A DNA stretch of 64,000 nucleotides from positions 49,194-113,193 of the forward strand of contig CAVVAA010000009.1 in the NCBI GenBank assembly GCA_963746115.1, given 5' to 3'. The DNA is from an uncultured Actinomycetes bacterium (GTDB taxonomy: Bacteria > Actinomycetota > Thermoleophilia > Gaiellales > JAICJC01). The notes below the pieces were generated by a model. It saw nothing but the letters and a program-made list of their open reading frames with translations, made no database searches and was not told the DNA's origin. Made by a program: the position numbers and the translations under genes. Below are positions 1 through 64,000 of this stretch, one piece after another (position 1 is the first letter of the stretch; each line of letters begins with the position of its first letter).

Positions 1-94
1 CCAGCCACAGCAAGAACCGCAGAATGACGAACAGCAGCACGCCGTTCGCCACCAGGATGGCAATGGCCAGCAAGACCTTTGCGAAGATTCCCAC
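1..94 (-). CDS. hypothetical small membrane protein, N-terminal part only (runs off the left edge)
   Basis: GTG at 94, then VGIFAKVLLAIAILVANGVLLFVILRFLLWL. Hydrophobic helix with high GC3. Absent from the ORF track because there is no stop inside the window. Confidence 0.35.
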   Translation of the reverse strand, partial: MGIFAKVLLAIAILVANGVLLFVILRFLLWL

Positions 95-188
95 AGCACC
101 CTACCCGTCGTCCGACCCCGGAAAGGTACCCCAAAACCTCGGAGGAGGTGAAGGCATTGTCACGGACGTTTCGAGGCTTGGCAACCCC

Positions 189-602
189 TCACGCCCGCCA
201 GCCGCGAAACCCGCGCGCCAGGACGGCGATGATCGGTCCTTGCGGCGGGCGGTCCGCGTACTGCGTGTAGGCGGCTGCCAGCGCGGCGAGCCCCCGGTCG
301 CGCTCCTGCGCCGAGTCGACCACCGCCGCCTCGCCGTCCACACGCACCCACCACAGGCGCGACCAGTCGTCGTCGTAGCGATCGGCGAGGAGCGCCACGC
401 GCGGCTCGGCGGCGATGTGGCGCAGCCGGGCCAGGTCGGCCGTCGCCTTGGGCTTGTGGTCGACCGCCGTGTAGATCATCTCCCCGGCGAGCGCGAAGCA
501 GACCGGCACGATGTGCGGCGAGCCGTCCGGGCGCACCGTCGCCAGGCGGGCGACCGGCGCGGAGGCGAAGAGGTCGCGCGCCTCAGCCGGGTCGAGCCGC
601 AC
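189..602 (-). CDS. PPOX-class (pyridoxamine 5-phosphate oxidase fold) probable F420-dependent enzyme
   Basis: C-terminal 137 aa of ORF 189..953: ARLATVRPDGSPHIVPVCFA...DHKPK...LLADRYDDDWSRLWWVRVDG, typical of the TIGR03668-like family. GTG at 602. Confidence 0.8.
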   Translation of the reverse strand: MRLDPAEARDLFASAPVARLATVRPDGSPHIVPVCFALAGEMIYTAVDHKPKATADLARLRHIAAEPRVALLADRYDDDWSRLWWVRVDGEAAVVDSAQERDRGLAALAAAYTQYADRPPQGPIIAVLARGFRGWRA

Positions 603-2235
603 CGGACGTGTGCGCGTAGGCGGCCGCGAGGCCGGGCGCGAGATAGTCGGGCAGGTTGGCCTCGCCCGCGAGCGTCGCCAGGAAGGTGCGGTCGTCGTCG
701 GCGGTGAGGCCGTCGAGCGTGAGCGGCTGAAGGACGCTCGAGAGCGGCGGCTGGGCCGCGAGCAATCGATCGCTCGGGAGCACCGAGACCCCGCCCGCGG
801 GATGGGTGCGCATGGCGCGGTCGGTGTGCTCGATCTCGTCCAGGACGAGCGTCGGCCCTGCCGGCGGGGCCTCCGCGGCGACCAGCCCCGGGACGGCCGC
901 GACCACCGCCGGCTCGAGCGCCCTGGCGAGCTCCGGCAGGTTCGCGAGCGCATCGGACAGCGTCGATCGCGCCTGGGCGAGGCTGACGACGGCGACGTCG
1001 GGGTCGGCGCCCGCGAGGGCGAAGTTCAGGAGGCGGGTACGACCGCCGATGCGGACGCTCTCGCCGGTGCTCGTGAACGGCTCGACCAGGTGCGGCTGGC
1101 CGCAGGCGGCGACGCCGCCGATCATGACGAGCACGAGGTCGCGCTCGCCGGCCGCGATCAGGCCGGCGTAGGGGTCGGCGCTGGTGCCGGCGACGGCGAT
1201 CAGGTCGGCGCGTTTCCCGGCCTCGATCGAGCCGATCGCCGCATCCCAGCCCAGCATCCGCGCGGGCGTCGACGTCGCCATCGCCACCAGCTCGCGATCG
1301 GTGAAGATCGGCCCGCCGGCGGCGTGGGCGCTCACGAGCTGTGCGACCTTCAGCTCGCCGAGCAGGTTCTTGCTGCCCGACGGCGCCCAGTCCGAGCCGA
1401 GCCCGATCGGAACGCCGCTCGCCTTCATCGCCGCGACGTCCGCGGTGGCTCCGTAGAGCAGCAGGTTCGAGAGCGGCGACCACACCATCGCCGCTCCGTG
1501 CGCGGCGAAGACGGCGATGTCGGCCGGCTGGAGGCCGACGCTGTGGATCCCGATCAGGTGGTCGGAGATCGCCCACGTCCCGTCGGGAAGCTGCAGCGCC
1601 TGGAAGTGGCGGCGGGCGCTGTCGTCGGTGCCCTCGGCGAGATGCAGCAGCAGGCGGCGGTCGCGGGCGAGCTCGGCCGCGAACGCCGTGACGTCCGCCG
1701 CGGCAACGTCGGGGATCCGGCTGTGGGCGGGCGGGAGCGCGGGATCGTCAGGCTCCTCGACCGTGCGCACGACGCCGTGGTAGAACCGGGCGATGCCGGC
1801 GTTCGAGTAGAGCGCGATCCCCTGGCTCGTCGTCACCCCGGCGACGAGGCACTTCGCCTCGACGAAGCGCACGAGCGCCGGCACGAGGCTGGGCGTCTTT
1901 CCGAGCACCTGCATCGGGCCGCTGATCAGGCGGCGGTAGTCCGGCCCGGCCGACCACTGGCCGCGGTTCGTGAAGGCGCGCGGCACCTGCCAGAGCTGCA
2001 GGCAGTTGTAGCTCAGGTGGTTGTGGAGCTCGATCAGGCCCGGGTAGATCGTGCCCGCCGTGCGCAGCGCGGCGACCGACTCGAAGCCTGCTGGCGGCGG
2101 CACGCCGGCGGGGGCGACGGCGGCGATGTCGTTGCCGGCGATGTAGACGACGCCGTCGGGAAGGACGGTGCCCGCGCCGTCCATCGTGACGACACGGCCC
2201 CTGATCGCCGCACGGCCTGCCGCGGGGGCGTTCAC
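583..2235 (-). CDS. amidohydrolase family metal-dependent hydrolase
   Basis: ORF 583..2427. IRGRVVTMDG N-terminus, HxH motif (IELHNHLSY), GSDWAPSGS and AGKRADL motifs. The start is set at GTG 2235 and is uncertain. Confidence 0.8.
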   Translation of the reverse strand: MNAPAAGRAAIRGRVVTMDGAGTVLPDGVVYIAGNDIAAVAPAGVPPPAGFESVAALRTAGTIYPGLIELHNHLSYNCLQLWQVPRAFTNRGQWSAGPDYRRLISGPMQVLGKTPSLVPALVRFVEAKCLVAGVTTSQGIALYSNAGIARFYHGVVRTVEEPDDPALPPAHSRIPDVAAADVTAFAAELARDRRLLLHLAEGTDDSARRHFQALQLPDGTWAISDHLIGIHSVGLQPADIAVFAAHGAAMVWSPLSNLLLYGATADVAAMKASGVPIGLGSDWAPSGSKNLLGELKVAQLVSAHAAGGPIFTDRELVAMATSTPARMLGWDAAIGSIEAGKRADLIAVAGTSADPYAGLIAAGERDLVLVMIGGVAACGQPHLVEPFTSTGESVRIGGRTRLLNFALAGADPDVAVVSLAQARSTLSDALANLPELARALEPAVVAAVPGLVAAEAPPAGPTLVLDEIEHTDRAMRTHPAGGVSVLPSDRLLAAQPPLSSVLQPLTLDGLTADDDRTFLATLAGEANLPDYLAPGLAAAYAHTSGAARPG

Positions 2236-2463
2236 GGGGGGAACACTAGTGGTGGGCCAGGACGCCCTTGCGTGCAGCCCTGCGCCCGCCCCCGGGGCGC
2301 GGTCGTCGGTGCCAGCGCCACCCGGGCGGCGGCCCGCCCCCGGGAGGCCCGGAGTCGGCGGACTCCGGCGGATCCGTCTCGGCGAGGTCGCGCAGGAGCA
2401 GCACGAGGATGGCGATCCCCGGCACATGCAGGCTCGCCACGACCGCGTAGATCCAGAGGTTGC

Positions 2464-2919
2464 TCAGCCGCCGTCACCCCCGCCGTCACCGCCCGGGCCG
2501 TCTCCGCCGCCGTCACCGCCCGGGCCGCCGTCACCCCCGCCGTGGCCGTGACCGGGCTTGGGGCCGTGGCCGTGACCCGGCTTTGGGCCGGGGCCGGGTG
2601 GCGGCGGTGCGGCGACCGTCTGCGTCTCTGTCACGGTGACCGGGTCGGTGACCGTTCTCGTAACGGTCTCGGTCACCGTGCGCGCGGCGGCGTTCGCCTG
2701 CTGCGCCGACAGCGTCTCGGTACGGACGTGGCCGGCGACCGTGACCGTCCGGTCGACCGCCGCCTGCAGCGGCGCGCGGGCGGTCGTCGTCACCGTCTCC
2801 ACCGAGAGCACGTGGCCCGTCTGCCTGCTGCCCGCGCTCACACCGGCGAGCAGCCCCAGCATCAGACATGCCAGACCGCCCGAGATGGCCATCGCAAACC
2901 GTGTGGGACTCACACCCAT
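2464..2919 (-). CDS. membrane-anchored low-complexity protein (T/V repeats, His-Gly repeats, Gly/Asp tail)
   Basis: N-terminal hydrophobic helix AMAISGGLACLMLGLLAGV, then TVTETVTRTVTDPVTVTETQTV, two copies of GPKPGHGHG, and a GGDGGPGGDGGGDG tail. High GC3. Confidence 0.55.
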   Translation of the reverse strand: MGVSPTRFAMAISGGLACLMLGLLAGVSAGSRQTGHVLSVETVTTTARAPLQAAVDRTVTVAGHVRTETLSAQQANAAARTVTETVTRTVTDPVTVTETQTVAAPPPPGPGPKPGHGHGPKPGHGHGGGDGGPGGDGGGDGPGGDGGGDGG

Positions 2920-3008
2920 CGTGCCTCCCGCCCATCGCCCTGCCCGCCTACACCCGACACATTACCCGAGCCGGGCCGGGATCGGAAAGGAGCTCCCTCA
3001 CCCGGGGG

Positions 3009-3037
3009 TTGACCCATGGCATCGGCGCATGTTCAAT
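3009..3037 (+). promoter_or_regulatory. candidate sigma-70-type promoter for the sulfotransferase operon
   Basis: TTGACC, 17 nt spacer, TTCAAT, in a locally lower-GC intergenic stretch upstream of 3160. Confidence 0.3.
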
Positions 3038-3159
3038 TTGATTCCCGGATCTTCACCATCCCCGTGTGATCCGGCCCATGGAGGCGAGATGAGGCACGTT
3101 CCACGCCGTCCCCGCACGCCCGGGAGCGGCATCCACCATTGCCACGCGCGGGCAGGCGC

Positions 3160-4140
3160 ATGAAGCCGCCGATCCTGCTCACGGGCATGCACCGCTCCGG
3201 CGGGAGCTGGGTCGCCAAGATGATCGAGGGCGGCGGCGGCGTCGTGCACGTCAACGAGCCGTTCAACCGCCGCCATCCGCCTGGCCTCACGCCCGGGATC
3301 CTGCACGTGCCGCCGCCGCTCGCCTACCAGCACGTCGGCGAGCACAACGAGGCCGAGCACCTGGACGGATTCCGCAACATGCTCGATCTGCGCTACGACC
3401 TGGTCGCCGAGCTGCGCACGAACCACGGCGTCTACGACCTGGCGAAGGCCGCCAAGTACCTGACCGCGTTCACGTACGGCCGCGCCCGTGGCATGCGAAC
3501 GCTGATCGACGATCCGTACATGGTGTTCGCGACCGAGTGGCTGGCAGATCGCCTCGACTGCCGCGTGGTCATGCTCGTCCGCCACCCCGCGGGGATCGTC
3601 TCCAGCCTGAAGCGGATCGGGGCCGGTTGGAGCGACAACCTGCCCGACATCGCCGCGCAGCCGGAGCTGGTCGGCCGCTACCTGCAAGACCACGCCGCCG
3701 AGCTCGAACGCGCCGCCAACGAGCCGCTCGACCCGGTCGGCCACGGCGCCCTGCTCTGGCTCCTGATCCACTCGGCGATCGCGCAGCAGCTCGACCGCCA
3801 CCCGGAGTTCATCCTCGTCCGCTACGAGGACCTGGCCATGGATCCCGAGGCGGGGTTCCGCGACCTCTTCGAGCGCCTCGACCTGCCGTACACGGCCCGG
3901 GCCGAGAAGACGGTGCGTGAGGGCAGCATGGCGGGGCCGGCGGCGCGCCACAATCCGTGGGGCCGCGTGGGCCTCGGGCGCACGGCCTACCAGCCCATGG
4001 ACAGCAAGGCGAACGCCTGGGCTTGGCGCCGGCGCCTCGCACCCGACGAGGCCGCCGCGGTGATCGCGGCCACCCGGCCCGTCGCCGAGCGGTTCTACCG
4101 CCCCGACGAGCTCGCGGTCGACCGCGAGCACGCCGCCTAA
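3160..4140 (+). CDS. sulfotransferase family protein
   Basis: ORF 3139..4140. PAPS 5-PSB-like motif LLTGMHRSGGSW and 3-PB-like VMLVRHPAGIVSS. The start is taken at MKPPILL. Confidence 0.8.
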   Translation: MKPPILLTGMHRSGGSWVAKMIEGGGGVVHVNEPFNRRHPPGLTPGILHVPPPLAYQHVGEHNEAEHLDGFRNMLDLRYDLVAELRTNHGVYDLAKAAKYLTAFTYGRARGMRTLIDDPYMVFATEWLADRLDCRVVMLVRHPAGIVSSLKRIGAGWSDNLPDIAAQPELVGRYLQDHAAELERAANEPLDPVGHGALLWLLIHSAIAQQLDRHPEFILVRYEDLAMDPEAGFRDLFERLDLPYTARAEKTVREGSMAGPAARHNPWGRVGLGRTAYQPMDSKANAWAWRRRLAPDEAAAVIAATRPVAERFYRPDELAVDREHAA

Positions 4141-4178
4141 CTCGCACGGATCACCGGCGGGTGTCACAGCCCGGCCCT

Positions 4179-4218
4179 CCGTCTCGTCATGTGGGTAACG
4201 ACCCATTCGACGAGACGG
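4179..4218 (+). other. intercistronic stem-loop just upstream of the epimerase RBS
   Basis: CCGTCTCGTC ... GACGAGACGG 10-bp stem with an inner TGGGT/ACCCA stem. The GGAGGA RBS follows directly. Confidence 0.4.
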
Positions 4219-4228
4219 AGGAACCGAA

Positions 4229-5200
4229 ATGCGTGTGTTCGTAGCAGGGGCGACCGGTGTGATCGGGAGGCAGCTCGTGCCGCAGCTGGTGGAGGCCGGC
4301 CACACCGTGGTCGGCAGCACCAGGTCGAGCACGAAGGCGGTGTGGTTGGCGGAGGCGGGCGCCAAGGCGGCCGTGATGGATCCGCTCGACCGCTCCGAGG
4401 TGATGACCGCCGTGATGCGAGCCGAGCCCGATGTGGTCGTCCACGAGCTGACGGCGCTTCGCGGCCAGGCCGACCTGCGCCGGTTCGACCGCTCGTTCGC
4501 GGAGACGAACGAGCTGCGCACCCGCGGGATCGACCTCCTGCTGGAGGCCGCGCAGGCGGCCGGGGCGACCCGGTTCCTGGCGCAGAGCTACACGGGCTGG
4601 CCGAACTCCCGCGAGGGCGGGCCGGTGAAGACGGAGGAGGATCCGCTCGACCCGACACCGCCGAAGGCGATGCGGGAGTCGCTCGCGGCGATTCGCCACC
4701 TCGAACAGGTCGTGGCCGGCGCACAGGGGATCGAGGGGCTCGCGCTCCGCTACGGGGCGCTGTACGGGCCGGGGACGTCGATGGCCGAGGAGTATGCGGC
4801 ACTGATCCGGCGGCGGAAGTTCCCGGTCATCGGCGACGGTGCCGCCGTGTGGTCGTTCGTCCACGTCGCGGATGCCGCGGCCGCGACGGTGGCCGCGCTC
4901 GACCACGGCGGGCCCGGCGTCTACAACATCGTCGACAACGATCCGGCCCCGGTCTCGGAGTGGCTTCCGTACTTCGCGGCCGTGCTGGGCGCGAAGCCGC
5001 CCCGGCACGTTCCCGCGTGGATCGGGCGGCTCGCCGCCGGGGAGGTCGGCGTCGTCATGATGACCGGGTCGCGCGGCTCGTCGAACGCGAAGGCGCGCCG
5101 CGAGCTGGGCTGGGAGCCGGCGCATCCGAGCTGGCGCTCCGGGTTCGCCGAGACGGCGGCCGGCGCCCCGCGCGTCCGGGCGCGAACCCACGAGCGATGA
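4229..5200 (+). CDS. NAD-dependent epimerase/dehydratase family (extended SDR)
   Basis: MRVFVAGATGVIGRQLV Rossmann GxxGxxG motif. Intact 323-aa ORF. Confidence 0.85.
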   Translation: MRVFVAGATGVIGRQLVPQLVEAGHTVVGSTRSSTKAVWLAEAGAKAAVMDPLDRSEVMTAVMRAEPDVVVHELTALRGQADLRRFDRSFAETNELRTRGIDLLLEAAQAAGATRFLAQSYTGWPNSREGGPVKTEEDPLDPTPPKAMRESLAAIRHLEQVVAGAQGIEGLALRYGALYGPGTSMAEEYAALIRRRKFPVIGDGAAVWSFVHVADAAAATVAALDHGGPGVYNIVDNDPAPVSEWLPYFAAVLGAKPPRHVPAWIGRLAAGEVGVVMMTGSRGSSNAKARRELGWEPAHPSWRSGFAETAAGAPRVRARTHER

Positions 5201-6156
5201 CCGCGCAGGCGATACCCTCCGGACGCATGGGTCGCGCCTCCGGCCATGGCGACGACGTCGCCATCCGCACGTCCGGGCTCGGCAAGCGCTACGGCGCGAC
5301 CGTCGCGCTCGCCGGGCTCGACCTCGCCGTCTCCGCCGGCGAGGTGTACGGATACCTGGGGCCGAACGGCGCGGGGAAGACCACCACGATCCGGCTCGTC
5401 CTCGGGCTGCAACGCCCGAGCGAGGGGGACGCGGCGATCTTCGGGATCGACGCCTGGCGCGACCCGGTCGAGGCGCATCGGCGGGTCGCCTTCGTGGCCG
5501 GCGAGCCGATGCTCTGGCCGGCGCTCACCGGCCTCGAGAGCCTCGAGTTCCTGAGCCGCCTGCGCGGAGGCGTCGACGAGGCGTACCGCCGGACGCTGAT
5601 CGACCGGTTCGAGTTCGACCCGCGCAAGCGCGTGCGCGACTACTCCAAGGGCAACCGGCAGAAGATCCAGCTGATCGCCGCGTTCGCGGCCCGCCCCGAC
5701 GTGCTCGTCCTGGACGAGCCGACGAGCGGCCTCGACCCGTTGATGGAGGCGGCCTTCCGCGACACGGTCGCCGAGTCCAAGACGGCCGGACAGGCCGTGT
5801 TCCTCTCGTCTCACATCCTGAGCGAGGTCGAGGCGCTGTGCGACCGTGTGGGCATCCTCCGCGAGGGGCGGCTGGTCGAGGAGGGGACGCTCGCGGACCT
5901 GCGCCACCTGTCCGCGCGGGTCGTCGAGGCGACGTTCGACGGGCCTCCGCCCGACCTGGTCCTGCCGGATGGCGTCACGTCGACGCCCGTCGGGGAGAGC
6001 GCGGTGCGCTTCGACGTGCGCGGCCCGGTCGGCCCGCTGATCGACCGCCTGGCCGGCACGGGGCTGATCGCGCTGGTCAGCCGGGAGCCGACGCTCGAGG
6101 AGCTCTTCCTGGCCCACTACGACCGCGGCGGCGAGCATGCAGGGATCGCCCGCTAG
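5197..6156 (+). CDS. ABC transporter ATP-binding protein
   Basis: Walker A GPNGAGKTT, signature YSKGNRQK, Walker B VLVLDEPTSGLD. The ATG overlaps the epimerase stop (ATGA). Confidence 0.9.
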   Translation: MTAQAIPSGRMGRASGHGDDVAIRTSGLGKRYGATVALAGLDLAVSAGEVYGYLGPNGAGKTTTIRLVLGLQRPSEGDAAIFGIDAWRDPVEAHRRVAFVAGEPMLWPALTGLESLEFLSRLRGGVDEAYRRTLIDRFEFDPRKRVRDYSKGNRQKIQLIAAFAARPDVLVLDEPTSGLDPLMEAAFRDTVAESKTAGQAVFLSSHILSEVEALCDRVGILREGRLVEEGTLADLRHLSARVVEATFDGPPPDLVLPDGVTSTPVGESAVRFDVRGPVGPLIDRLAGTGLIALVSREPTLEELFLAHYDRGGEHAGIAR

Positions 6157-7732
6157 CGCGGTCGTCCGGCACGCGCTGCGCGGCGAGCGGGTGCGCCTGG
6201 GCGTGATCGGGCTGATCGCGGTGCTCTACACGCTCGCGAACGTGGTCGGATACCGCCAGGCCTACCCGACCCATGCCGCGCGGGAGCAGTTCGCGCGGGC
6301 GTTCTCGGACAACATCGCCCTGCGCCTGTTCTACGGCGTCCCCCACGACCTGGCCAGCGTGGGCGGCTTCTTCGAGTTCCGGGCGATGGGGATGCTGGCC
6401 ATCCTGGCGTCGGGCTGGGCGGTGTTCGCCGCCGTGCGCGCCCTGCGGGGCGAGGAGGACGCCGGCTGCTACGAGCTGATCCTGGCCGGGGCGATCGGGC
6501 GCGGCGGTACGGTGGTCGCCGTTCTGGCTGCCCTTGCCCTCGAGTGCTCGGCCCTGTTCGCGCTGCTCTGGGTCGTCCTGCTCGTCTTCGCCGTCGGCTC
6601 GGGCGACATGACGGCTGCCCAGTCGGCGATGGTCTGCGCGGCCATCGCCGGGCCGGCCGCCGTATTCGCCGCCGCCGGAGCGCTCGCCTCCCAGCTCGCG
6701 CCCACGCGGCGCGCCGCCCAGGCCGGGGCGGGGCTCGCGCTCGCCGTTGCGGTCTTCTTCCGCATCGTGGCCGACATCGGCCACGGCATCGGCTGGGTGC
6801 GCTGGATCTCGCCCATCGGGTGGGTGGAGCAGGTGCGGCCGGTCACCGGCGCGCGCCCCGCCGTCCTGCTTCTGTTCGCGGCCGCCGCGCCGCTCCTCGC
6901 CGCCGTCGCCGTGCTCGTCGCGCGCAACCGCGACCTGGGCGCGAGCGTGCTCTCGCGGCGGGCGACCGCCCGGTCGCGGACGGGCCTCCTCGGCTCTCCG
7001 GCGCAGGCCGCTCTGCGGGGTGAGCTGCCATCGCTGGCGGCGTGGGTCGCCGGCACGGGCCTCTTCGCGTTTGCGCTGGGGGCGTTCGCCCACAGCGTCG
7101 CTGAGGAGATGCGCAAGGTCACGATCCGGACGTACGGGCTCGACATCACCACGGCGGCGGGATACCTCGCTGCCGTCTTCGGGATCTTCGCGATGGTGGT
7201 CGCGCTCTACGCGGTCAGCCACGTCGGCGGCCTCCGCGACGAGGAGTCGTCGGGGCGCTTGGAGACGATGTTCGCGCTGCCGGTCGCCCGGCGCTCGTGG
7301 TTCGGCGGGAGGCTGCTCGTTGCGGCCGCGGCGACGGCCCTGCTCTCCCTGGCGGTCGGCGTGCTTGCCTGGGCCGGCGCAGCCGTCACGAGCGGGGGCG
7401 TCGGGTTCGGCGCGATGGTGACGGCGGGGGCGAACTGCATCGCCGTCTCCGTGCTCTTCCTCACGCTCGGGGCGCTCGTGTTCGCATGGGCGCCGCGGCC
7501 GAGTCCCGGCGCGGCGTTCGCGCTCGTGGGCGTCGCGTTCCTGTGGGAGCTCGTCGGCGCGCTGGTGGGCGCGCCGTGGTGGCTGCTCACGATCTCGCCC
7601 TTCCATCACGTCACGCAGGCGCCGCTCGTCGCGGTCGACCGCCGCGGCACGGCCGTCATGCTGATCGTCGCCGCGGTGGCCGCGGCGGCGGCCGTCGAGC
7701 GCTTCGCCCGGCGCGACCTGCAGACCGGGTGA
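6137..7732 (+). CDS. ABC-2 type exporter permease (duplicated 6-TM module)
   Basis: 531-aa polytopic ORF overlapping the ATPase gene by 20 nt. Confidence 0.8.
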   Translation: MQGSPASAVVRHALRGERVRLGVIGLIAVLYTLANVVGYRQAYPTHAAREQFARAFSDNIALRLFYGVPHDLASVGGFFEFRAMGMLAILASGWAVFAAVRALRGEEDAGCYELILAGAIGRGGTVVAVLAALALECSALFALLWVVLLVFAVGSGDMTAAQSAMVCAAIAGPAAVFAAAGALASQLAPTRRAAQAGAGLALAVAVFFRIVADIGHGIGWVRWISPIGWVEQVRPVTGARPAVLLLFAAAAPLLAAVAVLVARNRDLGASVLSRRATARSRTGLLGSPAQAALRGELPSLAAWVAGTGLFAFALGAFAHSVAEEMRKVTIRTYGLDITTAAGYLAAVFGIFAMVVALYAVSHVGGLRDEESSGRLETMFALPVARRSWFGGRLLVAAAATALLSLAVGVLAWAGAAVTSGGVGFGAMVTAGANCIAVSVLFLTLGALVFAWAPRPSPGAAFALVGVAFLWELVGALVGAPWWLLTISPFHHVTQAPLVAVDRRGTAVMLIVAAVAAAAAVERFARRDLQTG

Positions 7733-7735
7733 GCG

Positions 7736-8083
7736 TCAGCCGGCGGCGGCGCGGCGGCGGGCTTCGAGCCGCCGGCCGATGATCGCGATCGCGACGGCCG
7801 CGGCCGCGAGCTGCGCGGGGCTGAGACCGCCTGCGCGCGTGTGCGCCTCGCGGGACGCGAGCACCGCGCCGTAGGAGCGGTCGGAGAGAAGCGACCAGCG
7901 CGACCGGGCCGAGAGCATCGACCCCAAGGAGGCGAAGGAGCCGACCGACCAGGCCGAGCACGCGCTTCCGATCGACCCGACGGAGAGCACCGAGCCGACC
8001 GACCCGATCGAGAGGACAGAGCCGGTCGATGCGATCGAGAGCAGCGAGCGGTCGGAGCGGATCGACCAGCGTGACGTGGGCAC
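7736..8083 (-). CDS. tail-anchored protein with 23 consecutive Ser-x-x triplets
   Basis: Ser at every third residue from S4 to S70. C-terminal hydrophobic segment AAAAVAIAIIG followed by an Arg-rich end. GC3 is high in this frame and low in the antisense ORF. The gene lies 10 nt downstream of the CPBP gene. Confidence 0.6.
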   Translation of the reverse strand: MPTSRWSIRSDRSLLSIASTGSVLSIGSVGSVLSVGSIGSACSAWSVGSFASLGSMLSARSRWSLLSDRSYGAVLASREAHTRAGGLSPAQLAAAAVAIAIIGRRLEARRRAAAG

Positions 8084-8093
8084 GCCCGTAGTC

Positions 8094-9521
8094 CTAACGC
8101 ACCGCGGTGAGGCCGCCGACCTGCGGACGCCGATCGGCCGGGCCGACGACCACGGGCGCCGTGCGGCGCAGCGTGAGCCCCACCGCGACGAGGGCGGCGG
8201 AGGCTCCGAGCAACGTGAGCAGCCCCTGGTCGACGATCGCCTGCGTCGTCGTGGTCAGGTAGGGCAGCGGGGTCAGCGTCGCCACCATGAGCAGGCCGGC
8301 CGTGCCCGCCGCGAGGCGGGGACGCTGGTCGAGCCCTCCGATCGCCAGGCCGACCAGGCCGAATCCGATCAGCGTGTACCCGAGCCCGACGAGGGGGACG
8401 AGGGCCGAGCTGTCGAGCAGGACGCCGAGGCGGGCGGCGATGACGAGCGCGCATCCGGCCGCGCCGGCCAGCGACGTCACCGCCGAGCTCTTCCAGGCCC
8501 GTGGGGCGCCGAGGAGCAGCCACGCCAGCAGGGGCAGGGCGAAGGCGATGATCACGATCCTGCCGGCGGTGAGGAGCCCCGCGCCGCCGATACCCAGCCC
8601 GAGTGGCGCGGACTCGATGACGAGGCCGGCCGCAAACGCACAGCCGGTCAGCACCCAGGTCGCGGGATGGGCGTCGCGGCGCGCGAACCTCGCGGACAGC
8701 ACATCGGCGGCGCGGGCCGCCCGCGCGAGCGCCCTCGCTGCCGTCTGCCGGGCGGCGACGGCCGACCCCTCGCGGGTGACCACGAGGCTGAGGACGACGG
8801 CCGCGAGCGCCGGCGCGACCAGGAATCCGGCCCCCGAGAACAGGGACGCGGCCGTGTTCTGGCCTGCGTGGAGCGCGATGCCGGTGCGTACCGACCCTGT
8901 CCGGCGGCGGATCCAGCACAGCAGGATGCCCTCGCAGGTGAACGGGATGAGCACGCCGGACACGCCGTGGAGGGAGGCCCACACGAGCGACGACATCACC
9001 GCCGCCGGCCAGAAGCCGAAGCGCTGCCACAGGCCGGAGAGCAGGAACCCGCGCATCGAAAGCTCCTCCATCCAGGGCGCCGCGACGACCGCCATCCAGG
9101 TGAGGAGCAGGACCGCATACGTGTGGCGGTGGTGCAGCGACACGCTCGTCGTGCCGCGCGCGCCGAGGGCGTCGCCGAGCGCCGTCAGGAGCGGCAGGAG
9201 CAGGATGATGAAGCCGAGCTGCACGAGCACCGCGATGCCGACGCGGCGCGAGCGGGCGCGGCCGATGACCCCAGCGGGCACGCCCCCGCGGGGAAACGCG
9301 ATCCTCCCGGACAGCGCGATCGTGCCCACGCAGAGTGTGACGTTCGCCGCGATGGCGACCACTGCCATGACCAGGGTCCGGCCGCCGATCTCGGCCAGCA
9401 GAAACGCCGACACCTGCGACGCCAGGTAGAGCACCACGCACGCGGCGGCGGCCGCGACGAGCAGCCACCACCGCGCGGGCGCGCCCACGCCGTCCGGCTC
9501 GGTGGTCGCTACCAGGGCCAT
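8094..9521 (-). CDS. CPBP family intramembrane glutamic endopeptidase with an extra C-terminal polytopic domain
   Basis: PWMEELSMRGF (EExxxR) and ASLHG / ALHAGQN His motifs. Many TM segments. Confidence 0.8.
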   Translation of the reverse strand: MALVATTEPDGVGAPARWWLLVAAAAACVVLYLASQVSAFLLAEIGGRTLVMAVVAIAANVTLCVGTIALSGRIAFPRGGVPAGVIGRARSRRVGIAVLVQLGFIILLLPLLTALGDALGARGTTSVSLHHRHTYAVLLLTWMAVVAAPWMEELSMRGFLLSGLWQRFGFWPAAVMSSLVWASLHGVSGVLIPFTCEGILLCWIRRRTGSVRTGIALHAGQNTAASLFSGAGFLVAPALAAVVLSLVVTREGSAVAARQTAARALARAARAADVLSARFARRDAHPATWVLTGCAFAAGLVIESAPLGLGIGGAGLLTAGRIVIIAFALPLLAWLLLGAPRAWKSSAVTSLAGAAGCALVIAARLGVLLDSSALVPLVGLGYTLIGFGLVGLAIGGLDQRPRLAAGTAGLLMVATLTPLPYLTTTTQAIVDQGLLTLLGASAALVAVGLTLRRTAPVVVGPADRRPQVGGLTAVR

Positions 9522-9601
9522 TACCCCACGATACGTGCGGGACGGCGCGGTCGGCTACTCCCCATTGGGGTTCGATGGGATGCCGGGGCGCGTGCCGGCG
9601 G

Positions 9602-10198
9602 TCACGAGCCCGAGCTCCACGGGAGCTCCCTCCAGGATTCCGGGCGCTCGACGCGCCAGCGGCCTCGAAGCGGCGCGTTCGCCTCCGCGTCCGAGCTCGT
9701 GTCCCGCTCGACGCTCGCGCCGTAGCGCAGGGCGACGTCCGAGCGCCTGTAGTCGCGCCAGAAGGTGTCGTCGTTGAGGTCGCGGTTCCCGGCGCAGACG
9801 AGGACGCACGGCCCCTCACCCGCTCCGACGAACGTGTGCGCGGCGCCGGGCGGGCAGTGCACGAAGTCCCAGGGGTGCAGGTGACGCTCCTGGTCCTCGA
9901 TGATCAGGATGCATTCGCCCATCACGACGAGGAAGTCCTCCTGCACCGACTCCGCGTGGTAGACGTCGGCTGCCCGTCCCGGCCGCAGGACGCGCAGGAC
10001 GAATCCCGCCCCGGGCTTGACGTACTCGCTGAGATCCGGCCGACCGCGCAACACGAAGTCGTCGGACTCGAAGATGCAGCAGGACTGCGTCGCATCGTTG
10101 TTCATCCAGGCGGCGTCTCGTGCATTGACGACGAACCACCCCGCCGTGACGGGTGCGAGACCCGACTCGACCTGTTCGAGTCGTGCTTCTTCGATCAT
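9602..10198 (-). CDS. cupin domain protein
   Basis: ORF 9602..10222. Cupin core YHAESVQEDFLVVMGECILIIEDQERHLHPWDFVHCPPGAAH. ATG at 10198 is preceded by GGGAGG. Confidence 0.75.
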   Translation of the reverse strand: MIEEARLEQVESGLAPVTAGWFVVNARDAAWMNNDATQSCCIFESDDFVLRGRPDLSEYVKPGAGFVLRVLRPGRAADVYHAESVQEDFLVVMGECILIIEDQERHLHPWDFVHCPPGAAHTFVGAGEGPCVLVCAGNRDLNDDTFWRDYRRSDVALRYGASVERDTSSDAEANAPLRGRWRVERPESWRELPWSSGS

Positions 10199-10307
10199 CG
10201 GAACCTCCCAGAACAGGCGCAATCATACGAGCGGGATTGGGCCGCTCGCTCAGGGAGCCCTCGACGGCCTCATGTCAATTGGCGGGGCGCGAACGTATGC
10301 TCGAGGC

Positions 10308-11105
10308 ATGCTGAGCGCGGACGAGCCGGGGGCGGGGGCGGGCTCGGCCGTGCGGCTGCGCGGGGTCATGCGGCGGTTCGGCGACAAGGTCGCGGTGGCG
10401 GGCGTCGACCTCGATGTGCCGCACGGCTCGTTCTTCGGTCTCGTCGGACCGAACGGGGCGGGGAAGACGACCCTGCTCTCGATGACGACCGGCCTGTTGC
10501 GCCCGGACGCGGGCAGCATCGAGGTCGCCGGAGTCGAGGTCTGGAACGATCCGGCGGCGGCGAAGGCGCGGATCGGCGTCGTGCAGGACACGCCGGCGCT
10601 CTTCGACCGCCTGACCGGGAGCGAGCTGCTCGCCTTCTACGGGGCGCTGCGGCGACTCGATCCGGCCACCACACGGGAGCGCAGCGAGGAGCTTCTGCGG
10701 GTGCTCGACCTGGCTGTCGACGCCGACCGGCTCGTCGTGGACTACAGCCTCGGAATGACCAAGAAGCTCGCGCTCGCCGCGGCGCTGCTGCACTCCCCGC
10801 GCGTCCTCTTCCTGGACGAGCCGTTCGGGGCGATCGACCCGGTCTCGACGAACGTGATCGAGCAGCTACTGCACCGCTTCGTGGCGGGCGGCGGCACGAT
10901 CGTGTTCTCGAGTCACGTGATGGACGTGGTCGAGCGGCTGTGCGACCGCGTCGCGGTGATCGTGCGCGGCCGGATCGTCGCGGCGGGAACGCAGGAGGAG
11001 GTCGCGGCAGGCGACGACCTGCGCACGGCGTTCTTCAAGCTCGTCGGCGCGCGCGAGGATGTCGGCCTGGCGGAGCTCGGATGGCTTGGGTCTTCGTCCG
11101 ACTGA
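10308..11105 (+). CDS. ABC transporter ATP-binding protein
   Basis: Walker A GPNGAGKTT, signature YSLGMTKK, Walker B VLFLDEPFGAID. Confidence 0.9.
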   Translation: MLSADEPGAGAGSAVRLRGVMRRFGDKVAVAGVDLDVPHGSFFGLVGPNGAGKTTLLSMTTGLLRPDAGSIEVAGVEVWNDPAAAKARIGVVQDTPALFDRLTGSELLAFYGALRRLDPATTRERSEELLRVLDLAVDADRLVVDYSLGMTKKLALAAALLHSPRVLFLDEPFGAIDPVSTNVIEQLLHRFVAGGGTIVFSSHVMDVVERLCDRVAVIVRGRIVAAGTQEEVAAGDDLRTAFFKLVGAREDVGLAELGWLGSSSD

Positions 11106-12634
11106 AGTGGCGGCTGCTCGCGAACGCGGGCGCGTCAGGCCGCGAGGAGGCGCTCGGCTGGCTCGCGCGTGCCATCGGCCTGCTGCTCGCCGTGGTCGGC
11201 GCGGGCGACCTCGCGACCGCGCCCCGCCACGGTGGCGCCGGGCTCGTCGCGGTCTTCGTCGCGGTCGCTGTCGCCTGGATCATGCTCCCGCTGCTCATGG
11301 GGTCAGACCGCACGCTGTCCGTGGACCGGCTCGCGTCGCTACCGCTGCGGCGGCGCGACCTGGTGCTCGGCCTCTTCGCGGCGTCGCTCGTGGGTGCGCC
11401 GCCGCTCGCGACGCTCGTCTTCCTGTCCGGCGCGGTCTTCGCGTACGGGCACGGCGCGGCCGCGACGGTGCTCGCGGCGGCCGACGTGGTCGTCATGACG
11501 GCACTCGCCATCGCGGGCGGCCGCGCAGTCTCGGCCGGCCTCGCCGCCGCGGTGCACTCCCGGCGGGGGCGCGACCTCGCCTCCGTCGTGCTTGCGGTCG
11601 TCTCGGCAGGCGGGTACATCGCCTGGCGGGCGTCGGCGGCGCTCGCCTCCGAGGTGGACCGCCTCCGGCCGTCCCGCCTCACCGACGCGCTCTCGTGGAC
11701 GCCGCCGGGCGCGCTCGCGCGATCGATGGCCGACGCGCACGCCGGCGCGCTTCCGGCCGCAACCGGCCGGCTGGCCTACGGGATCGCGACGCTCGTCGTG
11801 GTCGGGTGGCTGTGGGCGCACGCCCTCGGCCGCCAGCTGACCAACCCGGCTGCGACCGCGCCTCGTGGAGGCGAGCGGCGCTCCGCGCGTACACCGCGCA
11901 GACGTTTGAGCACACCGGGCGGGGCGGTGTGGCTGAAGGATCTGCGCTACCTGTGGCGGACCCCCGTGCAGCGGGCGAACGTGATCACGGGCGTCGTCAC
12001 CTCGGGCTTCGTGATGCTGCCGCTGCTTTCGGGCAGGTCGGACATCCTCCCGTTCGCCGGGGCTGCGGTGGCGTTCTTCCTCATGTCCAACCTGTCCGCG
12101 AATCTGTTCGGGGTCGACGGCGAGGGATTCGGGGCCTACGTGCTGACCGGCGTCGACCCGCGGACACTCCTGCGGTCGAAGGCCCTGGCGGTCGCGACGG
12201 TGGTGGGAGCGATCGCCGTGGTCGCCTGCGTTGCCGGCGCCGCCGTGTCGGGCGCGTGGGGCGAGCTCGCGAGCGCGCTTCTCGTAACGGCGGCGGTGAT
12301 CCTCCTGGCGGGCGGGACAGGGATGTTCGTCTCGGTGCGCTCGCCGTATGCGGTCGACATGACCACTCCGACGTTCGGCCGTGCCCGGCGCCCGCGCGGG
12401 AGCGGAAACGCGGGAGTCGGGGTCGTCGCGCTCGTGTTCGAGACGGTCGTGATCGGCCTGCTCGCCCTGATCGTGGTGATCGGCAAGGACGCGCTCGGCG
12501 TCGGCACCCTGCCGGGCGCCGTCGTCGGGCTCGTCGTGGCGCTCGCGGTCGCGATCGGCGGCCTGCGGCTCGCGGCCGGGCATCTCGCGGCGCACCTGCC
12601 CGAGACGTTGCTCGCGCTCTCGCCCCGGCACTGA
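11081..12634 (+). CDS. putative ABC exporter permease
   Basis: In-frame tail of ORF 9575..12634 starting at MAWVFVRLKW. Polytopic. Overlaps the ATPase gene by 25 nt. Confidence 0.7.
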   Translation: MAWVFVRLKWRLLANAGASGREEALGWLARAIGLLLAVVGAGDLATAPRHGGAGLVAVFVAVAVAWIMLPLLMGSDRTLSVDRLASLPLRRRDLVLGLFAASLVGAPPLATLVFLSGAVFAYGHGAAATVLAAADVVVMTALAIAGGRAVSAGLAAAVHSRRGRDLASVVLAVVSAGGYIAWRASAALASEVDRLRPSRLTDALSWTPPGALARSMADAHAGALPAATGRLAYGIATLVVVGWLWAHALGRQLTNPAATAPRGGERRSARTPRRRLSTPGGAVWLKDLRYLWRTPVQRANVITGVVTSGFVMLPLLSGRSDILPFAGAAVAFFLMSNLSANLFGVDGEGFGAYVLTGVDPRTLLRSKALAVATVVGAIAVVACVAGAAVSGAWGELASALLVTAAVILLAGGTGMFVSVRSPYAVDMTTPTFGRARRPRGSGNAGVGVVALVFETVVIGLLALIVVIGKDALGVGTLPGAVVGLVVALAVAIGGLRLAAGHLAAHLPETLLALSPRH

Positions 12635-12641
12635 CCCAAAA

Positions 12642-13517
12642 CTACTCGCTCAGGAAGTCCTCGACGAGCCGCGCGTAGTCGTCCGGCTCCTCGAGGTGGG
12701 CGCAGTGTGCGCTCTGCTCGAACACGTGCATGCGCGCGTCCGGGATGCCGTGGGTGATCGTCTCGGAGCACGACGGCGTGATCTCGTCATAGCGACCGCA
12801 CGTCACGAGCGTCGGGACATCGATGCGGCCCAGGTCGGCCGTGCGATCCCACTCCCGCAGCCGGCCGATCACGTCGAACTCGGTCGGGCCGTTCATGGTC
12901 AGGTAGACCTGGTTGCCCTCCATCTGCTCGCCCGAGAGCACCAGCGCCTCCGGCCACGGGTCGAGCCGGCACAGGTGGCGGTGGTAGAAGACCTCGACCG
13001 CGGCCTGGTAGTCGGGGTGGTCGTACTCCTCCTTCGCGCCGAGCTCGATCAGCGTCGTGCGGTGCGGCTCGGGCAGCTGCTCGATCAGGCCGCGGGCGCC
13101 GGCCATGAACTCGGGGATGCTCGCCGAGGTGCTTGCGAGCACGAGCCGCTCGACGCCGGTGGTTCCCCGGGCCATGTACTCGATCGAGAGCCATCCGCCC
13201 CACGACTGCCCGAGCAGGTGGCAGCGCTCGAGCCCGAGGGCGGCGCGCACCTGGTCGACCTCCTCGACCGCCCGGTCGACCGTCCACAGGGACGCGTCGT
13301 CGGGGCGATCCGAGCGGCCACAGCCAAGCTGGTCGTACACGACCACCGGCCGGTGGTCGGCGAGCCGCTCGGCAAGCGGGATCATGTAGTAGCTGGCGGC
13401 GCCCGGGCCGCCGTGCAGGAGCAGGGCGGGCGTGCCGTCGCTGGGCCCGAGCCGGGCGGTCCAGACGCTCCCGCCCGTGACCTCGACGCGCCGCTCCTCG
13501 GCCTCCTCGATCCTCAT
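12642..13517 (-). CDS. proline iminopeptidase family alpha/beta hydrolase
   Basis: HGGPGA oxyanion motif, GQSWGG nucleophile elbow, C-terminal [10 protein letters not shown]. Confidence 0.85.
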
Positions 13518-13527
13518 CGCGGCGACA

Positions 13528-15159
13528 CTACAGGAGATATCGCCGCGAGTAGGCGACCTCGGCGACCGGGGTGCAGGTGACCGGCTCCCCGTCGAGCGTC
13601 ACGGTCTCCGCCGCCGGGTCGACGACGATCGTGCCGGTGCGGCTGTTGCCGACCATGTCCGCCGCGGTGAGCTCGCGGCAGTCCGACACCCGTGCCCGCT
13701 CGCGGGTCGTGGGCAGGTCGGCGGCCATCGCCGAGCCGGCCAGGAACGCGAGCGAGACCTGTCCCGGCGCCGCGCCCGTCCCCGCGATCTGGGGCCCGAC
13801 CCGGACGGGCTCGGTCATCATCGTCGTCGCGCCGCCCGCCCCCGATGCGCCCCAGGCCGACATGCCCGGCCTTGAGGACGAGCTCGGGCCGCACCGGGAA
13901 GAGGTCGGGTCGCCACATGACGAGGTCGGCGAGGCGGCCCTCGCGCAGCGAGCCGACGTGCGCCGCCAGGCCGTGCGCGATCGCCGGGTTCACGGTCACC
14001 TTCGCCAGGTAGCGCAGCACCCGCTCGTTGTCGTCCGCGCCCGCCGCCGCCGCGCTCGGCCTTCATCGCGGCGGCGCACTGGAAGGCCCGCCGGACGGTC
14101 TCGCTGATCCGGCCCATGCCCTGGGAGTCGGACGAGAGGATCGGGATCACGCCGAGGTCGTGCAGCACGGTCTCGGCGGCCATCGTCCACGCCCGCACCC
14201 GGGCCCGCAGGATGGCGGCGTCGCCGGCGCGGGCGCCGGGCTCGAGCAGGTGCACGGCCGCGACCATCGCCAGGTGCTCCGCCTCGGCGCCGACCCCGAA
14301 CGGCACCGTCGGATTGGTGGACGAGGTCAGGAGGCGCTCCCGGCCCGCCAGGCTGAGCAGGTCGGGCGCGTGGCCGCCGCCGACGCCTTCGATGTGGTAG
14401 AGGTGCGCCGTCCGGCCCTCGAGCACGCGGGCGGTGTCGGCCGCCCGCAGGGCCTCGTTCAGGCCGTCGGTGTGGATGGCGAGCTGGACGTCATGGCGGT
14501 CGGCGACGTCGAGGGCGCAGCGCAGCTGCTCGGGCCCGGCGGCGACGTCCTCGTGGATCTTGAGCCCGGCCGCCGCCGGCGGCGAGCGACTCTTCGACGC
14601 CGTCCGGCCGCGACGCCGACGCCCGCACCAGGAAGGCGACGTTCAGCGGCGTCTCCTCGAGCGCCGACCAGGCGACACGCAGGCCGGCGGCCGGGTTCGC
14701 GCCCAGGTTCCAGATCGGTCCGTAGTCCTGCGCCACAAGGGTGGTGACGCCGCCGGCGAGGGCCGCCTCGCCGAGCTGGGGCGAGAGCCAGTGCATGTGG
14801 CAGTCGACCGCCCCCGGCGTGATCACCATCCCGCGGGCATCGAGCAGCGCGGTCTGCGAGTCGAGGACGACGTCGATCCCGTCCATCGTGTCGGGGTTGC
14901 CGGCCCGGCCGATCGCGCACACGCGCCCGCCCCGGATGCCGATTGACGTCCGGCGAATGCCGATCGCCGGGTCGAGCACCAGGCCGCCGACGACCGCGAT
15001 GTCGACGCCGCCGCGCTCGGCCCGCACGCCCAGCCCGTCGCGATGGGTGCCGCCCCACCCGGGAACGATCTCGTCCGGGCCGCCGGCGTCGTCGCGCTCC
15101 GGCGTCACCCAGAGGTCGCCGTCGCCGAGCGCGATCCGCTCATCCGCCGGCATCGGCAT
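13528..15159 (-). pseudogene. ureC: urease alpha subunit, reading frame broken at about 14575, 14040 and 13865
   Basis: Pieces lie in ORFs 14491..15201, 13818..14426, 13514..14020 and 13528..13863. Ni-site motifs are present: DCHMHW, GLKIHED, AIHTDGLNE, YHIEGVGGGHAPD, SSDSQGMGR. Confidence 0.8.
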
Positions 15160-15809
15160 ACCCCCGCTCGCGGGCCAGCTCGAGCGCCGCATCGAGCGCA
15201 CCGGGCGCGTCCAGCGGCCCGTCCACCAGGCCGCCGTGGCCGCGGATCACCCGCGCCCCGCCGAACGGCACCAGCCGCACCTCGCGGGCCTCGCCCGGCG
15301 GGAAGACGACCTTCGCCCCCGGTGCGACGGCGAGCCGCATGCCCCAGGCGGCGCGGCGGTCGAAGCGCAGCTCCCGGTTCGTCTCGAAGAAGTGGAAGTG
15401 CGACGTGACCGCGATGGCGACCGGGGCCAGGTTCTCGACGCGAAGTGCGGCCGCCGCGCCGAGCCACGCCGGCGCGGGATCGCCGCGTCAGGTCGGGCGG
15501 GCCGTCGCGGCTGATCGGGTGGACGAGGACGACCAGCCGCGGCCCGTCGGCGAACACCGGCTCGAGCTCGATGCGGTCGACCAGATCGCCCACCCCGTCC
15601 AGCACGTCGTCCGGGCCGAGCAGCCCGTAGGCGCGCCGCTCGACCTCGGCGTACGGATGCCCGTCGCGGGCGAGCTCCATCGTCTCGTCGGCGATCAGTG
15701 CCGCCGCCTCGGCCTGGCTCAGACGCAGGCCGCGGCCGCGCCGGCGCCGGGCGAGCTCGGCGGCCAGGAAAAGGCTCAGCCGCTCCTGCTCGGACGGCAG
15801 CAGCCTCAT
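15140..15809 (-). pseudogene. ureAB: fused urease gamma/beta subunit, one frame break near 15490
   Basis: Gamma part: MRLLPSEQERLSLFLAAELARRRRGRGLRLSQAEAAALI...FADGPRLVVLVHPI. Beta part: VTSHFHFFETNRELRFDRRAAWGMRLAVAPGAKVVFPPGE. The ATG overlaps the tetR stop (ATGA). Confidence 0.75.
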
Positions 15810-16534
15810 GCCGTGGCTGCCCGCACCCGTGCGGCCAGGCCGTCGACGTAGAGGTCGATCAGGAGCGAGAACCGGCGATCGGCATCGGTGATGGCGTAGT
15901 AGTCGGCGACGGCGACCATGTGGGGGAAGCGGTCGGCGGGAAGCGAGGCGATGTAGTCGCGCGCCATCTTCGCACCCTCGGCGAGGGCCGCGGCGGCCGC
16001 CTCGCCGTCCGGCTCGCCGGTCTCGTCCAGCGTGAAGCCGTTCACGACCGAGAACAGCAGGTGGTGCCCGAGCACCGCGAGCTCGTCCGGCACGCCGCCC
16101 TCGCGCAGGACCGCGAGGATGCGCTCGCTGTAGCGCAGCGCGTTCGGCCCCATCGGGATGCGACCGATCGAGATGCGGACGATGTCGCGGTGGCGCAGGA
16201 TCGTCCGGCGCATGTCGTGGGCGACGTCCTTCAGCTGCTCCGCCCACCGATCCGGCTCCGGGTCGGGGACGTGCTGCTCGCCGATCACCTCGTCGAGGAC
16301 GAGGTCGAGGAGGCCGTCCTTGCTGCCCACGTGCCAGTAGAGCGATGCGGCGCCGGTGCCGAGCTCGTCGGCCACCCGGCGCATGCTGAGCGCGTCGAGG
16401 CCGTCGCGGTCGAGCAGCTCGAGCGCCTTGCGCACGATCGCCTCGCGGGTGATCGGGTCGCGCCGCCGCCGCCGTCCGCGGTCGGGCGGAAGCCGCTGCC
16501 ACGGGGGCGGGGGAATGGCCGGTTCGTCGGTCAC
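15806..16534 (-). CDS. TetR family transcriptional regulator
   Basis: HTH LSMRRVADELGTGAASLYWHVGSKDGLL. GTG at 16534. Confidence 0.85.
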   Translation of the reverse strand: MTDEPAIPPPPWQRLPPDRGRRRRRDPITREAIVRKALELLDRDGLDALSMRRVADELGTGAASLYWHVGSKDGLLDLVLDEVIGEQHVPDPEPDRWAEQLKDVAHDMRRTILRHRDIVRISIGRIPMGPNALRYSERILAVLREGGVPDELAVLGHHLLFSVVNGFTLDETGEPDGEAAAAALAEGAKMARDYIASLPADRFPHMVAVADYYAITDADRRFSLLIDLYVDGLAARVRAATA

Positions 16535-16557
16535 GCGGTGACACCCTATCAGTATTC

Positions 16558-16601
16558 GAACACTGTTTGCATAGAACGTCGTACCATGATAGAACACTGT
16601 T
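16558..16601. promoter_or_regulatory. two copies of GAACACTGTT (AACA-c-TGTT palindrome), candidate TetR operators
   Basis: Copies at 16558..16567 and 16592..16601 in the 99-bp tetR/MFS divergent intergenic region. Confidence 0.4.
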
Positions 16602-16633
16602 CGTTCAAGACTCCCGTCCACTGGAGAATCTCC

Positions 16634-18124
16634 ATGCAACGCGCAACATCGCATCCGCCTGACGCCGCCTATCCGCGGCGCTGGCTCGCAGCCGCCGTGA
16701 TGATCGTGGCCTCGACCGTCGACCTGATCGACGGCACCATCGTGAACGTCGCCCTGCCCACGATCCGCCGCGACCTGGGCGCGTCCGGCGCCCAGCTCGA
16801 GTGGGTCGTCTCGGCGTACATGCTCGCGTTCGCGGCCGCGCTGATCACGGCCGGTAGCCTGGGCGACCTGCTCGGGCGCAAGCGCCTGTTCCTGCTCGGC
16901 ACCGCGGTCTTCGGCGCCGCCAGCCTCGGGGCGGGCGTGGCCCAGACCGCCAACGAGCTGATCGCCGCACGCGTCGTCCAGGGCGCCGCGGCGGCGACGA
17001 TGTCGCCGCAGGTGCTCGCCACGTTCCGGGCGATGTTCGCCGGCAAGGAGCGCGGCGCCGCGTTCGGCGTCTACGGGGCGACCCTGGGGTTCGCCTCGGC
17101 GGTCGGGCTCATCCTCGGCGGCGTGCTCACCCAGGCGAACCTGTTCGGCTGGGGATGGCGCACCGTGTTCCTCGTGAACATCCCGATCGTCGTCGGATCG
17201 CTGATCGCCGCGGCGATCGTCGTCCCCGAGACGCGGGCGCGCTCCAACCGGCGGCCCGACCTGGCCGGCGCTGCCGTCCTGACCGCCGCGCTCGTGGCGG
17301 TCGTCTATCCGATCCTCGAGGGCCGGCGGCTGGGGTGGCCGGCGTGGGGGTGGGGGATGCTGGCGGCGGGCGTCGTCGCGCTCGTCGCCCTGGCAGTCCG
17401 CGAGCAGCGGCTGCCCCGGCCCGGGGTGGCGCCGCTGCTACGGCCGCAGCTTCTGCGGAGGCCGGCGTTCACCGCCGGGCTGATCGTGCAGCTGGCGTTC
17501 TCGATCGGCATGCAGGGGTTCGCGATCGTGTTCGCCCTGTGGCTCCAGCTCGGACAGGGCTACTCGCCCCTCCGGGCCGGCCTGACGATGGTCGCGTTCA
17601 GCGTCGGCAGCTTCGTCGCCGCGCCGTTTGCGATCCCGCTCGCACAGCGGTGGGGGCGGCTGGTGCTGGCGGCCGGTGCGCTGCTGATGGCGGTGGGCAC
17701 GGCCGGGATCGCCGTCGGCGCTCACCACGTCGGCACCGGGAACGGCCCGTGGCCGCTCGTCCCCGGCCTGCTCGTGTCCGGCCTGGGGCTGGCCCTGCTC
17801 GTCATCCCGCTCGTGAACGTCGTCCTCGCCGCCGTGCCGGCGCACGCCGCCGGAGGCGCGTCGGGCCTCTTCGGCACCGCCCAGCAGATCGGCGGCGCGG
17901 TCGGGGTCGCCGTGATGGGGACGATCTTCTTCGGCGCCCTCGACCGCGGCTCGTTCAAGGCGGCCTACCTGGCCACGACGCCGTACCTGGTGGCGGTGTT
18001 CGTCGTCGCGGCCGTGCTCTGCCTGGCGCTGCCGGCGACCGCGGTCGGCGAGGAGGCGGCGCTCGACGCCGAGGACGAAGACCGCCCGGTCGCCCATCCG
18101 CTGCACGAGGGCATCGCCGCCTGA
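16634..18124 (+). CDS. MFS transporter, DHA2/EmrB-type 14-TM drug efflux family
   Basis: In-frame tail of ORF 15698..18124 from MQRATSH. Motif LGDLLGRKRLFLLG. Divergent from tetR. Confidence 0.85.
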   Translation: MQRATSHPPDAAYPRRWLAAAVMIVASTVDLIDGTIVNVALPTIRRDLGASGAQLEWVVSAYMLAFAAALITAGSLGDLLGRKRLFLLGTAVFGAASLGAGVAQTANELIAARVVQGAAAATMSPQVLATFRAMFAGKERGAAFGVYGATLGFASAVGLILGGVLTQANLFGWGWRTVFLVNIPIVVGSLIAAAIVVPETRARSNRRPDLAGAAVLTAALVAVVYPILEGRRLGWPAWGWGMLAAGVVALVALAVREQRLPRPGVAPLLRPQLLRRPAFTAGLIVQLAFSIGMQGFAIVFALWLQLGQGYSPLRAGLTMVAFSVGSFVAAPFAIPLAQRWGRLVLAAGALLMAVGTAGIAVGAHHVGTGNGPWPLVPGLLVSGLGLALLVIPLVNVVLAAVPAHAAGGASGLFGTAQQIGGAVGVAVMGTIFFGALDRGSFKAAYLATTPYLVAVFVVAAVLCLALPATAVGEEAALDAEDEDRPVAHPLHEGIAA

Positions 18125-18135
18125 CGCGGCCCATG

Positions 18136-18165
18136 GGGGGCGCCGGCTCGTGCGCCGGCGCCCCC
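18136..18165 (+). terminator. GC hairpin downstream of the MFS gene
   Basis: GGGGGCGCCGGC, 6-nt loop, GCCGGCGCCCCC: a perfect 12-bp stem followed by a T-containing tract. Confidence 0.5.
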
Positions 18166-18271
18166 GGAATATTGCGTTTGTGTTGTGTGAGGAGCGAACA
18201 CCTGTGAAACGTCCGGCTGGGTGCCGATATCGACGGAGAGAACACTGCCCCTGAACGCGAACGACGGAACC

Positions 18272-18559
18272 ATGCTCACCAGCCTCACGAACCAGCTCGC
18301 CCTCATCGCCGCCGTCTACGGCGTCATCTCCTCGCTCTCTCCCATGCTCCAGATCGTCCGCATGCGCCGGGCCGGCTCGGCCGACAGCCTGTCGCGCAGC
18401 TACGTCATGATCGGCGCCGGGGGCTACATGATCTGGTTCATCTACGGCCTCTCCCTCGGCAACATGCCGCTGATCGTCTGCGACGCGATCGGCGCGGCGA
18501 TGCAGCTGACCGTCCTCTGGTGGGCCTACCGGCTCGACGAGGGCCCGCGCGCGGCGTAA
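18272..18559 (+). CDS. SemiSWEET / PQ-loop family small transporter
   Basis: About 95 aa with 3 TM segments. The SPMLQI motif fits a PQ-loop. The start is taken at MLTSLTNQ. Confidence 0.65.
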   Translation: MLTSLTNQLALIAAVYGVISSLSPMLQIVRMRRAGSADSLSRSYVMIGAGGYMIWFIYGLSLGNMPLIVCDAIGAAMQLTVLWWAYRLDEGPRAA

Positions 18560-18621
18560 CACACGCTTAGCAATCCGGCGCCGGGCGGTTGGTATTCTCG
18601 CTCGCGGCGAGGAGGCGGCGG

Positions 18622-19899
18622 ATGCGCGTCGGACGAGCAGTTGGATGGGTCGCGGTGCTCCTGGCCACCATCGGCCCGATGGTGGCGAGCGCCTCTGGGG
18701 CGCCCGCGCACACGAGCCGGGTGGACCTCTCCAGCGGCGGGGTGCTCGGGAACACGGCCGTCGACGAGGGCGGGATCGCGATATCCGCGAACGGGAATCT
18801 GATCGCGTTCGCCTCGTCGGCCTCGAACCTCGTCCCGGGCGACACGAACGGCATGCGCGACGTCTTCGTGCGCAACCTGCGCACCGGCACGACCTCGCGG
18901 GTCGACGTCGGGCCCGGCGGCGTCCAGGCCAACGGCGACAGCTTCGGCCCGCTCGCCATCTCCGGCGACGGGCGTTTCGTCGCGTTCGAGTCCGACTCGT
19001 CCAACCTCGCGGCCGGCAGCGGCTGCACGCCGGGCCAGGCCCCCGACTGCCTCTTCATCCGCGACCGGCTGCACCACACCACCCGGGTCGTCAAGCGCAT
19101 TCCGAACCCGGGGATCCTGGCGTTGTCCGAGCACGGCCGCTACCTGGTGGCCGCCGGCCTCGTGACGCCGCTCGAGCGGATCGACCTGCACACGAACACG
19201 GCCGTCGTCGTCAGCTGCTGCGGCCTCGGCAGCGACCTCAAGAACCTCGAGTTCGACGGCATGTCGCAGAACGCCAACCTGGTCGCGTTCGCGCTCGACG
19301 CCGGGCCGTCGGACCCCGCCCATTCCGGTGTGTTCCAGGTGTACGTGCGGAACATCGCCCGCCACACGACGACGCTCATCAGCAAGAGCGACGCCGGCGT
19401 GCCGGGCGACGCCGCCAGCCTCGGGGGAGCGATGTCGCCCGGCGGGCGGTACGTCTTCTTCACCTCGCAGGCGCGGAACCTGGTCGGGGGCGACACGAAC
19501 GGCCACGCGGACGTCTTCGTGCGCGATCGCCGGCGCGGAACCACGCGCCGCATCGACGTCGGCATGCACGGCCAGCAGACGAACGGCGACTCGTTTGCGC
19601 TCGCGATGTCGGCGGGCGGGCGCTACCGCCTGTTCGAGTCGTGGGCGACGAACATCGTCCCCGGCGACACGAACCACGCGGCCGACCTCTTCGTCCGCGA
19701 CCGCCGGACCGGGCGGACGGTCCGCGTCGACCTGACCGCCGCGGGCGGGCAGGCGAACCACGGCGTGGGCAACGCGGGGGACATCGGCGTGGCGATGACG
19801 CCTGGCGCCCGCTGGGTCGCCTTCGTGTCGCCGTCGACCAATCTGGTGGCTCCGGCGAGCGCGCTCGCGCACCTGTATCTGCGCGGCCCCCTCTACTGA
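18622..19899 (+). CDS. secreted PD40/TolB-like beta-propeller repeat protein
   Basis: Signal-like N-terminus. Repeated blades SxxGRYVAF.S.A.NLVPGDTNG..DVFVRD. GAGGAGG RBS. Confidence 0.75.
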   Translation: MRVGRAVGWVAVLLATIGPMVASASGAPAHTSRVDLSSGGVLGNTAVDEGGIAISANGNLIAFASSASNLVPGDTNGMRDVFVRNLRTGTTSRVDVGPGGVQANGDSFGPLAISGDGRFVAFESDSSNLAAGSGCTPGQAPDCLFIRDRLHHTTRVVKRIPNPGILALSEHGRYLVAAGLVTPLERIDLHTNTAVVVSCCGLGSDLKNLEFDGMSQNANLVAFALDAGPSDPAHSGVFQVYVRNIARHTTTLISKSDAGVPGDAASLGGAMSPGGRYVFFTSQARNLVGGDTNGHADVFVRDRRRGTTRRIDVGMHGQQTNGDSFALAMSAGGRYRLFESWATNIVPGDTNHAADLFVRDRRTGRTVRVDLTAAGGQANHGVGNAGDIGVAMTPGARWVAFVSPSTNLVAPASALAHLYLRGPLY

Positions 19900-20771
19900 C
19901 CGCCGACCCAGGCCAGGATGCCGCGCCAGTGGTCGGCGAGCGCGTGACCGGCGCCGGGTACGAGCTCGAAGCGGGCGTTCGGGAGCCGCTCCCCGAGGTA
20001 GGCGCAGTGCGCCCGCGGGACGAGGACGTCGAGCTCGCCCTGCCAGAGCCGCGTCTCACAGGTCGCGTCTGAGAGCGGGAAGCCCCAGCCCGTCGCGAAT
20101 GCCCGGTCGTCGTCGGCCCAGCCGCGCGATCCCTGGCGCACCGACTCGACGACCGACTCCCGGCCCAGCGCGCGCTGCTCTGGGCGGCGGAACACCTCCT
20201 GGTCGGCGGGCGGCAGGTGGGCGGCGAGCTCCTCGAGGAGCGCATCCGGGTCGCGTCGCACCTGGTCGACAAACGGCTGCAGGTAGGCGGCCAGCGCCTC
20301 CTCGGACTCGCGCGCCGCCGCGAACTCGTCCAGGTTGATCTGATCCATGCCCGTGAGGAAGTCGAAGTCCGGATCGTCCGACGGGGCGACGCCGACCACG
20401 ATGCCGACCCGGGAGACGCGCCTGCCGAGGCGGGCCGAGCAGGCGAGCGCGTGCGGGCCGCCGCCGGATGTGCCCACCACCGCGAACCGCTCGATCCCGA
20501 GGTGATCCGTCAGGGCGGCGACGTCGGCCGCGGCATCGATCACCCGCCTGCCCGGCTGCGGGTCGGACTCGCCGTAGCCGGGCCGGTCGTACGTGATCAT
20601 CCGCAGGCCCAGCTCGGCGAGCATGCCGTCCTCGTCCGGGTGCCGGTCGAGGCGCGATCCCGGCGTCCCGTGGTGGCTCACGACGGGCGTCGCGCCCGGG
20701 TCGCCGTTCTCGCGGTAGGTCAGGCGGCGCCCGTCCGCTGTGAGCAGGTGCCCGGTGCGCGGTGCCGGCAT
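19893..20771 (-). CDS. alpha/beta hydrolase
   Basis: HHGTPGS motif, nucleophile elbow GTSGGG, C-terminal GAGHAL. Confidence 0.8.
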   Translation of the reverse strand: MPAPRTGHLLTADGRRLTYRENGDPGATPVVSHHGTPGSRLDRHPDEDGMLAELGLRMITYDRPGYGESDPQPGRRVIDAAADVAALTDHLGIERFAVVGTSGGGPHALACSARLGRRVSRVGIVVGVAPSDDPDFDFLTGMDQINLDEFAAARESEEALAAYLQPFVDQVRRDPDALLEELAAHLPPADQEVFRRPEQRALGRESVVESVRQGSRGWADDDRAFATGWGFPLSDATCETRLWQGELDVLVPRAHCAYLGERLPNARFELVPGAGHALADHWRGILAWVGGQ

Positions 20772-21173
20772 CTAGGGGTGGCGCTCGCGCTCTTTGGACG
20801 TCGCGTAGATCGCTGCACGGAACGCCGGGCGCGTGCGCAGGAGCTCTCCGAACCCGGCCTCGTCGACGACGCCGACGTCGACCGACGTCCGGGCGCGCAC
20901 CGTGGCGTTGCGGGCGAGCGCGTAGCCGGGACCGGGGTCGATCGCCGCCAGCTCGCCGAAGAACTCCCCGGGGCCGAGCTCTGCGACAGGCTCGCCGTCA
21001 CGCAGGACGACGACCGTGCCCTGGAGGATGAGGAAGAAGTCGGTGCCGAGCTCGCCCTGGGTGACGATTGCGCTGCCCGGCGGGTACGACCGGCGCCGCA
21101 GCGCAGCGGCCACCGCGGTGCGGTCGTCGTCGTCCAGCCTCTCCAGCACCGGGCTCTCCGCGTCAACGCTCAT
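20772..21173 (-). CDS. stand-alone cyclic nucleotide-binding domain protein
   Basis: FFGELAA and RNATVRA cNMP-binding cassette motifs. Abuts the hydrolase gene with no gap. Confidence 0.8.
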   Translation of the reverse strand: MSVDAESPVLERLDDDDRTAVAAALRRRSYPPGSAIVTQGELGTDFFLILQGTVVVLRDGEPVAELGPGEFFGELAAIDPGPGYALARNATVRARTSVDVGVVDEAGFGELLRTRPAFRAAIYATSKERERHP

Positions 21174-21228
21174 CTGCCGTTGCAGACACTATCGAAACGA
21201 TCGGCACGAGCGCCAGCGCGCCGGGAGC

Positions 21229-21855
21229 TCAGTGCACGACGGCCGCCGCGGTCGAGGCGACCAGTGCGACCGCGAGCGCGATGTTTGCGCGCCGTGAGCG
21301 GACGGGGTCGCGCAGCGCCGGTGCCACCCAGGCGGCGGCGAGCAGCCAGGCGGTGTTGATGGCGACGATCATGGCGGTGAGGGCGGCCACCTTGATCCCC
21401 GAGTCCGCGACCGTGTGTGTCGCGATCCGCGCGCTGACGAAGACCGCGCCGATTGCGACCCACGCCTTGGGGTTGGCGACGCCGAGGAGCAGCCCGCCGC
21501 CGAGCGAGGGTGCGGGGGCGTCGCTGTCGGCCGCGGCCAGCGGAGGCGCGGTCGCGATGTGATAGGCGAGGTAGAGGATGTACGCCGCCGCGACGGCGAT
21601 GAACGCGGGCCGGACGGCCGGGAGCGCGAGCAGCGCCCCCGTGAGCCCGGCCGCCACCATGAGCAGCACCACGATTGTGCCGGCGACGATGCCGGCCAGG
21701 TAGCGGGCCGACCGGCGGACGCCGAACGCGACCCCGGTCGCCGTGAGGCTGATCGTCGCCGGGCCGGGGCTGCCCATGATGGCGAGCGAGGTGAGCAGGA
21801 GCGCCGGCAGCGCCGACCAGCGGATGGATGCGGTCGCGAGCAGTGCGAGGGTCAT
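21229..21855 (-). CDS. LysE family translocator
   Basis: GSPGPAT N-terminal motif, GVANPKAW, about 6 TM segments. Confidence 0.8.
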   Translation of the reverse strand: MTLALLATASIRWSALPALLLTSLAIMGSPGPATISLTATGVAFGVRRSARYLAGIVAGTIVVLLMVAAGLTGALLALPAVRPAFIAVAAAYILYLAYHIATAPPLAAADSDAPAPSLGGGLLLGVANPKAWVAIGAVFVSARIATHTVADSGIKVAALTAMIVAINTAWLLAAAWVAPALRDPVRSRRANIALAVALVASTAAAVVH

Positions 21856-21875
21856 TGCGTCTTTAGACTGGGGCG

Positions 21876-22724
21876 GTGCCCGAGACGCTAACCAGGGCCG
21901 ACACCGGCCGTCTTGAACGATCGTGCGGCCGCGACGCGATCCGCGTCGGCGCGGGCGCGCCGGGCATCGAGCGGGTCGAGGCGCACTTCGGCGGCCGGGC
22001 GTTCTCGCTTCACCGTCACGACACCTACGCGCTCGGGATCACGACGTCCGGCGTGCAGGAGTTCCGCTATCGCGGCGCGCGTCGCATCTGCCTGCCCGGC
22101 CAGCTCCATCTGCTCCACCCGGACGAGCTACACGACGGCGGCCCGGCGACGCCGGACGGCTTCGGCTACCGGATCGCCTACGTCGAGCCCGCGGTCGTCC
22201 AGGCGGCGCTCGGCGGCCGGCCGCTGCCGTTCGCGGCCGAGCCCGTCCGCGACGCGTGTCCCGCGACCGCCGGGCTGGTCGGGCTCCTCGCGGACATCGA
22301 CGAGCCCCTCGACGAGCTCGCCGCAGTCGCGGCGGCGGCAGCGGTCGCCGACGCTCTCGAGGCGGCCGCCGGCCGCACCCAGGCGGGCGGCGCAATCGAC
22401 ACTGCCGGCCTGACGGCGGTGCGCGAGCACCTGTCGGCCCACCCGACCGCGAAGACGCGTGCCGCGGACCTCGAGCGGATCGCGGGCATCGACCGCTGGA
22501 GCGTCGCCCGCCAGTTCCGGAAGGCGTTCGGGACGAGCCCCGACCGCTACCGGCGCATGCGCCGCCTCGCCGTCGCCCGCGACGCGATCGCCGCGGGTGG
22601 GGCGCTGGCCCGGGTCGCGGCGGAGACGGGGTTCGCCGACCAGAGCCACATGACCCGCCACTTCACCCGCACGTACGGCCTCACGCCCGGGCGGTGGGCG
22701 GCGCTGACGGCGGCGTCCCGCTGA
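21876..22724 (+). CDS. AraC family transcriptional regulator
   Basis: C-terminal double HTH: RWSVARQFRKAFGTSPDRYR...GFADQSHMTRHFTRTYGLTPGRW. Confidence 0.85.
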   Translation: MPETLTRADTGRLERSCGRDAIRVGAGAPGIERVEAHFGGRAFSLHRHDTYALGITTSGVQEFRYRGARRICLPGQLHLLHPDELHDGGPATPDGFGYRIAYVEPAVVQAALGGRPLPFAAEPVRDACPATAGLVGLLADIDEPLDELAAVAAAAAVADALEAAAGRTQAGGAIDTAGLTAVREHLSAHPTAKTRAADLERIAGIDRWSVARQFRKAFGTSPDRYRRMRRLAVARDAIAAGGALARVAAETGFADQSHMTRHFTRTYGLTPGRWAALTAASR

Positions 22725-22725
22725 A

Positions 22726-23385
22726 TCAGCGCGAGGCGGCCGGGGCGCGCCGGTCGGCGCCGGCGAACGCCGCCCACAGGCCGAGGCCGATGTAGAGCAG
22801 GCCGGTCATGCGCTGCCAGGGCAGCCGGCGGCGGCGCCGGGCGAGCAGCCGCTCCCGCAGCCGCCCCGACCCGATCGCGTAGGCGGAGTCCGAGAGAAGC
22901 CCGATCGCCGCGAATGCGGAGCCGAGGATCAACACCTGGAGCCAGGCCGGGCCGGCGCCGCGGTGGATGAACTGCGGGAACAGCGCGAGGAAGAAGAGCG
23001 CCACCTTCGGATTGCCGAGCTCGACCAGCACGCCCTGCCGGTAGGCGGGCCAGACGCTCGCGGGCGCCGCTCCGGGAGTTCCGGGCGTGAGCGTGTCGTG
23101 GCCCCTTCGCAGGGCGACCACCCCGATCGCGCACAGGTAGGCGGCGCCGGCGTAGTGGATCGCGGAGAAGAGGACCTCGGACGAGGCGATCAGCGCCGAG
23201 AGCCCGACTGCGGTCGCGACCACATAGGTGAGCGCGGCCGTCGCACAGCCGCACGCCCCGGCCGCGGCGGCTCGGGGGCCGCTCTGGAGGCCGCGCCCGA
23301 GCACATAGAGATTGCTCGGGCCGGGCACGACGATCACCCCGGTGGCGACCAGCAGGAAGACCGCGAGTGTCTCGGCCGACGGCAC
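22726..23385 (-). CDS. LysE family translocator
   Basis: In-frame tail of ORF 22726..23688 from GTG 23385. PGPSNLY and LGNPKVALFF motifs. Confidence 0.8.
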   Translation of the reverse strand: MPSAETLAVFLLVATGVIVVPGPSNLYVLGRGLQSGPRAAAAGACGCATAALTYVVATAVGLSALIASSEVLFSAIHYAGAAYLCAIGVVALRRGHDTLTPGTPGAAPASVWPAYRQGVLVELGNPKVALFFLALFPQFIHRGAGPAWLQVLILGSAFAAIGLLSDSAYAIGSGRLRERLLARRRRRLPWQRMTGLLYIGLGLWAAFAGADRRAPAASR

Positions 23386-23459
23386 GTGAGCAGCATACGG
23401 GCGGCGGCGACGCGGCTGCTCGGGCGCGGGCTCTGGTACCCTCGCGACCGGGAGCAGCG

Positions 23460-24170
23460 ATGACCGGCGGCGATCGACCCACGGGAACCCTGACGCTCTT
23501 CTTCTCCGATATGGAGGGATCGACGCGGCTTGCCCGCGCGCTCGGGGACCGGTGGCCCGATCTGCTCGCCCGCCACCGTGAGGTGCTGCGGGAGGTGGTC
23601 GAATCGGAGGGCGGAACCGTCGTCGACTGCCAGGGCGACTCGATGTTCGCGGTCTTCGTCTCGGCCTCGGCCGGCGTCCGGGCCGCATCCGAGGCGCAGC
23701 GGCGCATGGCGGCCGAGCGCTGGCCGGACGGTGTCGCCGTGCGCGTTCGCATCGGCGTCCACACCGGCGAGCCGGCGCAGACCGTCGACGGCGGCTACGC
23801 GGGGGTCGACGTCTCCCACGCCGCCCGGCTGTGCGCGGCGGGCCACGGCGGCCAGGTGCTCCTGAGCGAGCCGGCCCGGCTCATCTCCGGCGCCGACACG
23901 ATCAGCCTCGGCCCGGCCGCGCTCCCCGACATCGAGCCGCCGTCGGTCGTGCACCAGCTGGTCGATGACGGGCTCGGCGAGGAGTTCCCGCCGCTGCGCA
24001 CCAACGCCCAGCCGCCGCCCGCGGAGCCGGAGCCCGACCGCGGCGACTTCGACCAGCGCATCGAGCGCGCCGCCGAGTCGTTCGAGCAGCGCCTGAACGA
24101 CCAGATCGCCGACACTCTGGAGCGGGCGTTCCAGTGGTCGCCGGGGAAGCGGAAGCCGAAGGACCGCTAG
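23460..24170 (+). CDS. class III adenylate/guanylate cyclase domain protein
   Basis: TLTLFFSDMEGSTRL, QGDSMFAVF and RIGVHTGE motifs. The start is taken at MTGGDRP. Confidence 0.8.
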   Translation: MTGGDRPTGTLTLFFSDMEGSTRLARALGDRWPDLLARHREVLREVVESEGGTVVDCQGDSMFAVFVSASAGVRAASEAQRRMAAERWPDGVAVRVRIGVHTGEPAQTVDGGYAGVDVSHAARLCAAGHGGQVLLSEPARLISGADTISLGPAALPDIEPPSVVHQLVDDGLGEEFPPLRTNAQPPPAEPEPDRGDFDQRIERAAESFEQRLNDQIADTLERAFQWSPGKRKPKDR

Positions 24171-24592
24171 CTACGTCGTTCCGTGGAACCACGGGGCGTA
24201 TGAGATGCCGACGATCAGCCCCTCCGCGGAAAGCAGCCGGGCGACGGTCTGACCCCACGGCTCCTCGCGGGCGTCGTGCACCAGCTCGAAGCCGGCGCCG
24301 CGAAGCTCTGCGGCGGCGCTGCGACCGCGCCCGGGTCCGCCACCTCGAACTCGACCGACGCCTGCGGCACGGTCACGTCCTGCGGCCACTCCGGGTTCCC
24401 GAAGCACGCCTGCGCCGCCTCGGCGAGTGGCCACACGCCGAAGTGCCTGGCGCCGTCGACGCGCTCGCTGTGGAAGTAGTCGCTGCCCTCGCTTGCCTCG
24501 AGGGGCAGGCCGAGCGCGTCGACGTAGAGCCCGCGGCTCCGGGCCGGGTCGGGTGTGATGACGGCGAAGCCGGCGATGAACTCGATGTTCAT
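24171..24592 (-). pseudogene. VOC/glyoxalase family protein, one frame break near 24330
   Basis: N-terminal part in ORF 24215..24592. The C-terminal part (AAAELRGAGFELVHDAREEPWGQTVARLLSAEGLIVGISY) is in ORF 24171..24767. Confidence 0.65.
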
Positions 24593-24699
24593 GGGAACCT
24601 CCGATCGTGTGTTCTGAAAGGCCGGAGGCTAGGCCCGCCGGTCGCAGTGGGCTTGAACGAATCGGACGTCTTCGCGTATCGCGGGGTAGAGTCGCCCGC

Positions 24700-25140
24700 A
24701 TGGCCGAGCCACGCAATGCGCCGTTCGGGGCCGTACGCCTTGCGGACGTCACCGTGGTCACCGACATCGACCCGAACTACCCGGACGCAACCGACGGGGA
24801 CTTCCATCTCGTGCGCCGCCACTTCGACATCCGTTCGTTCGGGGTGAACGGGATCACGGGCGATGCCGGCGACGAGATGGTGGAGCCGCATCACGAGCGC
24901 GACGACGAGGTCAATCGCACTGACGGCCACGAAGAGCTGTTCGCGGTGATGAGCGGCCACGCCGTCTTCACCGTGGACGGGGAGGACGTCGACGCTCCGG
25001 CCGGCACGCTGGTCTTCGTGCGCGACCCGGGGCTCATCCGCAGCGCCCGGGCGACCGCCGACGGTACCTCGATCCTCGCGGTCGGCGGCAAGCCCGGAGC
25101 GGCGTACGAGCTCTCGCGGTGGGAGCAGGATCTGGCCTGA
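24700..25140 (+). CDS. cupin domain protein
   Basis: ORF 24607..25140. Cupin core HHERDDEVNRTDGHEELFAVMSGHAVFTVDGEDV. The start is taken at MAEPRNA. Confidence 0.65.
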   Translation: MAEPRNAPFGAVRLADVTVVTDIDPNYPDATDGDFHLVRRHFDIRSFGVNGITGDAGDEMVEPHHERDDEVNRTDGHEELFAVMSGHAVFTVDGEDVDAPAGTLVFVRDPGLIRSARATADGTSILAVGGKPGAAYELSRWEQDLA

Positions 25141-25250
25141 CCGCAACCTCGGTCGCAAACGCCGCAGGCCGGAAGCCGGTAACGCCGGCTCAACGCAAGC
25201 CGCCGACCTCGACCCCGCTCGGGACGAGCCGCGTTTGGCGAGCTCCCTGG

Positions 25251-25976
25251 CTAGCCGGCGATCCGCTCGTATTCGTCGTGTCGGCGCGGCCAGCCTTCGG
25301 GGTCGCCGCCGCGCCCCGCCGGCGTTCGGTCGAGCAGCTGCCACGTCGCGCACAGAACGTCGGTGCCGCGGTCGTAGCACGAGTACGTGTGGTAGACGAC
25401 GCCCCCCTCGAGCGCGAAGGCGCTCAGGCCGTGGAGCTCGTCCCGGCGCACGTCGATCTCCTCGGCATGCTTCGGCGTGTCGAAGTTGAAGCCCGCGCCG
25501 GTCGTCCGGCCCTCCTCCGTGAACACCGAGAAGTCGAGGTTGAAGTCGCTTCCGCTCTGCGAGGCCCATGGAAAGCTCCAGCCCATGCGGTGGCGGTATG
25601 CGAGCAGCTTCTCGAGCGGCGCGCTCGAGACTGCGACGAACGTCACGCCGCGCGGTGGGAGATGGACGGCAGCTCCGTCCAGCGTGTCGGCGGTGTACGT
25701 GCAACCGACGCAGCCGGCATCGGGCCAGCCGTTGACGGTCGGGCCGAACATGAAGTGGTAGACGAGCAGCTGCGAGCGCCCGTCGAAGAGCTCGGCCAGC
25801 CCCGTCGTCCCGGCCTCGGTCTCGAAGCGGTAGTCCTTCTCGACCGCGACCCACGGCAGCGCCTGCCGCTTGTGGGCGAGCTCGTCGCTTCGCCGGGTCA
25901 GCTCCTTCTCCTCGGCAAGCAGCGCTGTGCGGGCGGCCAGCCACTGCTCGCGGGTTCCGGTGTCGTGGGTAGGCAT
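25251..25976 (-). CDS. DUF899 thioredoxin-like family protein
   Basis: EQWLAARTALLAEEKELTRRSDELA...LLVYHFMFGP...RMGWSFPWASS family signature. Confidence 0.85.
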   Translation of the reverse strand: MPTHDTGTREQWLAARTALLAEEKELTRRSDELAHKRQALPWVAVEKDYRFETEAGTTGLAELFDGRSQLLVYHFMFGPTVNGWPDAGCVGCTYTADTLDGAAVHLPPRGVTFVAVSSAPLEKLLAYRHRMGWSFPWASQSGSDFNLDFSVFTEEGRTTGAGFNFDTPKHAEEIDVRRDELHGLSAFALEGGVVYHTYSCYDRGTDVLCATWQLLDRTPAGRGGDPEGWPRRHDEYERIAG

Positions 25977-26199
25977 CCCATCCCCCTTGGTCGTTACAGG
26001 ATCACAGGACGAGACCCGCGGCGACCCGGAAACTCATCGAAGCGTGCCGAGATGGGAGAGATTGGAAGACGCCGGGGTTGGTGACCGCAGGAATCCTCTG
26101 GCTGGAGGGTCAGGTCAATGGCGGTGTCCCTCGGCGAGCGGAGCCTGGCGTGGTGTGGTTCGGAGATGGAAGAGGGCGACGATGCAATGCGGCCTCCAG

Positions 26200-26859
26200 A
26201 TGAGCACTGCAACGGTCGTGGTCTGTGATGCGAGCGAGATCTCGCGGGTCGGCATCGCCCGATCGCTCGAGCTCCACGACATACAGGTCGTCGCAGAGGC
26301 GGCGAGCCACGCCGCTGCGCTCCATCTCGTCGCGGCCGGCCGAGCCGACGTGGCGCTGGTGGACGTGAGCCTCCCGCTCGCGCCCGACGCCGCGTTCGAC
26401 GTGCTCGCGGCCGCCCGCCGCGCCGGCGCGATTCCGATTGCGATCGGCGTCGGCGGCACCCATGACGCGGTCTTCGCCGCCATCCTCGCCGGCGCGGCCG
26501 GCTATCTGACCAAGGACATGCCGTCCACCGCGTGGGCCGGCGCGATCAACGCGACGCTGCGTGGCGAGGCGCCGCTTTCACGAGCCATGACCGCGCTTCT
26601 TGTGGAGCGCTTCTATGAGCAGGCTGCCCTTGCCCCTCTGGCCGAGCTGCTGCCTTCCGACCGCAGGCTTACTCGGCGGGAATGGGATGTGCTTCGCTGC
26701 GTCGCCCGCGGGGCGACGAACCGCGCGGTCGCGATGGAGCTCTCGATCTCGGTGGAGACCGTACGGACGCACGTCTCCAACATCCTCATGAAGCTCGACG
26801 CACCCAACCGCTCCGCCGCCGCGGCTCGTTACGAGCAGCTGCGCGTCGCCCGCGGCTGA
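26200..26859 (+). CDS. LuxR/NarL-type response regulator
   Basis: Receiver-like N-terminus (VVVCD...ALVDVSLP). C-terminal LuxR HTH: LTRREWDVLRCVARGATNRAVAMELSISVETVRTHVSNILMKL. Confidence 0.8.
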   Translation: MSTATVVVCDASEISRVGIARSLELHDIQVVAEAASHAAALHLVAAGRADVALVDVSLPLAPDAAFDVLAAARRAGAIPIAIGVGGTHDAVFAAILAGAAGYLTKDMPSTAWAGAINATLRGEAPLSRAMTALLVERFYEQAALAPLAELLPSDRRLTRREWDVLRCVARGATNRAVAMELSISVETVRTHVSNILMKLDAPNRSAAAARYEQLRVARG

Positions 26860-26887
26860 CTCGCGGACGGGGCCGACTGCCCCAGGA

Positions 26888-27220
26888 TCAGGAGTTCCGG
26901 GGGCGTGCCATGAGCAGCCGTGCGGCGATCGCGAACAGCATGCCGGCGGTGGCGATCGCGCAGCCGATGCCGGCGGATGCGGCGTCGGACGCGACTCCCA
27001 CGCGCCACCAGTAAAACGTCGAGGCCGCCCCGGCGACGATCACGGCTGTCCCACCGACTAGCGCCATCAGGCGTGCCAGGTCGAACGCGCGGACCGCGGG
27101 CGCCAGTGGGTGGGTTGAGAACTGCACGCCGAGCGCCGCCGCGATGATGCATCCCATGAGCGCGACGAAGGCAGTGGCCCCGGCCCACTGGGCGACGATG
27201 TGAACGGCTACCAACCCCAT
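26888..27220 (-). CDS. hypothetical small membrane protein
   Basis: ORF 26888..27334 from MGLVAVHIVAQW. About 3 hydrophobic helices. Confidence 0.5.
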   Translation of the reverse strand: MGLVAVHIVAQWAGATAFVALMGCIIAAALGVQFSTHPLAPAVRAFDLARLMALVGGTAVIVAGAASTFYWWRVGVASDAASAGIGCAIATAGMLFAIAARLLMARPRNS

Positions 27221-27311
27221 ACGGCCACCGTACGGCGGAGCATCCGCACCGCCAACGCCGCCTAGCCTCGATCCCCTCGGCCGGTGCGAGTTACCACCCC
27301 GACGGGTGGGG

Positions 27312-27340
27312 TTGGGTGAGAAAACATGGCTCAAAATAAT
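27312..27340 (+). promoter_or_regulatory. candidate promoter of the tad operon
   Basis: TTGGGT, 17 nt spacer, AATAAT, in the only AT-rich patch of the intergenic region. Confidence 0.3.
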
Positions 27341-27342
27341 CC

Positions 27343-27366
27343 GTCACCTGTGCGATTACAGGTGAC
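27343..27366. promoter_or_regulatory. perfect 9-bp inverted repeat GTCACCTGT-n6-ACAGGTGAC (candidate operator)
   Basis: Read directly from the sequence. It starts 3 nt after the candidate -10 element. Confidence 0.5.
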
Positions 27367-27390
27367 GATTCGTGCTCGCAGTCTTGCCGT

Positions 27391-27798
27391 ATGCAACTGC
27401 GCCCTGCTCGACGAAACCGTGCCGGCCGAACACCGCGCCGTGTGCTGCTCGTCGGGCTTCCTCCGCTGACGCTGAACGCAATCGAGCCGGCTCTCCGCGA
27501 GGTGGCTCACGTGTGTTCGGTGCCGTTCCCCGGTGCGTCGTTCGATCGGGCGGCGGAGGAGTTCGACGCCGACCTGGTCGTCGTCGACGTCACGTACCTG
27601 GACGAGTCGCTTGTCCGTCCGCTCATCACGCGCCGGTTCCTTGGGGGTTTGCCGGCGATCGTGTTTCTCTCGAGCGCGGGCGAGGCCTGGCTGGACGACC
27701 TGCGCACGCAGCGCTCGGGTCGCCTGGACGACTCGAGCATCTCCGGGCTGGTGGCGCTGGCCTCGGGCTCCCCGCTGAAGCTGGTGGCGGAGCGGTGA
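27391..27798 (+). CDS. receiver-like (pseudo-receiver) domain protein, first gene of the tad operon
   Basis: RVLLVG ... DLVVVDV ... AIVFLSS beta-strand pattern of a CheY-like fold lacking the N-terminal acidic pair. Confidence 0.5.
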   Translation: MQLRPARRNRAGRTPRRVLLVGLPPLTLNAIEPALREVAHVCSVPFPGASFDRAAEEFDADLVVVDVTYLDESLVRPLITRRFLGGLPAIVFLSSAGEAWLDDLRTQRSGRLDDSSISGLVALASGSPLKLVAER

Positions 27799-27873
27799 TG
27801 GGGAAACAGCGCAGTGTGGTCGTCGCCGATTCCTCGGCGGAGTCATCCGACCTGATGAAGGGAGGGGAGATAC

Positions 27874-28038
27874 ATGATGGAGCTCGTCTCGAAGAGCCTC
27901 GCCTCGCGCGAGGAGGGCCAGACCATGGCGGAGTACGCCGTGGTGCTGGGCGTGATCACGATCGCCGTGGTTGGCGTGTTCGGCGCGCTGTCCGGTGCGA
28001 TCAGCACCGTGGTGACGAACGTCACCGGGATCATCTAG
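27874..28038 (+). CDS. flp: Flp family type IVb pilin
   Basis: 54-aa ORF, too short for the track: MMELVSKSLASREEGQTMAEYAVVLGVITIAVVGVFGALSGAISTVVTNVTGII. It has the G-xxxx-EY Flp processing motif followed by a hydrophobic helix. GAAGGGAGGGG RBS. Confidence 0.8.
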   Translation: MMELVSKSLASREEGQTMAEYAVVLGVITIAVVGVFGALSGAISTVVTNVTGII

Positions 28039-28049
28039 TCCGGGGATTT

Positions 28050-28075
28050 CCGGGGGGTCGTTCCGGCCCCCCCGG
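28050..28075 (+). terminator. GC hairpin after flp (possible intra-operon attenuator)
   Basis: CCGGGGGG, 10-nt loop, CCCCCCGG. Confidence 0.3.
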
Positions 28076-28087
28076 CCACCCGCCCGG

Positions 28088-28508
28088 GTGAGCCGGAACG
28101 GCCGGGGTTCCGAGCAGGGACAGAGCCTGGTCGAGTTCACAATCGTACTCATGCCGTTGCTGCTCCTGCTCTTCGGCATCATCGAACTCGGCGCGGTGAT
28201 GTACGACAAGGTTACGGTCGTCCAGGACGCGCGCGAAGCGGTGCGACTCGCCTCGGTGAACGATCGCTCCGGGCTGACGATCTTGAGCGATGCGCCCGCC
28301 GGCAGCACTCTTACGTTCACCTGCGCGACGGATCCGAACAGCGGCAACGCGGCCGGCGCGTACAACGTCGGCGACACGGTGACGGCCCACGTCACCTACG
28401 TGCACTCATTCGTCACGCCTCTGATCGGCGACCTTGTTTGGCGGCACGATCGACCTTTCGTCCAACGCGACCATGACCCTCGAGGGTCAGCCAACCAACT
28501 TCTGCTGA
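28088..28508 (+). pseudogene. TadE-like pseudopilin, one frame break near 28432
   Basis: GQSLVEFTIVLMPLLLLLFGIIELG TadE N-terminal motif. The C-terminus LFGGTIDLSSNATMTLEGQPTNFC is in a different frame and ends in TGATG coupling to the next gene. Confidence 0.7.
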
Positions 28509-30283
28509 TGCGACGGCGGCACGAACAGGGAAGCGTGCTCGTGATCGTCGTCATCGCGTTGATCGCGTTGCTCGGCGTAACGGCGCTTGTCGTCGACCTG
28601 GGCGGCTTTCGCGCGCATCGGCGGCAGCTACAGACCGTTGCCGATGCCGGCGCGCTCGCGGGGGCGCAGAAGCTGATCGACCAGCCCGGCCAGGCCTGCT
28701 CGAGCGCGGACTACTACCAGCGCCAGAACGACGACAGCACGAGCTCCAAGAACATGGTGGTCGACGGGAATCTCGACACGAGCTACTGCGAGTTGCTCGC
28801 GGCGCCGGGTTGTACCCAGGTTTGCTCGGTGCGCGTGCAGCCGGTCGAGTCGAACGTGCCGTACACCTTCGGCAGGATACTCGGCTTCGTCAACACCACG
28901 ATCAACGCCCGCGCGCGTGCACGCGTCGTGTACCTGACGAAGTCGAAGGGCCTCCTGCCGTTCGGGGTCGAGGACCTCCGTCCGGCCTCGGTCAAGCTCG
29001 TCATCGACCGCACGGGCCAGCAGATCTCCCTCGCCCAGTCGGGCTGCTTCGCGGCGACGGTAGAGGGGTATCCGTACTGGTGCTCGGGTGCGTACGTGAA
29101 CACCCTACCAGCGGGCGGATCGACGATCTCGGTGCAGGCCGTCGACACCTCGGGCCAGACGATTACGTGGAACAACATCGGCTACCTCGGCGGCGACCAG
29201 TCGATCGCCGGCGGAGCCTGCACCGCGGGGGTGGTGTGCGTAAAGGACGTCACCCTCTCGCCGTCATCGAATCCGTATCTGTACTACACGTCGACGTCTG
29301 GGTCGACGTCGTTGACCGTGCTCGCGCACTTGACGAACGTGAACGGAAGACCTGTGAAGCTTTCGTACGCCACGGGTGGCAGCGCCCCCGGGAACGGCGC
29401 GTTCAGCACGGCGACGCTCGTCTCGGGGACGCAGGCCGACGGCACATGGTCCGCGACGTTTACAAGCGCGAGCACCGAGCAGACCGCTGGCCAGGACGTC
29501 TATGTCAAGGTCGGAAACGGCGGAGGCGCCCAGACGACCGCGGTACCCGGCCCAGCACGCCTACGCCCGGGACGACGGCGACATCCTGCAGCAGTACGTG
29601 CAGGATCGGCACTACATCGATCCGAGCGCAGCCGCCAACAGCCCGGGCCAGGTTCGTCAACTTCGACCTCGCGTTCCAGGTGCTCGTGAAGGGGACGATG
29701 ATCACGCTGAAGCTCGGCGGCGGAGGTGCGCAGGGCAACTCGGGGAACTACCAGGGACTCGACCTCGACACGAACTACGACCTGGCCGACCTACGCAGTG
29801 CTACGCCAACGGCGGCATCCCGAACACGTCCGACGAGGTGCAGCACGGCTCGTGCACGCCGTACGCGATCGGCGACCCGGTTCAGACCCAGACCGGCAAC
29901 TTCGCCGGCCAGGTGAATCACGGCCTCCAGGCACGGATCGGGAGCTCGCCGAATCAGTGGAGCGCGAGCGAATCCGCCGCCTGACGGCGACCCCCGCTGG
30001 ATGAGCCTGATCCTGGTGCCGCCGCTGACATTCTCGAGCTGCAGCGGCACGTGCACGACTCACGTGGTCGGGTTCGGCGACTTCTACATCACGGAGTGGT
30101 CCGGGCAGGCCGGGCAGCACCCTCAAGCAGGGCGAGGTGCGCGGCGTGTTCTGGAACCGGCCGAACGCGATCAACGACTACTCGACCAGCTGCAGCGAGC
30201 CGAGCGGCATCTGCCTGCGAGAGCGTCGCATCTCGAGCCATGGGACGGATGACGCACACGATCGGATCGGAGGATCCACATGA
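28508..30283 (+). pseudogene. TadG-like large pilus-assembly protein, at least 5 frame breaks
   Basis: N-terminus EQGSVLVIVVIALIALLGVTALVVDLGGFRAHRRQLQTVADAGALAGAQ (Tad-like N-terminal motif). The remainder was reconstructed across the frames of ORFs 28088, 29376, 28810 and 30001. Confidence 0.6.
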
Positions 30284-31085
30284 TGACCCGGGTGTTCACT
30301 TCACGGATCGGCGCGGCCGGCGCTCGCGCTCGTGCTCGGCCTGGCCGCCGCCGCGCTTGTGGTGGTGTATCACGCAGAACCACGACTCGAGTCTGCAAAG
30401 CTCGAACGGCAAGGTGCACCGTGCTCGTCGCGACGCGCATGATCGCGCAGTTCACGCCCGGAAGCCAGGTGGTCGACGGGAAGCATGTTCCGCGTCGACA
30501 AGGTCACGCCCGCCGCGCTCGCCGACGGTGCGATCGCGAACTCCGACCAGCTGAAGGGCCTGGTCGCGCGTAACGATGTGTACCCGGGTGAGCAGCTGAC
30601 GACCAACCAGTTCCAGAAGTCCAGCACGACCAGCGTGGCCGTGAAGCTCCAGCCCGACCAGCGCGCGATCGGGTTCCCGGTCGATCCCGCATCCGGTCTG
30701 ATCGGCCAGGTGCAGTCCGGGCGACCACGTGGACGTCGTGGCGACCTTCGACGTCCTTCCGGTCGGCCCGAACGGCCTGCCCCTGACCGGTGCCCAGTCG
30801 ATCCCACTCACGCGCACGATCGTCTCGAACGCGCTCGTGCTGACGGCGCCGGAGGCGACCACGGACGACCGGCGCCGGCGCCGACTCGGCGCATCGGCCC
30901 GACGATCACCCTCGCGATCGACGCCAACGAGGTGAACTGCGGTCCTCTTCGCGCAGGAGAAGGGCTCTGTCTGGTTCGCTCTGCGGCCTCCGGGCTCGTC
31001 GCAGAACGTCGGCCCTGGCATCGTCGACGTCGACGCCGTCCTGCGTGGTCTCGCGGATGCGCGCGGGACACCGTTCTGCGGGTGA
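30280..31085 (+). pseudogene. cpaB: CpaB/RcpC family Flp pilus assembly protein, about 8 frame breaks
   Basis: Reconstructed sequence: TM helix ALALVLGLAAAALVVVY, then VLVATRMIAQFTPGSQVVDGKMFRVDKVTPAALADGAI...GEQLTTNQF, DVVATFDV, TITLAIDANEVNAVLFAQEKGSVWFALRPPG. Confidence 0.65.
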
Positions 31086-31098
31086 CGGGAGCGGGACG

Positions 31099-32273
31099 GT
31101 GACCACGGCGACGGCAACCCGACTCAGCATCACCGCGCATCGTGACTTCCCGGGCAGGTCTGCTCGACGGTGCGATGCCGAACGGCGACAGCGGTCTCCT
31201 CGTCGCGTCGGGGATGTCCGACTTCGGCGGCGCGCTGATGGCCGCCGAGCGTGACCACAGCGAGGTGCTCCTGGCGTTCGCGCCGAACCGTCCCGGACGT
31301 GCTCGAGTTGCTCGTCCAGAGTCGGAGACACGCGCCCGGAGATGGGCCTGGTGGTCGCCATCCCTGGGCCCGGCGAACGGATCGCTGGGCGAGGCGCTCA
31401 TGGCGGGCGCACACGAGATCGTCATCCTGCCGGCCGAGCGGTCGGTCGTCGCGGCGGCCGTCCAGAAGGCAGTCGCGCGCGGTCTCGACGCTGGCCGAGG
31501 CCGAGGCGGCCGTCGATACACGCTCGCCCCTGGTGGTCGTGCTCGGGCCCAAGGGCGGTGTCGGCAAGACGACGGTCGCGACCAACCTCGCGACGACGCT
31601 CGCCGCACGCGGCCGGAGTGTGCTGCTAGTCGATCTCGACCTTCAGTTCGGTGACGTCGGACTGGTGCTCGGGCATCCGCCCCGAGCGCACGATCCACGA
31701 CCTGGTCTCGGCGCAGGGCCGGCTGGACGGCGAGCGGCTCTCGGGCTTCATCAGCCGAAGCCGCGACGGCGTCGACGTCCTGCTGGCGCCGGCGCGGCCG
31801 GATCAGGCCGAAGGCGTCACTCCGGAGCGACTCGCCGAAGTGCTCGACGTCGCCTGCAGAGCGTACGACGTGGTGGTCGTCGACACGCCCCCGGCGTTCA
31901 CCGTCCACGACCATCACCGCGATCGACCGCGCGCAGCACGCCGTGATGATCGGCAGCCTCGACCTGCCCGGACTGAAGAACATGAAGGTGGGACTCGAGA
32001 CCATGGCGCTCATGGGGTTCGAGCGCGATCGCGATCGTGACGGTGCTGAACCGTGCGAATAGCAAGGTCGGCCTCATCGGAACGGACGTGAGGAAGGTGC
32101 TCGCGGCCGCGCCGGACGTGAGCGTGCCGTCCGACCGGTCGGTCCCCCGCAGCCTGAACGCCGCCCGCGCGATCGTCGCCGGCGATCCACGGTCGGGACC
32201 GGCGAAGGCGCTGCGTGCGCTCGGCGATCGGATCCTCGACGCCATTTCCAGCCCAACGCCAGTGAAGGACTGA
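31099..32273 (+). pseudogene. tadZ: TadZ/CpaE ParA-MinD-like ATPase with N-terminal receiver-like domain, at least 6 frame breaks
   Basis: Deviant Walker A VVVLGPKGGVGKTTVATNLA, VLLVDLDLQFGD, VVVVDTPP, LNRANSKVG. Pieces lie in ORFs 31142, 31251, 31651 and 32037. Confidence 0.7.
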
Positions 32274-32277
32274 TGCC

Positions 32278-33604
32278 ATGTCTCTGACCGATCGACTTGC
32301 CACGGGCCCGCTCGCCGCGAACGGCGGCGGGCAGGTGGTGGATCAGTTCGCCGAGGTGCGCGACCGCGTGCACCGCGTCGTCATCGAGACGCTCGGCACC
32401 GGCCTGCTCGCGAACCAGGCGGACGAGGCGGTGATCGCCCAGCAGCTGCATGCGATCGTCGAGTCCGCGCTCGAGGAGGAGGAGACGCCGCTCTCACGCG
32501 TCGACCGCGACATGCTGGCCCGCCAGATCACCGACGAGGTCGTGGGGTACGGTCCGATCTCGCGCTTCCTGAAGGACGAGACCGTGACCGAGATCATGGT
32601 CAACAACCACCGCGAGATCTACATCGAGCGCGGCGGGCGCATCTTCCCCAGCGACGTGCAGTTCGCGAGCGAGGCGCACCTGCGCCGGATCCTGGACAAG
32701 ATCGTGGCCCAGGTCGGCCGGCGGGTGGACGAGTCGTCGGCCATGGTCGACGCCCGCCTGCCGGACGGTTCGCGCGTGAACGCCATCATTCCGCCGCTCT
32801 CGCTGAACGGCCCGGCGATGACGATCCGCAAGTTCGCGCAGCGCCGGCTGGAGATGCACGACCTGGTCGGCCTCGGCACGATCTCGGAGCAGATGGGCGA
32901 GTTCCTGGGGCTCTGCGTCCGAGCGCGCCTGAACGTCCTCGTGACAGGGGGCACCGGCTCCGGCAAGACGACGTTCCTGAACGTGCTCTCGGGGTTCATT
33001 TCGGCCGATGAGCGCATCATCACCATCGAGGACGCCGCCGAGCTCGAAGCTCGACCAGCGCCACTGGCTGCGACTTGAGTCGCGTCCGGCCAACGTCGAG
33101 GGGACCGGCCTCGTATCCATCCGCGACCTGCTCCGGAATGCACTGCGCATGCGACCCGACCGGATCGTCGTCGGCGAGGTGCGCGGCCCCGAGGCCCTCG
33201 ACATGTTGCAGGCAATGAACACGGGGCACGACGGCTCGCTCTCGACCGTCCACTGCAACTCACCCCGCGACGCGATCGCGCGCATCGAGACGATGGTGCT
33301 GATGGCGGGCTTCGACCTGCCGGTGCGCGCGATCCGCGAGCAGGTGGCCTCGGCCCTGCATCTGATCGTTCACACGGAGCGCCTCCACGACGGGTCGCGG
33401 AAGGTCGTACGCATCACCGAGGTGCAGCGCATGGAGGGGGATCAGGTGACGCTCCAGGACCTGTTCGTCTTCAACGTGCACGGCTCCACCGCGAACGGCA
33501 GCATCGCCGGCGCGCTCGAGTCGACCGGGCTGCACCCGTCGTTCAAGGAGGACTTCCACCGCCGCGGGATTGCGCTCCCGGCCGAGCTCTTTGCCCTGCG
33601 ATGA
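32278..33604 (+). pseudogene. tadA: CpaF/TadA secretion ATPase, one frame break near 33045
   Basis: Walker [22 protein letters not shown] | [50 protein letters not shown]. ORFs 32278..33078 and 33008..33604. Confidence 0.85.
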
Positions 33605-35456
33605 GACGCGTCCTCACCATCCTCGCGGTCGCTTGCCGCGGTCGCCGGTCACGCGACAACGGCCGGTGCGGCCACCGGCACGTTGCGGCTGGCGCTCTCG
33701 CCGGGCGCGAGCTTCCCCGGGCGCCAGTTCACGGTCGACCTGCCCACCCGGCGTCGAGCCATACAGCCTGCGCGTCAGCGAGAACGGGGTGCCCGTGATC
33801 CCGCACCTCACCCCGATCGGCGGAAACCATGTCCCGATCAGCGTCGCGGTCCTGCTCGACACGAGCGACAGCATGCGCGGTCGGGCGCTGGCTGCGGCCG
33901 TGGATGCTGCCAGGACACTCATCGACCAGAAGCCCGCCCGCTCCGAGGCGGCCGTGTTCGGGTTCGCACGGACCCCCTACCTCATCCACACATGGTCATC
34001 GGCGCCGGCGCCGCTTGACGCGTCCCTCGGCTCGATCCGACCCTCAGCCGGCACCGCGATCTGGGATGCGGTCGGGATGGCGAGCCAGAGCGTGGGCGCG
34101 CGCAGCGGCGCCTCGCGGGTGATCGTGCTTCTCACAGACGGCGCCGACACGACGAGCGCGGCGACGGTCGCGGATGCCGCCAACGCCGCGCTCAGCGTCC
34201 ACGCACGCGTGTTCGTCGTCGGCCTTCCCGGTGCACGGACGAATCGCGCGAACCTGGAGCGGCTCGTGTCGCAGACCGGCGGCAGGTTCGTGCAGGTGCG
34301 CTCGTTCGCGCAGCTCCACCGGGTATATGCCGGGCTGGCCACCGAGCTGGGACGGCAGTACCTGCTGACATACGAGTCCCAGCTGCGCGGCACCGGGCAC
34401 ACGGTGATCGTCGATGTCTCGGTCGCCGGGCTCCGTGCAAGCGAGCGCTACACGATCCCGCCGATGACGACGCCCGTCGCCTCTCGGCCCACGAGCTGGT
34501 GGGCGACCCGCCAGGCGCTGAACGCCCTTGCCTCCGGGATCGGCGTGCTCGTGCTCGTGATCGCGTACGTGCTCATCCGCCCCAAACGCGGGAACCCTGT
34601 GCGCGGGCTGCGCGCCTACGCCCTCGGGAGCCCGGCGAGTGAGGCGCCCGATCTCCTCGCCGCGATGTCCGGCCGGTCCCGGCGCACGGCCCCGAGGCCG
34701 AGCGCCGGCAGGGTCTGGGCCCGCTTCGCGGCCGATGTCGAGCGTGGTGAGATCGGGAAGGGCCCCGTGCGCGTGCTCCTGCTCGGGATGGCCATCGGCA
34801 CGGTCGCCGCCGGCGGTGCGGCCTTTACTGCGCACCAGCCGCTCGCTCTCGCAGCCGGCCCGATCATCGGCGCCGTCGGTGCCTGGGCGTACGTCACCAA
34901 CCGTGCCTCAGCCTGGTACCGGCACTTCGATTCGACACTTCCCGACGCGCTGACGGTGCTGGCGTCGTCGCTTCGGGCAGGCCACTCGCTGCTCCAGGCG
35001 GTCGATCATGTCGCCGAGGAGGCCGACGAGAAGACCGCTCGCGAGTGGCAGGAGCTCGTGCGCCAGACGCAGCTCGGGATCCCGATCGAGGATGCGATCG
35101 ATGCCATGACGCACCGTATCGGCAGCCGCGAGCTGCAGTGGATCTCGCTCGTCGCCCGCGTCCAGCATCAGGTGGGCGGGAACATGGCCGAGATGTTCGA
35201 CATCGTTGCCGAGACCGTACGCCAGCGATACCGGCTGGCCGCCCAGATCCACTCGCTGACGGCCCAGGGCAGGATGACCCGCTGGGTGCTGACCATCGCG
35301 CCGTTCGCGCTCGGCGGCATCCTCACGGTCATGTCCCCGGCGTACATCAACGTGTTCGTGAGCAGCAAGGTCGGGCTCACGCTGATCGTCGGCGCGTGCT
35401 GTCTGATCGCCGTCGGTTCGGTCTGGATCAAGAAGATCGTGGAAATCGAGGTTTGA
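33601..35456 (+). pseudogene. tadB: vWA domain fused to a TadB-type (T2SS-F family) membrane protein, two frame breaks near 33633 and 33750
   Basis: Signal-like [29 protein letters not shown] and VIVLLTDGADT. A TM segment, then the T2SSF domain (LPDALTVLASSLRAGHSLLQAV...). The ATG overlaps the tadA stop. Confidence 0.75.
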
Positions 35457-35457
35457 C

Positions 35458-36372
35458 GTGAACGGATTCGCACCACTGCTCGCAGCCGTCGTCGCCGCCA
35501 CCGTACTGGTGGCCGCCTACGGAATCCGCCTCGGGCGCCGGGGAACGGCCGAGGCCGTCGCCGACGTGGCCGCGTACGGGTATGGATCGACGGCGCCTCT
35601 GACGACGCCGCGCCAGGCCAGGCGCGGGGCGCAGAACCTGCATCTCGAGCGCGTGATGGCAAGCGTCGCGCGCCGTCTGAGCCCACGCGACTATGAGCAG
35701 GATCTGCAGCTGCGCCTGCTGCAAGCCGGCCTCTACCGGATGCGGCCTGCACGGTTCCTGGCGATCCGCGTGCTGAGCGCGATCAGCGTCGGCGCGTTCG
35801 GCCTCATGTATTCGCATAGCGCTCCGAACGCCGGCCTCAAGCTGCTCATGATCGCGGGCGGCCCGGCGCTCGGGTTCTTGCTGCCTGACAGCTTCCTCTC
35901 TGGGCGTATCCGTCGCCGTCATGCCCGTATCGAGCGTGAGTGCGCGGACATGATCGATCTGCTGGCGATCACCGTGCAGTCCGGGCTCGGGCTCGACCAG
36001 GCGCTCAAAGTGACGTCGGACCGGCTCGACGGTCCCCTCGCCGACGAGGTGCGTCTGATGCTGAACGAGATCCGGGTCGGTCAGAGCCGCCCCGAGGCGC
36101 TGAAACGGCTGGCCGCACGGGCGCCGACGCCGACGGTGCGATCGTTCACGCGGTCGATCTCGCAGAGCGACTCGATGGGCGTCTCGATCGGGCAGACGCT
36201 CAAGGCCCTCGCGGTGGACGCCCGCACGCGGAAGCGGCTCGGCGCCGAGGAGCTGGCGCAGAAAGCACCGATCAAGATGATCTTCCCGCTGGCGACCTGC
36301 TTCTTCCCGGCAATCCTCATGATCGCCGCTGGGCCCGGGGTTCTCTCCCTTATGAAGGCCCTCGGCGCGTGA
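35458..36372 (+). CDS. tadC: TadC-type (T2SS-F family) membrane protein
   Basis: Intact 304-aa ORF. Motifs DMIDLLAITVQSGLGLDQAL and PIKMIFPLATCFFPAIL. Confidence 0.8.
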   Translation: MNGFAPLLAAVVAATVLVAAYGIRLGRRGTAEAVADVAAYGYGSTAPLTTPRQARRGAQNLHLERVMASVARRLSPRDYEQDLQLRLLQAGLYRMRPARFLAIRVLSAISVGAFGLMYSHSAPNAGLKLLMIAGGPALGFLLPDSFLSGRIRRRHARIERECADMIDLLAITVQSGLGLDQALKVTSDRLDGPLADEVRLMLNEIRVGQSRPEALKRLAARAPTPTVRSFTRSISQSDSMGVSIGQTLKALAVDARTRKRLGAEELAQKAPIKMIFPLATCFFPAILMIAAGPGVLSLMKALGA

Positions 36373-37091
36373 CCCACACGTTCCTCTGGCGAGTGCTTGC
36401 GCGCGTTGCGCCGGCGACTGCGATCGCGCTCGCGGCTGCGGCGGTCTCGATGGCGGCTCTTCGCACGCTCGACGGCCCCCAGGATGGGAGCGAGATCGTG
36501 CGGGCGTCGGTGCTCCTGACGAACGCGGGACTATGGTGGGCGTTCACCGTCGTGACGGTCTTCCGGGCGGCGCCGGCGAGGCGCGGTCCTCGTCTCAGCG
36601 GCATCATCCTGCTCGCAGTGGCCTCGGCAGCGGCGCTCGCGGTCGATCCCACGGGGGCGGGCGAGGCGCGGTGGCCACAGTTAGCGGCCTCCGGAGCCGT
36701 ATCGCTGATCTCCCTGGCCCTTGCCTTCGGCGCGCTGGGACGGCTGGGGCGATGCTTCGGCGTACTGCCGGACGCCCGCGGGATGGTGACCGGCGGCCCC
36801 TATCGAGTCGTGCGCCATCCGCTCTACCTGGGCGAGCTGGGCGCCGTTGCCGGGATCCTCGTCGCGACGCCGAACGCCCGGAACGTGGTCGCGCTGGGGA
36901 CCCTGGCCGCCGCACAGATGGGACGCGCGCGGCTGGAGGAGCGGACGCTCACGAGCGCCTTCCCGGGCTACGCGGCGTACGCCGCGGTCACTCCGATGCT
37001 GTTCCCGCATCCCGAGCCGGTGCTCGCGTGCTGGAGGCGTTTGGGGCCAATACGCCAATCGGGGGATGCCGGTGTTGGGGGCCAGGGGTAG
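36369..37091 (+). CDS. ICMT/PEMT-family membrane methyltransferase
   Basis: In-frame tail of ORF 35940..37091 from the GTG overlapping the tadC stop (GTGA). Motifs GPYRVVRHPLYLGE and RARLEERTLTSAFPGYAAY. Multiple TM helices. Confidence 0.75.
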   Translation: MTHTFLWRVLARVAPATAIALAAAAVSMAALRTLDGPQDGSEIVRASVLLTNAGLWWAFTVVTVFRAAPARRGPRLSGIILLAVASAAALAVDPTGAGEARWPQLAASGAVSLISLALAFGALGRLGRCFGVLPDARGMVTGGPYRVVRHPLYLGELGAVAGILVATPNARNVVALGTLAAAQMGRARLEERTLTSAFPGYAAYAAVTPMLFPHPEPVLACWRRLGPIRQSGDAGVGGQG

Positions 37092-37102
37092 ATTCCCGCG
37101 TC

Positions 37103-38752
37103 ATGGCGCTGCTGGGGCGTTCCTCCCATGTCGTGCGTCCGTGGCTGGGCCGGGCTGCGATCGTGGCGGTTGTGTACTTCGCCGCGGCGAAGTTTGGCCT
37201 CTCGCTCGCCTCTGAGACGAGGCAGGTGACGGCGGTTTTCCCGCCGACGGGCATCGCCTTGGCCGCCCTGCTCCTCTTCGGCCCGCGCGTATGGCCAGGG
37301 GTGTTCGTTGGCGCCTTTGTGGCCAATGCAACCAGCAGTGAGGCCGTGGCAACTGCGATGGGGATCGCAGTCGGCAACACGGCGGCCGCCCTCGTGGGCT
37401 GGTACGGGTTGCGGCGCGTATTCGCGTTCGACGAGACGCTTGGGCGCGCCCGCGACGGGTACGCGCTGGTCGCGGTCGCGGCGGTGACGCCGCTGGTGAG
37501 CGCCACGAACGGTGTCGCCACACTGGCACTGCACGGCGTGATTCCGTGGTCCGGGTTTTGGGAGGTGTGGCGGGTATGGTGGGTCGGCGACGCGCTCGGC
37601 ATCTTGCTCGTGTGCCCGGTCATACTCACCTGGGTACGCCGCTCCGGGGTCACTGCGCCGCCGGCAAGGCCCGTGGAGCTCCTCATCCTCATCGGGTCGT
37701 GCCTGTGTGTGAGCGTGGTCGCCTTCTCGAGCGTGCTGTTCGTGCCGGGATCGCACTATCAGCTGCAGTACGCGGTGTTCCCGTTCATCATCTGGGCGTC
37801 GCTTCGGCTGGGCCAGCGTGTCAGCGCAACCCTGGTGCTGGGGATCTCCGCCGTTGCGATCTGGGGGGCGGTGCACGGCCGCGGGCCGTTCGCCGCCGGG
37901 TCCGTCGACGAGCGGCTCGTCCTGCTCGACCTGTTCATGGCGGTTGCCGCCGTGACCGGATTGGCGCTCAGCGCGGCGACCGCCGAGCACCGCCTCGCCG
38001 AGACGCGACTGCGGGCCAGCGAGGAGCACCGAAAGGCGCTGCTCGCCGCCATCCTCCAGGCCGAGGAGCAAGCTCGCCAGCGAGTCGCGGTCGAACTGCA
38101 CGACGACACAATCCAGGTCCTGATCGCTGCGCTCGTCGACCTGGATAGCTGTGTGCTTGCGATCGGAAACCACGATCGCGATCGGGCCCGCCGGCGGATC
38201 GCCCGCGTTCGCGACACGCTCAACGAGGCGGTCAATCGGGTCCGGCGGCTCACGTTCGAGCTTCGCCCGCCCGTGCTCGAAGCTCACGGCGTCGGCGCTG
38301 CGGTCAACCAGATGCTTGATGGGGTCAGGGACGATCTCGGGATCAGCGTGGAGCGGCGGATCGATCTGCATCGCTACGCCCCTGAGATCGAGATCCTCCT
38401 CTTTCGAACCACCCGCGAACTCGTCTCCAACGTCCGAAAGCACGCTCACGCGACCCGCCTGGCCATCGAGCTCGTCGAGCGCGACCAGGTCATCCACGGA
38501 ACCGTGACGGACAACGGCCGCGGATTCGACGTCCGCACCGCATTCGACCGCACAAAGACGCGATATCACCTCGGCCTCGACGCGACCATCGAACGGCTCC
38601 GCGTCCTCGACGGCACCCTCGCCTTCGACTCCGGCCCGGCCGGCACGACCGCAGGCTTCACCGTCCCGGTCCGCCGAATCGACGAGTCCCATCCGCAACC
38701 GCGCCGACTCGAGACCCAGCCCCGCACAGGAGTCACCCTCGCCTCGAGCTAG
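37103..38752 (+). CDS. MASE1-domain sensor histidine kinase (HisKA_3 / NarX-DesK type)
   Basis: In-frame tail of ORF 36533..38752 from MALLGRSS. Polytopic N-terminus. H-box VAVELHDDTIQ. ATP-binding motifs RELVSNVRKHA and DNGRGFD. Confidence 0.85.
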   Translation: MALLGRSSHVVRPWLGRAAIVAVVYFAAAKFGLSLASETRQVTAVFPPTGIALAALLLFGPRVWPGVFVGAFVANATSSEAVATAMGIAVGNTAAALVGWYGLRRVFAFDETLGRARDGYALVAVAAVTPLVSATNGVATLALHGVIPWSGFWEVWRVWWVGDALGILLVCPVILTWVRRSGVTAPPARPVELLILIGSCLCVSVVAFSSVLFVPGSHYQLQYAVFPFIIWASLRLGQRVSATLVLGISAVAIWGAVHGRGPFAAGSVDERLVLLDLFMAVAAVTGLALSAATAEHRLAETRLRASEEHRKALLAAILQAEEQARQRVAVELHDDTIQVLIAALVDLDSCVLAIGNHDRDRARRRIARVRDTLNEAVNRVRRLTFELRPPVLEAHGVGAAVNQMLDGVRDDLGISVERRIDLHRYAPEIEILLFRTTRELVSNVRKHAHATRLAIELVERDQVIHGTVTDNGRGFDVRTAFDRTKTRYHLGLDATIERLRVLDGTLAFDSGPAGTTAGFTVPVRRIDESHPQPRRLETQPRTGVTLASS

Positions 38753-38899
38753 CGGGGCGCGACCTGCCGAACTCGACGGGGTCGTTTGTGCAGCGAGGTA
38801 CTATGTCGGGGTAGTTCGGTGTGAGCCGGTTGAACAGACAGCCGCTCCCGGGGTCCGTTTGGCTAGCCCACCCCAATCCTTCTAGGAAGGGGGAGGCTG

Positions 38900-39313
38900 A
38901 TGTTGGTGCCACGCGCCACGCTGTTGGCGCTGACCGCGGTCCGCCCGCCGCCGGCGCAATCGATCACCGCTGCTCGCGGGGGCGGGGATTACTGGTTGGG
39001 TCATTGCGAGGGGTTCAAGGTTCAGAGCCCCGAGGGTGAGGTCGGCGTAGTTGAATCGGTGGTCTACGCCGCGGATGCCGGGCGGCCCGCGTATCTGGCC
39101 GTCACCGGCGGGCGGTTGCTGCTTCGCACCGCGCTCGTGCCGTGCGGCGAGGTGGTCTCGATCGACGCCCGCCAGACGCGCCTGGATGTGCAGGCCAGGC
39201 CGGCGCGACGGTCGCTGCGAACGACGGTGGCGGACGGGGCGCGACGGGCGTCGCACCGCCCAGCAGCGAGCCGGGTCGGGGACGGCTCGGCGGAGGCTCA
39301 CGACCAAAGCTAG
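38900..39313 (+). CDS. PRC-barrel domain protein
   Basis: GFKVQSPEGEVGVVESVVY...PAYLAVTGG...LVPCGEVVSID pattern. Confidence 0.55.
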   Translation: MLVPRATLLALTAVRPPPAQSITAARGGGDYWLGHCEGFKVQSPEGEVGVVESVVYAADAGRPAYLAVTGGRLLLRTALVPCGEVVSIDARQTRLDVQARPARRSLRTTVADGARRASHRPAASRVGDGSAEAHDQS

Positions 39314-39543
39314 CGCTCGACAGGCCGTATGGGTCTGCGACTGACCAGCCCGCCCCGGAAAGCTCGCCGCCGCGATGGGGTGCGCGCCGTCCGCGGCTTA
39401 CGACACGCTCGTCTCCATCTCACGGCGCACGAACTCCAATATCCGCGACGTCGCTCGGGTACTCGCTGCCGACCTGAGCGACGGCATCCGCCACAGAGCA
39501 GAGGGGTAAAGTCGGCCGTCCCCGTTGCCCTAAGCTCGAGGGC

Positions 39544-40641
39544 ATGCCCCGCGCCTGGTTGCTGCTGCCGCTCCTGCTCGCCGCGGCATGCGGCGGAGGT
39601 GGAGGCGGCGGCACATCCGGCGCATCGTCGCCGATCACGTCGCCATCGGCGGCGGCAGGCGGCATCGCCCTTCGGCCGCTCGTGACCGGCCTCGACGAGC
39701 CGGTAGACGTGGTCGGTGTGCCGGGAACGAGCGACCTTGCCATCGTCGAGAAGACCGGCCTGGTGCGGATCTGGCACGACGGCGGGTTGCAGCCGCGGCC
39801 ACTGCTCGACCTGACCGGCCGGCTCGCCCAGTCGAGCGAGCAGGGCCTGCTCTCGATCGCCTTCTCACCCCGCTACCGCGAGAACGGCCTTGCCTACGTG
39901 GACTACACCGACCTGGCGGGCGACACGCACGTCGCCGAGCTGAACACCCGGAGCGGTGCGCTTCGCACGATCCTGTTCGTGCACCAGCCGTATGCCAACC
40001 ACAACGGCGGCGCGCTCGCGTTCGGGCCGGACGGGCAGCTCTACGTGGGCATGGGCGACGGCGGCAGCGAGGGTGACCCCGAGGGCAACGGCCAGAATCC
40101 GCACGCGCTGCTGGGCAAGATCCTGCGTCTCGACGTCGCCCTCCCGGGATCACCGCCCGAGATCTACGCGTTGGGGCTGCGGAACCCCTGGCGGTTCTCG
40201 TTCGACAGCGCAACCGGCGACCTCTGGGTCGGCGACGTCGGCCAGAACCGCTACGAGGAGGTCGACCGGCTGCGGAGGGGCGCGCCGGCGGGCGCCAACC
40301 TGGGCTGGAACCTGATGGAGGGGAACGTCCGCTACGACGAAGACGGCAGCCTCCCCGCCGGGCTGATCGCCCCGGTCGCCGTCTACAGCCACGCCCACGG
40401 CTGCTCGATCACGGGCGGATTCGTCTACCGCGGCCGCGACCTGCCGCAGCTGCGCGGCCGCTACGTGTTCGGCGACTTCTGCAGCGGGACGATCTGGTCG
40501 ATGCCCGCGTCCGGCGGCCGCTTCACCCGGCTCGACGTACCGGCCGTGCAGCAGCTGTCCTCGTTCGGCCTCGACACCAGCGGCGAGCTGTACGCCGTGT
40601 CGCTCACCGGCACCGTGTTCAAGTTCGTGCCCGAGTCGTGA
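39544..40641 (+). CDS. PQQ-dependent sugar (glucose/sorbosone) dehydrogenase family lipoprotein
   Basis: Lipobox LLAAAC. Motifs EQGLLSIAFSP, HNGGALAFGPDGQLYVGMGDGG and GLRNPWRFSFD. Confidence 0.85.
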   Translation: MPRAWLLLPLLLAAACGGGGGGGTSGASSPITSPSAAAGGIALRPLVTGLDEPVDVVGVPGTSDLAIVEKTGLVRIWHDGGLQPRPLLDLTGRLAQSSEQGLLSIAFSPRYRENGLAYVDYTDLAGDTHVAELNTRSGALRTILFVHQPYANHNGGALAFGPDGQLYVGMGDGGSEGDPEGNGQNPHALLGKILRLDVALPGSPPEIYALGLRNPWRFSFDSATGDLWVGDVGQNRYEEVDRLRRGAPAGANLGWNLMEGNVRYDEDGSLPAGLIAPVAVYSHAHGCSITGGFVYRGRDLPQLRGRYVFGDFCSGTIWSMPASGGRFTRLDVPAVQQLSSFGLDTSGELYAVSLTGTVFKFVPES

Positions 40642-40647
40642 GCGTCA

Positions 40648-40899
40648 TCACTCGGACAGGCGTTCGTGCACGACCCGGGCGACGACATCCAGGCTCAGTC
40701 CTCGGCGCTCGAGGTCGTCAACCGCTTCCCGCACGGGGGCCTCTTCGAGTTCGGTCGTGGTGGCGTCGACGAGGTCGCGGAAGCGGTGCCACAGTTGCTC
40801 CCGTTCGTGACTTGTGACCATCGCTTTGGCGAGCAGGTTCGCTGCTTGCTCGGCGAGTGGGTCGAGTGACTGCGGCTTGGTAGCCTGTTCGACGGGCAT
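40648..40899 (-). CDS. hypothetical small helical protein
   Basis: 83-aa in-frame tail of ORF 40648..41268 from ATG 40899. Acidic and helical, with no recognisable family. Confidence 0.45.
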   Translation of the reverse strand: MPVEQATKPQSLDPLAEQAANLLAKAMVTSHEREQLWHRFRDLVDATTTELEEAPVREAVDDLERRGLSLDVVARVVHERLSE

Positions 40900-41331
40900 A
40901 ACGGCATCCTCTCGGAACGCGATAACGTGGAATGTTGATGATATTCCCTGCTCGCGCGAAAACCAGCCGCGAGGGCCAGGGCCACGGCGCGGCCTCGGCG
41001 GATCGGTCAGCGCGGAGTGCGGCGCGCCGGCCGCGCCGTCCGGTCGCGATGCGGTCGTGGCTGGCGCTGTGGGCCGCGCCCACGCGGGGGTCCGCCGGGC
41101 CCGACGTGCGGATATCGCCACGGCATCCCGCCGTCGGAACCGTCGTCCCTGTTGAGCAGCCTTCGGACGACGCGGGCGGCCTGCGTGGAGACGAAGCACA
41201 CGAAACCTGTGGCTGCGAGATCGAACGCAAAAAGGGCCGAGTCCCTCACGGCCGCGACAGCCTACCACCGGTGGGCTCGCCGACTTTCGTGGTGACGACC
41301 TGGACCGGCGGTGGAAGCAGATCCACGGGCA

Positions 41332-41363
41332 GTGAGCGGCGCGTAATGGTGCGCGCCGCTCAC
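41332..41363 (-). terminator. hairpin 11 nt downstream of the epoxide hydrolase stop
   Basis: GTGAGCGGCGCG, 8-nt loop, CGCGCCGCTCAC: a perfect 12-bp stem. Confidence 0.5.
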
Positions 41364-41373
41364 GTGTGCCCGT

Positions 41374-42568
41374 TCAGCGGAGTGACCTGAACGCCTCTCG
41401 CAGCTCCGATGCGAAGATCTCCGGCTCTTCCCAGGCAGCGAAGTGGCCGCCCCTGTCGACCTCGTTGAAATAGATGACGTTCGGGTAGCTCGCCTCGACC
41501 CAGCTGCGCGGAGTCCGCCAGATCTCGCCCGGGAACGTCGTGAAGCCGAACGGGATCGCCGGCGGCGGCAGAGGCTGGCGGCCCGCGGCCGGGGCGTCAG
41601 GCCCGTAGGCCTCCCAGTACGACCGGGCCGCGGAGGCGCTGGTGCCCGTCAGCCAGTACGTCGTGATGTTGTCCAGGACGTTGTCCCGGGTGAGGTTGCC
41701 CGAGGGCTGCCCGTCGACGAAGGCGCGCGCGATCTTGTAGTAGGCGTCCGTGTCGTGGTCTGATCATCCAGGCGGCCAGGGCGATGGGGGAGTCGAGCAG
41801 GGCGTAGCCGATCGTCTGCGGTCGGGTGGCCATCTCGACGAAGTAGCCGTTTCCGGACTGCCCGAAGGTGGCGATCTGCGCGGCCGCGGCGCGTTCCTCG
41901 TCCGTGTCCGTCGGCATGGTGCCGCCCAGCGCGGGCACGAGCAGGTTCGTGTGGATTCCGATCAGCCCCTCGGGTGCCTGGCGGCCCATCGCGTCGGTGA
42001 CGCCGGCGCCCACGTCGCCGCCCTGGGCCACGTAGCGGGTGTAGCCGAGGCGGCGCATGAGCTCGGCCCAGGCCCGTGCGGTCCGGTCCAGGTCCCAGCC
42101 GACCTCGACCGGCTCGCCCGAGAAGCCGTACCCGGGGAGGGAGGGCAGCACGAGGTGGAAGGCGTCCTCGGCGCTGCCGCCGTGCGCGGTCGGGTCCGTC
42201 AGCGGGCCGACGGAGTCGATCAACTCGATCACGGAGCCGGGCCAGCCGTGGGTCATGATCAGCGGCAGCGCGTGCTCGTTCTCGGACCTGACGTGGATGA
42301 AGTGGACGTCCACGCCGTCGATCTCGGTGACGAACTGCGGCAGCGCGTTCAGCCGCGCCTCGACGCGCCCGAAGTCGTAGTCCGTCGTCCAGTAGCGCGC
42401 CAGCTCCTGAATCGTCGCCAGCTGCACGCCCTGCGACCGATCTCCGACGAGTTCCTTGCTGGGCCAGCGCGTCGCCGCAATGCGTCGACGGAGGTCGTCC
42501 AGGGCCTCGTTCGGAATTTCAACCTGGAAGGGGTGGACGTCTATGCCGGTCTGGACGGTGTTACTCAT
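41374..42568 (-). pseudogene. epoxide hydrolase (EH N-terminal domain plus alpha/beta fold), one frame break near 41770
   Basis: FQVEIPNEALDDLRRRIAATRWP, HGWPGS, GGDVGA. The C-terminus DHDTDAYYKIARAF...GGHFAAWEEPEIFASELREAFRSLR is in another frame. Confidence 0.8.
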
Positions 42569-42591
42569 GAAGCAACCTCCTTCGGGTGCGC

Positions 42592-43230
42592 TCAGCGAAG
42601 CGCCTGCTCGAACCGCGGGTCGTCGCGTACTGCGGCGAAGTCGTCGTCTCTGCGTGCATCCTCGCGGAACTGCGGGCGCAGCTCGACAGAGCGCCGGAGG
42701 TGGGCGAACGTGTCGTCGCTGGTGTCGCCCGCGAGCGTCGCGAAGCACGCGTAGTTGTAATGCAAGCCCGCGTGGTCCGGCATGTGCTCGAGGGCACCAC
42801 GGACCGCTTCGAGCGCGTCGGCATACCGCTGTTCGCCGTAGGCCGTCATGGACTTGCTGTGGAACGGCCACGCGTCACCCCAGTCGATCCCCTGGTACGC
42901 CTCTCCGGGTGTGGCGCCGACGACGAGGACGGTTCCATCACCGGTCGCCTTCCGCCGCGACTCGGGCCCGACGAACAGGAGTGTTCCTGGCGGCGCGTTG
43001 ACCGCCTCGCCGTCGACCTCGAAGGTCACCTTCCCGTCGAGGACGATGTACAGCTCCTCCTGGCCCGACCCGGCCTCGTCGTGCTCGTTGACCAGCGTGC
43101 CGTCCTCGCCGGGCGTGAAGGCGTTGATTCCGAATGCGTGGATCCCGAGGTGCTCCCGCACCGGAAGATCTCTGCCGCGCCGCTCGATGTCGTCGAGCTG
43201 CGCGACTTGCCAGTTCGGCTTGTCGTTCAT
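42592..43230 (-). CDS. cupin domain protein with helical C-terminal extension
   Basis: In-frame tail of ORF 42592..43578 from MNDKPNW. Cupin core NEHDEAGSGQEELYIVLDGKVTFEVDGE. Confidence 0.7.
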   Translation of the reverse strand: MNDKPNWQVAQLDDIERRGRDLPVREHLGIHAFGINAFTPGEDGTLVNEHDEAGSGQEELYIVLDGKVTFEVDGEAVNAPPGTLLFVGPESRRKATGDGTVLVVGATPGEAYQGIDWGDAWPFHSKSMTAYGEQRYADALEAVRGALEHMPDHAGLHYNYACFATLAGDTSDDTFAHLRRSVELRPQFREDARRDDDFAAVRDDPRFEQALR

Positions 43231-43817
43231 CCGATCACCTCCGTACAGCGCACGTCGGTGCGAGTCGTCGAATCGCCACGCCGCGCGGGCAGGTACGCAC
43301 ACTAGCCCGAGACAACACGATCGGCTGGGCCAGTGTGGGGATGTCCCTGGTCGCACGCTGCGATGGTCATGCCGGGCGGGCCCGAACGGCGTGCCCCCAT
43401 TTGCCCGCACCGTGATACCCGCCGCCGGGTCGACCTGGCTCCCGCCATCGCCTGGCGTGATTACCAGCCGGGCAGTGCTTGCCGCCACGGTGGTCGTGGG
43501 GTGTGTGGAGGCTGCGGGAGAGCTCGTCCCGGCCTGGCCGGCGGCGCCCTGACAGGCGCTCGCAAGCGGCACACCCACGCTGGCCGTGACGATCCCAACC
43601 AGCCGCGACCGCGTTCCGCGACCCCGAAGCCTCGAGTTCGCCCCACCACGTCAGCGCTGCCGCTACCGATCGTGCTCACGACCAACAGCGTAGGTGGCCT
43701 GGTGAGCACCGCGGCGGCCCCGGGGGCGTCCACCCGAGGGCCATGGACACGGCAGTCACCCTTCCGGCGCAGGGATGACGATGCCGAAGCCGGCTCCGTG
43801 GTGGCGGGCGTGGCCGG

Positions 43818-45268
43818 TCAGGACGGCGACCGTTCCACTCGTACCCGGTCCTCCAGCACGTGCTGCTTGAGGTGCTCGGAGGCCGGCGACTCGCAGACGA
43901 TCGCCTCGAGCTCGACGTTCTCGCAGTTCAATCGCTGGAGTCGCAGGTGGTCGTGGCCGTCGGGGCCGTGCAGGACGAGTCCAGCCAGGAAGAAGCCGTG
44001 GTTGTTCAGGCACGAGACGGCGGCGTCGGGATCGCCGAGGGCGTGCAGATCGACATCGGCGTAGAGCAGGTCGGCGTGGTGTGAGAGCAGGTGCCGCACC
44101 GTGCGAACGAGGTCCTCCGCCGCCCCGGCATGCCAACGGCGGACACGGAGAAAGGCCAGGCCGCGCGCCGAGTCGTTCTCACTCGTCACGGCGTCGCCAT
44201 CGGCGTCCGGCAGGCCCGGGGCTGCCCGCTCCAGATCAAGGTCTTCGTACAGACCGGCGAGCGGCGTTTCATACCCTTCGGGGAGCGTGACCGGGCGCCG
44301 CGCTCGGTCGAACAGCAGGTAGGAGCGGACGACGGCGGTGCGGCGGTCGGGATGGCCGGCCTCGACGCTTCGCATCGTCACCGCGGGCGGAACCATCCCC
44401 AGCATGAGCGCCGAGGGCCGGTAGCCGTGGGCGTGCTCGGCACGCTGGCTGAAGGGGTGCATGGTGACTGCGTCGCCGTAGATCGCGGCCAGGCCGAGCT
44501 TGCGGGCGCGGTCGACGGTGTGCGGGAACATCCGGCCAAAGATGCCGAGGCCCCGGTACGCCGAGTGGACGACTGCCGCGCCAGTCTCGGCCGTCGGCCA
44601 TCGCCGTTGGTCATGATCGCATGGTGGCCGATCACGCGCCCGTCGTGGACGGCGATCGTCGACCGGAGCCGGCCGCCCGCCATCTCGGCGGCGAGGAAGC
44701 GCGGCCGGTAGAAGTCGGGGTGCACGTAGGTCAGGTGGTAGTTCTCGTACAGGAGCCGAGCGATCCCGCCGGCGTCTTCCACGCCTGCCTCTCGAATGTG
44801 AATGGCGTCGCGGAGGTCGGCGGCAGCAGCGTGGGGGACGCGCTCCTGTCGCGCCAGCGGCGGATCGGCCCCCGGGTGGGCGGTGGCGGTCCGAACGTGC
44901 GCCGTTAGCCGCTTTCCGTCGCCGCCGAGGTTGATCAGGCGCAGGTCGTCGGCGTCCTTCGCCAGCGATGCCAGCGGTGCCGGGAGCGGCCCCGTTGCGC
45001 CGCCGGCGGAGGTGAGCGGCGCTCCCCAGTCGTGGACGTCGATGGACGTGACCCCGGTGCCGGCCTCCAGGGTCACCTCGATCTCGCCCCACGGGTCGTC
45101 CGGATATGCGTGGTCGAGGGTGAACCGGACGAGCGCCTCGACCACCGCACGCAGGCGCCGGGCGTCCGTGTCGGGAATGCCCGCCGCCGTTGCGAAGGGC
45201 GTGATGACTCCGGCCACGAGCGCCGTTGCGCCGGCGTCGCTTCGGACGGTGACCTTGACGTGCGACAT
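43818..45268 (-). pseudogene. anti-sigma-kinase-like ATP-binding domain fused to a GNAT acetyltransferase and a C-terminal domain, one frame break near 44600
   Basis: ORF 44378..45268 holds the N-terminal part and the GNAT start. ORF 43818..45356 holds AVVHSAYRGLGIFGRMF and the rest. Confidence 0.7.
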
Positions 45269-45710
45269 GCTGGTGCGACTCTACGACACCGGCCGCTTTC
45301 GCCTCAAGCAATCGAGGCCATCGCGGGAACCGGGCTGGGCCCGTAACCCGGCACATTCGAACATCGGCCTCGCCTCCGCAGGGCCCGGCGGGGGGATCTA
45401 GGCGTAGGACCTACGAGCCTGCGAGACGGCTGACGTTGTCCGGGCCTCCGATGTGGCGGCGGGTGCCCTCTGCATCTGGGCCGGCGGCGCGAAGGGAACC
45501 CGGTTCATCCAGTTTGGATGAGCTGATGGCGGTGCCGGGGAGTAGGGTCGGGCGCTCTGCGATCGCCGTGGACGCCACCATCGTGGGCACCCTGCCCCAC
45601 ATCAGTGTCGAGGGTCAGGGTACTTCGACGAGCGGCAGCCGGCGTCGCCGGTCAAGCGCATTAAGACCGCACCGGGTTCGCGTGACGCGGTTGAGAGAGA
45701 GGAGCAACAC

Positions 45711-47538
45711 GTGGATCGACGGGACTTCCTGAAGAAGAGCGGCGGTGCAGTGGCCGCGGGTCTGCTGGCCGATCTTGGCGTCCTCGAACAGGCCGCAGGC
45801 GCGGCGAGGGGGACCAACGGCCGGCCGAACATCGTGTTCATCCTGGTCGACGAGATGCGCTTCCCGAGGGTGTTCCCGGCCGGCGTGGATACGCCAGCGG
45901 AGTTCCTGCGGCGGTACATGCCGAACGTCTTCTACCTATGGCAGCACGGAGTGAAGTTCGAGCAGCTACTACAGCTCCGGGAACGCCTGTAGCCCGGCGC
46001 GCGCGACGATCGCGACCGGCCTGTACCCGCATCAGCAGTGGCTGCTGGCGACGCGGACCACGAGCGGCCCGTCGCTCCAGCCGGGCTTTCCCACCTACGG
46101 CAAGCTGCTGCGCCAGTTTGGCTACGAGACGCCGTACTTCGGCAAGTGGCACCTGTCGAATCCACCGGCCGACGGCACGGTCGGATACCTGGAGAACTAC
46201 GGCTTCCAACGGGCTGACGAATCCTGACCCCGATCGGCACGAACGGGCAGGGGGCCCAGGACGACGTCTCTGTACATTTCCGACAGCGCCGCAAAGTGGC
46301 TTGCGGACGAAGGCCCGCCGACGCAGAACCATTCTGCATCACGGTCAGCTTCGTGAACCCACACGATAAGCAGTTCTTCTGGGCCGGCTCGGAGGGAACG
46401 TTCTACGAGAACCTCTTCAAGCGGCAGCCACTGAAGCCGTTCAACCCGAACTACACCTCGGTCGCTGGCGAGGAGAACCCGCCGCGATTGGGATTCCCAA
46501 GCATCCCGCCGAACTGGGAGACATACGCGGACCTGCCCGCGCACGGCAAGCCGAACACCCAACAGGTGATGCGGTCCTTCCAGGAGGCGGTGTGGGGCGG
46601 CGGGCCAGATGATCCGAGCGTCACCACCTTCTCGGTGCAGTCCTCGCCGGTCGCGCCGAGGACATATGGGGTGGGCATCGCGCCGTACAGCTACTGGCAG
46701 CGCGGCCTCGACATGTACACGCTCGTGCAGCAGATGGTTGATCAGGCGATCGGCGATGTGGTTGCCGCGGTCCCCGAAGTCCCAGCTCGCCAACACCGTG
46801 ATCGTGTTCGCCTCCGACCACGGCGAGTATGCCGGCGCGCACGGCCTGCTGTCGGGCAAGCTCGGAACGGCGTACGAGGAGGCGATCAACGTCCCGCTGA
46901 TCGTCGCCGATCCGAGCCGCCGATTCACCAAGCACGTGGAGAAGCCGCGTAGGCAGCTGGCCTCGAGCGTCGACCTAGCGCCGATGCTGGTCACGCTCGG
47001 AAACCGCGGCAGCATCTCGTGGAGAAGGGGGAGCTGGCGCGCATCTACGGCGAGCGCCTGAACCTCGTAGACCTGCTTCGCAACCCGAACGCCGCCGGAC
47101 GCGACCATATCCTGTTCGCCACCGACGAGATCCTGCCGGTCGTGTTCAACTACCTGCACGCGCCAAGGCACGTGCTCGCGGTTCGCACACACGAGGCGAA
47201 GCTCGTGACGTACACGGACTGGTTCCCGGGCACGACACGGCCGATGCCGCGCTCGATGCAGCTCGAGTTCTACGACTACGCCACATCGGAGGGGCGGTGC
47301 CGAAACGCGAAGCCATCCGCACGATCCGCGGGCGACGGCGCTGGCTGACAAGCTGTTCAACCAGTACGTGCCGCAACAGATGGAGGCCCCTCTGCCGCTC
47401 TCGCTAAAGGAGACGGCGGCGAAGGCCCGCGTAAGCTACATCGCATACGAGGGACTCTTCAACGTGTTGAACGCGGACGACCTGCTGAAGGAGGGCTTGC
47501 TCGCGAAGCTGCTTGGCTACGGCGACGGGCCGTTCTGA
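45711..47538 (+). pseudogene. Tat-exported sulfatase family hydrolase, at least 7 frame breaks
   Basis: Twin-arginine VDRRDFLKKSGG. PNIVFILVDEMR. Cys-type FGly motif ACSPARATIATGLYP. FGKWHL, PFCITVSFVNPHD, VFASDHGEYAG. The segments are spread over all three frames. Confidence 0.7.
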
Positions 47539-47629
47539 GACGAAACTTCACGCCGGGCCGCGCCGAAATCCCATAGGCTGGCGTGAGGAGCGTGCGAATG
47601 CAACTGGGCATCCATTCGGCCACACGAAC

Positions 47630-48583
47630 GTGACGTCAGGCGGACATCCGCGGGGAGATCGCGTCGAGGTCTCCGCCGGCGAGTTTCGCGCGCTTTTCGA
47701 GGAGGTCTGCACCTGGGGGCGTTGGGCTGGTCGAGGTGAGCGTGGCGCCCTCAACTATCTGACCCCCGATCGGGTCGCAGACGCCGCGCGGCTCGTCACG
47801 AGCGGGATCACGGTCACGCTCAGCCGACCGCTTGCCACCGGGCGGCGCATCGACAATCCCCGCCCGGCCGATCACTACATGACGATGTTGCCGGAGTCGG
47901 ACACCGGACCGGGGGCCGAGCGCTTCGCCAAAGACTACATCGGGGTCGACTACCACAACGAGGGACACAGCCACGTCGACGCGCTCTGCCACGTTGCGTA
48001 CGGCGGCCTCCTGTACGGCGGGAAGCCGGAACGCTCCGTCACGGTCCGCGGTGCCGAGCTCGACGCGATCGACGTCATCGACGATGGGCTCGTCGGGCGG
48101 GGCGTGCTGCTCGACGTGCCGCGTTTGCGCGGCGTACCCTGGCTCGAGCCCGGAGAACACGTTTTCGTAGACGACCTCGAAGCCGCCGAGCGCGCCGAAG
48201 GCGTCACCGCCGGCGTCGGCGACATCCTCCTCGTGCGGACGGGGCACACCCGTCGTCAGGCCGAAGTCGAGCCGTGGGACACCGCCAACGCCAAGGCGGG
48301 CCTCCACCCGACGACCGCCACCTTCCTCGCGGAGCGACGGATCGCGGCCCTGGGCTCCGACGGCAATAATGACACCGCCCCGAGCACAACCGAAGAGGTG
48401 GGCTTCCCGATTCACGTGCTCGTCCTCAATGCCATGGGTGTCCACCTGTTCGACTACCTGCAGCTCGACGACCTGGCTCGGCAGTGCGAGGCGACCGGAC
48501 GCTGGGAGTTCATGTTTGTTGCCGCGCCGCTGCGGATCGCAGGCGGCACGGGCTCGCCGCTGAATCCCGTCGCGATCTTCTGA
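47630..48583 (+). CDS. cyclase family protein (kynurenine formamidase-like fold)
   Basis: ORF 47513..48583. Motifs GHSHVDALCHV and IAALGSDGNND. The GTG 47630 start is uncertain. Confidence 0.75.
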   Translation: MTSGGHPRGDRVEVSAGEFRALFEEVCTWGRWAGRGERGALNYLTPDRVADAARLVTSGITVTLSRPLATGRRIDNPRPADHYMTMLPESDTGPGAERFAKDYIGVDYHNEGHSHVDALCHVAYGGLLYGGKPERSVTVRGAELDAIDVIDDGLVGRGVLLDVPRLRGVPWLEPGEHVFVDDLEAAERAEGVTAGVGDILLVRTGHTRRQAEVEPWDTANAKAGLHPTTATFLAERRIAALGSDGNNDTAPSTTEEVGFPIHVLVLNAMGVHLFDYLQLDDLARQCEATGRWEFMFVAAPLRIAGGTGSPLNPVAIF

Positions 48584-48976
48584 CCCGCCGGGCGCCGGGT
48601 CCTGATCGCGTCACATTCTTTTGCGGAGACTCACGCGATCCCGTTTCCGGGTCTGAGATCCTACCTTCACGTATTACCTGACATGCACAGTGGCAACGGT
48701 GGCGGCAGCATCCGAGGCACGTAGACGCCGACCTGAGCCACTGAAACGCCTACGTAAGCTCCTCCGTTCATGGTGGTCGCCCCGGACGGAATGCCAAAGT
48801 TGTAGAAGGCGGTAGCTCGGCTCGTCGGATCGAAGGCCTGTAGATCCACCATTCAGAGCCATACGGAGACTGCGCGACCGGCCGCTCTTCGGTGAGCTCG
48901 AAGCCTCCTCGTTCGATCGGCAGCCACAGCGGGCAGCGCTTCATTATGCGATCCTCTGCCCCGACCCGGACAGTCC

Positions 48977-49735
48977 ATGACCACGGAATGCGACCGTATA
49001 GCCCTCGTCACCGGAGCGGCCGGCGGCATCGGTGCCGCGACGGCCCGCACCCTCGTCGCCGAGGGCGCGGCCGTCGTCGTTCACGACGTGCGCCGTGACG
49101 GGCGGCTGGGCGAGCTCGCCGACGAGCTCGGCGAGGCGGCCCACGCGCTGTCTGCCGACCTGCGCGACCCGGCGTCGGCGGACAGGCTCTGGCGCGAGGC
49201 CGTCGCCTGGCGCGGCCACGTCGACGTCCTCGTCAACAACGCGGGCATCTACGAAGCGGCCAGGCCCGACGACGACCTTGCGACCTGGCAGGCGTCATGG
49301 GAACGCACGCTCGCGATCTGCCTCATCTCGCCGGCGGCGCTCTGCCGCGCGGCGATCATGACCTTCCGCGAGCAGCCCAGCGGCGGCATCATCGTCAACT
49401 TGGCGAGCCGTGCGGCCTGGCGTGGCGAGGATGCCGACTACTGGCACTACGCGGCCGCCAAGGCCGGAGTCGTGGCCATGACGAAGACCATCGCGCGGCA
49501 GTACGGCCGCCAGGGCGTGACCGCGTTCGCCGTGGCTCCCGGCTTCGTCGATACGCCGTTCAACGCGCCGGCGGTCGCGGAGCACGGCATGGACCTGTTC
49601 GTGAACGACACCGCGCTCGGCGAGGTCGCCCAGCCGCAGGACGTCGCGAACGTGATCGCCTTCCTCGCTTCGGGCAAAGCGCGCCACGCGACGGGCGCGA
49701 CGATCGACGTGAACACTGCGAGCTACGTCCGCTGA
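48977..49735 (+). CDS. SDR family oxidoreductase
   Basis: TGAAGGIG cofactor motif, NNAG, catalytic YAAAK. Confidence 0.9.
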   Translation: MTTECDRIALVTGAAGGIGAATARTLVAEGAAVVVHDVRRDGRLGELADELGEAAHALSADLRDPASADRLWREAVAWRGHVDVLVNNAGIYEAARPDDDLATWQASWERTLAICLISPAALCRAAIMTFREQPSGGIIVNLASRAAWRGEDADYWHYAAAKAGVVAMTKTIARQYGRQGVTAFAVAPGFVDTPFNAPAVAEHGMDLFVNDTALGEVAQPQDVANVIAFLASGKARHATGATIDVNTASYVR

Positions 49736-49808
49736 GGGGCGGGACGCGGCGCCGTGCCTAGTTTCGGCGGCAGGCGATCAGCTGACGGGCGGGGTAGGGT
49801 GCCGGGGT

Positions 49809-50754
49809 ATGCAGATGCGGCAGTTGGGGGCGGGTGGCCCTGAGATCTCGGTGGTCGGGTTCGGCTCGTGGGAGGCCGGCGGCATGCATTGGGGCCCGAA
49901 CGCCTCCGAGCAGGAGGTGATTGCGGCCATCCACGCGGGGCTCGACGCGGGCATGACGTGGGTGGACACGGCCGAGGTGTACGGGGACGGTGTGTCGGAG
50001 CGGATCGTCGGCCGTGCCGTTGCTGGGAGAGACGACGTGCTGGTGTTCACCAAGGTGGCGCCCGACGAGGGCAGCGGTCTTGCGTCCGACCAGGTGCGGG
50101 GCGCGATCGACGCATCGCTGCAGCGGCTGGGGCGGGATCGCGTCGACCTCTACCAGGTGCACTGGCCGTCCGACGACGTTCCGATCGAGGAGACGTGGGG
50201 CGCGATGGCCGACCTCGTCTCTGCAGGCAAGGCGCGGTCGATCGGGGTGTCGAACTTCGACCGGGCGCTGATCGAGCGCTGCCAGGCCATCCATCCGGTG
50301 GCATCGGTGCAGAACGAGTTCTCGCGGCTGCACCAGGGCGACCGGGACGAGCTGCTGCCGTGGCTGGCCGCGCAGGGCATCGGCTACCTGGCCTACAGCC
50401 CGCTGGCTGCCGGCCGGCTGAGCGGCGCGCTCGCGCGCGACCATGAGTTCTCCGACGACGACTGGCGGAGCGGTCGCGGAGAGTATGCATCGTGGCGGGA
50501 CGAGGAGGACGGCGAGTGGCCGTTCGACCCGGGGCCGATGGCGCGGGGCGCGGCCTTGGTCGACGCAGATGCGGCCACTGGCCGAGCGCGAGGGCGCGAC
50601 GGTCGCCCAGCTGGCGCTGCGCTGGGCGCTGGAGCAGACCGGCGTGACCGCCGTGATCGCGGGCAGCCGCAACCCCGCCCACGCCCGGGCCAACGCCGCC
50701 GCCGGGTCGCTGGCGGTGGACCCCGTGGCGTTTGCCGAGATCGACCAGGGTTAG
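49809..50754 (+). pseudogene. aldo/keto reductase, one frame break near 50560
   Basis: ORF 49809..50837 N-terminal part (DTAEVYG, LYQVHWP, GVSNF). The C-terminus LAEREGATVAQLALRWALEQTGVTAVIAGSRNPAHA is in ORF 50443..50754. Confidence 0.8.
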
Positions 50755-50875
50755 CAACCACTCGCACAGCCCCGAGCATGCCGGCGGCGCCGCCGCCGAT
50801 GATCACAACCAGCGGCCAGATCGCTGGCGGCGCGTGAGCCGACGCCAGCGATTCCAACGCGGAGCGCTCGACCGG

Positions 50876-51060
50876 TCACTGGGCCACGAAGCCCCGGTCA
50901 ATCACGAGCGACGTCCCGGTGATGTAGGCCGCGTCATCGGAGAGGAGGAATGGCGCTCGCCGGCGCGGCGTCGATCATCTTGCCCCTGCGCCCACGGCGC
51001 GACGTCACGAGCTCGTACTTCGCGAACCACGTGGGCTCCTCTTCCTTCCTGTTTTTCGCG
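50876..51060 (-). pseudogene. C-terminal relic of an SDR gene
   Basis: The reverse strand reads ...FLLSDDAAYITGTSLVIDRGFVAQ-stop. There is no upstream Rossmann part, and one frame break lies inside the relic. Confidence 0.4.
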
Positions 51061-51374
51061 AGGTACAACTGTAAGACCGGCTCAAACGACGTCTACAGCA
51101 TCCGCAGCCCGTGATTGAGGATGGCCGACTCGCGTGGGGGGCGAAGCCAAAAGCGCAGTCTCCGCAGGCGGCCCTACGGCTGATTCGGCGAGCGCATCGT
51201 CGAGGATCCCGGTTGCTCTCGATGATCGTTGGCGCGACACGGCAGCCTGGCCGGTCTGGCCGGCGATCTCCGCGAGGATCTCGCTCGCGATCAGCAGGGC
51301 AGCCTCCGCACACCGAGCGGACTGCTCTTAGTACAGGCCTCTTTCGAGGGTCTAAGATTTGGCTTGGATAAAGG

Positions 51375-51448
51375 TCGGGACGGTCAGATTCGAACTGACG
51401 ACCCCCTGCTCCCAAAGCAGGTGCGCTACCAGGCTGCGCCACGTCCCG
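51375..51448 (-). tRNA. tRNA-Pro: tRNA-Pro (anticodon TGG)
   Basis: Hand-folded cloverleaf: acceptor CGGGACG/CGTCCCG, D stem GCGC/GCGC, anticodon stem CCTGC/GCAGG with loop TTTGGGA, T stem GTCAG/CTGAC with loop TTCGAAT. 74 nt. CCA is not fully encoded. Confidence 0.9.
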
Positions 51449-51496
51449 TCTGGCCGCCAGTGTACGTGACCGCCTTCCCGGCGGACGGGCGGCGGA

Positions 51497-51908
51497 TCAG
51501 GTCGGTGGGCGGTCGAGCCGGGCCTCGTCGCGCGTCGGCTCGAACAGCTCGACCGGGTTCCCCGACGGGTCCTCGACCAGGATCTGCTTGCCGCCGACGC
51601 CGGTGACGATCTCGTTGCGAAAGCGGGCGCCGGCCTTGCGCAGGCGCTCGACGGTCGCCTCGATGTCCGCGACCTCGAGCGAGAACCGGTTCCAGCCCCC
51701 CGGGCTCGGGCACGGTGCCGTCCGGCATCGCCTGGCCCCCTCCCGGGCCGCCGCCGGGGGCGCTCAGGACGAGGCGCAGATCGCCGTGCGAGAGCATCGC
51801 GAACGCCGGCGCCGGATGCATGACCTCCTCGAACCCGAGCTGGCCGCAGTAGAAGCCGATCGCCGCGTCGACGTCGTGGACGATGTAGCGGACGCTGACC
51901 GTGGCCAT
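51497..51908 (-). pseudogene. VOC/glyoxalase family protein, one frame break near 51705 in a G/C homopolymer
   Basis: MATVSVRYIVHDVDAAIGFYCGQLGFEEV..., then GGWNRFSLEVADIEATVERLRKAGARFRNEIV...GNPVELFEP in another frame. Confidence 0.7.
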
Positions 51909-51947
51909 GCTGCAACCTAGCCCAAACCGAAGATAGGCTGGCCGACC

Positions 51948-52700
51948 GTGACCGAGCATCCCCGGCAGCTCGAGCGCGTCGACTGGAGCCCGTCCCGGGA
52001 GCACCCGCCCGACGTGACCCGGTGGCCGTTCGCCATCCCCGCCGTCGCCGAGCTGATCGCCGCGGGTGGGCTCGAGATCCCGCCCGGGATCACGTTCCTC
52101 GTGGGCGAGAACGGCAGCGGCAAGAGCACGCTCGTCGAGGCGCTCGCGGCCGTCTACCCGCGCCGCGGGTTCGCCACGCCGTATGCCGACAAGCTGGGGC
52201 CGGCGGAGAGCGACGAGGACTCCCCGCTGCGCTGGCACCTGCGCCCGCGGACGCACCGGCAGGCGTCGCCGGCGGGGTTCTTCCTACGGGCCGAGGCGAT
52301 GCACCAGTACCTCGCCGGGATCGACAGCGACCCGCGCCAGGCCCGGGCCTGGGACGGCGAGCAGCTCTCGACCCAGTCGCATGGCGAGTCGTTCCTGGCC
52401 GTCCTCCGCCACCGGTTCGGCGAGGTCGGCGTCTACTTCATGGACGAGCCGGAGGCGGCGCTCTCGTTCCGATCGTGCCTCGCGCTCATGGCGCTCCTCG
52501 ACGAGATGCGGGCCGAGGGGAGCCAGGTGATCGTCGCCACCCACTCGCCGCTCCTCGTCGCGCTTCCCCGAGCGGGCCTGCTCGAGCTGGGCGAATGGGG
52601 GATCCGGCCGGCCGCATACGACGAGCTCGACCTGGTGCGGTCGTGGCGGACGTTCCTCGATGGGCCGGAGGCGTACCTCCGCCACCTGCTGGCGGAATAG
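51948..52700 (+). CDS. stand-alone AAA/ABC-like ATPase
   Basis: Walker A GENGSGKST, Q-loop/signature-like STQSHGES, Walker B VYFMDEPEAALS, ATHSP. Confidence 0.75.
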   Translation: MTEHPRQLERVDWSPSREHPPDVTRWPFAIPAVAELIAAGGLEIPPGITFLVGENGSGKSTLVEALAAVYPRRGFATPYADKLGPAESDEDSPLRWHLRPRTHRQASPAGFFLRAEAMHQYLAGIDSDPRQARAWDGEQLSTQSHGESFLAVLRHRFGEVGVYFMDEPEAALSFRSCLALMALLDEMRAEGSQVIVATHSPLLVALPRAGLLELGEWGIRPAAYDELDLVRSWRTFLDGPEAYLRHLLAE

Positions 52701-52707
52701 CCCTCGG

Positions 52708-53457
52708 CTACGGGTGGATGACGACCGGCGTGCCCGGACGCAGGGCGCGCTTCAGCACCCAGAGCGCGGCGGCCGAGACGCGCAGGCAGCCCGCGGATGC
52801 GGGAGTGCCGATCGACGCGGGGTTGTTCGTCCCGTGGATCGCGAGCTGGTCGCCGCCGGTCCACCCGGGCGGCAGGTTGGGCTGATGCCCGGAGAGACCG
52901 AACGCGTACCACCCGTACGGTCCGGAGGGGTCGCCGGTCGAGATCGGGTCGGTGACGCTGAAGCGGCCGATCGGGGTGGGGGAGTCGGACGCGCCGATCG
53001 CGGCCGGGAACGAGCGCACGACGTGCGACCCGTGCATGAGCATGACGCGACGCCGCGACAGGTCCGCCTGGACCCACGTCCGCGTGTGGACCACCCGGTG
53101 CCCGCGCAGCCTGACCCAGCCGGTGCGGCCGTTCGGGCGCCAGGGCAGCACGACCCTTGCCCAGCCGTCGTTGCGGCTGAACGCAAGCGCCCAGAGCCAG
53201 GTCGGAGTGCCGAGCGGCGTCCGGCCGGCCAGCGTCCCGACGACGCGCCCGTTCGGCCATGCCCGGACGGCCGTTCCGGCCGACTCGTCGACTAGCGTGA
53301 ACCGATGCCTGGGAGCATGTCTTCGAGGGGCGGCGCCATCGGTTCGCACCGCCGGCGCAGCGCGTCCGAGGGTCACGCTCGGCAGGGTCATCGCGCTCGC
53401 GGGCGGGGCCGCGGAGAGGGCGGATATCGCTACGAGCAGGGAAATCGCGCGGCGCAT
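52708..53457 (-). CDS. L,D-transpeptidase (YkuD domain), secreted
   Basis: Signal peptide. Catalytic IHGT...SAGCLRV. Confidence 0.85.
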   Translation of the reverse strand: MRRAISLLVAISALSAAPPASAMTLPSVTLGRAAPAVRTDGAAPRRHAPRHRFTLVDESAGTAVRAWPNGRVVGTLAGRTPLGTPTWLWALAFSRNDGWARVVLPWRPNGRTGWVRLRGHRVVHTRTWVQADLSRRRVMLMHGSHVVRSFPAAIGASDSPTPIGRFSVTDPISTGDPSGPYGWYAFGLSGHQPNLPPGWTGGDQLAIHGTNNPASIGTPASAGCLRVSAAALWVLKRALRPGTPVVIHP

Positions 53458-53575
53458 GGACGACACTCATCGGCACGCCCCGCCCGCCGCTTGAGCCGGT
53501 CGGAGGGGCTACAGATTTGCGGCGGAGCGGCCGATACACGGGAGTGACTCCCTGTCCCTCCCAAGGAGCACCCTC

Positions 53576-53725
53576 GTGAAACGATCTTCGGGAATTGTCG
53601 GGCTCGCCGCCCTCGCCGCGCTTGCCGTCCCCGTCGCCGCCGTCTCCGCCTACCGGCTGACGCGGCCCCGCAACTACACGCAGACCCGCGAGTTCCGGGC
53701 GCTTGCCGGTGGCTACCTCATCTAG
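53576..53725 (+). CDS. hypothetical 49-aa membrane peptide
   Basis: AAGGAG RBS 7 nt upstream of GTG. VKRSSGIVGLAALAALAVPVAAVSAYRLTRPRNYTQTREFRALAGGYLI. High GC3. Too short for the ORF track. Confidence 0.4.
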   Translation: MKRSSGIVGLAALAALAVPVAAVSAYRLTRPRNYTQTREFRALAGGYLI

Positions 53726-53762
53726 CGGCCGCCCCGCCTCGACCGTTCGCGACGAGCTGCTC

Positions 53763-54170
53763 ATGCGGCCCGCCGACGATCCGGCGATCGAGCAGGCCGA
53801 GCGGCTCCTGCGGCGCCTGCCCGGGTGCGCGTCGCCCGAGGATGCGGCCCACCTCGCGGCGCATGAGCTGCCCGCCCTCATCGGCGCCGACTGGGCCACG
53901 TTCACGCCCGCCTCCGCGTACACCGGAAACCCGGCCGACCAGGCCCACGGCCACGTCGCTGCCGCCGCCCTCGCCGACCGCTGCGTCTACTCGCAGGGGC
54001 AGCCGCCGACGGTCGCCGCCGTGCCGGTGTGGGTCGACGGCGTGCCTGCCGGCGTGATCCTGATCGGTCGCGCCCGGGGCCTCTGCACGCCGCAGCTGCG
54101 CCTGGCCGCGCTCGTCGCCGAGCACGCCGGCTCGGTCGTCGCGAGCATGCCGCTCGCGCGCACGGCTTGA
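53763..54170 (+). CDS. hypothetical protein, possibly GAF-like
   Basis: ORF 53703..54170. The pattern LIGADWATF...AAVPVWVDGVPAGVILIG...LAALVAEHAG resembles a small-ligand sensor fold. This is inference only. Confidence 0.4.
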   Translation: MRPADDPAIEQAERLLRRLPGCASPEDAAHLAAHELPALIGADWATFTPASAYTGNPADQAHGHVAAAALADRCVYSQGQPPTVAAVPVWVDGVPAGVILIGRARGLCTPQLRLAALVAEHAGSVVASMPLARTA

Positions 54171-54177
54171 GGATCCC

Positions 54178-54537
54178 CTAGCCTTCGGTCCCGCTCTCCG
54201 TCTGCGCCTGGCGCTCGAGCCCGCGCCGCAGGGCGCTGAGCAGATCCTGGGTCGAGCCCGGCTCGGCCGCCGGCTCGGGCGGCCCGATCGGCCGGCACGT
54301 CTGGCAGTAGGGCGACGTCAGGTCGCGGCGCCTGTCGTCCGGCGTCGGGTAGCGGGTGAACACCTCGCCCGGCGGGATGGAGTGTCCGCAGCCGTGGCAC
54401 GAGACGGTGAGCGTGTCGAATACCTGCGGCTCGCCCGGGCGGACGCCCTCGCCCGTGACACGCCCAACGCGGTCGCTCACAGAAGCGAGGTGGCGTCGAG
54501 GGTTCGACCGGTCTATGTGATGCTCGTAGCCAGCCAC
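54178..54537 (-). CDS. hypothetical zinc-ribbon protein
   Basis: ORF 54178..54636. CHGCGH ... CQTC four-Cys pattern. The start is ambiguous (GTG 54537 or GTG 54636). Confidence 0.45.
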   Translation of the reverse strand: MAGYEHHIDRSNPRRHLASVSDRVGRVTGEGVRPGEPQVFDTLTVSCHGCGHSIPPGEVFTRYPTPDDRRRDLTSPYCQTCRPIGPPEPAAEPGSTQDLLSALRRGLERQAQTESGTEG

Positions 54538-54607
54538 CGTGCAGAGGGTCGTGACGCCGGTCTGGGCCGGGGTCGAGGGTGAGGCTACACCGTCGGCCGA
54601 CGCGGTG

Positions 54608-55189
54608 CTACCGCGACCCGGCCCGCAGCGGGCCACGGCGCTCGAGCCAGCCGAGCACCTCGGCTGCGTGCCGGTCGGGCGGGAACACGGGGTAGAACGC
54701 CCTGACGATCGCGCCGCCCTCCGCGACCAGCGTGAGGCGGCGCAGGTAGGTGACGCCGTGGAGCTCGAACGTCGGCAGCGAGAGCGCCCCGCGCAGGCGC
54801 AGATCCGGATCGGCGATCACCGGGAACGGCATCCGGTTTCGGTCGGCGAAGGCGACCTGCTCGGCGAGCGTCTGCCCGGACAGGCCGGCCACCCGCGCGC
54901 CCAGGGCTGCGAGCTCGGCAGCGTGATCGCGGAAGCCGCACGACTCCGGCGTACACCCGCGCGCCCCGGGGAACTCGTCCCAGCCCGCGACGAGCGGCTC
55001 GCCCGGCGTGCCGGTCTTCGGATAGAGGTAGACCACGGCACGCTGCGCGGCGAGTTCCGCCAGGTCGACGGGGCCCATCGACGATTCGAGCGTGAGCGCA
55101 GGCATCTGCATGCCGGGCAGGTGGTCGGCGGCGCCGTCGTCCTGCGGCTCGGGTAGACCGGGCGGAAGCGCCGTGAAGTCCGTTGTCAC
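54608..55189 (-). CDS. peroxiredoxin/redoxin (AhpC-TSA, Bcp-like)
   Basis: VVYLYPKTGTPG...CTPESC motif. GTG 55189 is preceded by GAGGAGGG. Confidence 0.8.
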   Translation of the reverse strand: MTTDFTALPPGLPEPQDDGAADHLPGMQMPALTLESSMGPVDLAELAAQRAVVYLYPKTGTPGEPLVAGWDEFPGARGCTPESCGFRDHAAELAALGARVAGLSGQTLAEQVAFADRNRMPFPVIADPDLRLRGALSLPTFELHGVTYLRRLTLVAEGGAIVRAFYPVFPPDRHAAEVLGWLERRGPLRAGSR

Positions 55190-55294
55190 CCTCCTCACAC
55201 TACTTGCGAAACTGGGGAGATCTCCCCATGCGCCGCGGCGAGGCGGTGCCTAGGGTCGAGCCGACCAACTCGACAACAAGGGAGGGACAGTCCT

Positions 55295-56416
55295 ATGAAA
55301 CGGACAACCCTGACCGCGGCGACCATCGCCGTGGCTGCAGGGCTCCTCGCCGGCGGCCAGGCCGCGTCGGCGACGGGCCAGTCCGCCGGGGCGGGGACGC
55401 ACGCCGCGCAGGTGAGCGTCTTCGCGACCGGCTTCAACAACCCGCGCGGGCTCACGTTCGGCCCCAACGGCGACCTGTACGTGGCCGAGGGCGGCCTCGG
55501 CGGGTCGCACTCGACCGTCGGCAAGTGCCGGCAGGCGTCGGGCGCCGCGGCGCCGTACACCGGGAGCACGAACAACCCGGTGCTCGGCGGCCGGATCTCG
55601 AGGGTGACGCCGGCCGGCGTGCGCTCGGTCGTCGTCCGCGGGCTGCCGTCGAGCCAGACGAGCCCCGCGCTCGGCAGCCTCGTGAGCGGCGTCTCGAGCG
55701 TGGCGTTCGTCGGCCACCACCTGTATGCGCTGCTCGCAGGAGCCGGCTGCTCGCACGGCGTCCCGAACGTCCCCAACGGCGTCATCCGGGTGCACCGGAA
55801 CGGCGACTGGTCGCTGATCGCGAACCTCAGCCGCTTCCAGCGCACGCATCCGGTGGCGAACCCCGACGAGGACGACTTCGAGCCCGACGGCACCTGGTTC
55901 AGCATGATTGCCGTCGGCCGGGCGCTCTACCCGATGGACTCGAACCACGGCGAGCTCGACCGGGTCACCCCGCAGGGGACGATCCGGCGCGTGCTCGACA
56001 TCTCCGCGCGGGTCGGGCACGTCGTGCCGACGGCGCTCGTCCATCAGCACGGCGCGTTCGCGATCGGGAACCTGGGCGTGTTCGGTGCCGCCGACGGCAC
56101 CGTCCCGAACGAGCACGTGTACGCACTGCGGCACGGGCACCTGAAGGTGCGCGCGTCCGGGCTCGAGCAGGTGCTCGGCCTCGCCTTCCGGGGCGGCAGC
56201 CTGTACGCGCTCGAGATGAGCACCACGCCGGGCGGCCCGACGCCGGGCACCGGCGCGCTGGTGCGGCTGCACGACGGCCGGCCGGTGCAGACCATCGCCT
56301 CGGGGCTCGACTTCCCGACCGGCGTCACGGTTGGGCCGGACGGCGCGTTCTACGTCTCCGACCGGGGCTTCGGGTTCGGCGCAGGCCAGGGCCGGATCCT
56401 GCGGATCGTCCCGTGA
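55295..56416 (+). CDS. secreted ScyD/ScyE-like beta-propeller protein
   Basis: Signal peptide. Repeated NPRGLTFGPNGDLYVAE and FPTGVTVGPDGAFYVSD blades. Confidence 0.7.
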   Translation: MKRTTLTAATIAVAAGLLAGGQAASATGQSAGAGTHAAQVSVFATGFNNPRGLTFGPNGDLYVAEGGLGGSHSTVGKCRQASGAAAPYTGSTNNPVLGGRISRVTPAGVRSVVVRGLPSSQTSPALGSLVSGVSSVAFVGHHLYALLAGAGCSHGVPNVPNGVIRVHRNGDWSLIANLSRFQRTHPVANPDEDDFEPDGTWFSMIAVGRALYPMDSNHGELDRVTPQGTIRRVLDISARVGHVVPTALVHQHGAFAIGNLGVFGAADGTVPNEHVYALRHGHLKVRASGLEQVLGLAFRGGSLYALEMSTTPGGPTPGTGALVRLHDGRPVQTIASGLDFPTGVTVGPDGAFYVSDRGFGFGAGQGRILRIVP

Positions 56417-56427
56417 CGTGACCGCAT

Positions 56428-56465
56428 CGCCTCCCGGGCCGGCCGACATGCCGGCCCGGGAGGCG
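56428..56465 (+). terminator. perfect 16-bp GC hairpin after the propeller gene
   Basis: CGCCTCCCGGGCCGGC, 6-nt loop, GCCGGCCCGGGAGGCG. No T-tract follows. Confidence 0.5.
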
Positions 56466-56534
56466 GCGTGACTCGGCGGGCGCGGGGGTAGAACACGCCA
56501 GACGCGGGCAGAACCGAGCGGAGGGAGAACCGCG

Positions 56535-56948
56535 ATGCAGCTCACCAGGAACGTGCTCGACACGGGCGTCGGCCCGGGCGACTGGTTCACGGGCGCCGTC
56601 TTCATCGACACCGTCGCTGCGCCGGCCGAGGGGTCGCGGATCGCGGCGGCCTGCGTCCACTTCACCCCCGGCGCGCGCACCGCCTGGCACACGCACCCGC
56701 ACGGTCAGACGATCTGGGTCTCCGAGGGCGTCGGGCTGTGCCAGCGCCGCGGCGGCCCGATCGAGGTCATCCGGCCCGGCGACCGCGTCTTCTTCGAGCC
56801 CGGCGAGGACCACTGGCACGGCGCCGCGCCGAACCGGCTGATGACGCACGTCGCGATGCAGCAGGCCGACGCGGAGGGGAACGTCGTCACCTGGGGCGCG
56901 CACGTCACCGACGCGGAGTACGGGGACGCGCCGCCGATCTCGGGGTGA
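56535..56948 (+). CDS. cupin domain protein
   Basis: VHFTPGARTAWHTHPHGQTIWVSEG...GEDHWHGAAP. Confidence 0.8.
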   Translation: MQLTRNVLDTGVGPGDWFTGAVFIDTVAAPAEGSRIAAACVHFTPGARTAWHTHPHGQTIWVSEGVGLCQRRGGPIEVIRPGDRVFFEPGEDHWHGAAPNRLMTHVAMQQADAEGNVVTWGAHVTDAEYGDAPPISG

Positions 56949-56970
56949 CGGTTAGGCTCCGCCGGAGCCT

Positions 56971-57690
56971 GTGAGCATCGGCCGCGACATCGCCAGGACG
57001 CTGAAGCCGCATCCGACCGAGGGGTTGCTGCCTCCGCTGTTCCTGGTGCTGACGCTCGTCACCGGCGTCGTCGATGCGACCAGCTACCTCAGCCTCGGCC
57101 ACGTCTTCGTGGCGAACATGACCGGCAACGTCGTCTTCCTCGGCTTCGGCATCGCCGGCGCCGGCGGAATCTCGGTGTGGGCATCGCTGACCGCATTGGC
57201 GTTCTTCCTCGGCGGCGGCCTCGTCGGCGGGCGGGTGGCCAGCGCGTTTGCCGCCGACCGGGAACGACACCTCAGGGTGGCAATCGGAATCCAGACAGTT
57301 CTGGTCGCCGCGGCGCTGATCGTCGCCGCCGCCGCGGGAGACCATTTCGGGGCGAGCGCCCGCTACTCCCTCATCGCGCTGCTCGCATCAGGGATGGGGA
57401 TCCAGAACGCGGCGGCGCGGAAGCTTGCGGTCCCCGATCTGACGACCACCGTCCTGACCCTGACCCTGACCGGCGTCGCCTCCGACTCGCGCCTCGCCGG
57501 CGGCGAAGGAGCGAGGATCGGCCGCCGCGGGCTCGCCGTCGTCTCGATGCTGCTCGGCGCCCTCCTCGGGGGACTGCTCGTGCTTCACGTGGACGATGCC
57601 GCGTCGCTCGGGCTCGCGACCGCCCTGCTGCTCCTGGTCGTGCTCACGCTCTCCGAGCCGGTCAAGGCTCGGCTGCAACGGCCTTCGTAG
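56971..57690 (+). CDS. YoaK/DUF1275 family membrane protein
   Basis: VDATSYLSLGHVFVANMTGNVVFLG and GIQNAAARKL family motifs. Confidence 0.8.
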   Translation: MSIGRDIARTLKPHPTEGLLPPLFLVLTLVTGVVDATSYLSLGHVFVANMTGNVVFLGFGIAGAGGISVWASLTALAFFLGGGLVGGRVASAFAADRERHLRVAIGIQTVLVAAALIVAAAAGDHFGASARYSLIALLASGMGIQNAAARKLAVPDLTTTVLTLTLTGVASDSRLAGGEGARIGRRGLAVVSMLLGALLGGLLVLHVDDAASLGLATALLLLVVLTLSEPVKARLQRPS

Positions 57691-57874
57691 ACATCGCGGA
57701 CGTGCTTCTGTGTCGAGCCGGACGCCCTGCTCTCCATCCGCGGATCGCCGTTCTCTTCGACCTGTGCGCCCGCACTCTCTATCATCATCGCTTCGAACCC
57801 GCCAAGGCACCCGAATACGACTTCGCACGATGCCCGAGCATGTCTCCGCGGGCACGGGCGAGGAGAGGATTGCG

Positions 57875-59320
57875 ATGAGCACGACAACCCGTCGGAAGGC
57901 GGCATCGATGAGTTCGGGGAACGGGCGGGCGCCGCATCTGTCGCTGGCCGAGCGCGCGGCTCGGGGGAAGGCGACGCGGGCGGAGGTGCCTCGGCGCTCG
58001 CACGGGGCGTGGGAGCCGGCTCCGGGTCGTCGCGATCCGGTGGAGCTGCTCGAGGAGCAGGCGCAGTCGCGGGTGCCGGAGTTGATCCCGATCCGGTATG
58101 GGCGAATGCTGGTGTCGCCGTTCACGTTCTATCGGGGCGCGGCATACCTGATGGCCGCGGATCTGGCCGGCACGCCGCGGACGGGGCTGCACGTGCAGTT
58201 GTGCGGTGATGCCCACCTGTCGAACTTCGGCGGGTTCGCCGCGCCCGATCGGCGCCTCGTCTTCGGCGTGAACGATTTCGATGAGACGCTGCCGGGGCCG
58301 TTCGAGTGGGATCTCAAGCGGCTCGTGGCGAGCTTCGCGGTGGCTGGGCGTGACCGCGGCTTTGACGCGAAGCAGCGCCGGCGCGTGAACCGGATGGTCA
58401 CCCGTGCGTATCGCGAGGCGATGCGCGAGCTGGCCTCGATGCGCAGCATGGATCTGTGGTACTCACGCACCGACGTTGACGAGGTTGCCGAACTGGCGCG
58501 CAGCCAGGGCACGCCGAAGCAGATCGCGCGGCTCGACAAGAACCTGGCCAAGGCTCGTGCGAAGGACAGCCTGCGCGCGTTCAACAAGCTGACGACCCTG
58601 GTCGACGGCGAGCCGCGGATCGTCGCGGACCCGCCGCTGATCGTGCCGATCGAGGACCTCGCCGACGGTCGCGATCGGGAGGCCATCGAGGAGTTCATTC
58701 ACGGCGCGATCCGCGGATATCGACGGACACTGCAGGGAGACCGGCGGCGCCTGCTGGAGCGGTTCCGGTACGTTCACGCGGCTCGCAAGGTGGTCGGCGT
58801 CGGCAGCGTCGGGACGCGGGCGTGGATCGTGCTTTTGGTGGGGCACGACAACGACGATCCACTGTTCCTGCAGGCGAAGGAGGCCCAGGCGTCGGTGCTC
58901 GAGCCGTTCCTGGGCAAGAGCGCGTACGCGAGCCACGGCCAGCGCGTCGTGGAGGGCCAGCGCCTGATGCAGGCCGCCAGCGACATCATGCTGGGCTGGG
59001 AGCGAGTCAGGGGCGTCGACGGCGTCGACCGCGACTTCTACATCCGCCAGCTGTGGGACCAGAAGGGCTCGGCGATCGTGGAGCTGATGGACCCGGCGAT
59101 CATGACCCTGTACGCGAAGCTGTGCGGGCAGACCCTCGCCAGGGCTCATGCCCGGTCGGGCGACTCGGTCACGCTCGCAAGCTACATGGGCGGCAGCGAC
59201 GCGCTCGACCGCGCGATGGCCGACTTCGCCGAGACCTACGCCGACCAGAACGAGCGTGACTACCAGACCCTCAAGGACGCCGTGGAGGGCGGCCGGATCG
59301 AGGCGACCCCCGGCCTGTAG
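57875..59320 (+). CDS. DUF2252 domain protein
   Basis: In-frame tail of ORF 57596..59320 from MSTTTRRK. Motifs PIRYGRMLVSPFTFYRGAA, GDAHLSNFG and FGVNDFDE. Confidence 0.85.
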   Translation: MSTTTRRKAASMSSGNGRAPHLSLAERAARGKATRAEVPRRSHGAWEPAPGRRDPVELLEEQAQSRVPELIPIRYGRMLVSPFTFYRGAAYLMAADLAGTPRTGLHVQLCGDAHLSNFGGFAAPDRRLVFGVNDFDETLPGPFEWDLKRLVASFAVAGRDRGFDAKQRRRVNRMVTRAYREAMRELASMRSMDLWYSRTDVDEVAELARSQGTPKQIARLDKNLAKARAKDSLRAFNKLTTLVDGEPRIVADPPLIVPIEDLADGRDREAIEEFIHGAIRGYRRTLQGDRRRLLERFRYVHAARKVVGVGSVGTRAWIVLLVGHDNDDPLFLQAKEAQASVLEPFLGKSAYASHGQRVVEGQRLMQAASDIMLGWERVRGVDGVDRDFYIRQLWDQKGSAIVELMDPAIMTLYAKLCGQTLARAHARSGDSVTLASYMGGSDALDRAMADFAETYADQNERDYQTLKDAVEGGRIEATPGL

Positions 59321-59400
59321 GCCCGTGATGGCAAACGCATCCCTCACCCTCGACGGCGCTGCGGTGAGCTCCGTGGCGTCGAGATGATCGCGCCTCGCCC

Positions 59401-61004
59401 ATGACGACGGGAGCGAACGGTGGCGTGTCCGAGGCTGGAACAGGCAACCAGCGGCTCGCGATCCTGCTGTCGATGGCGATGTTCGTGCTGGTGGTCGACA
59501 CGTCGCTGATGAACGTGTCGATCTCGGCGGTGGTCGACGATCTCGACACGACGGTCAGCGGCGTCCAGTCGGCGATCGCGCTCGAGGCACTGGTGTCGGC
59601 GGCGTTCATCCTGATCGGCAGCAAGGTCGGTGACCTGATCGGCCGCAAGCGGGCCTACGTGCTGGGCCTGCTCGCCTACGCGACCGGCGCGTTGGCGATG
59701 GCACTCGCGCAGAGCCTGACCGCGATCATCATCTTCTGGGCCGTGGTGGGTGGGCTCGGCGCGTCGCTGTTGCTGCCCGCGATGCAGTCGCTGATCCACG
59801 GCAACTTCGAAGGCGCGGCGCAGAAGAAGGCCTACGCCCTGGTCGGGGCCGCGGCCGCGATCGCCGCGGCGGTCGGGACCGCTGCTCGGAGGGTTCATCA
59901 CCACCTACCTGTCCTGGCGGGTCGCGTTCCTGCTCGAGGACGTGATCATCGTGATCGTCCTGTTCAACATCAAGCTCGTCCGCGACGTGCCCTACACCGG
60001 ACCGCGGCAGCATCGACGTCGTCGGTGCGGTGCTGTCGGTCGTCGGCATGGGCGGCATCGTGCTGGGCATCCTGGTGTGGCAGGAAGGCGGCGAAGCTGT
60101 CGGCGCGCTGCTCCTGATCGGCGCGGTCGCGCTGGGCGCGCTGGTCTACTGGCTGGTGCGGCGCAAGCGCGAAGGCAAGCCGACGCTGATCGACCCGGAC
60201 CTGTTCAAGTCCAGCATCTTCCGGTTCGGGATCTCCGAGCAGATGCTCCAGCAGATCGCGCTGGGCGGCACGATGATCGCGCTGCCGATCTACCTCCAGA
60301 TGGTGCTCGAGTACAACGCGATGCAGGCCGGCCTGTCGCTGGCGCCGCTCTCGCTGAGCATGTTCGCGATGGCGCTGCTGGCCGAGCGAAAAGCGGGCGG
60401 GAACCGGCGGCCGAGCAGCATCATCCGCTGGGATTCGCGCTGCTCAGCGTCGGACTGCGCGTGCTGATCCCGATCGTGCCGCGGGCCGACTCCGGCTGGT
60501 ACCTGGTGATCCCGCTGATCATCGCCGGAGTCGGGCTGGGACTGCTGGTGTCGCAGCTCAACAACTACACGCTGTCCCCGATCTCCGAGGAGCGGGTCAG
60601 CGAGGCCGCCGGCGTGAACTCGGCGGCCGGATCGTTCGGGCTGTCGTTCGGGCTGGCGTTCGCCGGCGCGATCATGCTGGCGACGCTCTCGCTCACCTTC
60701 ACCCACATGGCCGACTCGAGCACCGTGCTCACCCCGGCGGAACAGCAGCGAGGTCTCAGACGCGCTCGAGGACGACGCCGAGGTGATGAGCAACACCAAG
60801 CTCGAGGAGCTGCTCGCCGGCCAGCCCAAGGCGATCCAGGACGAGATCATCCGCATCAACACCGACGCGCGCCACGTCGCGCTGCAGGTCGCGCTGCTCA
60901 TCCCGATCCTCGCCGGCCTCGTCGGGCTGTTCAACTCGTTCCGGATGATGCGCCTGCCCGACCCCGCGCCGTCGAGCGCTGCCGAAGGAATGGTGCTCGG
61001 CTGA
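59401..61004 (+). pseudogene. MFS transporter (14-TM type), at least 4 frame breaks
   Basis: VGDLIGRKRAYVLG motif. Segments lie in ORFs 59401, 59942, 60030 and 60783. Confidence 0.7.
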
Positions 61005-61086
61005 CCGCTCCGAGAGCGCGCCACGTCCTGGCACGGCGCGGGCGAGCGATCGTCGCAGGCCGGTTGGCGGCGGTGCGGGGCTTCGG

Positions 61087-62783
61087 GTGCTCAGCTCGTA
61101 CGAGCGGTCGTGGCTGCCAAAGGATGTGGTCGCCGGGCTCGTGCTGACGACGCTGCTCGTGCCGCAGGGGATGGCGTACGCGGAGCTCGCGGGGCTGCCG
61201 GCGATCACCGGGCTCTACACGTCGATCCTGTGTCTGATCGGCTACGCCGTGTTCGGGCCGTCACGGATCCTCGTGCTCGGCCCCGACTCGTCGCTGGGCC
61301 CGATGATCGCGGCGACGATCCTGCCGCTGATGGGCGCCAACGGCGACCCGACCCGCGCGGTCGCGCTGGCGTCGATGCTCGCGCTTGATGGTCGGAGCGG
61401 TCATGCTGCTCGGCGGGGTCGCGCGGCTCGGGTTCGTCGCCGATCTGCTCTCGAAGCCGACCATGATCGGCTACATGAACGGGCTTGCGGTCACGATCCT
61501 GGTCGGCCAGTTGCCGAAGCTGTTCGGGTTCTCGGTCGACGCCGACGGGTTCATCGACGAGGCCACGAGCGTTCGTCAGCGGGGTCGCGGATGGGGACAC
61601 GGTCACCGCCGCGCTCGCGATCGGCGTGCTCGGGCTCGTGGTCATGTTCGTGCTCCAGCGGGTGCTGCCGAAGGTGCCGAGCGTGCTGGTGGCCGTGGTC
61701 GTGTCAATCGTGGCGGCGAACCTCTTCGACGTCGCCCAGCACGGGCGTCGACCTCGTGGGGACGCTGCCGCAGGGCTTCCCGCCGCTGACCGTGCCCGAT
61801 GTCAAGGCCTCGGACATCCCGATTCTGATCGGCGGAGCGCTGGGTATCGCGCTCGTGTCGCTGGCCGACACGATCGCGACGTCGTCGGCGTTCGCGGGCC
61901 GCTCGGGCGAGGAGGTCGACGGCAACCAGGAGATGATCGGAATCGGCGCAGCGAACGTCGCGGCCGGATTGTTCCAGGGGTTCCCGGTCAGCACGAGCGG
62001 CTCGCGAACCGCCGTCGCCGAGCAGGTCGGCGCCAAGTCGCAGGTGACGGGAGTGGTCGGCGCGGTGGCGATCGCGGCGATGCTGCTGCTGTTCCCAGGG
62101 CTGCTGCGTGACCTGCCCCAGCCCACGCTCGCGGCGGTCGTGATCGCCGCGTCGCTCTCGCTGGCAGACATCCCCGGCACGGTCCGGCTGTGGAATCAGC
62201 GCCAAAGCGAGTTCGCGCTCTCGATCGCCGCGTTCCTCGGGGTCGCGCTGCTCGGGGTGCTGCCCGGCATCGCCGTCGCCGTCGCGCTCTCGGTCATCAA
62301 CGTCTTTCGCCGCTCCTGGTGGCCCTACCAGACACAGCTGGGCCGAGTCGAGGGCATCCCCGGCTACCACGACGTTTCCAGCTATCCGGACGCCGAGCTG
62401 CTCCCCGGGCTCGTGGTGTTCCGATTCGACGCCCCGCTCTTCTTCGCCAACACCCGGACGTTTCGAGAGCAGGTGCTCAAGCTCGCATCGGCCGACCCAC
62501 CGCCGTCGTGGATCGTGATCGCTGCGGAGCCGATCACCGATGTGGACACGACCGCGGCGGACATGCTCGAGGATCTGGACGAAGCGCTCAACGCCCGCGG
62601 TGTCTCGCTCGTGTTCGCCGAGATGAAGGATCCCGTGCGCGAGAAGATCGAGCGCTACGAGCTGACCCGCACCATCGATCCACAACCACTTCTATCCGAC
62701 GCTCGAATCGGCGATCGCCGCCTACCAGGAACAGACCGGGGGCGACGTGGACCACGACCGACAAGGGAGGGCCGCATGGTTGA
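61087..62783 (+). pseudogene. SulP family anion permease with C-terminal STAS domain, at least 4 frame breaks
   Basis: DVVAGLVLTTLLVPQGMAYAELAGLP, SKPTMIGYMNG, GFPVSTSGSRTAV. STAS part: LVVFRFDAPLFFANTRTF...VSLVFAEMKDPV. Both ends are approximate. Confidence 0.7.
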
Positions 62784-64000
62784 CCACGCTGACGGCAAAC
62801 GGCGGCTGGCCGCCGTGGCGGCGCTGCTGGGCCTGGTGGCGGCGGTGGCGGCGGGCCTGCTGTCTCTCACCCAGGGGTCGCTGGGGCGGGTGGTGGTCGT
62901 CGGAGTCGCGTTGGTGGTCGCGGTGGTGGGGTTGTGGTACATGGTCGCCAGCCGCGGCCCCGCCCGGCTCGCCGGCGCGGTCGCCGTTGTCGCCGCGGTG
63001 GTTGTTCTGCTGTTGGTGGTGTTGACCGGGCCCCACAACGGTCTGGCGTTCGAGCTGTCGCTGGTGCTGGTGGCCGTCTCGGGCGTGGCTGCGAACTACG
63101 CGCTTGGCCGCCCTCGTGAGGACGGCGAGGCCGCGGGGCCCGCACGCGCTTCCGTCGCCCCCGCCCAGCACCCGGTATTGATCATGAACCCCTGGTCGGG
63201 TGGTGGCAAGGTTCGAAAGTTCAACCTCGTCGACGAGTGTCACCAGCGCGGGGTCGAGCCCGTTGTGCTCAGTCGCGGTGACGATCTGTTGCAGCTCGCC
63301 CGGGATGCAATTGCGCGTGGAGCCGACGTGATCGGCATGGCGGGCGGCGACGGGTCACAGGCACTGGTGGCCTCGGTGGCCGCCCAGCACGACGTCCCCC
63401 ACGTCTGCATCCCCGCGGGCACGCGCAACCACTTCGCGCTTGATCTCGGTCTCGATCGGGACGACGTCGTTGGAGCGTTGGACGCGTTCGGCGAGGCGGT
63501 GGAGCGGCGGATCGACCTGGCGACCGTGAACGGGCGCGTGTTCGTCAACAACGCATCGATGGGGATCTACGCCAAGATCGTCCAGTCACCCGAATATCGA
63601 GACGCCAAGATCAAGACGGCCGCCGCGATGCTTCCCGACATGCTGGGCGCCAGCGCGGAGCCGTTCGACCTGCGCTTCGCAGGCCCGAACGGGGAGGAGG
63701 TCCCGACCGCGCACATGATCCTCGTGTCGAACGATCCCTACGAGCTCGACCATTTCGACGGCCGCGGCACCAGGCCAACGCTTGATTCCGGCACGCTCGG
63801 GATCGTCGCAGCCCGGATCGCCAACGCCCGCGAGGCCGTGGAGTTCACCCGGCTCGAGTCAATCGGCAGGATCCGGCAGTTCTCCGGCTGGCTGGAGTGG
63901 GAGGCCCCCAGTTTCGGATCGACTCCGGCGCTCCGGTCGACATCGGGATCGACGGTGAGGCGATGTCGCTCGAGCCGCCACTCGTCTTCGAGTCACACCC
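62776..64000 (+). pseudogene. diacylglycerol kinase catalytic-domain (DAGK/YegS-like) lipid kinase with N-terminal TM segments. Runs off the right edge, with one frame break near 63912.
   Basis: AAGGGAGG RBS. MVDHADGKRRLAAVAALLGLV..., VIGMAGGDGSQ and IPAGTRNHFA motifs. Not in the ORF track because there is no stop inside the window. Confidence 0.7.

Follow-up and report, generated by a model that had tools for sequence, protein, structure and literature searches.

The stretch of DNA analysed here (the window, 64,000 nucleotides) encodes on its minus strand a small protein with a Ser at every third residue, called SxxS below. Its gene lies directly behind that of a CPBP (Rce1-like) glutamic intramembrane protease, and the features of the locus are as follows.

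7736..8083, minus strand: SxxS gene, 115 aa in translation, GTG start, stop codon (7736-7738) included
7874..8074, minus strand: uninterrupted (Ser-x-x)x23 domain, residues 4-70, corresponding to the 67-aa family core SRWS...SDRS
8036..8074, minus strand: N-terminal Arg/Trp/acidic cap, S-RWS-IRS-DRS-LLS; family consensus SRWSLWSEDSxLS (alignments, column counts)
7968..8049, minus strand: three copies of a 27-nt (9-aa) tandem unit, encoding S-phi-L-S-I-G-S-phi-G units (Tandem Repeats Finder)
7874..7912, minus strand: C-terminal cap, S-ARS-RWS-LLS-DRS; family consensus SARSRWSLLSWRS (alignments, column counts)
7739..7831, minus strand: residues 85-115, a tail that varies among lineages, made of the hydrophobic helix GGLSPAQLAAAAVAIAIIG and, after it, the basic end RRLEARRRAAAG
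8091..8096, minus strand: degenerate -10-like hexamer TAGGAC, located 7 nt ahead of the GTG start; it includes the stop codon of the CPBP gene (TAG) and lacks the final T
8094..9521, minus strand: gene for a CPBP (Rce1-like) glutamic intramembrane protease of 475 aa whose additional C-terminal half is hydrophobic
8853..9113, minus strand: Rce1-like catalytic domain, residues 137-223, with EELSMR, WASLH and HAGQN
9602..10198, minus strand: cupin-domain gene, upstream of the CPBP gene, not conserved in relatives
5227..7732, plus strand: convergent ABC transporter operon (ATPase 5227-6156, ABC-2 permease 6137-7732), in a clade-specific conserved block
10308..12634, plus strand: second ABC transporter operon (ATPase and 517-aa permease), divergent from the cupin-CPBP-SxxS unit

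Translation of 7736..8083 gives the 115-aa sequence quoted in an earlier note on this DNA. Re-reading of the sequence confirmed the central observation of that note, namely that Ser occupies every third position from S4 to S70 without a gap (23 triplets, 7874..8074). The charged caps that it described are also present, with RWS-IRS-DRS-LLS first and ARS-RWS-LLS-DRS last, and the period runs through both of them without a break. S77 and S88 lie outside the Ser run. By our own arithmetic, the probability of finding 23 in-phase Ser residues by chance is near 1e-28 at a Ser content of about 6%. A chance origin of the period is excluded, and hundreds of homologues show it as well.

The upstream neighbour had been identified as a CPBP protease with an unusual polytopic C-terminal half, and both parts of this description are borne out. 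The ORF matches Pfam PF02517 over residues 137-223 with 60.1 bits (cut-off 22.4, E=2.7e-16). Its motifs occur in order, EELSMR at 152-157, WASLH at 181-185 (W for F) and HAGQN at 218-222, so that EExxxR, (F/W)xxxH and HxxxN are all present as in other CPBP/Rce1-like proteins. It differs from these proteins by its hydrophobic C-terminal half of about 250 aa, which matches no family and whose hydrophobic segments lie in residues 307-452. The best NCBIfam match is a fused 'ABC permease/CPBP' family, and the curated sorting-protease models MrtS, MrtJ and Mrt_core give 22-27 bits, below their cut-offs of 75-130.

Between the TAG stop codon of the CPBP gene (8094-8096) and the GTG start of the SxxS gene at 8083, the spacing is 10 nt, as reported earlier. 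Because of this short gap, of the lack of a terminator-like site and of stop/start overlaps in relatives, we infer that CPBP and SxxS are co-transcribed in the window. On the other side, the stop codon of the ABC-2 permease lies 3 nt from that of SxxS, and the same arrangement is found at two related loci, L082 and L085. At the position of the cupin gene, relatives carry an alpha/beta hydrolase or an ABC operon instead; in L085, an ABC operon comparable to the second one of the window adjoins the CPBP gene.

Judged by its sequence and that of its homologues, ORF 7736..8083 is a genuine protein-coding gene. The choice of frame had been based on GC3, which is 0.92 in the SxxS frame (GC at codon positions 1/2/3 is 0.62/0.69/0.92) vs. 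0.53 in the antisense ORF 7841..8074, and the comparative coding signal across 80 homologous loci agrees with it. In these loci, the periodic Ser columns contain 1582 TCN and 142 AGY codons, with one column at 36 vs. 33. The S-frame has no stop codon, vs. 13-97 in each of the other five frames, and its amino-acid entropy is the lowest of the six (0.99 bits vs. 1.63-2.09). Nucleotide entropy within this frame decreases from codon position 3 to position 1 to position 2. Thus, the coding frame is supported by the maintenance of Ser via both TCN and AGY codons, by the absence of stops and by the lowest entropy of six frames. Coding on the antisense strand or in another frame was ruled out by the codon-family and entropy tests.

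Homologue searches place SxxS in a large family, so far without a name, whose small members (about 80-130 aa) occur across Actinomycetota. A word-indexed search returned 403 matches, and at 50% identity the family comprises 1267 clusters with E<=1e-3, including 638 with E<=1e-10. When the trimmed core alignment was used as the query in a scan of pattern-matched stretches in species-representative genomes, at least 585 loci were found to encode a relative (585 of the 600 stretches listed). The family occurs in Actinomycetes, Acidimicrobiia and Thermoleophilia, in genera that include Streptomyces, Rhodococcus, Kribbella, Cellulomonas and Micromonospora. Residues 4-70 of the window protein cover the whole family core profile (67 columns). 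A homologue search had been proposed earlier as a check, and the large family that it recovered has kept the Ser periodicity, with 96% Ser at the periodic position.

The earlier note had not recognised the repeat class, and indeed no Pfam or NCBIfam family, PDB relative or paper in the searchable literature corresponds to it. Pfam contains no family for the protein, and NCBIfam gave sub-threshold matches only. A profile search of the PDB recovered only synthetic (GST)n linkers, and literature searches with the Ser triplet repeat and the family motif strings found nothing relevant. The PADLOC defence library gave no match to SxxS, and PHROGs gave noise only. Domain fusions were considered as a functional clue and rejected: the long matches are over-called N-termini or frameshift fusions and contain no recurring Pfam domain. 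Annotation pipelines call SxxS genes just sporadically. The family therefore represents an annotation gap, with more than 1000 clusters across three Actinomycetota classes, including well-studied genera, and no Pfam or NCBIfam entry.

In 42 of 69 family loci, the last base of an ANNNT motif upstream of the start codon lies at -7 or -8, vs. a background of 1.65 per position. The end falls within -9..-6 in 46 of the 69, vs. 1-11 in control windows, and G at -14 and C at -1 are enriched. A -10 box located 7-8 nt ahead of the start codon in most copies points to a leaderless transcript with its own promoter. Family-wide, SxxS is a free-standing unit with heterogeneous neighbours and its own -10 box, from which transcription would start at or beside the start codon. 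The predicted leaderless arrangement, a TANNNT hexamer whose end lies about 6-8 nt from the start codon, with no Shine-Dalgarno spacing, is found family-wide (46/69 loci). In the window, the corresponding element is degenerate (TAGGAC), so that this copy of SxxS may rely on the CPBP promoter. The family resembles the leaderless small membrane proteins of actinobacteria in its -10 box just before the start, its small size, its uncharged core and its basic/aromatic flanks. These proteins form a general class rather than a family homologous to SxxS, and we know of none encoded by a leaderless mRNA that has a triplet Ser period.

The pairing of SxxS with a protease is limited to one lineage. A phmmer search found a CPBP gene within 8 kb at only 1 of 80 family loci, L001, which is the nearest to the source of the window, and a Pfam scan found an Rce1-like upstream neighbour in 1 of 78 cases. 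All-against-all clustering of the neighbours within 5 kb of the 80 loci gave a largest neighbour family common to at most nine loci. No conserved partner gene emerged from this clustering, from phmmer searches with the CPBP, cupin and ABC proteins of the window or from scanning the neighbours (78 upstream, 79 downstream) with Pfam. A regular expression for the CPBP motifs was discarded as unspecific, as it matched Arg/Glu-rich shadow ORFs and missed L001. The next-closest relatives carry SxxS in an asd...recR-ybaB-dnaX region, where CPBP is missing, and the nearest relative outside the clade, L002, has a homologous tail and no CPBP gene.

Within the clade formed by L001, L081, L082 and L085, to which the linkage is confined, the arrangement is stable. 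In the last three loci, the stop codon of a 474-aa CPBP orthologue overlaps the SxxS start (ATGA/GTGA), and ABC operons flank the pair. Identity within the clade is 77-79% for SxxS and 61-63% for CPBP. In this clade, CPBP and SxxS form a stable, probably translationally coupled operon. The two genes have stayed adjacent despite a CPBP divergence to about 62% identity, and a genuine functional link in the clade may be the reason. Of the earlier proposal of a protease with its partner, the stable operon is upheld in this clade, but the general reading is not supported. Recurrent linkage to CPBP genes as a general rule, which the earlier note had itself set as a test, is contradicted by the counts at 80 loci and 78 upstream neighbours and by the absence of a neighbour shared by more than nine loci. 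These comparisons do not support a general protease-substrate pair. The attractive neighbourhood of the window is a lineage-specific arrangement and calls for caution against generalising.

Conservation in the family defines the rules of the repeat. Among the 6488 cells of triplet position a, Ser accounts for 6230 and is replaced by Ala (152), Cys (68), Gly (17) or Thr (8). Position b is chiefly V, I, A, L or F, and position c chiefly G, L or A, with V, I and T nearly absent. The 67-residue domain therefore has a true three-residue structural period, with a small Ser at a, Val/Ile at b and Gly/Leu at c. It had been argued that the period fits neither an alpha-helix nor a beta-strand, and the hydropathy power agrees, with 54.9 at 120 degrees vs. 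2.0 at 100 degrees and 1.6-5.7 at 160-180 degrees. The sharp position rules (96% Ser, beta-branched b, Gly/Leu c, Thr excluded) imply three residues per turn.

At the next level, the sequences show triplets organised as 9-residue units of variable copy number. The lengths of the uncharged core are quantised (38-41, 47-50, 56-60, 65-67 and 73-76 aa), the indels in the family are multiples of 9 aa, and most members have 22-26 triplets. Alignment places the additional units in the first half of the core only, which fits a solenoid or a fibre better than a symmetric helical hairpin. The core contains no Pro, 12% Gly and 0.3% His. AlphaFold2 monomer predictions for two members, based on alignments of 121 and 108 sequences, did not give a confident fold for the repeat: pLDDT is 38-55, and the models differ, one member being drawn as helix and the other as coil. 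The structure is thus beyond present prediction, and SxxS is a good target for structural and small-protein biology in Actinobacteria.

Outside the repeat, a C-terminal helix is confidently predicted in both members. In the window protein, it spans residues 89-114 (pLDDT 85-90) and is associated with the RRLEARRR basic cluster of the C-terminus. Where a hydrophobic C-terminal anchor had been proposed earlier, a helix is thus predicted, but the tail is just marginally hydrophobic: its best 19-residue stretch scores 1.62 on the Kyte-Doolittle scale, with +4.8 kcal/mol as the summed Hessa dG. As a family trait the anchor does not hold, since a hydrophobic tail occurs in only 22 of 80 loci. The core itself is only marginally hydrophobic for a transmembrane segment (+1.4 kcal/mol as the median Hessa dG over 19 residues). 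The N-terminus of the window protein reads MPTSRWSIRSDRS and does not appear signal-peptide-like.

Our best guess from these sequence features is that SxxS is a self-associating, membrane-proximal repeat protein. The membrane-proximal part of this reading is drawn from the uncharged, Pro-free core, the Arg/Trp caps, the predicted C-terminal helix and the lack of a signal-peptide-like N-terminus. On or within the cytoplasmic membrane, Ser/Gly/Val/Ile/Leu cores would associate with one another into an assembly whose tightly packed polar seam is made by the invariant small Ser position, with the Arg/Trp caps placed at the membrane interface. In the lineage of the window, SxxS has an additional hydrophobic helix and a basic end at its C-terminus; its gene lies directly after CPBP, between two ABC-2 operons, and the two are probably co-translated. 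The CPBP link would be a lineage-specific recruitment into an envelope module and not the function of the family. Transmembrane alpha-helices do not show such a strict three-residue period with its own residue class at each position; the marginal hydrophobicity of the core and the low pLDDT of the repeat also count against this reading. Taken jointly, a genuine SxxS family, a free-standing leaderless gene, a self-associating membrane core and a lineage-specific CPBP link have, in our estimate, about an even chance of being right.

In an alternative explanation, which we consider possible but doubtful, CPBP cleaves or docks SxxS, for example at the linker before the C-terminal helix and its Arg-rich end, in the manner of CTERM-type sorting signals or of bacteriocin-immunity pairs. 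The close spacing in the window, the overlapping ATGA/GTGA codons in L081, L082 and L085, and the retention of the pair despite a CPBP identity of 61-63% fit this idea. So do the two flanking ABC-2 transporter operons, the fused 'ABC permease/CPBP' match of the protease and an SxxS tail made of a helix followed by a basic cluster. Against it, the rest of the family shows no linkage, and L002 has a homologous tail yet no CPBP gene. SxxS appears to have no signal peptide, unlike CTERM-type substrates, and the Mrt-type models remain far below their cut-offs. Moreover, SxxS is better conserved than the protease, and it is conserved phylum-wide, in contrast to strain-variable bacteriocins.

SxxS may instead adopt a new fold in which each turn takes exactly three residues, either a collagen-like or polyproline-II triplex or bundle or a beta-roll of 9-residue units; we see in it a minority prospect. 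Ser would take the axial position, which is sterically restricted, and only oligomers would adopt the structure. Several observations are consistent with such a fold: the three positions differ chemically and share one sharp periodicity of 120 degrees, the periodic position accepts only A, C and G and excludes Thr, the period continues unbroken through the charged caps, the number of 9-residue units varies, and AlphaFold fails on the monomer. As in collagen, polyproline-II and TLP-3 structures, the three-residue period of SxxS is unbroken and one of its positions is sterically restricted. An (x-x-Ser)n triplex can exist, since the TLP-3 environmental glycofibril is a triplex of x-x-Ser/Thr tripeptide repeats (bioRxiv 10.1101/2025.09.30.679562).

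Several differences count against this fold. The restricted residue is Ser and not Gly (17/6488), Pro is absent from the core, and positions b and c are bulky and hydrophobic, vs. the small residues modelled in TLP-3. The Pfam Collagen model does not recognise the family (1 of 121 SxxS members, E=0.08), and SxxS differs from the collagen/TLP-3 class by the apparent lack of an export signal and by having only 22-26 triplets in most members. We know of no triple helix that places Ser axially. To our knowledge, Gly is also far more abundant in polyproline-II bundles than in the SxxS core, where it represents only 12%. More broadly, it is conceivable, though we would not expect it, that SxxS represents a previously unseen architecture, a Ser-cored triplex or polyproline-II/beta-type assembly formed only on oligomerisation, encoded by an overlooked leaderless phylum-wide gene and having a conserved role in the cell, probably associated with the envelope.

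Compared with these readings, there is only a slim chance that SxxS is a scaffold for serial Ser modification (O-glycosylation, phosphorylation, dehydration) or a modified-peptide precursor. The small size of the protein would suit a precursor, and its triplet period recalls the Cys-Xaa-Xaa heterocycloanthracins (Haft 2009, PMC2674419) and the His-Xaa-Ser HxsA peptides. HxsA4 (NF038313) is the sole curated model that detects the family at all, weakly, in 103 of 121 members (best E=1.3e-7, still sub-threshold); like SxxS, it describes small bacterial proteins with Ser at strict period three. The window protein reaches 16.9 bits, however, far below the 55-bit cut-off, and His is nearly absent from the family core. 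Radical SAM domains, which adjacent HxsB and HxsC genes would provide, are absent from the 14 window genes scanned (spanning 583-18124), as are YcaO and Lan domains, and no conserved enzyme neighbour was found within 5 kb in the family.

With the heterocycloanthracin-type precursors, SxxS has in common a small ORF that gene callers easily miss and a nucleophilic residue at every third position. Such Cys-Xaa-Xaa precursors are strain-variable and lie beside cyclodehydratase, immunity and export genes, whereas the SxxS family is conserved phylum-wide without a conserved neighbour. It also differs from lanthipeptide and azoline precursors, as it has no recurrent enzyme neighbour and its entire 67-aa domain is conserved, with no layout of leader and variable core. 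The earlier suggestion of a generic O-glycosylation or phosphorylation scaffold is disfavoured by the replacements of Ser, which are Ala, Cys and Gly and nearly never Thr.

Finally, it is barely credible that the ORF is a by-product of a DNA repeat, an antisense gene or a mobile element: the sequence is of low complexity with 27-nt repeats, 68 of 80 loci carry a long antisense ORF, and gene callers often skip the gene or mis-start it, but Ser is preserved across codon families that do not interconvert, the S-frame alone is stop-free and low in entropy, and the -10 box and the start codon keep a fixed spacing. A mobile-element, phage or plasmid origin was rejected: tblastn with the low-complexity filter on found no SxxS in plasmids or phages, viral contigs yield one match in 2.9 million, and a search for flanking inverted repeats found none that were consistent. 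Between 6500 and 10500, Rfam yielded no match at E<=1. Within the limits of sequence analysis, the by-product reading is already refuted. Among the long matches to the family, one (P0123) consists of the C-terminus of CPBP fused to SxxS.

The window carries a single copy of the gene for the Ser-every-third-residue (SxxS) protein, immediately downstream of a gene for a CPBP, or Rce1-like, glutamic intramembrane protease. The features concerned are:

7736..8083, minus strand: SxxS gene, 115 aa
7874..8074, minus strand: its 23 Ser-x-x triplets
7968..8049: three copies of a 27-nt unit (Tandem Repeats Finder)
7841..8074: antisense reading frame
8094..9521, minus strand: CPBP protease gene, 475 aa

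The SxxS gene translates to MPTSRWSIRSDRSLLSIASTGSVLSIGSVGSVLSVGSIGSACSAWSVGSFASLGSMLSARSRWSLLSDRSYGAVLASREAHTRAGGLSPAQLAAAAVAIAIIGRRLEARRRAAAG. The serines occupy residues 4, 7, ... 70 without a break, as the earlier note had read them, and GC3 is 0.92 in this frame vs. 0.53 in the antisense one. The three copies of the 27-nt unit mean that the triplets form groups of 9 residues.

The choice of frame is upheld by the family. Codons of the 80 fetched SxxS loci were threaded onto the 67-column profile of the core, the family domain. At the periodic serine columns, TCN codons are found 1582 times and AGY codons 142 times, and one column splits 36 to 33. No single synonymous step interconverts these two families of serine codons; retention of serine across both therefore indicates selection on the amino acid. 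Mean amino-acid entropy is 0.99 bits in the serine frame, the lowest of the six, vs. 1.63-2.09 bits in the other five, which contain 13-97 stop codons vs. none. Nucleotide entropy is highest at the third codon position (1.33, vs. 0.82 at the first and 0.60 at the second). The antisense frame, present in 68 of the 80 loci, simply shadows the true gene. Judged by codon use and frame entropy, the SxxS gene is thus shown to be real and its frame truly coding.

The protein belongs to a widespread family. Of 5.8 billion proteins searched, 403 matched; every one is "hypothetical" and lacks a Pfam domain. An exhaustive search with the profile, run against 1.84 billion cluster representatives, recovered 1267 clusters with E<=1e-3, 638 of them with E<=1e-10, and the proteins are nearly all 84-230 aa long. 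Longer matches were considered as domain fusions and rejected, being over-called N-termini or frameshift fusions in which no extra domain recurs. The family is carried by, among others, Streptomyces, Kitasatospora, Kribbella, Micromonospora, Rhodococcus, Nocardia, Cellulomonas, and Demequina, and also by metagenome-assembled genomes (MAGs) of Nanopelagicales, Acidimicrobiia, and Thermoleophilia. S. griseus, Rhodococcus opacus DSM 43205, and Kribbella are cultured examples. Just one of the 80 loci, L020, comes from outside the actinobacteria by its label, a Rubrivirga sp. MAG. Its SxxS N-terminus is nearly that of L065, from an actinobacterium MAG, with the same neighbor sizes and gaps, and its assignment may be a binning error.

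The database clusters are tiny, with 1-8 member sequences, and the named entries, all "hypothetical protein" (e.g., WP_078954973.1 from S. griseus, A0A8J3ZLW4, WP_202867945.1), stand in one or two records, whereas a translated search that took one genome from each species turned up at least 585 loci, from which the 80 were fetched. This low-complexity gene seems often to be missed or mis-started by annotation pipelines. No Pfam family was matched by any of 121 members. The sole recurrent NCBIfam signal, found in 103 of the 121, is a resemblance to HxsA4, a His-Xaa-Ser repeat peptide, which stays below the curated cut-off (16.9 bits for the window protein, cut-off 55). A profile search of the PDB returned only synthetic (GST)n linkers, and a literature search on the motif strings found no paper containing them. 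The SxxS protein hence lies outside every curated family tested and its repeat class is rated new, which bears out the impression of an unusual repeat. We regard it as an overlooked phylum-wide small protein whose sequence code implies an unmodelled structure.

The family consensus core is SRWSLWSEDSxLSIASxGSVLSIGSVGSxLSIGSIGSAxSxLSVGSFASxGSALSARSRWSLLSxRS, and proline is absent from it. Residue counts for the first, second, and third residue of each triplet (positions a, b, and c) show that this large family carries a three-position residue code.

Residues by triplet position in 295 distinct SxxS sequences
Position a: S 6230, A 152, C 68, G 17, T 8
Position b: V, I, A, L, F predominate
Position c: G, L, A, W predominate; V, I or T almost absent

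Most members have 22-26 triplets, indels between members are multiples of 9 residues, and the uncharged core falls into length classes of 38-41, 47-50, 56-60, 65-67, and 73-76 aa. Most proteins stop 5-15 residues past the core, with an xRxVM-like motif at the end. A hydrophobic C-terminal segment with a basic end, like that of the window protein, occurs in 22 of 80, and Rhodococcus and Nocardia proteins have an acidic tail.

What structure such a repeat adopts can be approached from its periodicity. Hydropathy power is 54.9 at 120 degrees vs. 2.0 at 100 degrees and 1.6-5.7 at 160-180 degrees, so that the repeat fits neither an alpha-helical nor a beta-strand period, as had been proposed. AlphaFold2 gave the window protein a mean pLDDT of 57 (121 sequences); the repeat (38-55) was modelled partly as helix and only the C-terminal helix 89-114 was confident (85-90). 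For the S. griseus member (108 sequences), the repeat was coil at pLDDT 40-50 and the C-terminal helix was again confident. The core is uncharged and marginally hydrophobic, with a summed Hessa dG per 19 residues of +1.4 as family median and +2.3 to +4.4 for the window protein. Arg/Trp-rich triplets stand at both of its ends, in a way that resembles the interfacial capping of a segment of about 40-48 residues embedded in the membrane. Three features of the sequence argue instead for a three-residues-per-turn conformation, or for a repeat solenoid formed on oligomerisation: the period of 3 is exact, with three residue classes; it continues through the charged caps; and extra 9-residue units are inserted in the first half of the core only. 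The earlier note had also suggested a Ser modification scaffold. A generic Ser/Thr site is not supported, since the near-total exclusion of threonine at position a (8 vs. 6230 serines) points to a role in steric packing. The protein would self-associate and lie close to the membrane, with a packing role for its periodic serines. A triplex of (x-x-Ser/Thr) repeats has a precedent in TLP-3, an environmental glycofibril (bioRxiv 10.1101/2025.09.30.679562). However, the other two triplet residues of TLP-3 are small, its serine is glycosylated, and its source organism is unknown, so that TLP-3 is only a lead.

The upstream ORF is, from its motifs (EELSMR, WASLH, HAGQN) and its match to PF02517 at 60 bits (cut-off 22.4), a bona fide CPBP/Rce1-like protease. 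Its C-terminal half, residues about 240-475 (8094-8800, minus strand), is also hydrophobic, with segments at 307-342, 345-397, and 428-452; it matches no Pfam or NCBIfam model and is conserved in the 474-aa orthologues of the related loci L081, L082, and L085. The CPBP gene ends in a TAG stop, and 10 nt separate this from the GTG at which the SxxS gene starts. No terminator-like or sigma-70-consensus site lies in between, and co-transcription in the window is plausible. In L081, L082, and L085, which encode the close relatives P0007, P0003, and P0004, the Rce1-like gene is directly upstream and its stop codon shares an ATGA or GTGA with the SxxS start. The pair is bordered by ABC ATPase and ABC-2 permease operons in relatives as in the window, and the gene upstream of CPBP varies (a cupin in the window, an alpha/beta hydrolase or ABC operon in relatives). 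Identity to the window proteins within this clade is 61-63% for CPBP vs. 77-79% for SxxS; the pair has thus outlived considerable divergence, the small protein being the more constrained partner. In a 266-aa metagenome protein, P0123, the gene call joins an SxxS protein to the C-terminal half of a CPBP orthologue, probably through a frameshift or as an artefact caused by the stop-start overlap; here the two genes are seen paired on a further contig.

The next relatives, L002, L003, and L084 (encoding P0008), have the SxxS gene in an asd...PLP-decarboxylase...recR-ybaB-dnaX region, where no CPBP gene was found, although the L002 protein carries a homologous helix-plus-EARRR tail. Among the 80 loci, phmmer with the window CPBP matched L001, the locus nearest the source, alone, and Rce1-like proteins account for 1 of 78 upstream neighbors. 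The CPBP operon is hence specific to one clade: the local operon of the earlier note holds, and a general protease-substrate pairing is not supported.

No radical SAM, YcaO or Lan-type enzyme occurs among the products of the window genes scanned, which span 583-18124; these comprise a sulfotransferase, an epimerase, ABC transporters, a cupin, a hydrolase, urease remnants, and an MFS transporter. Two urease genes are interrupted:

13531-15153, minus strand: urease alpha homologue in four reading-frame segments, 74-91% identical to the intact 541-aa gene of L082
15158-15809, minus strand: urease gamma/beta gene broken in two

This is either a decaying operon or the result of assembly indel errors, in which case ORF boundaries elsewhere in the window should be read with care.

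Across the family, the neighborhood is not conserved. When ORFs within 5 kb were clustered all against all, no neighbor was common to more than 9 loci, apart from SxxS itself and its antisense shadow, and Pfam families number 102 upstream (n=78) and 123 downstream (n=79; the largest present in 6). No SxxS match was found in plasmids or phages, one was found in 2.9 million viral contigs, and the loci showed no consistent flanking inverted repeats and no Rfam match. In most loci the start codon lies 2-8 codons ahead of SRWS. In actinobacteria, a TANNNT box about 6-7 nt ahead of the start codon is a signature of leaderless mRNA. Just upstream of the SxxS start, a -10-type element occupies a sharply defined place: ANNNT ends at -7 in 27 of 69 loci and at -8 in 15 (background 1.65 per position), and it lies within -9..-6 in 46 of 69 vs. 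1-11 in control windows; G at -14 and C at -1 are also enriched. These promoter-like patterns indicate that SxxS genes are autonomous units with leaderless-type promoters family-wide. The -10 box of the window copy is degenerate (TAGGAC) and shares the CPBP stop codon.

The downstream neighbor is convergent in 48 of 79 loci, often with stop codons that almost touch, which implies overlapping 3' transcripts. Convergent gaps have a median of 10 nt at these loci and of 51 nt in 159 control convergent pairs (Fisher p=0.012, the loci not being phylogenetically independent), and in the window 3 nt separate the SxxS stop from that of the ABC-2 permease (7732-7738). In Rhodococcus wratislaviensis, a perfect 21-bp inverted repeat with a 4-nt loop (L019:7837-7882) lies between the upstream gene and SxxS; its terminator-like appearance would fit an SxxS gene that is transcribed separately in that genome.
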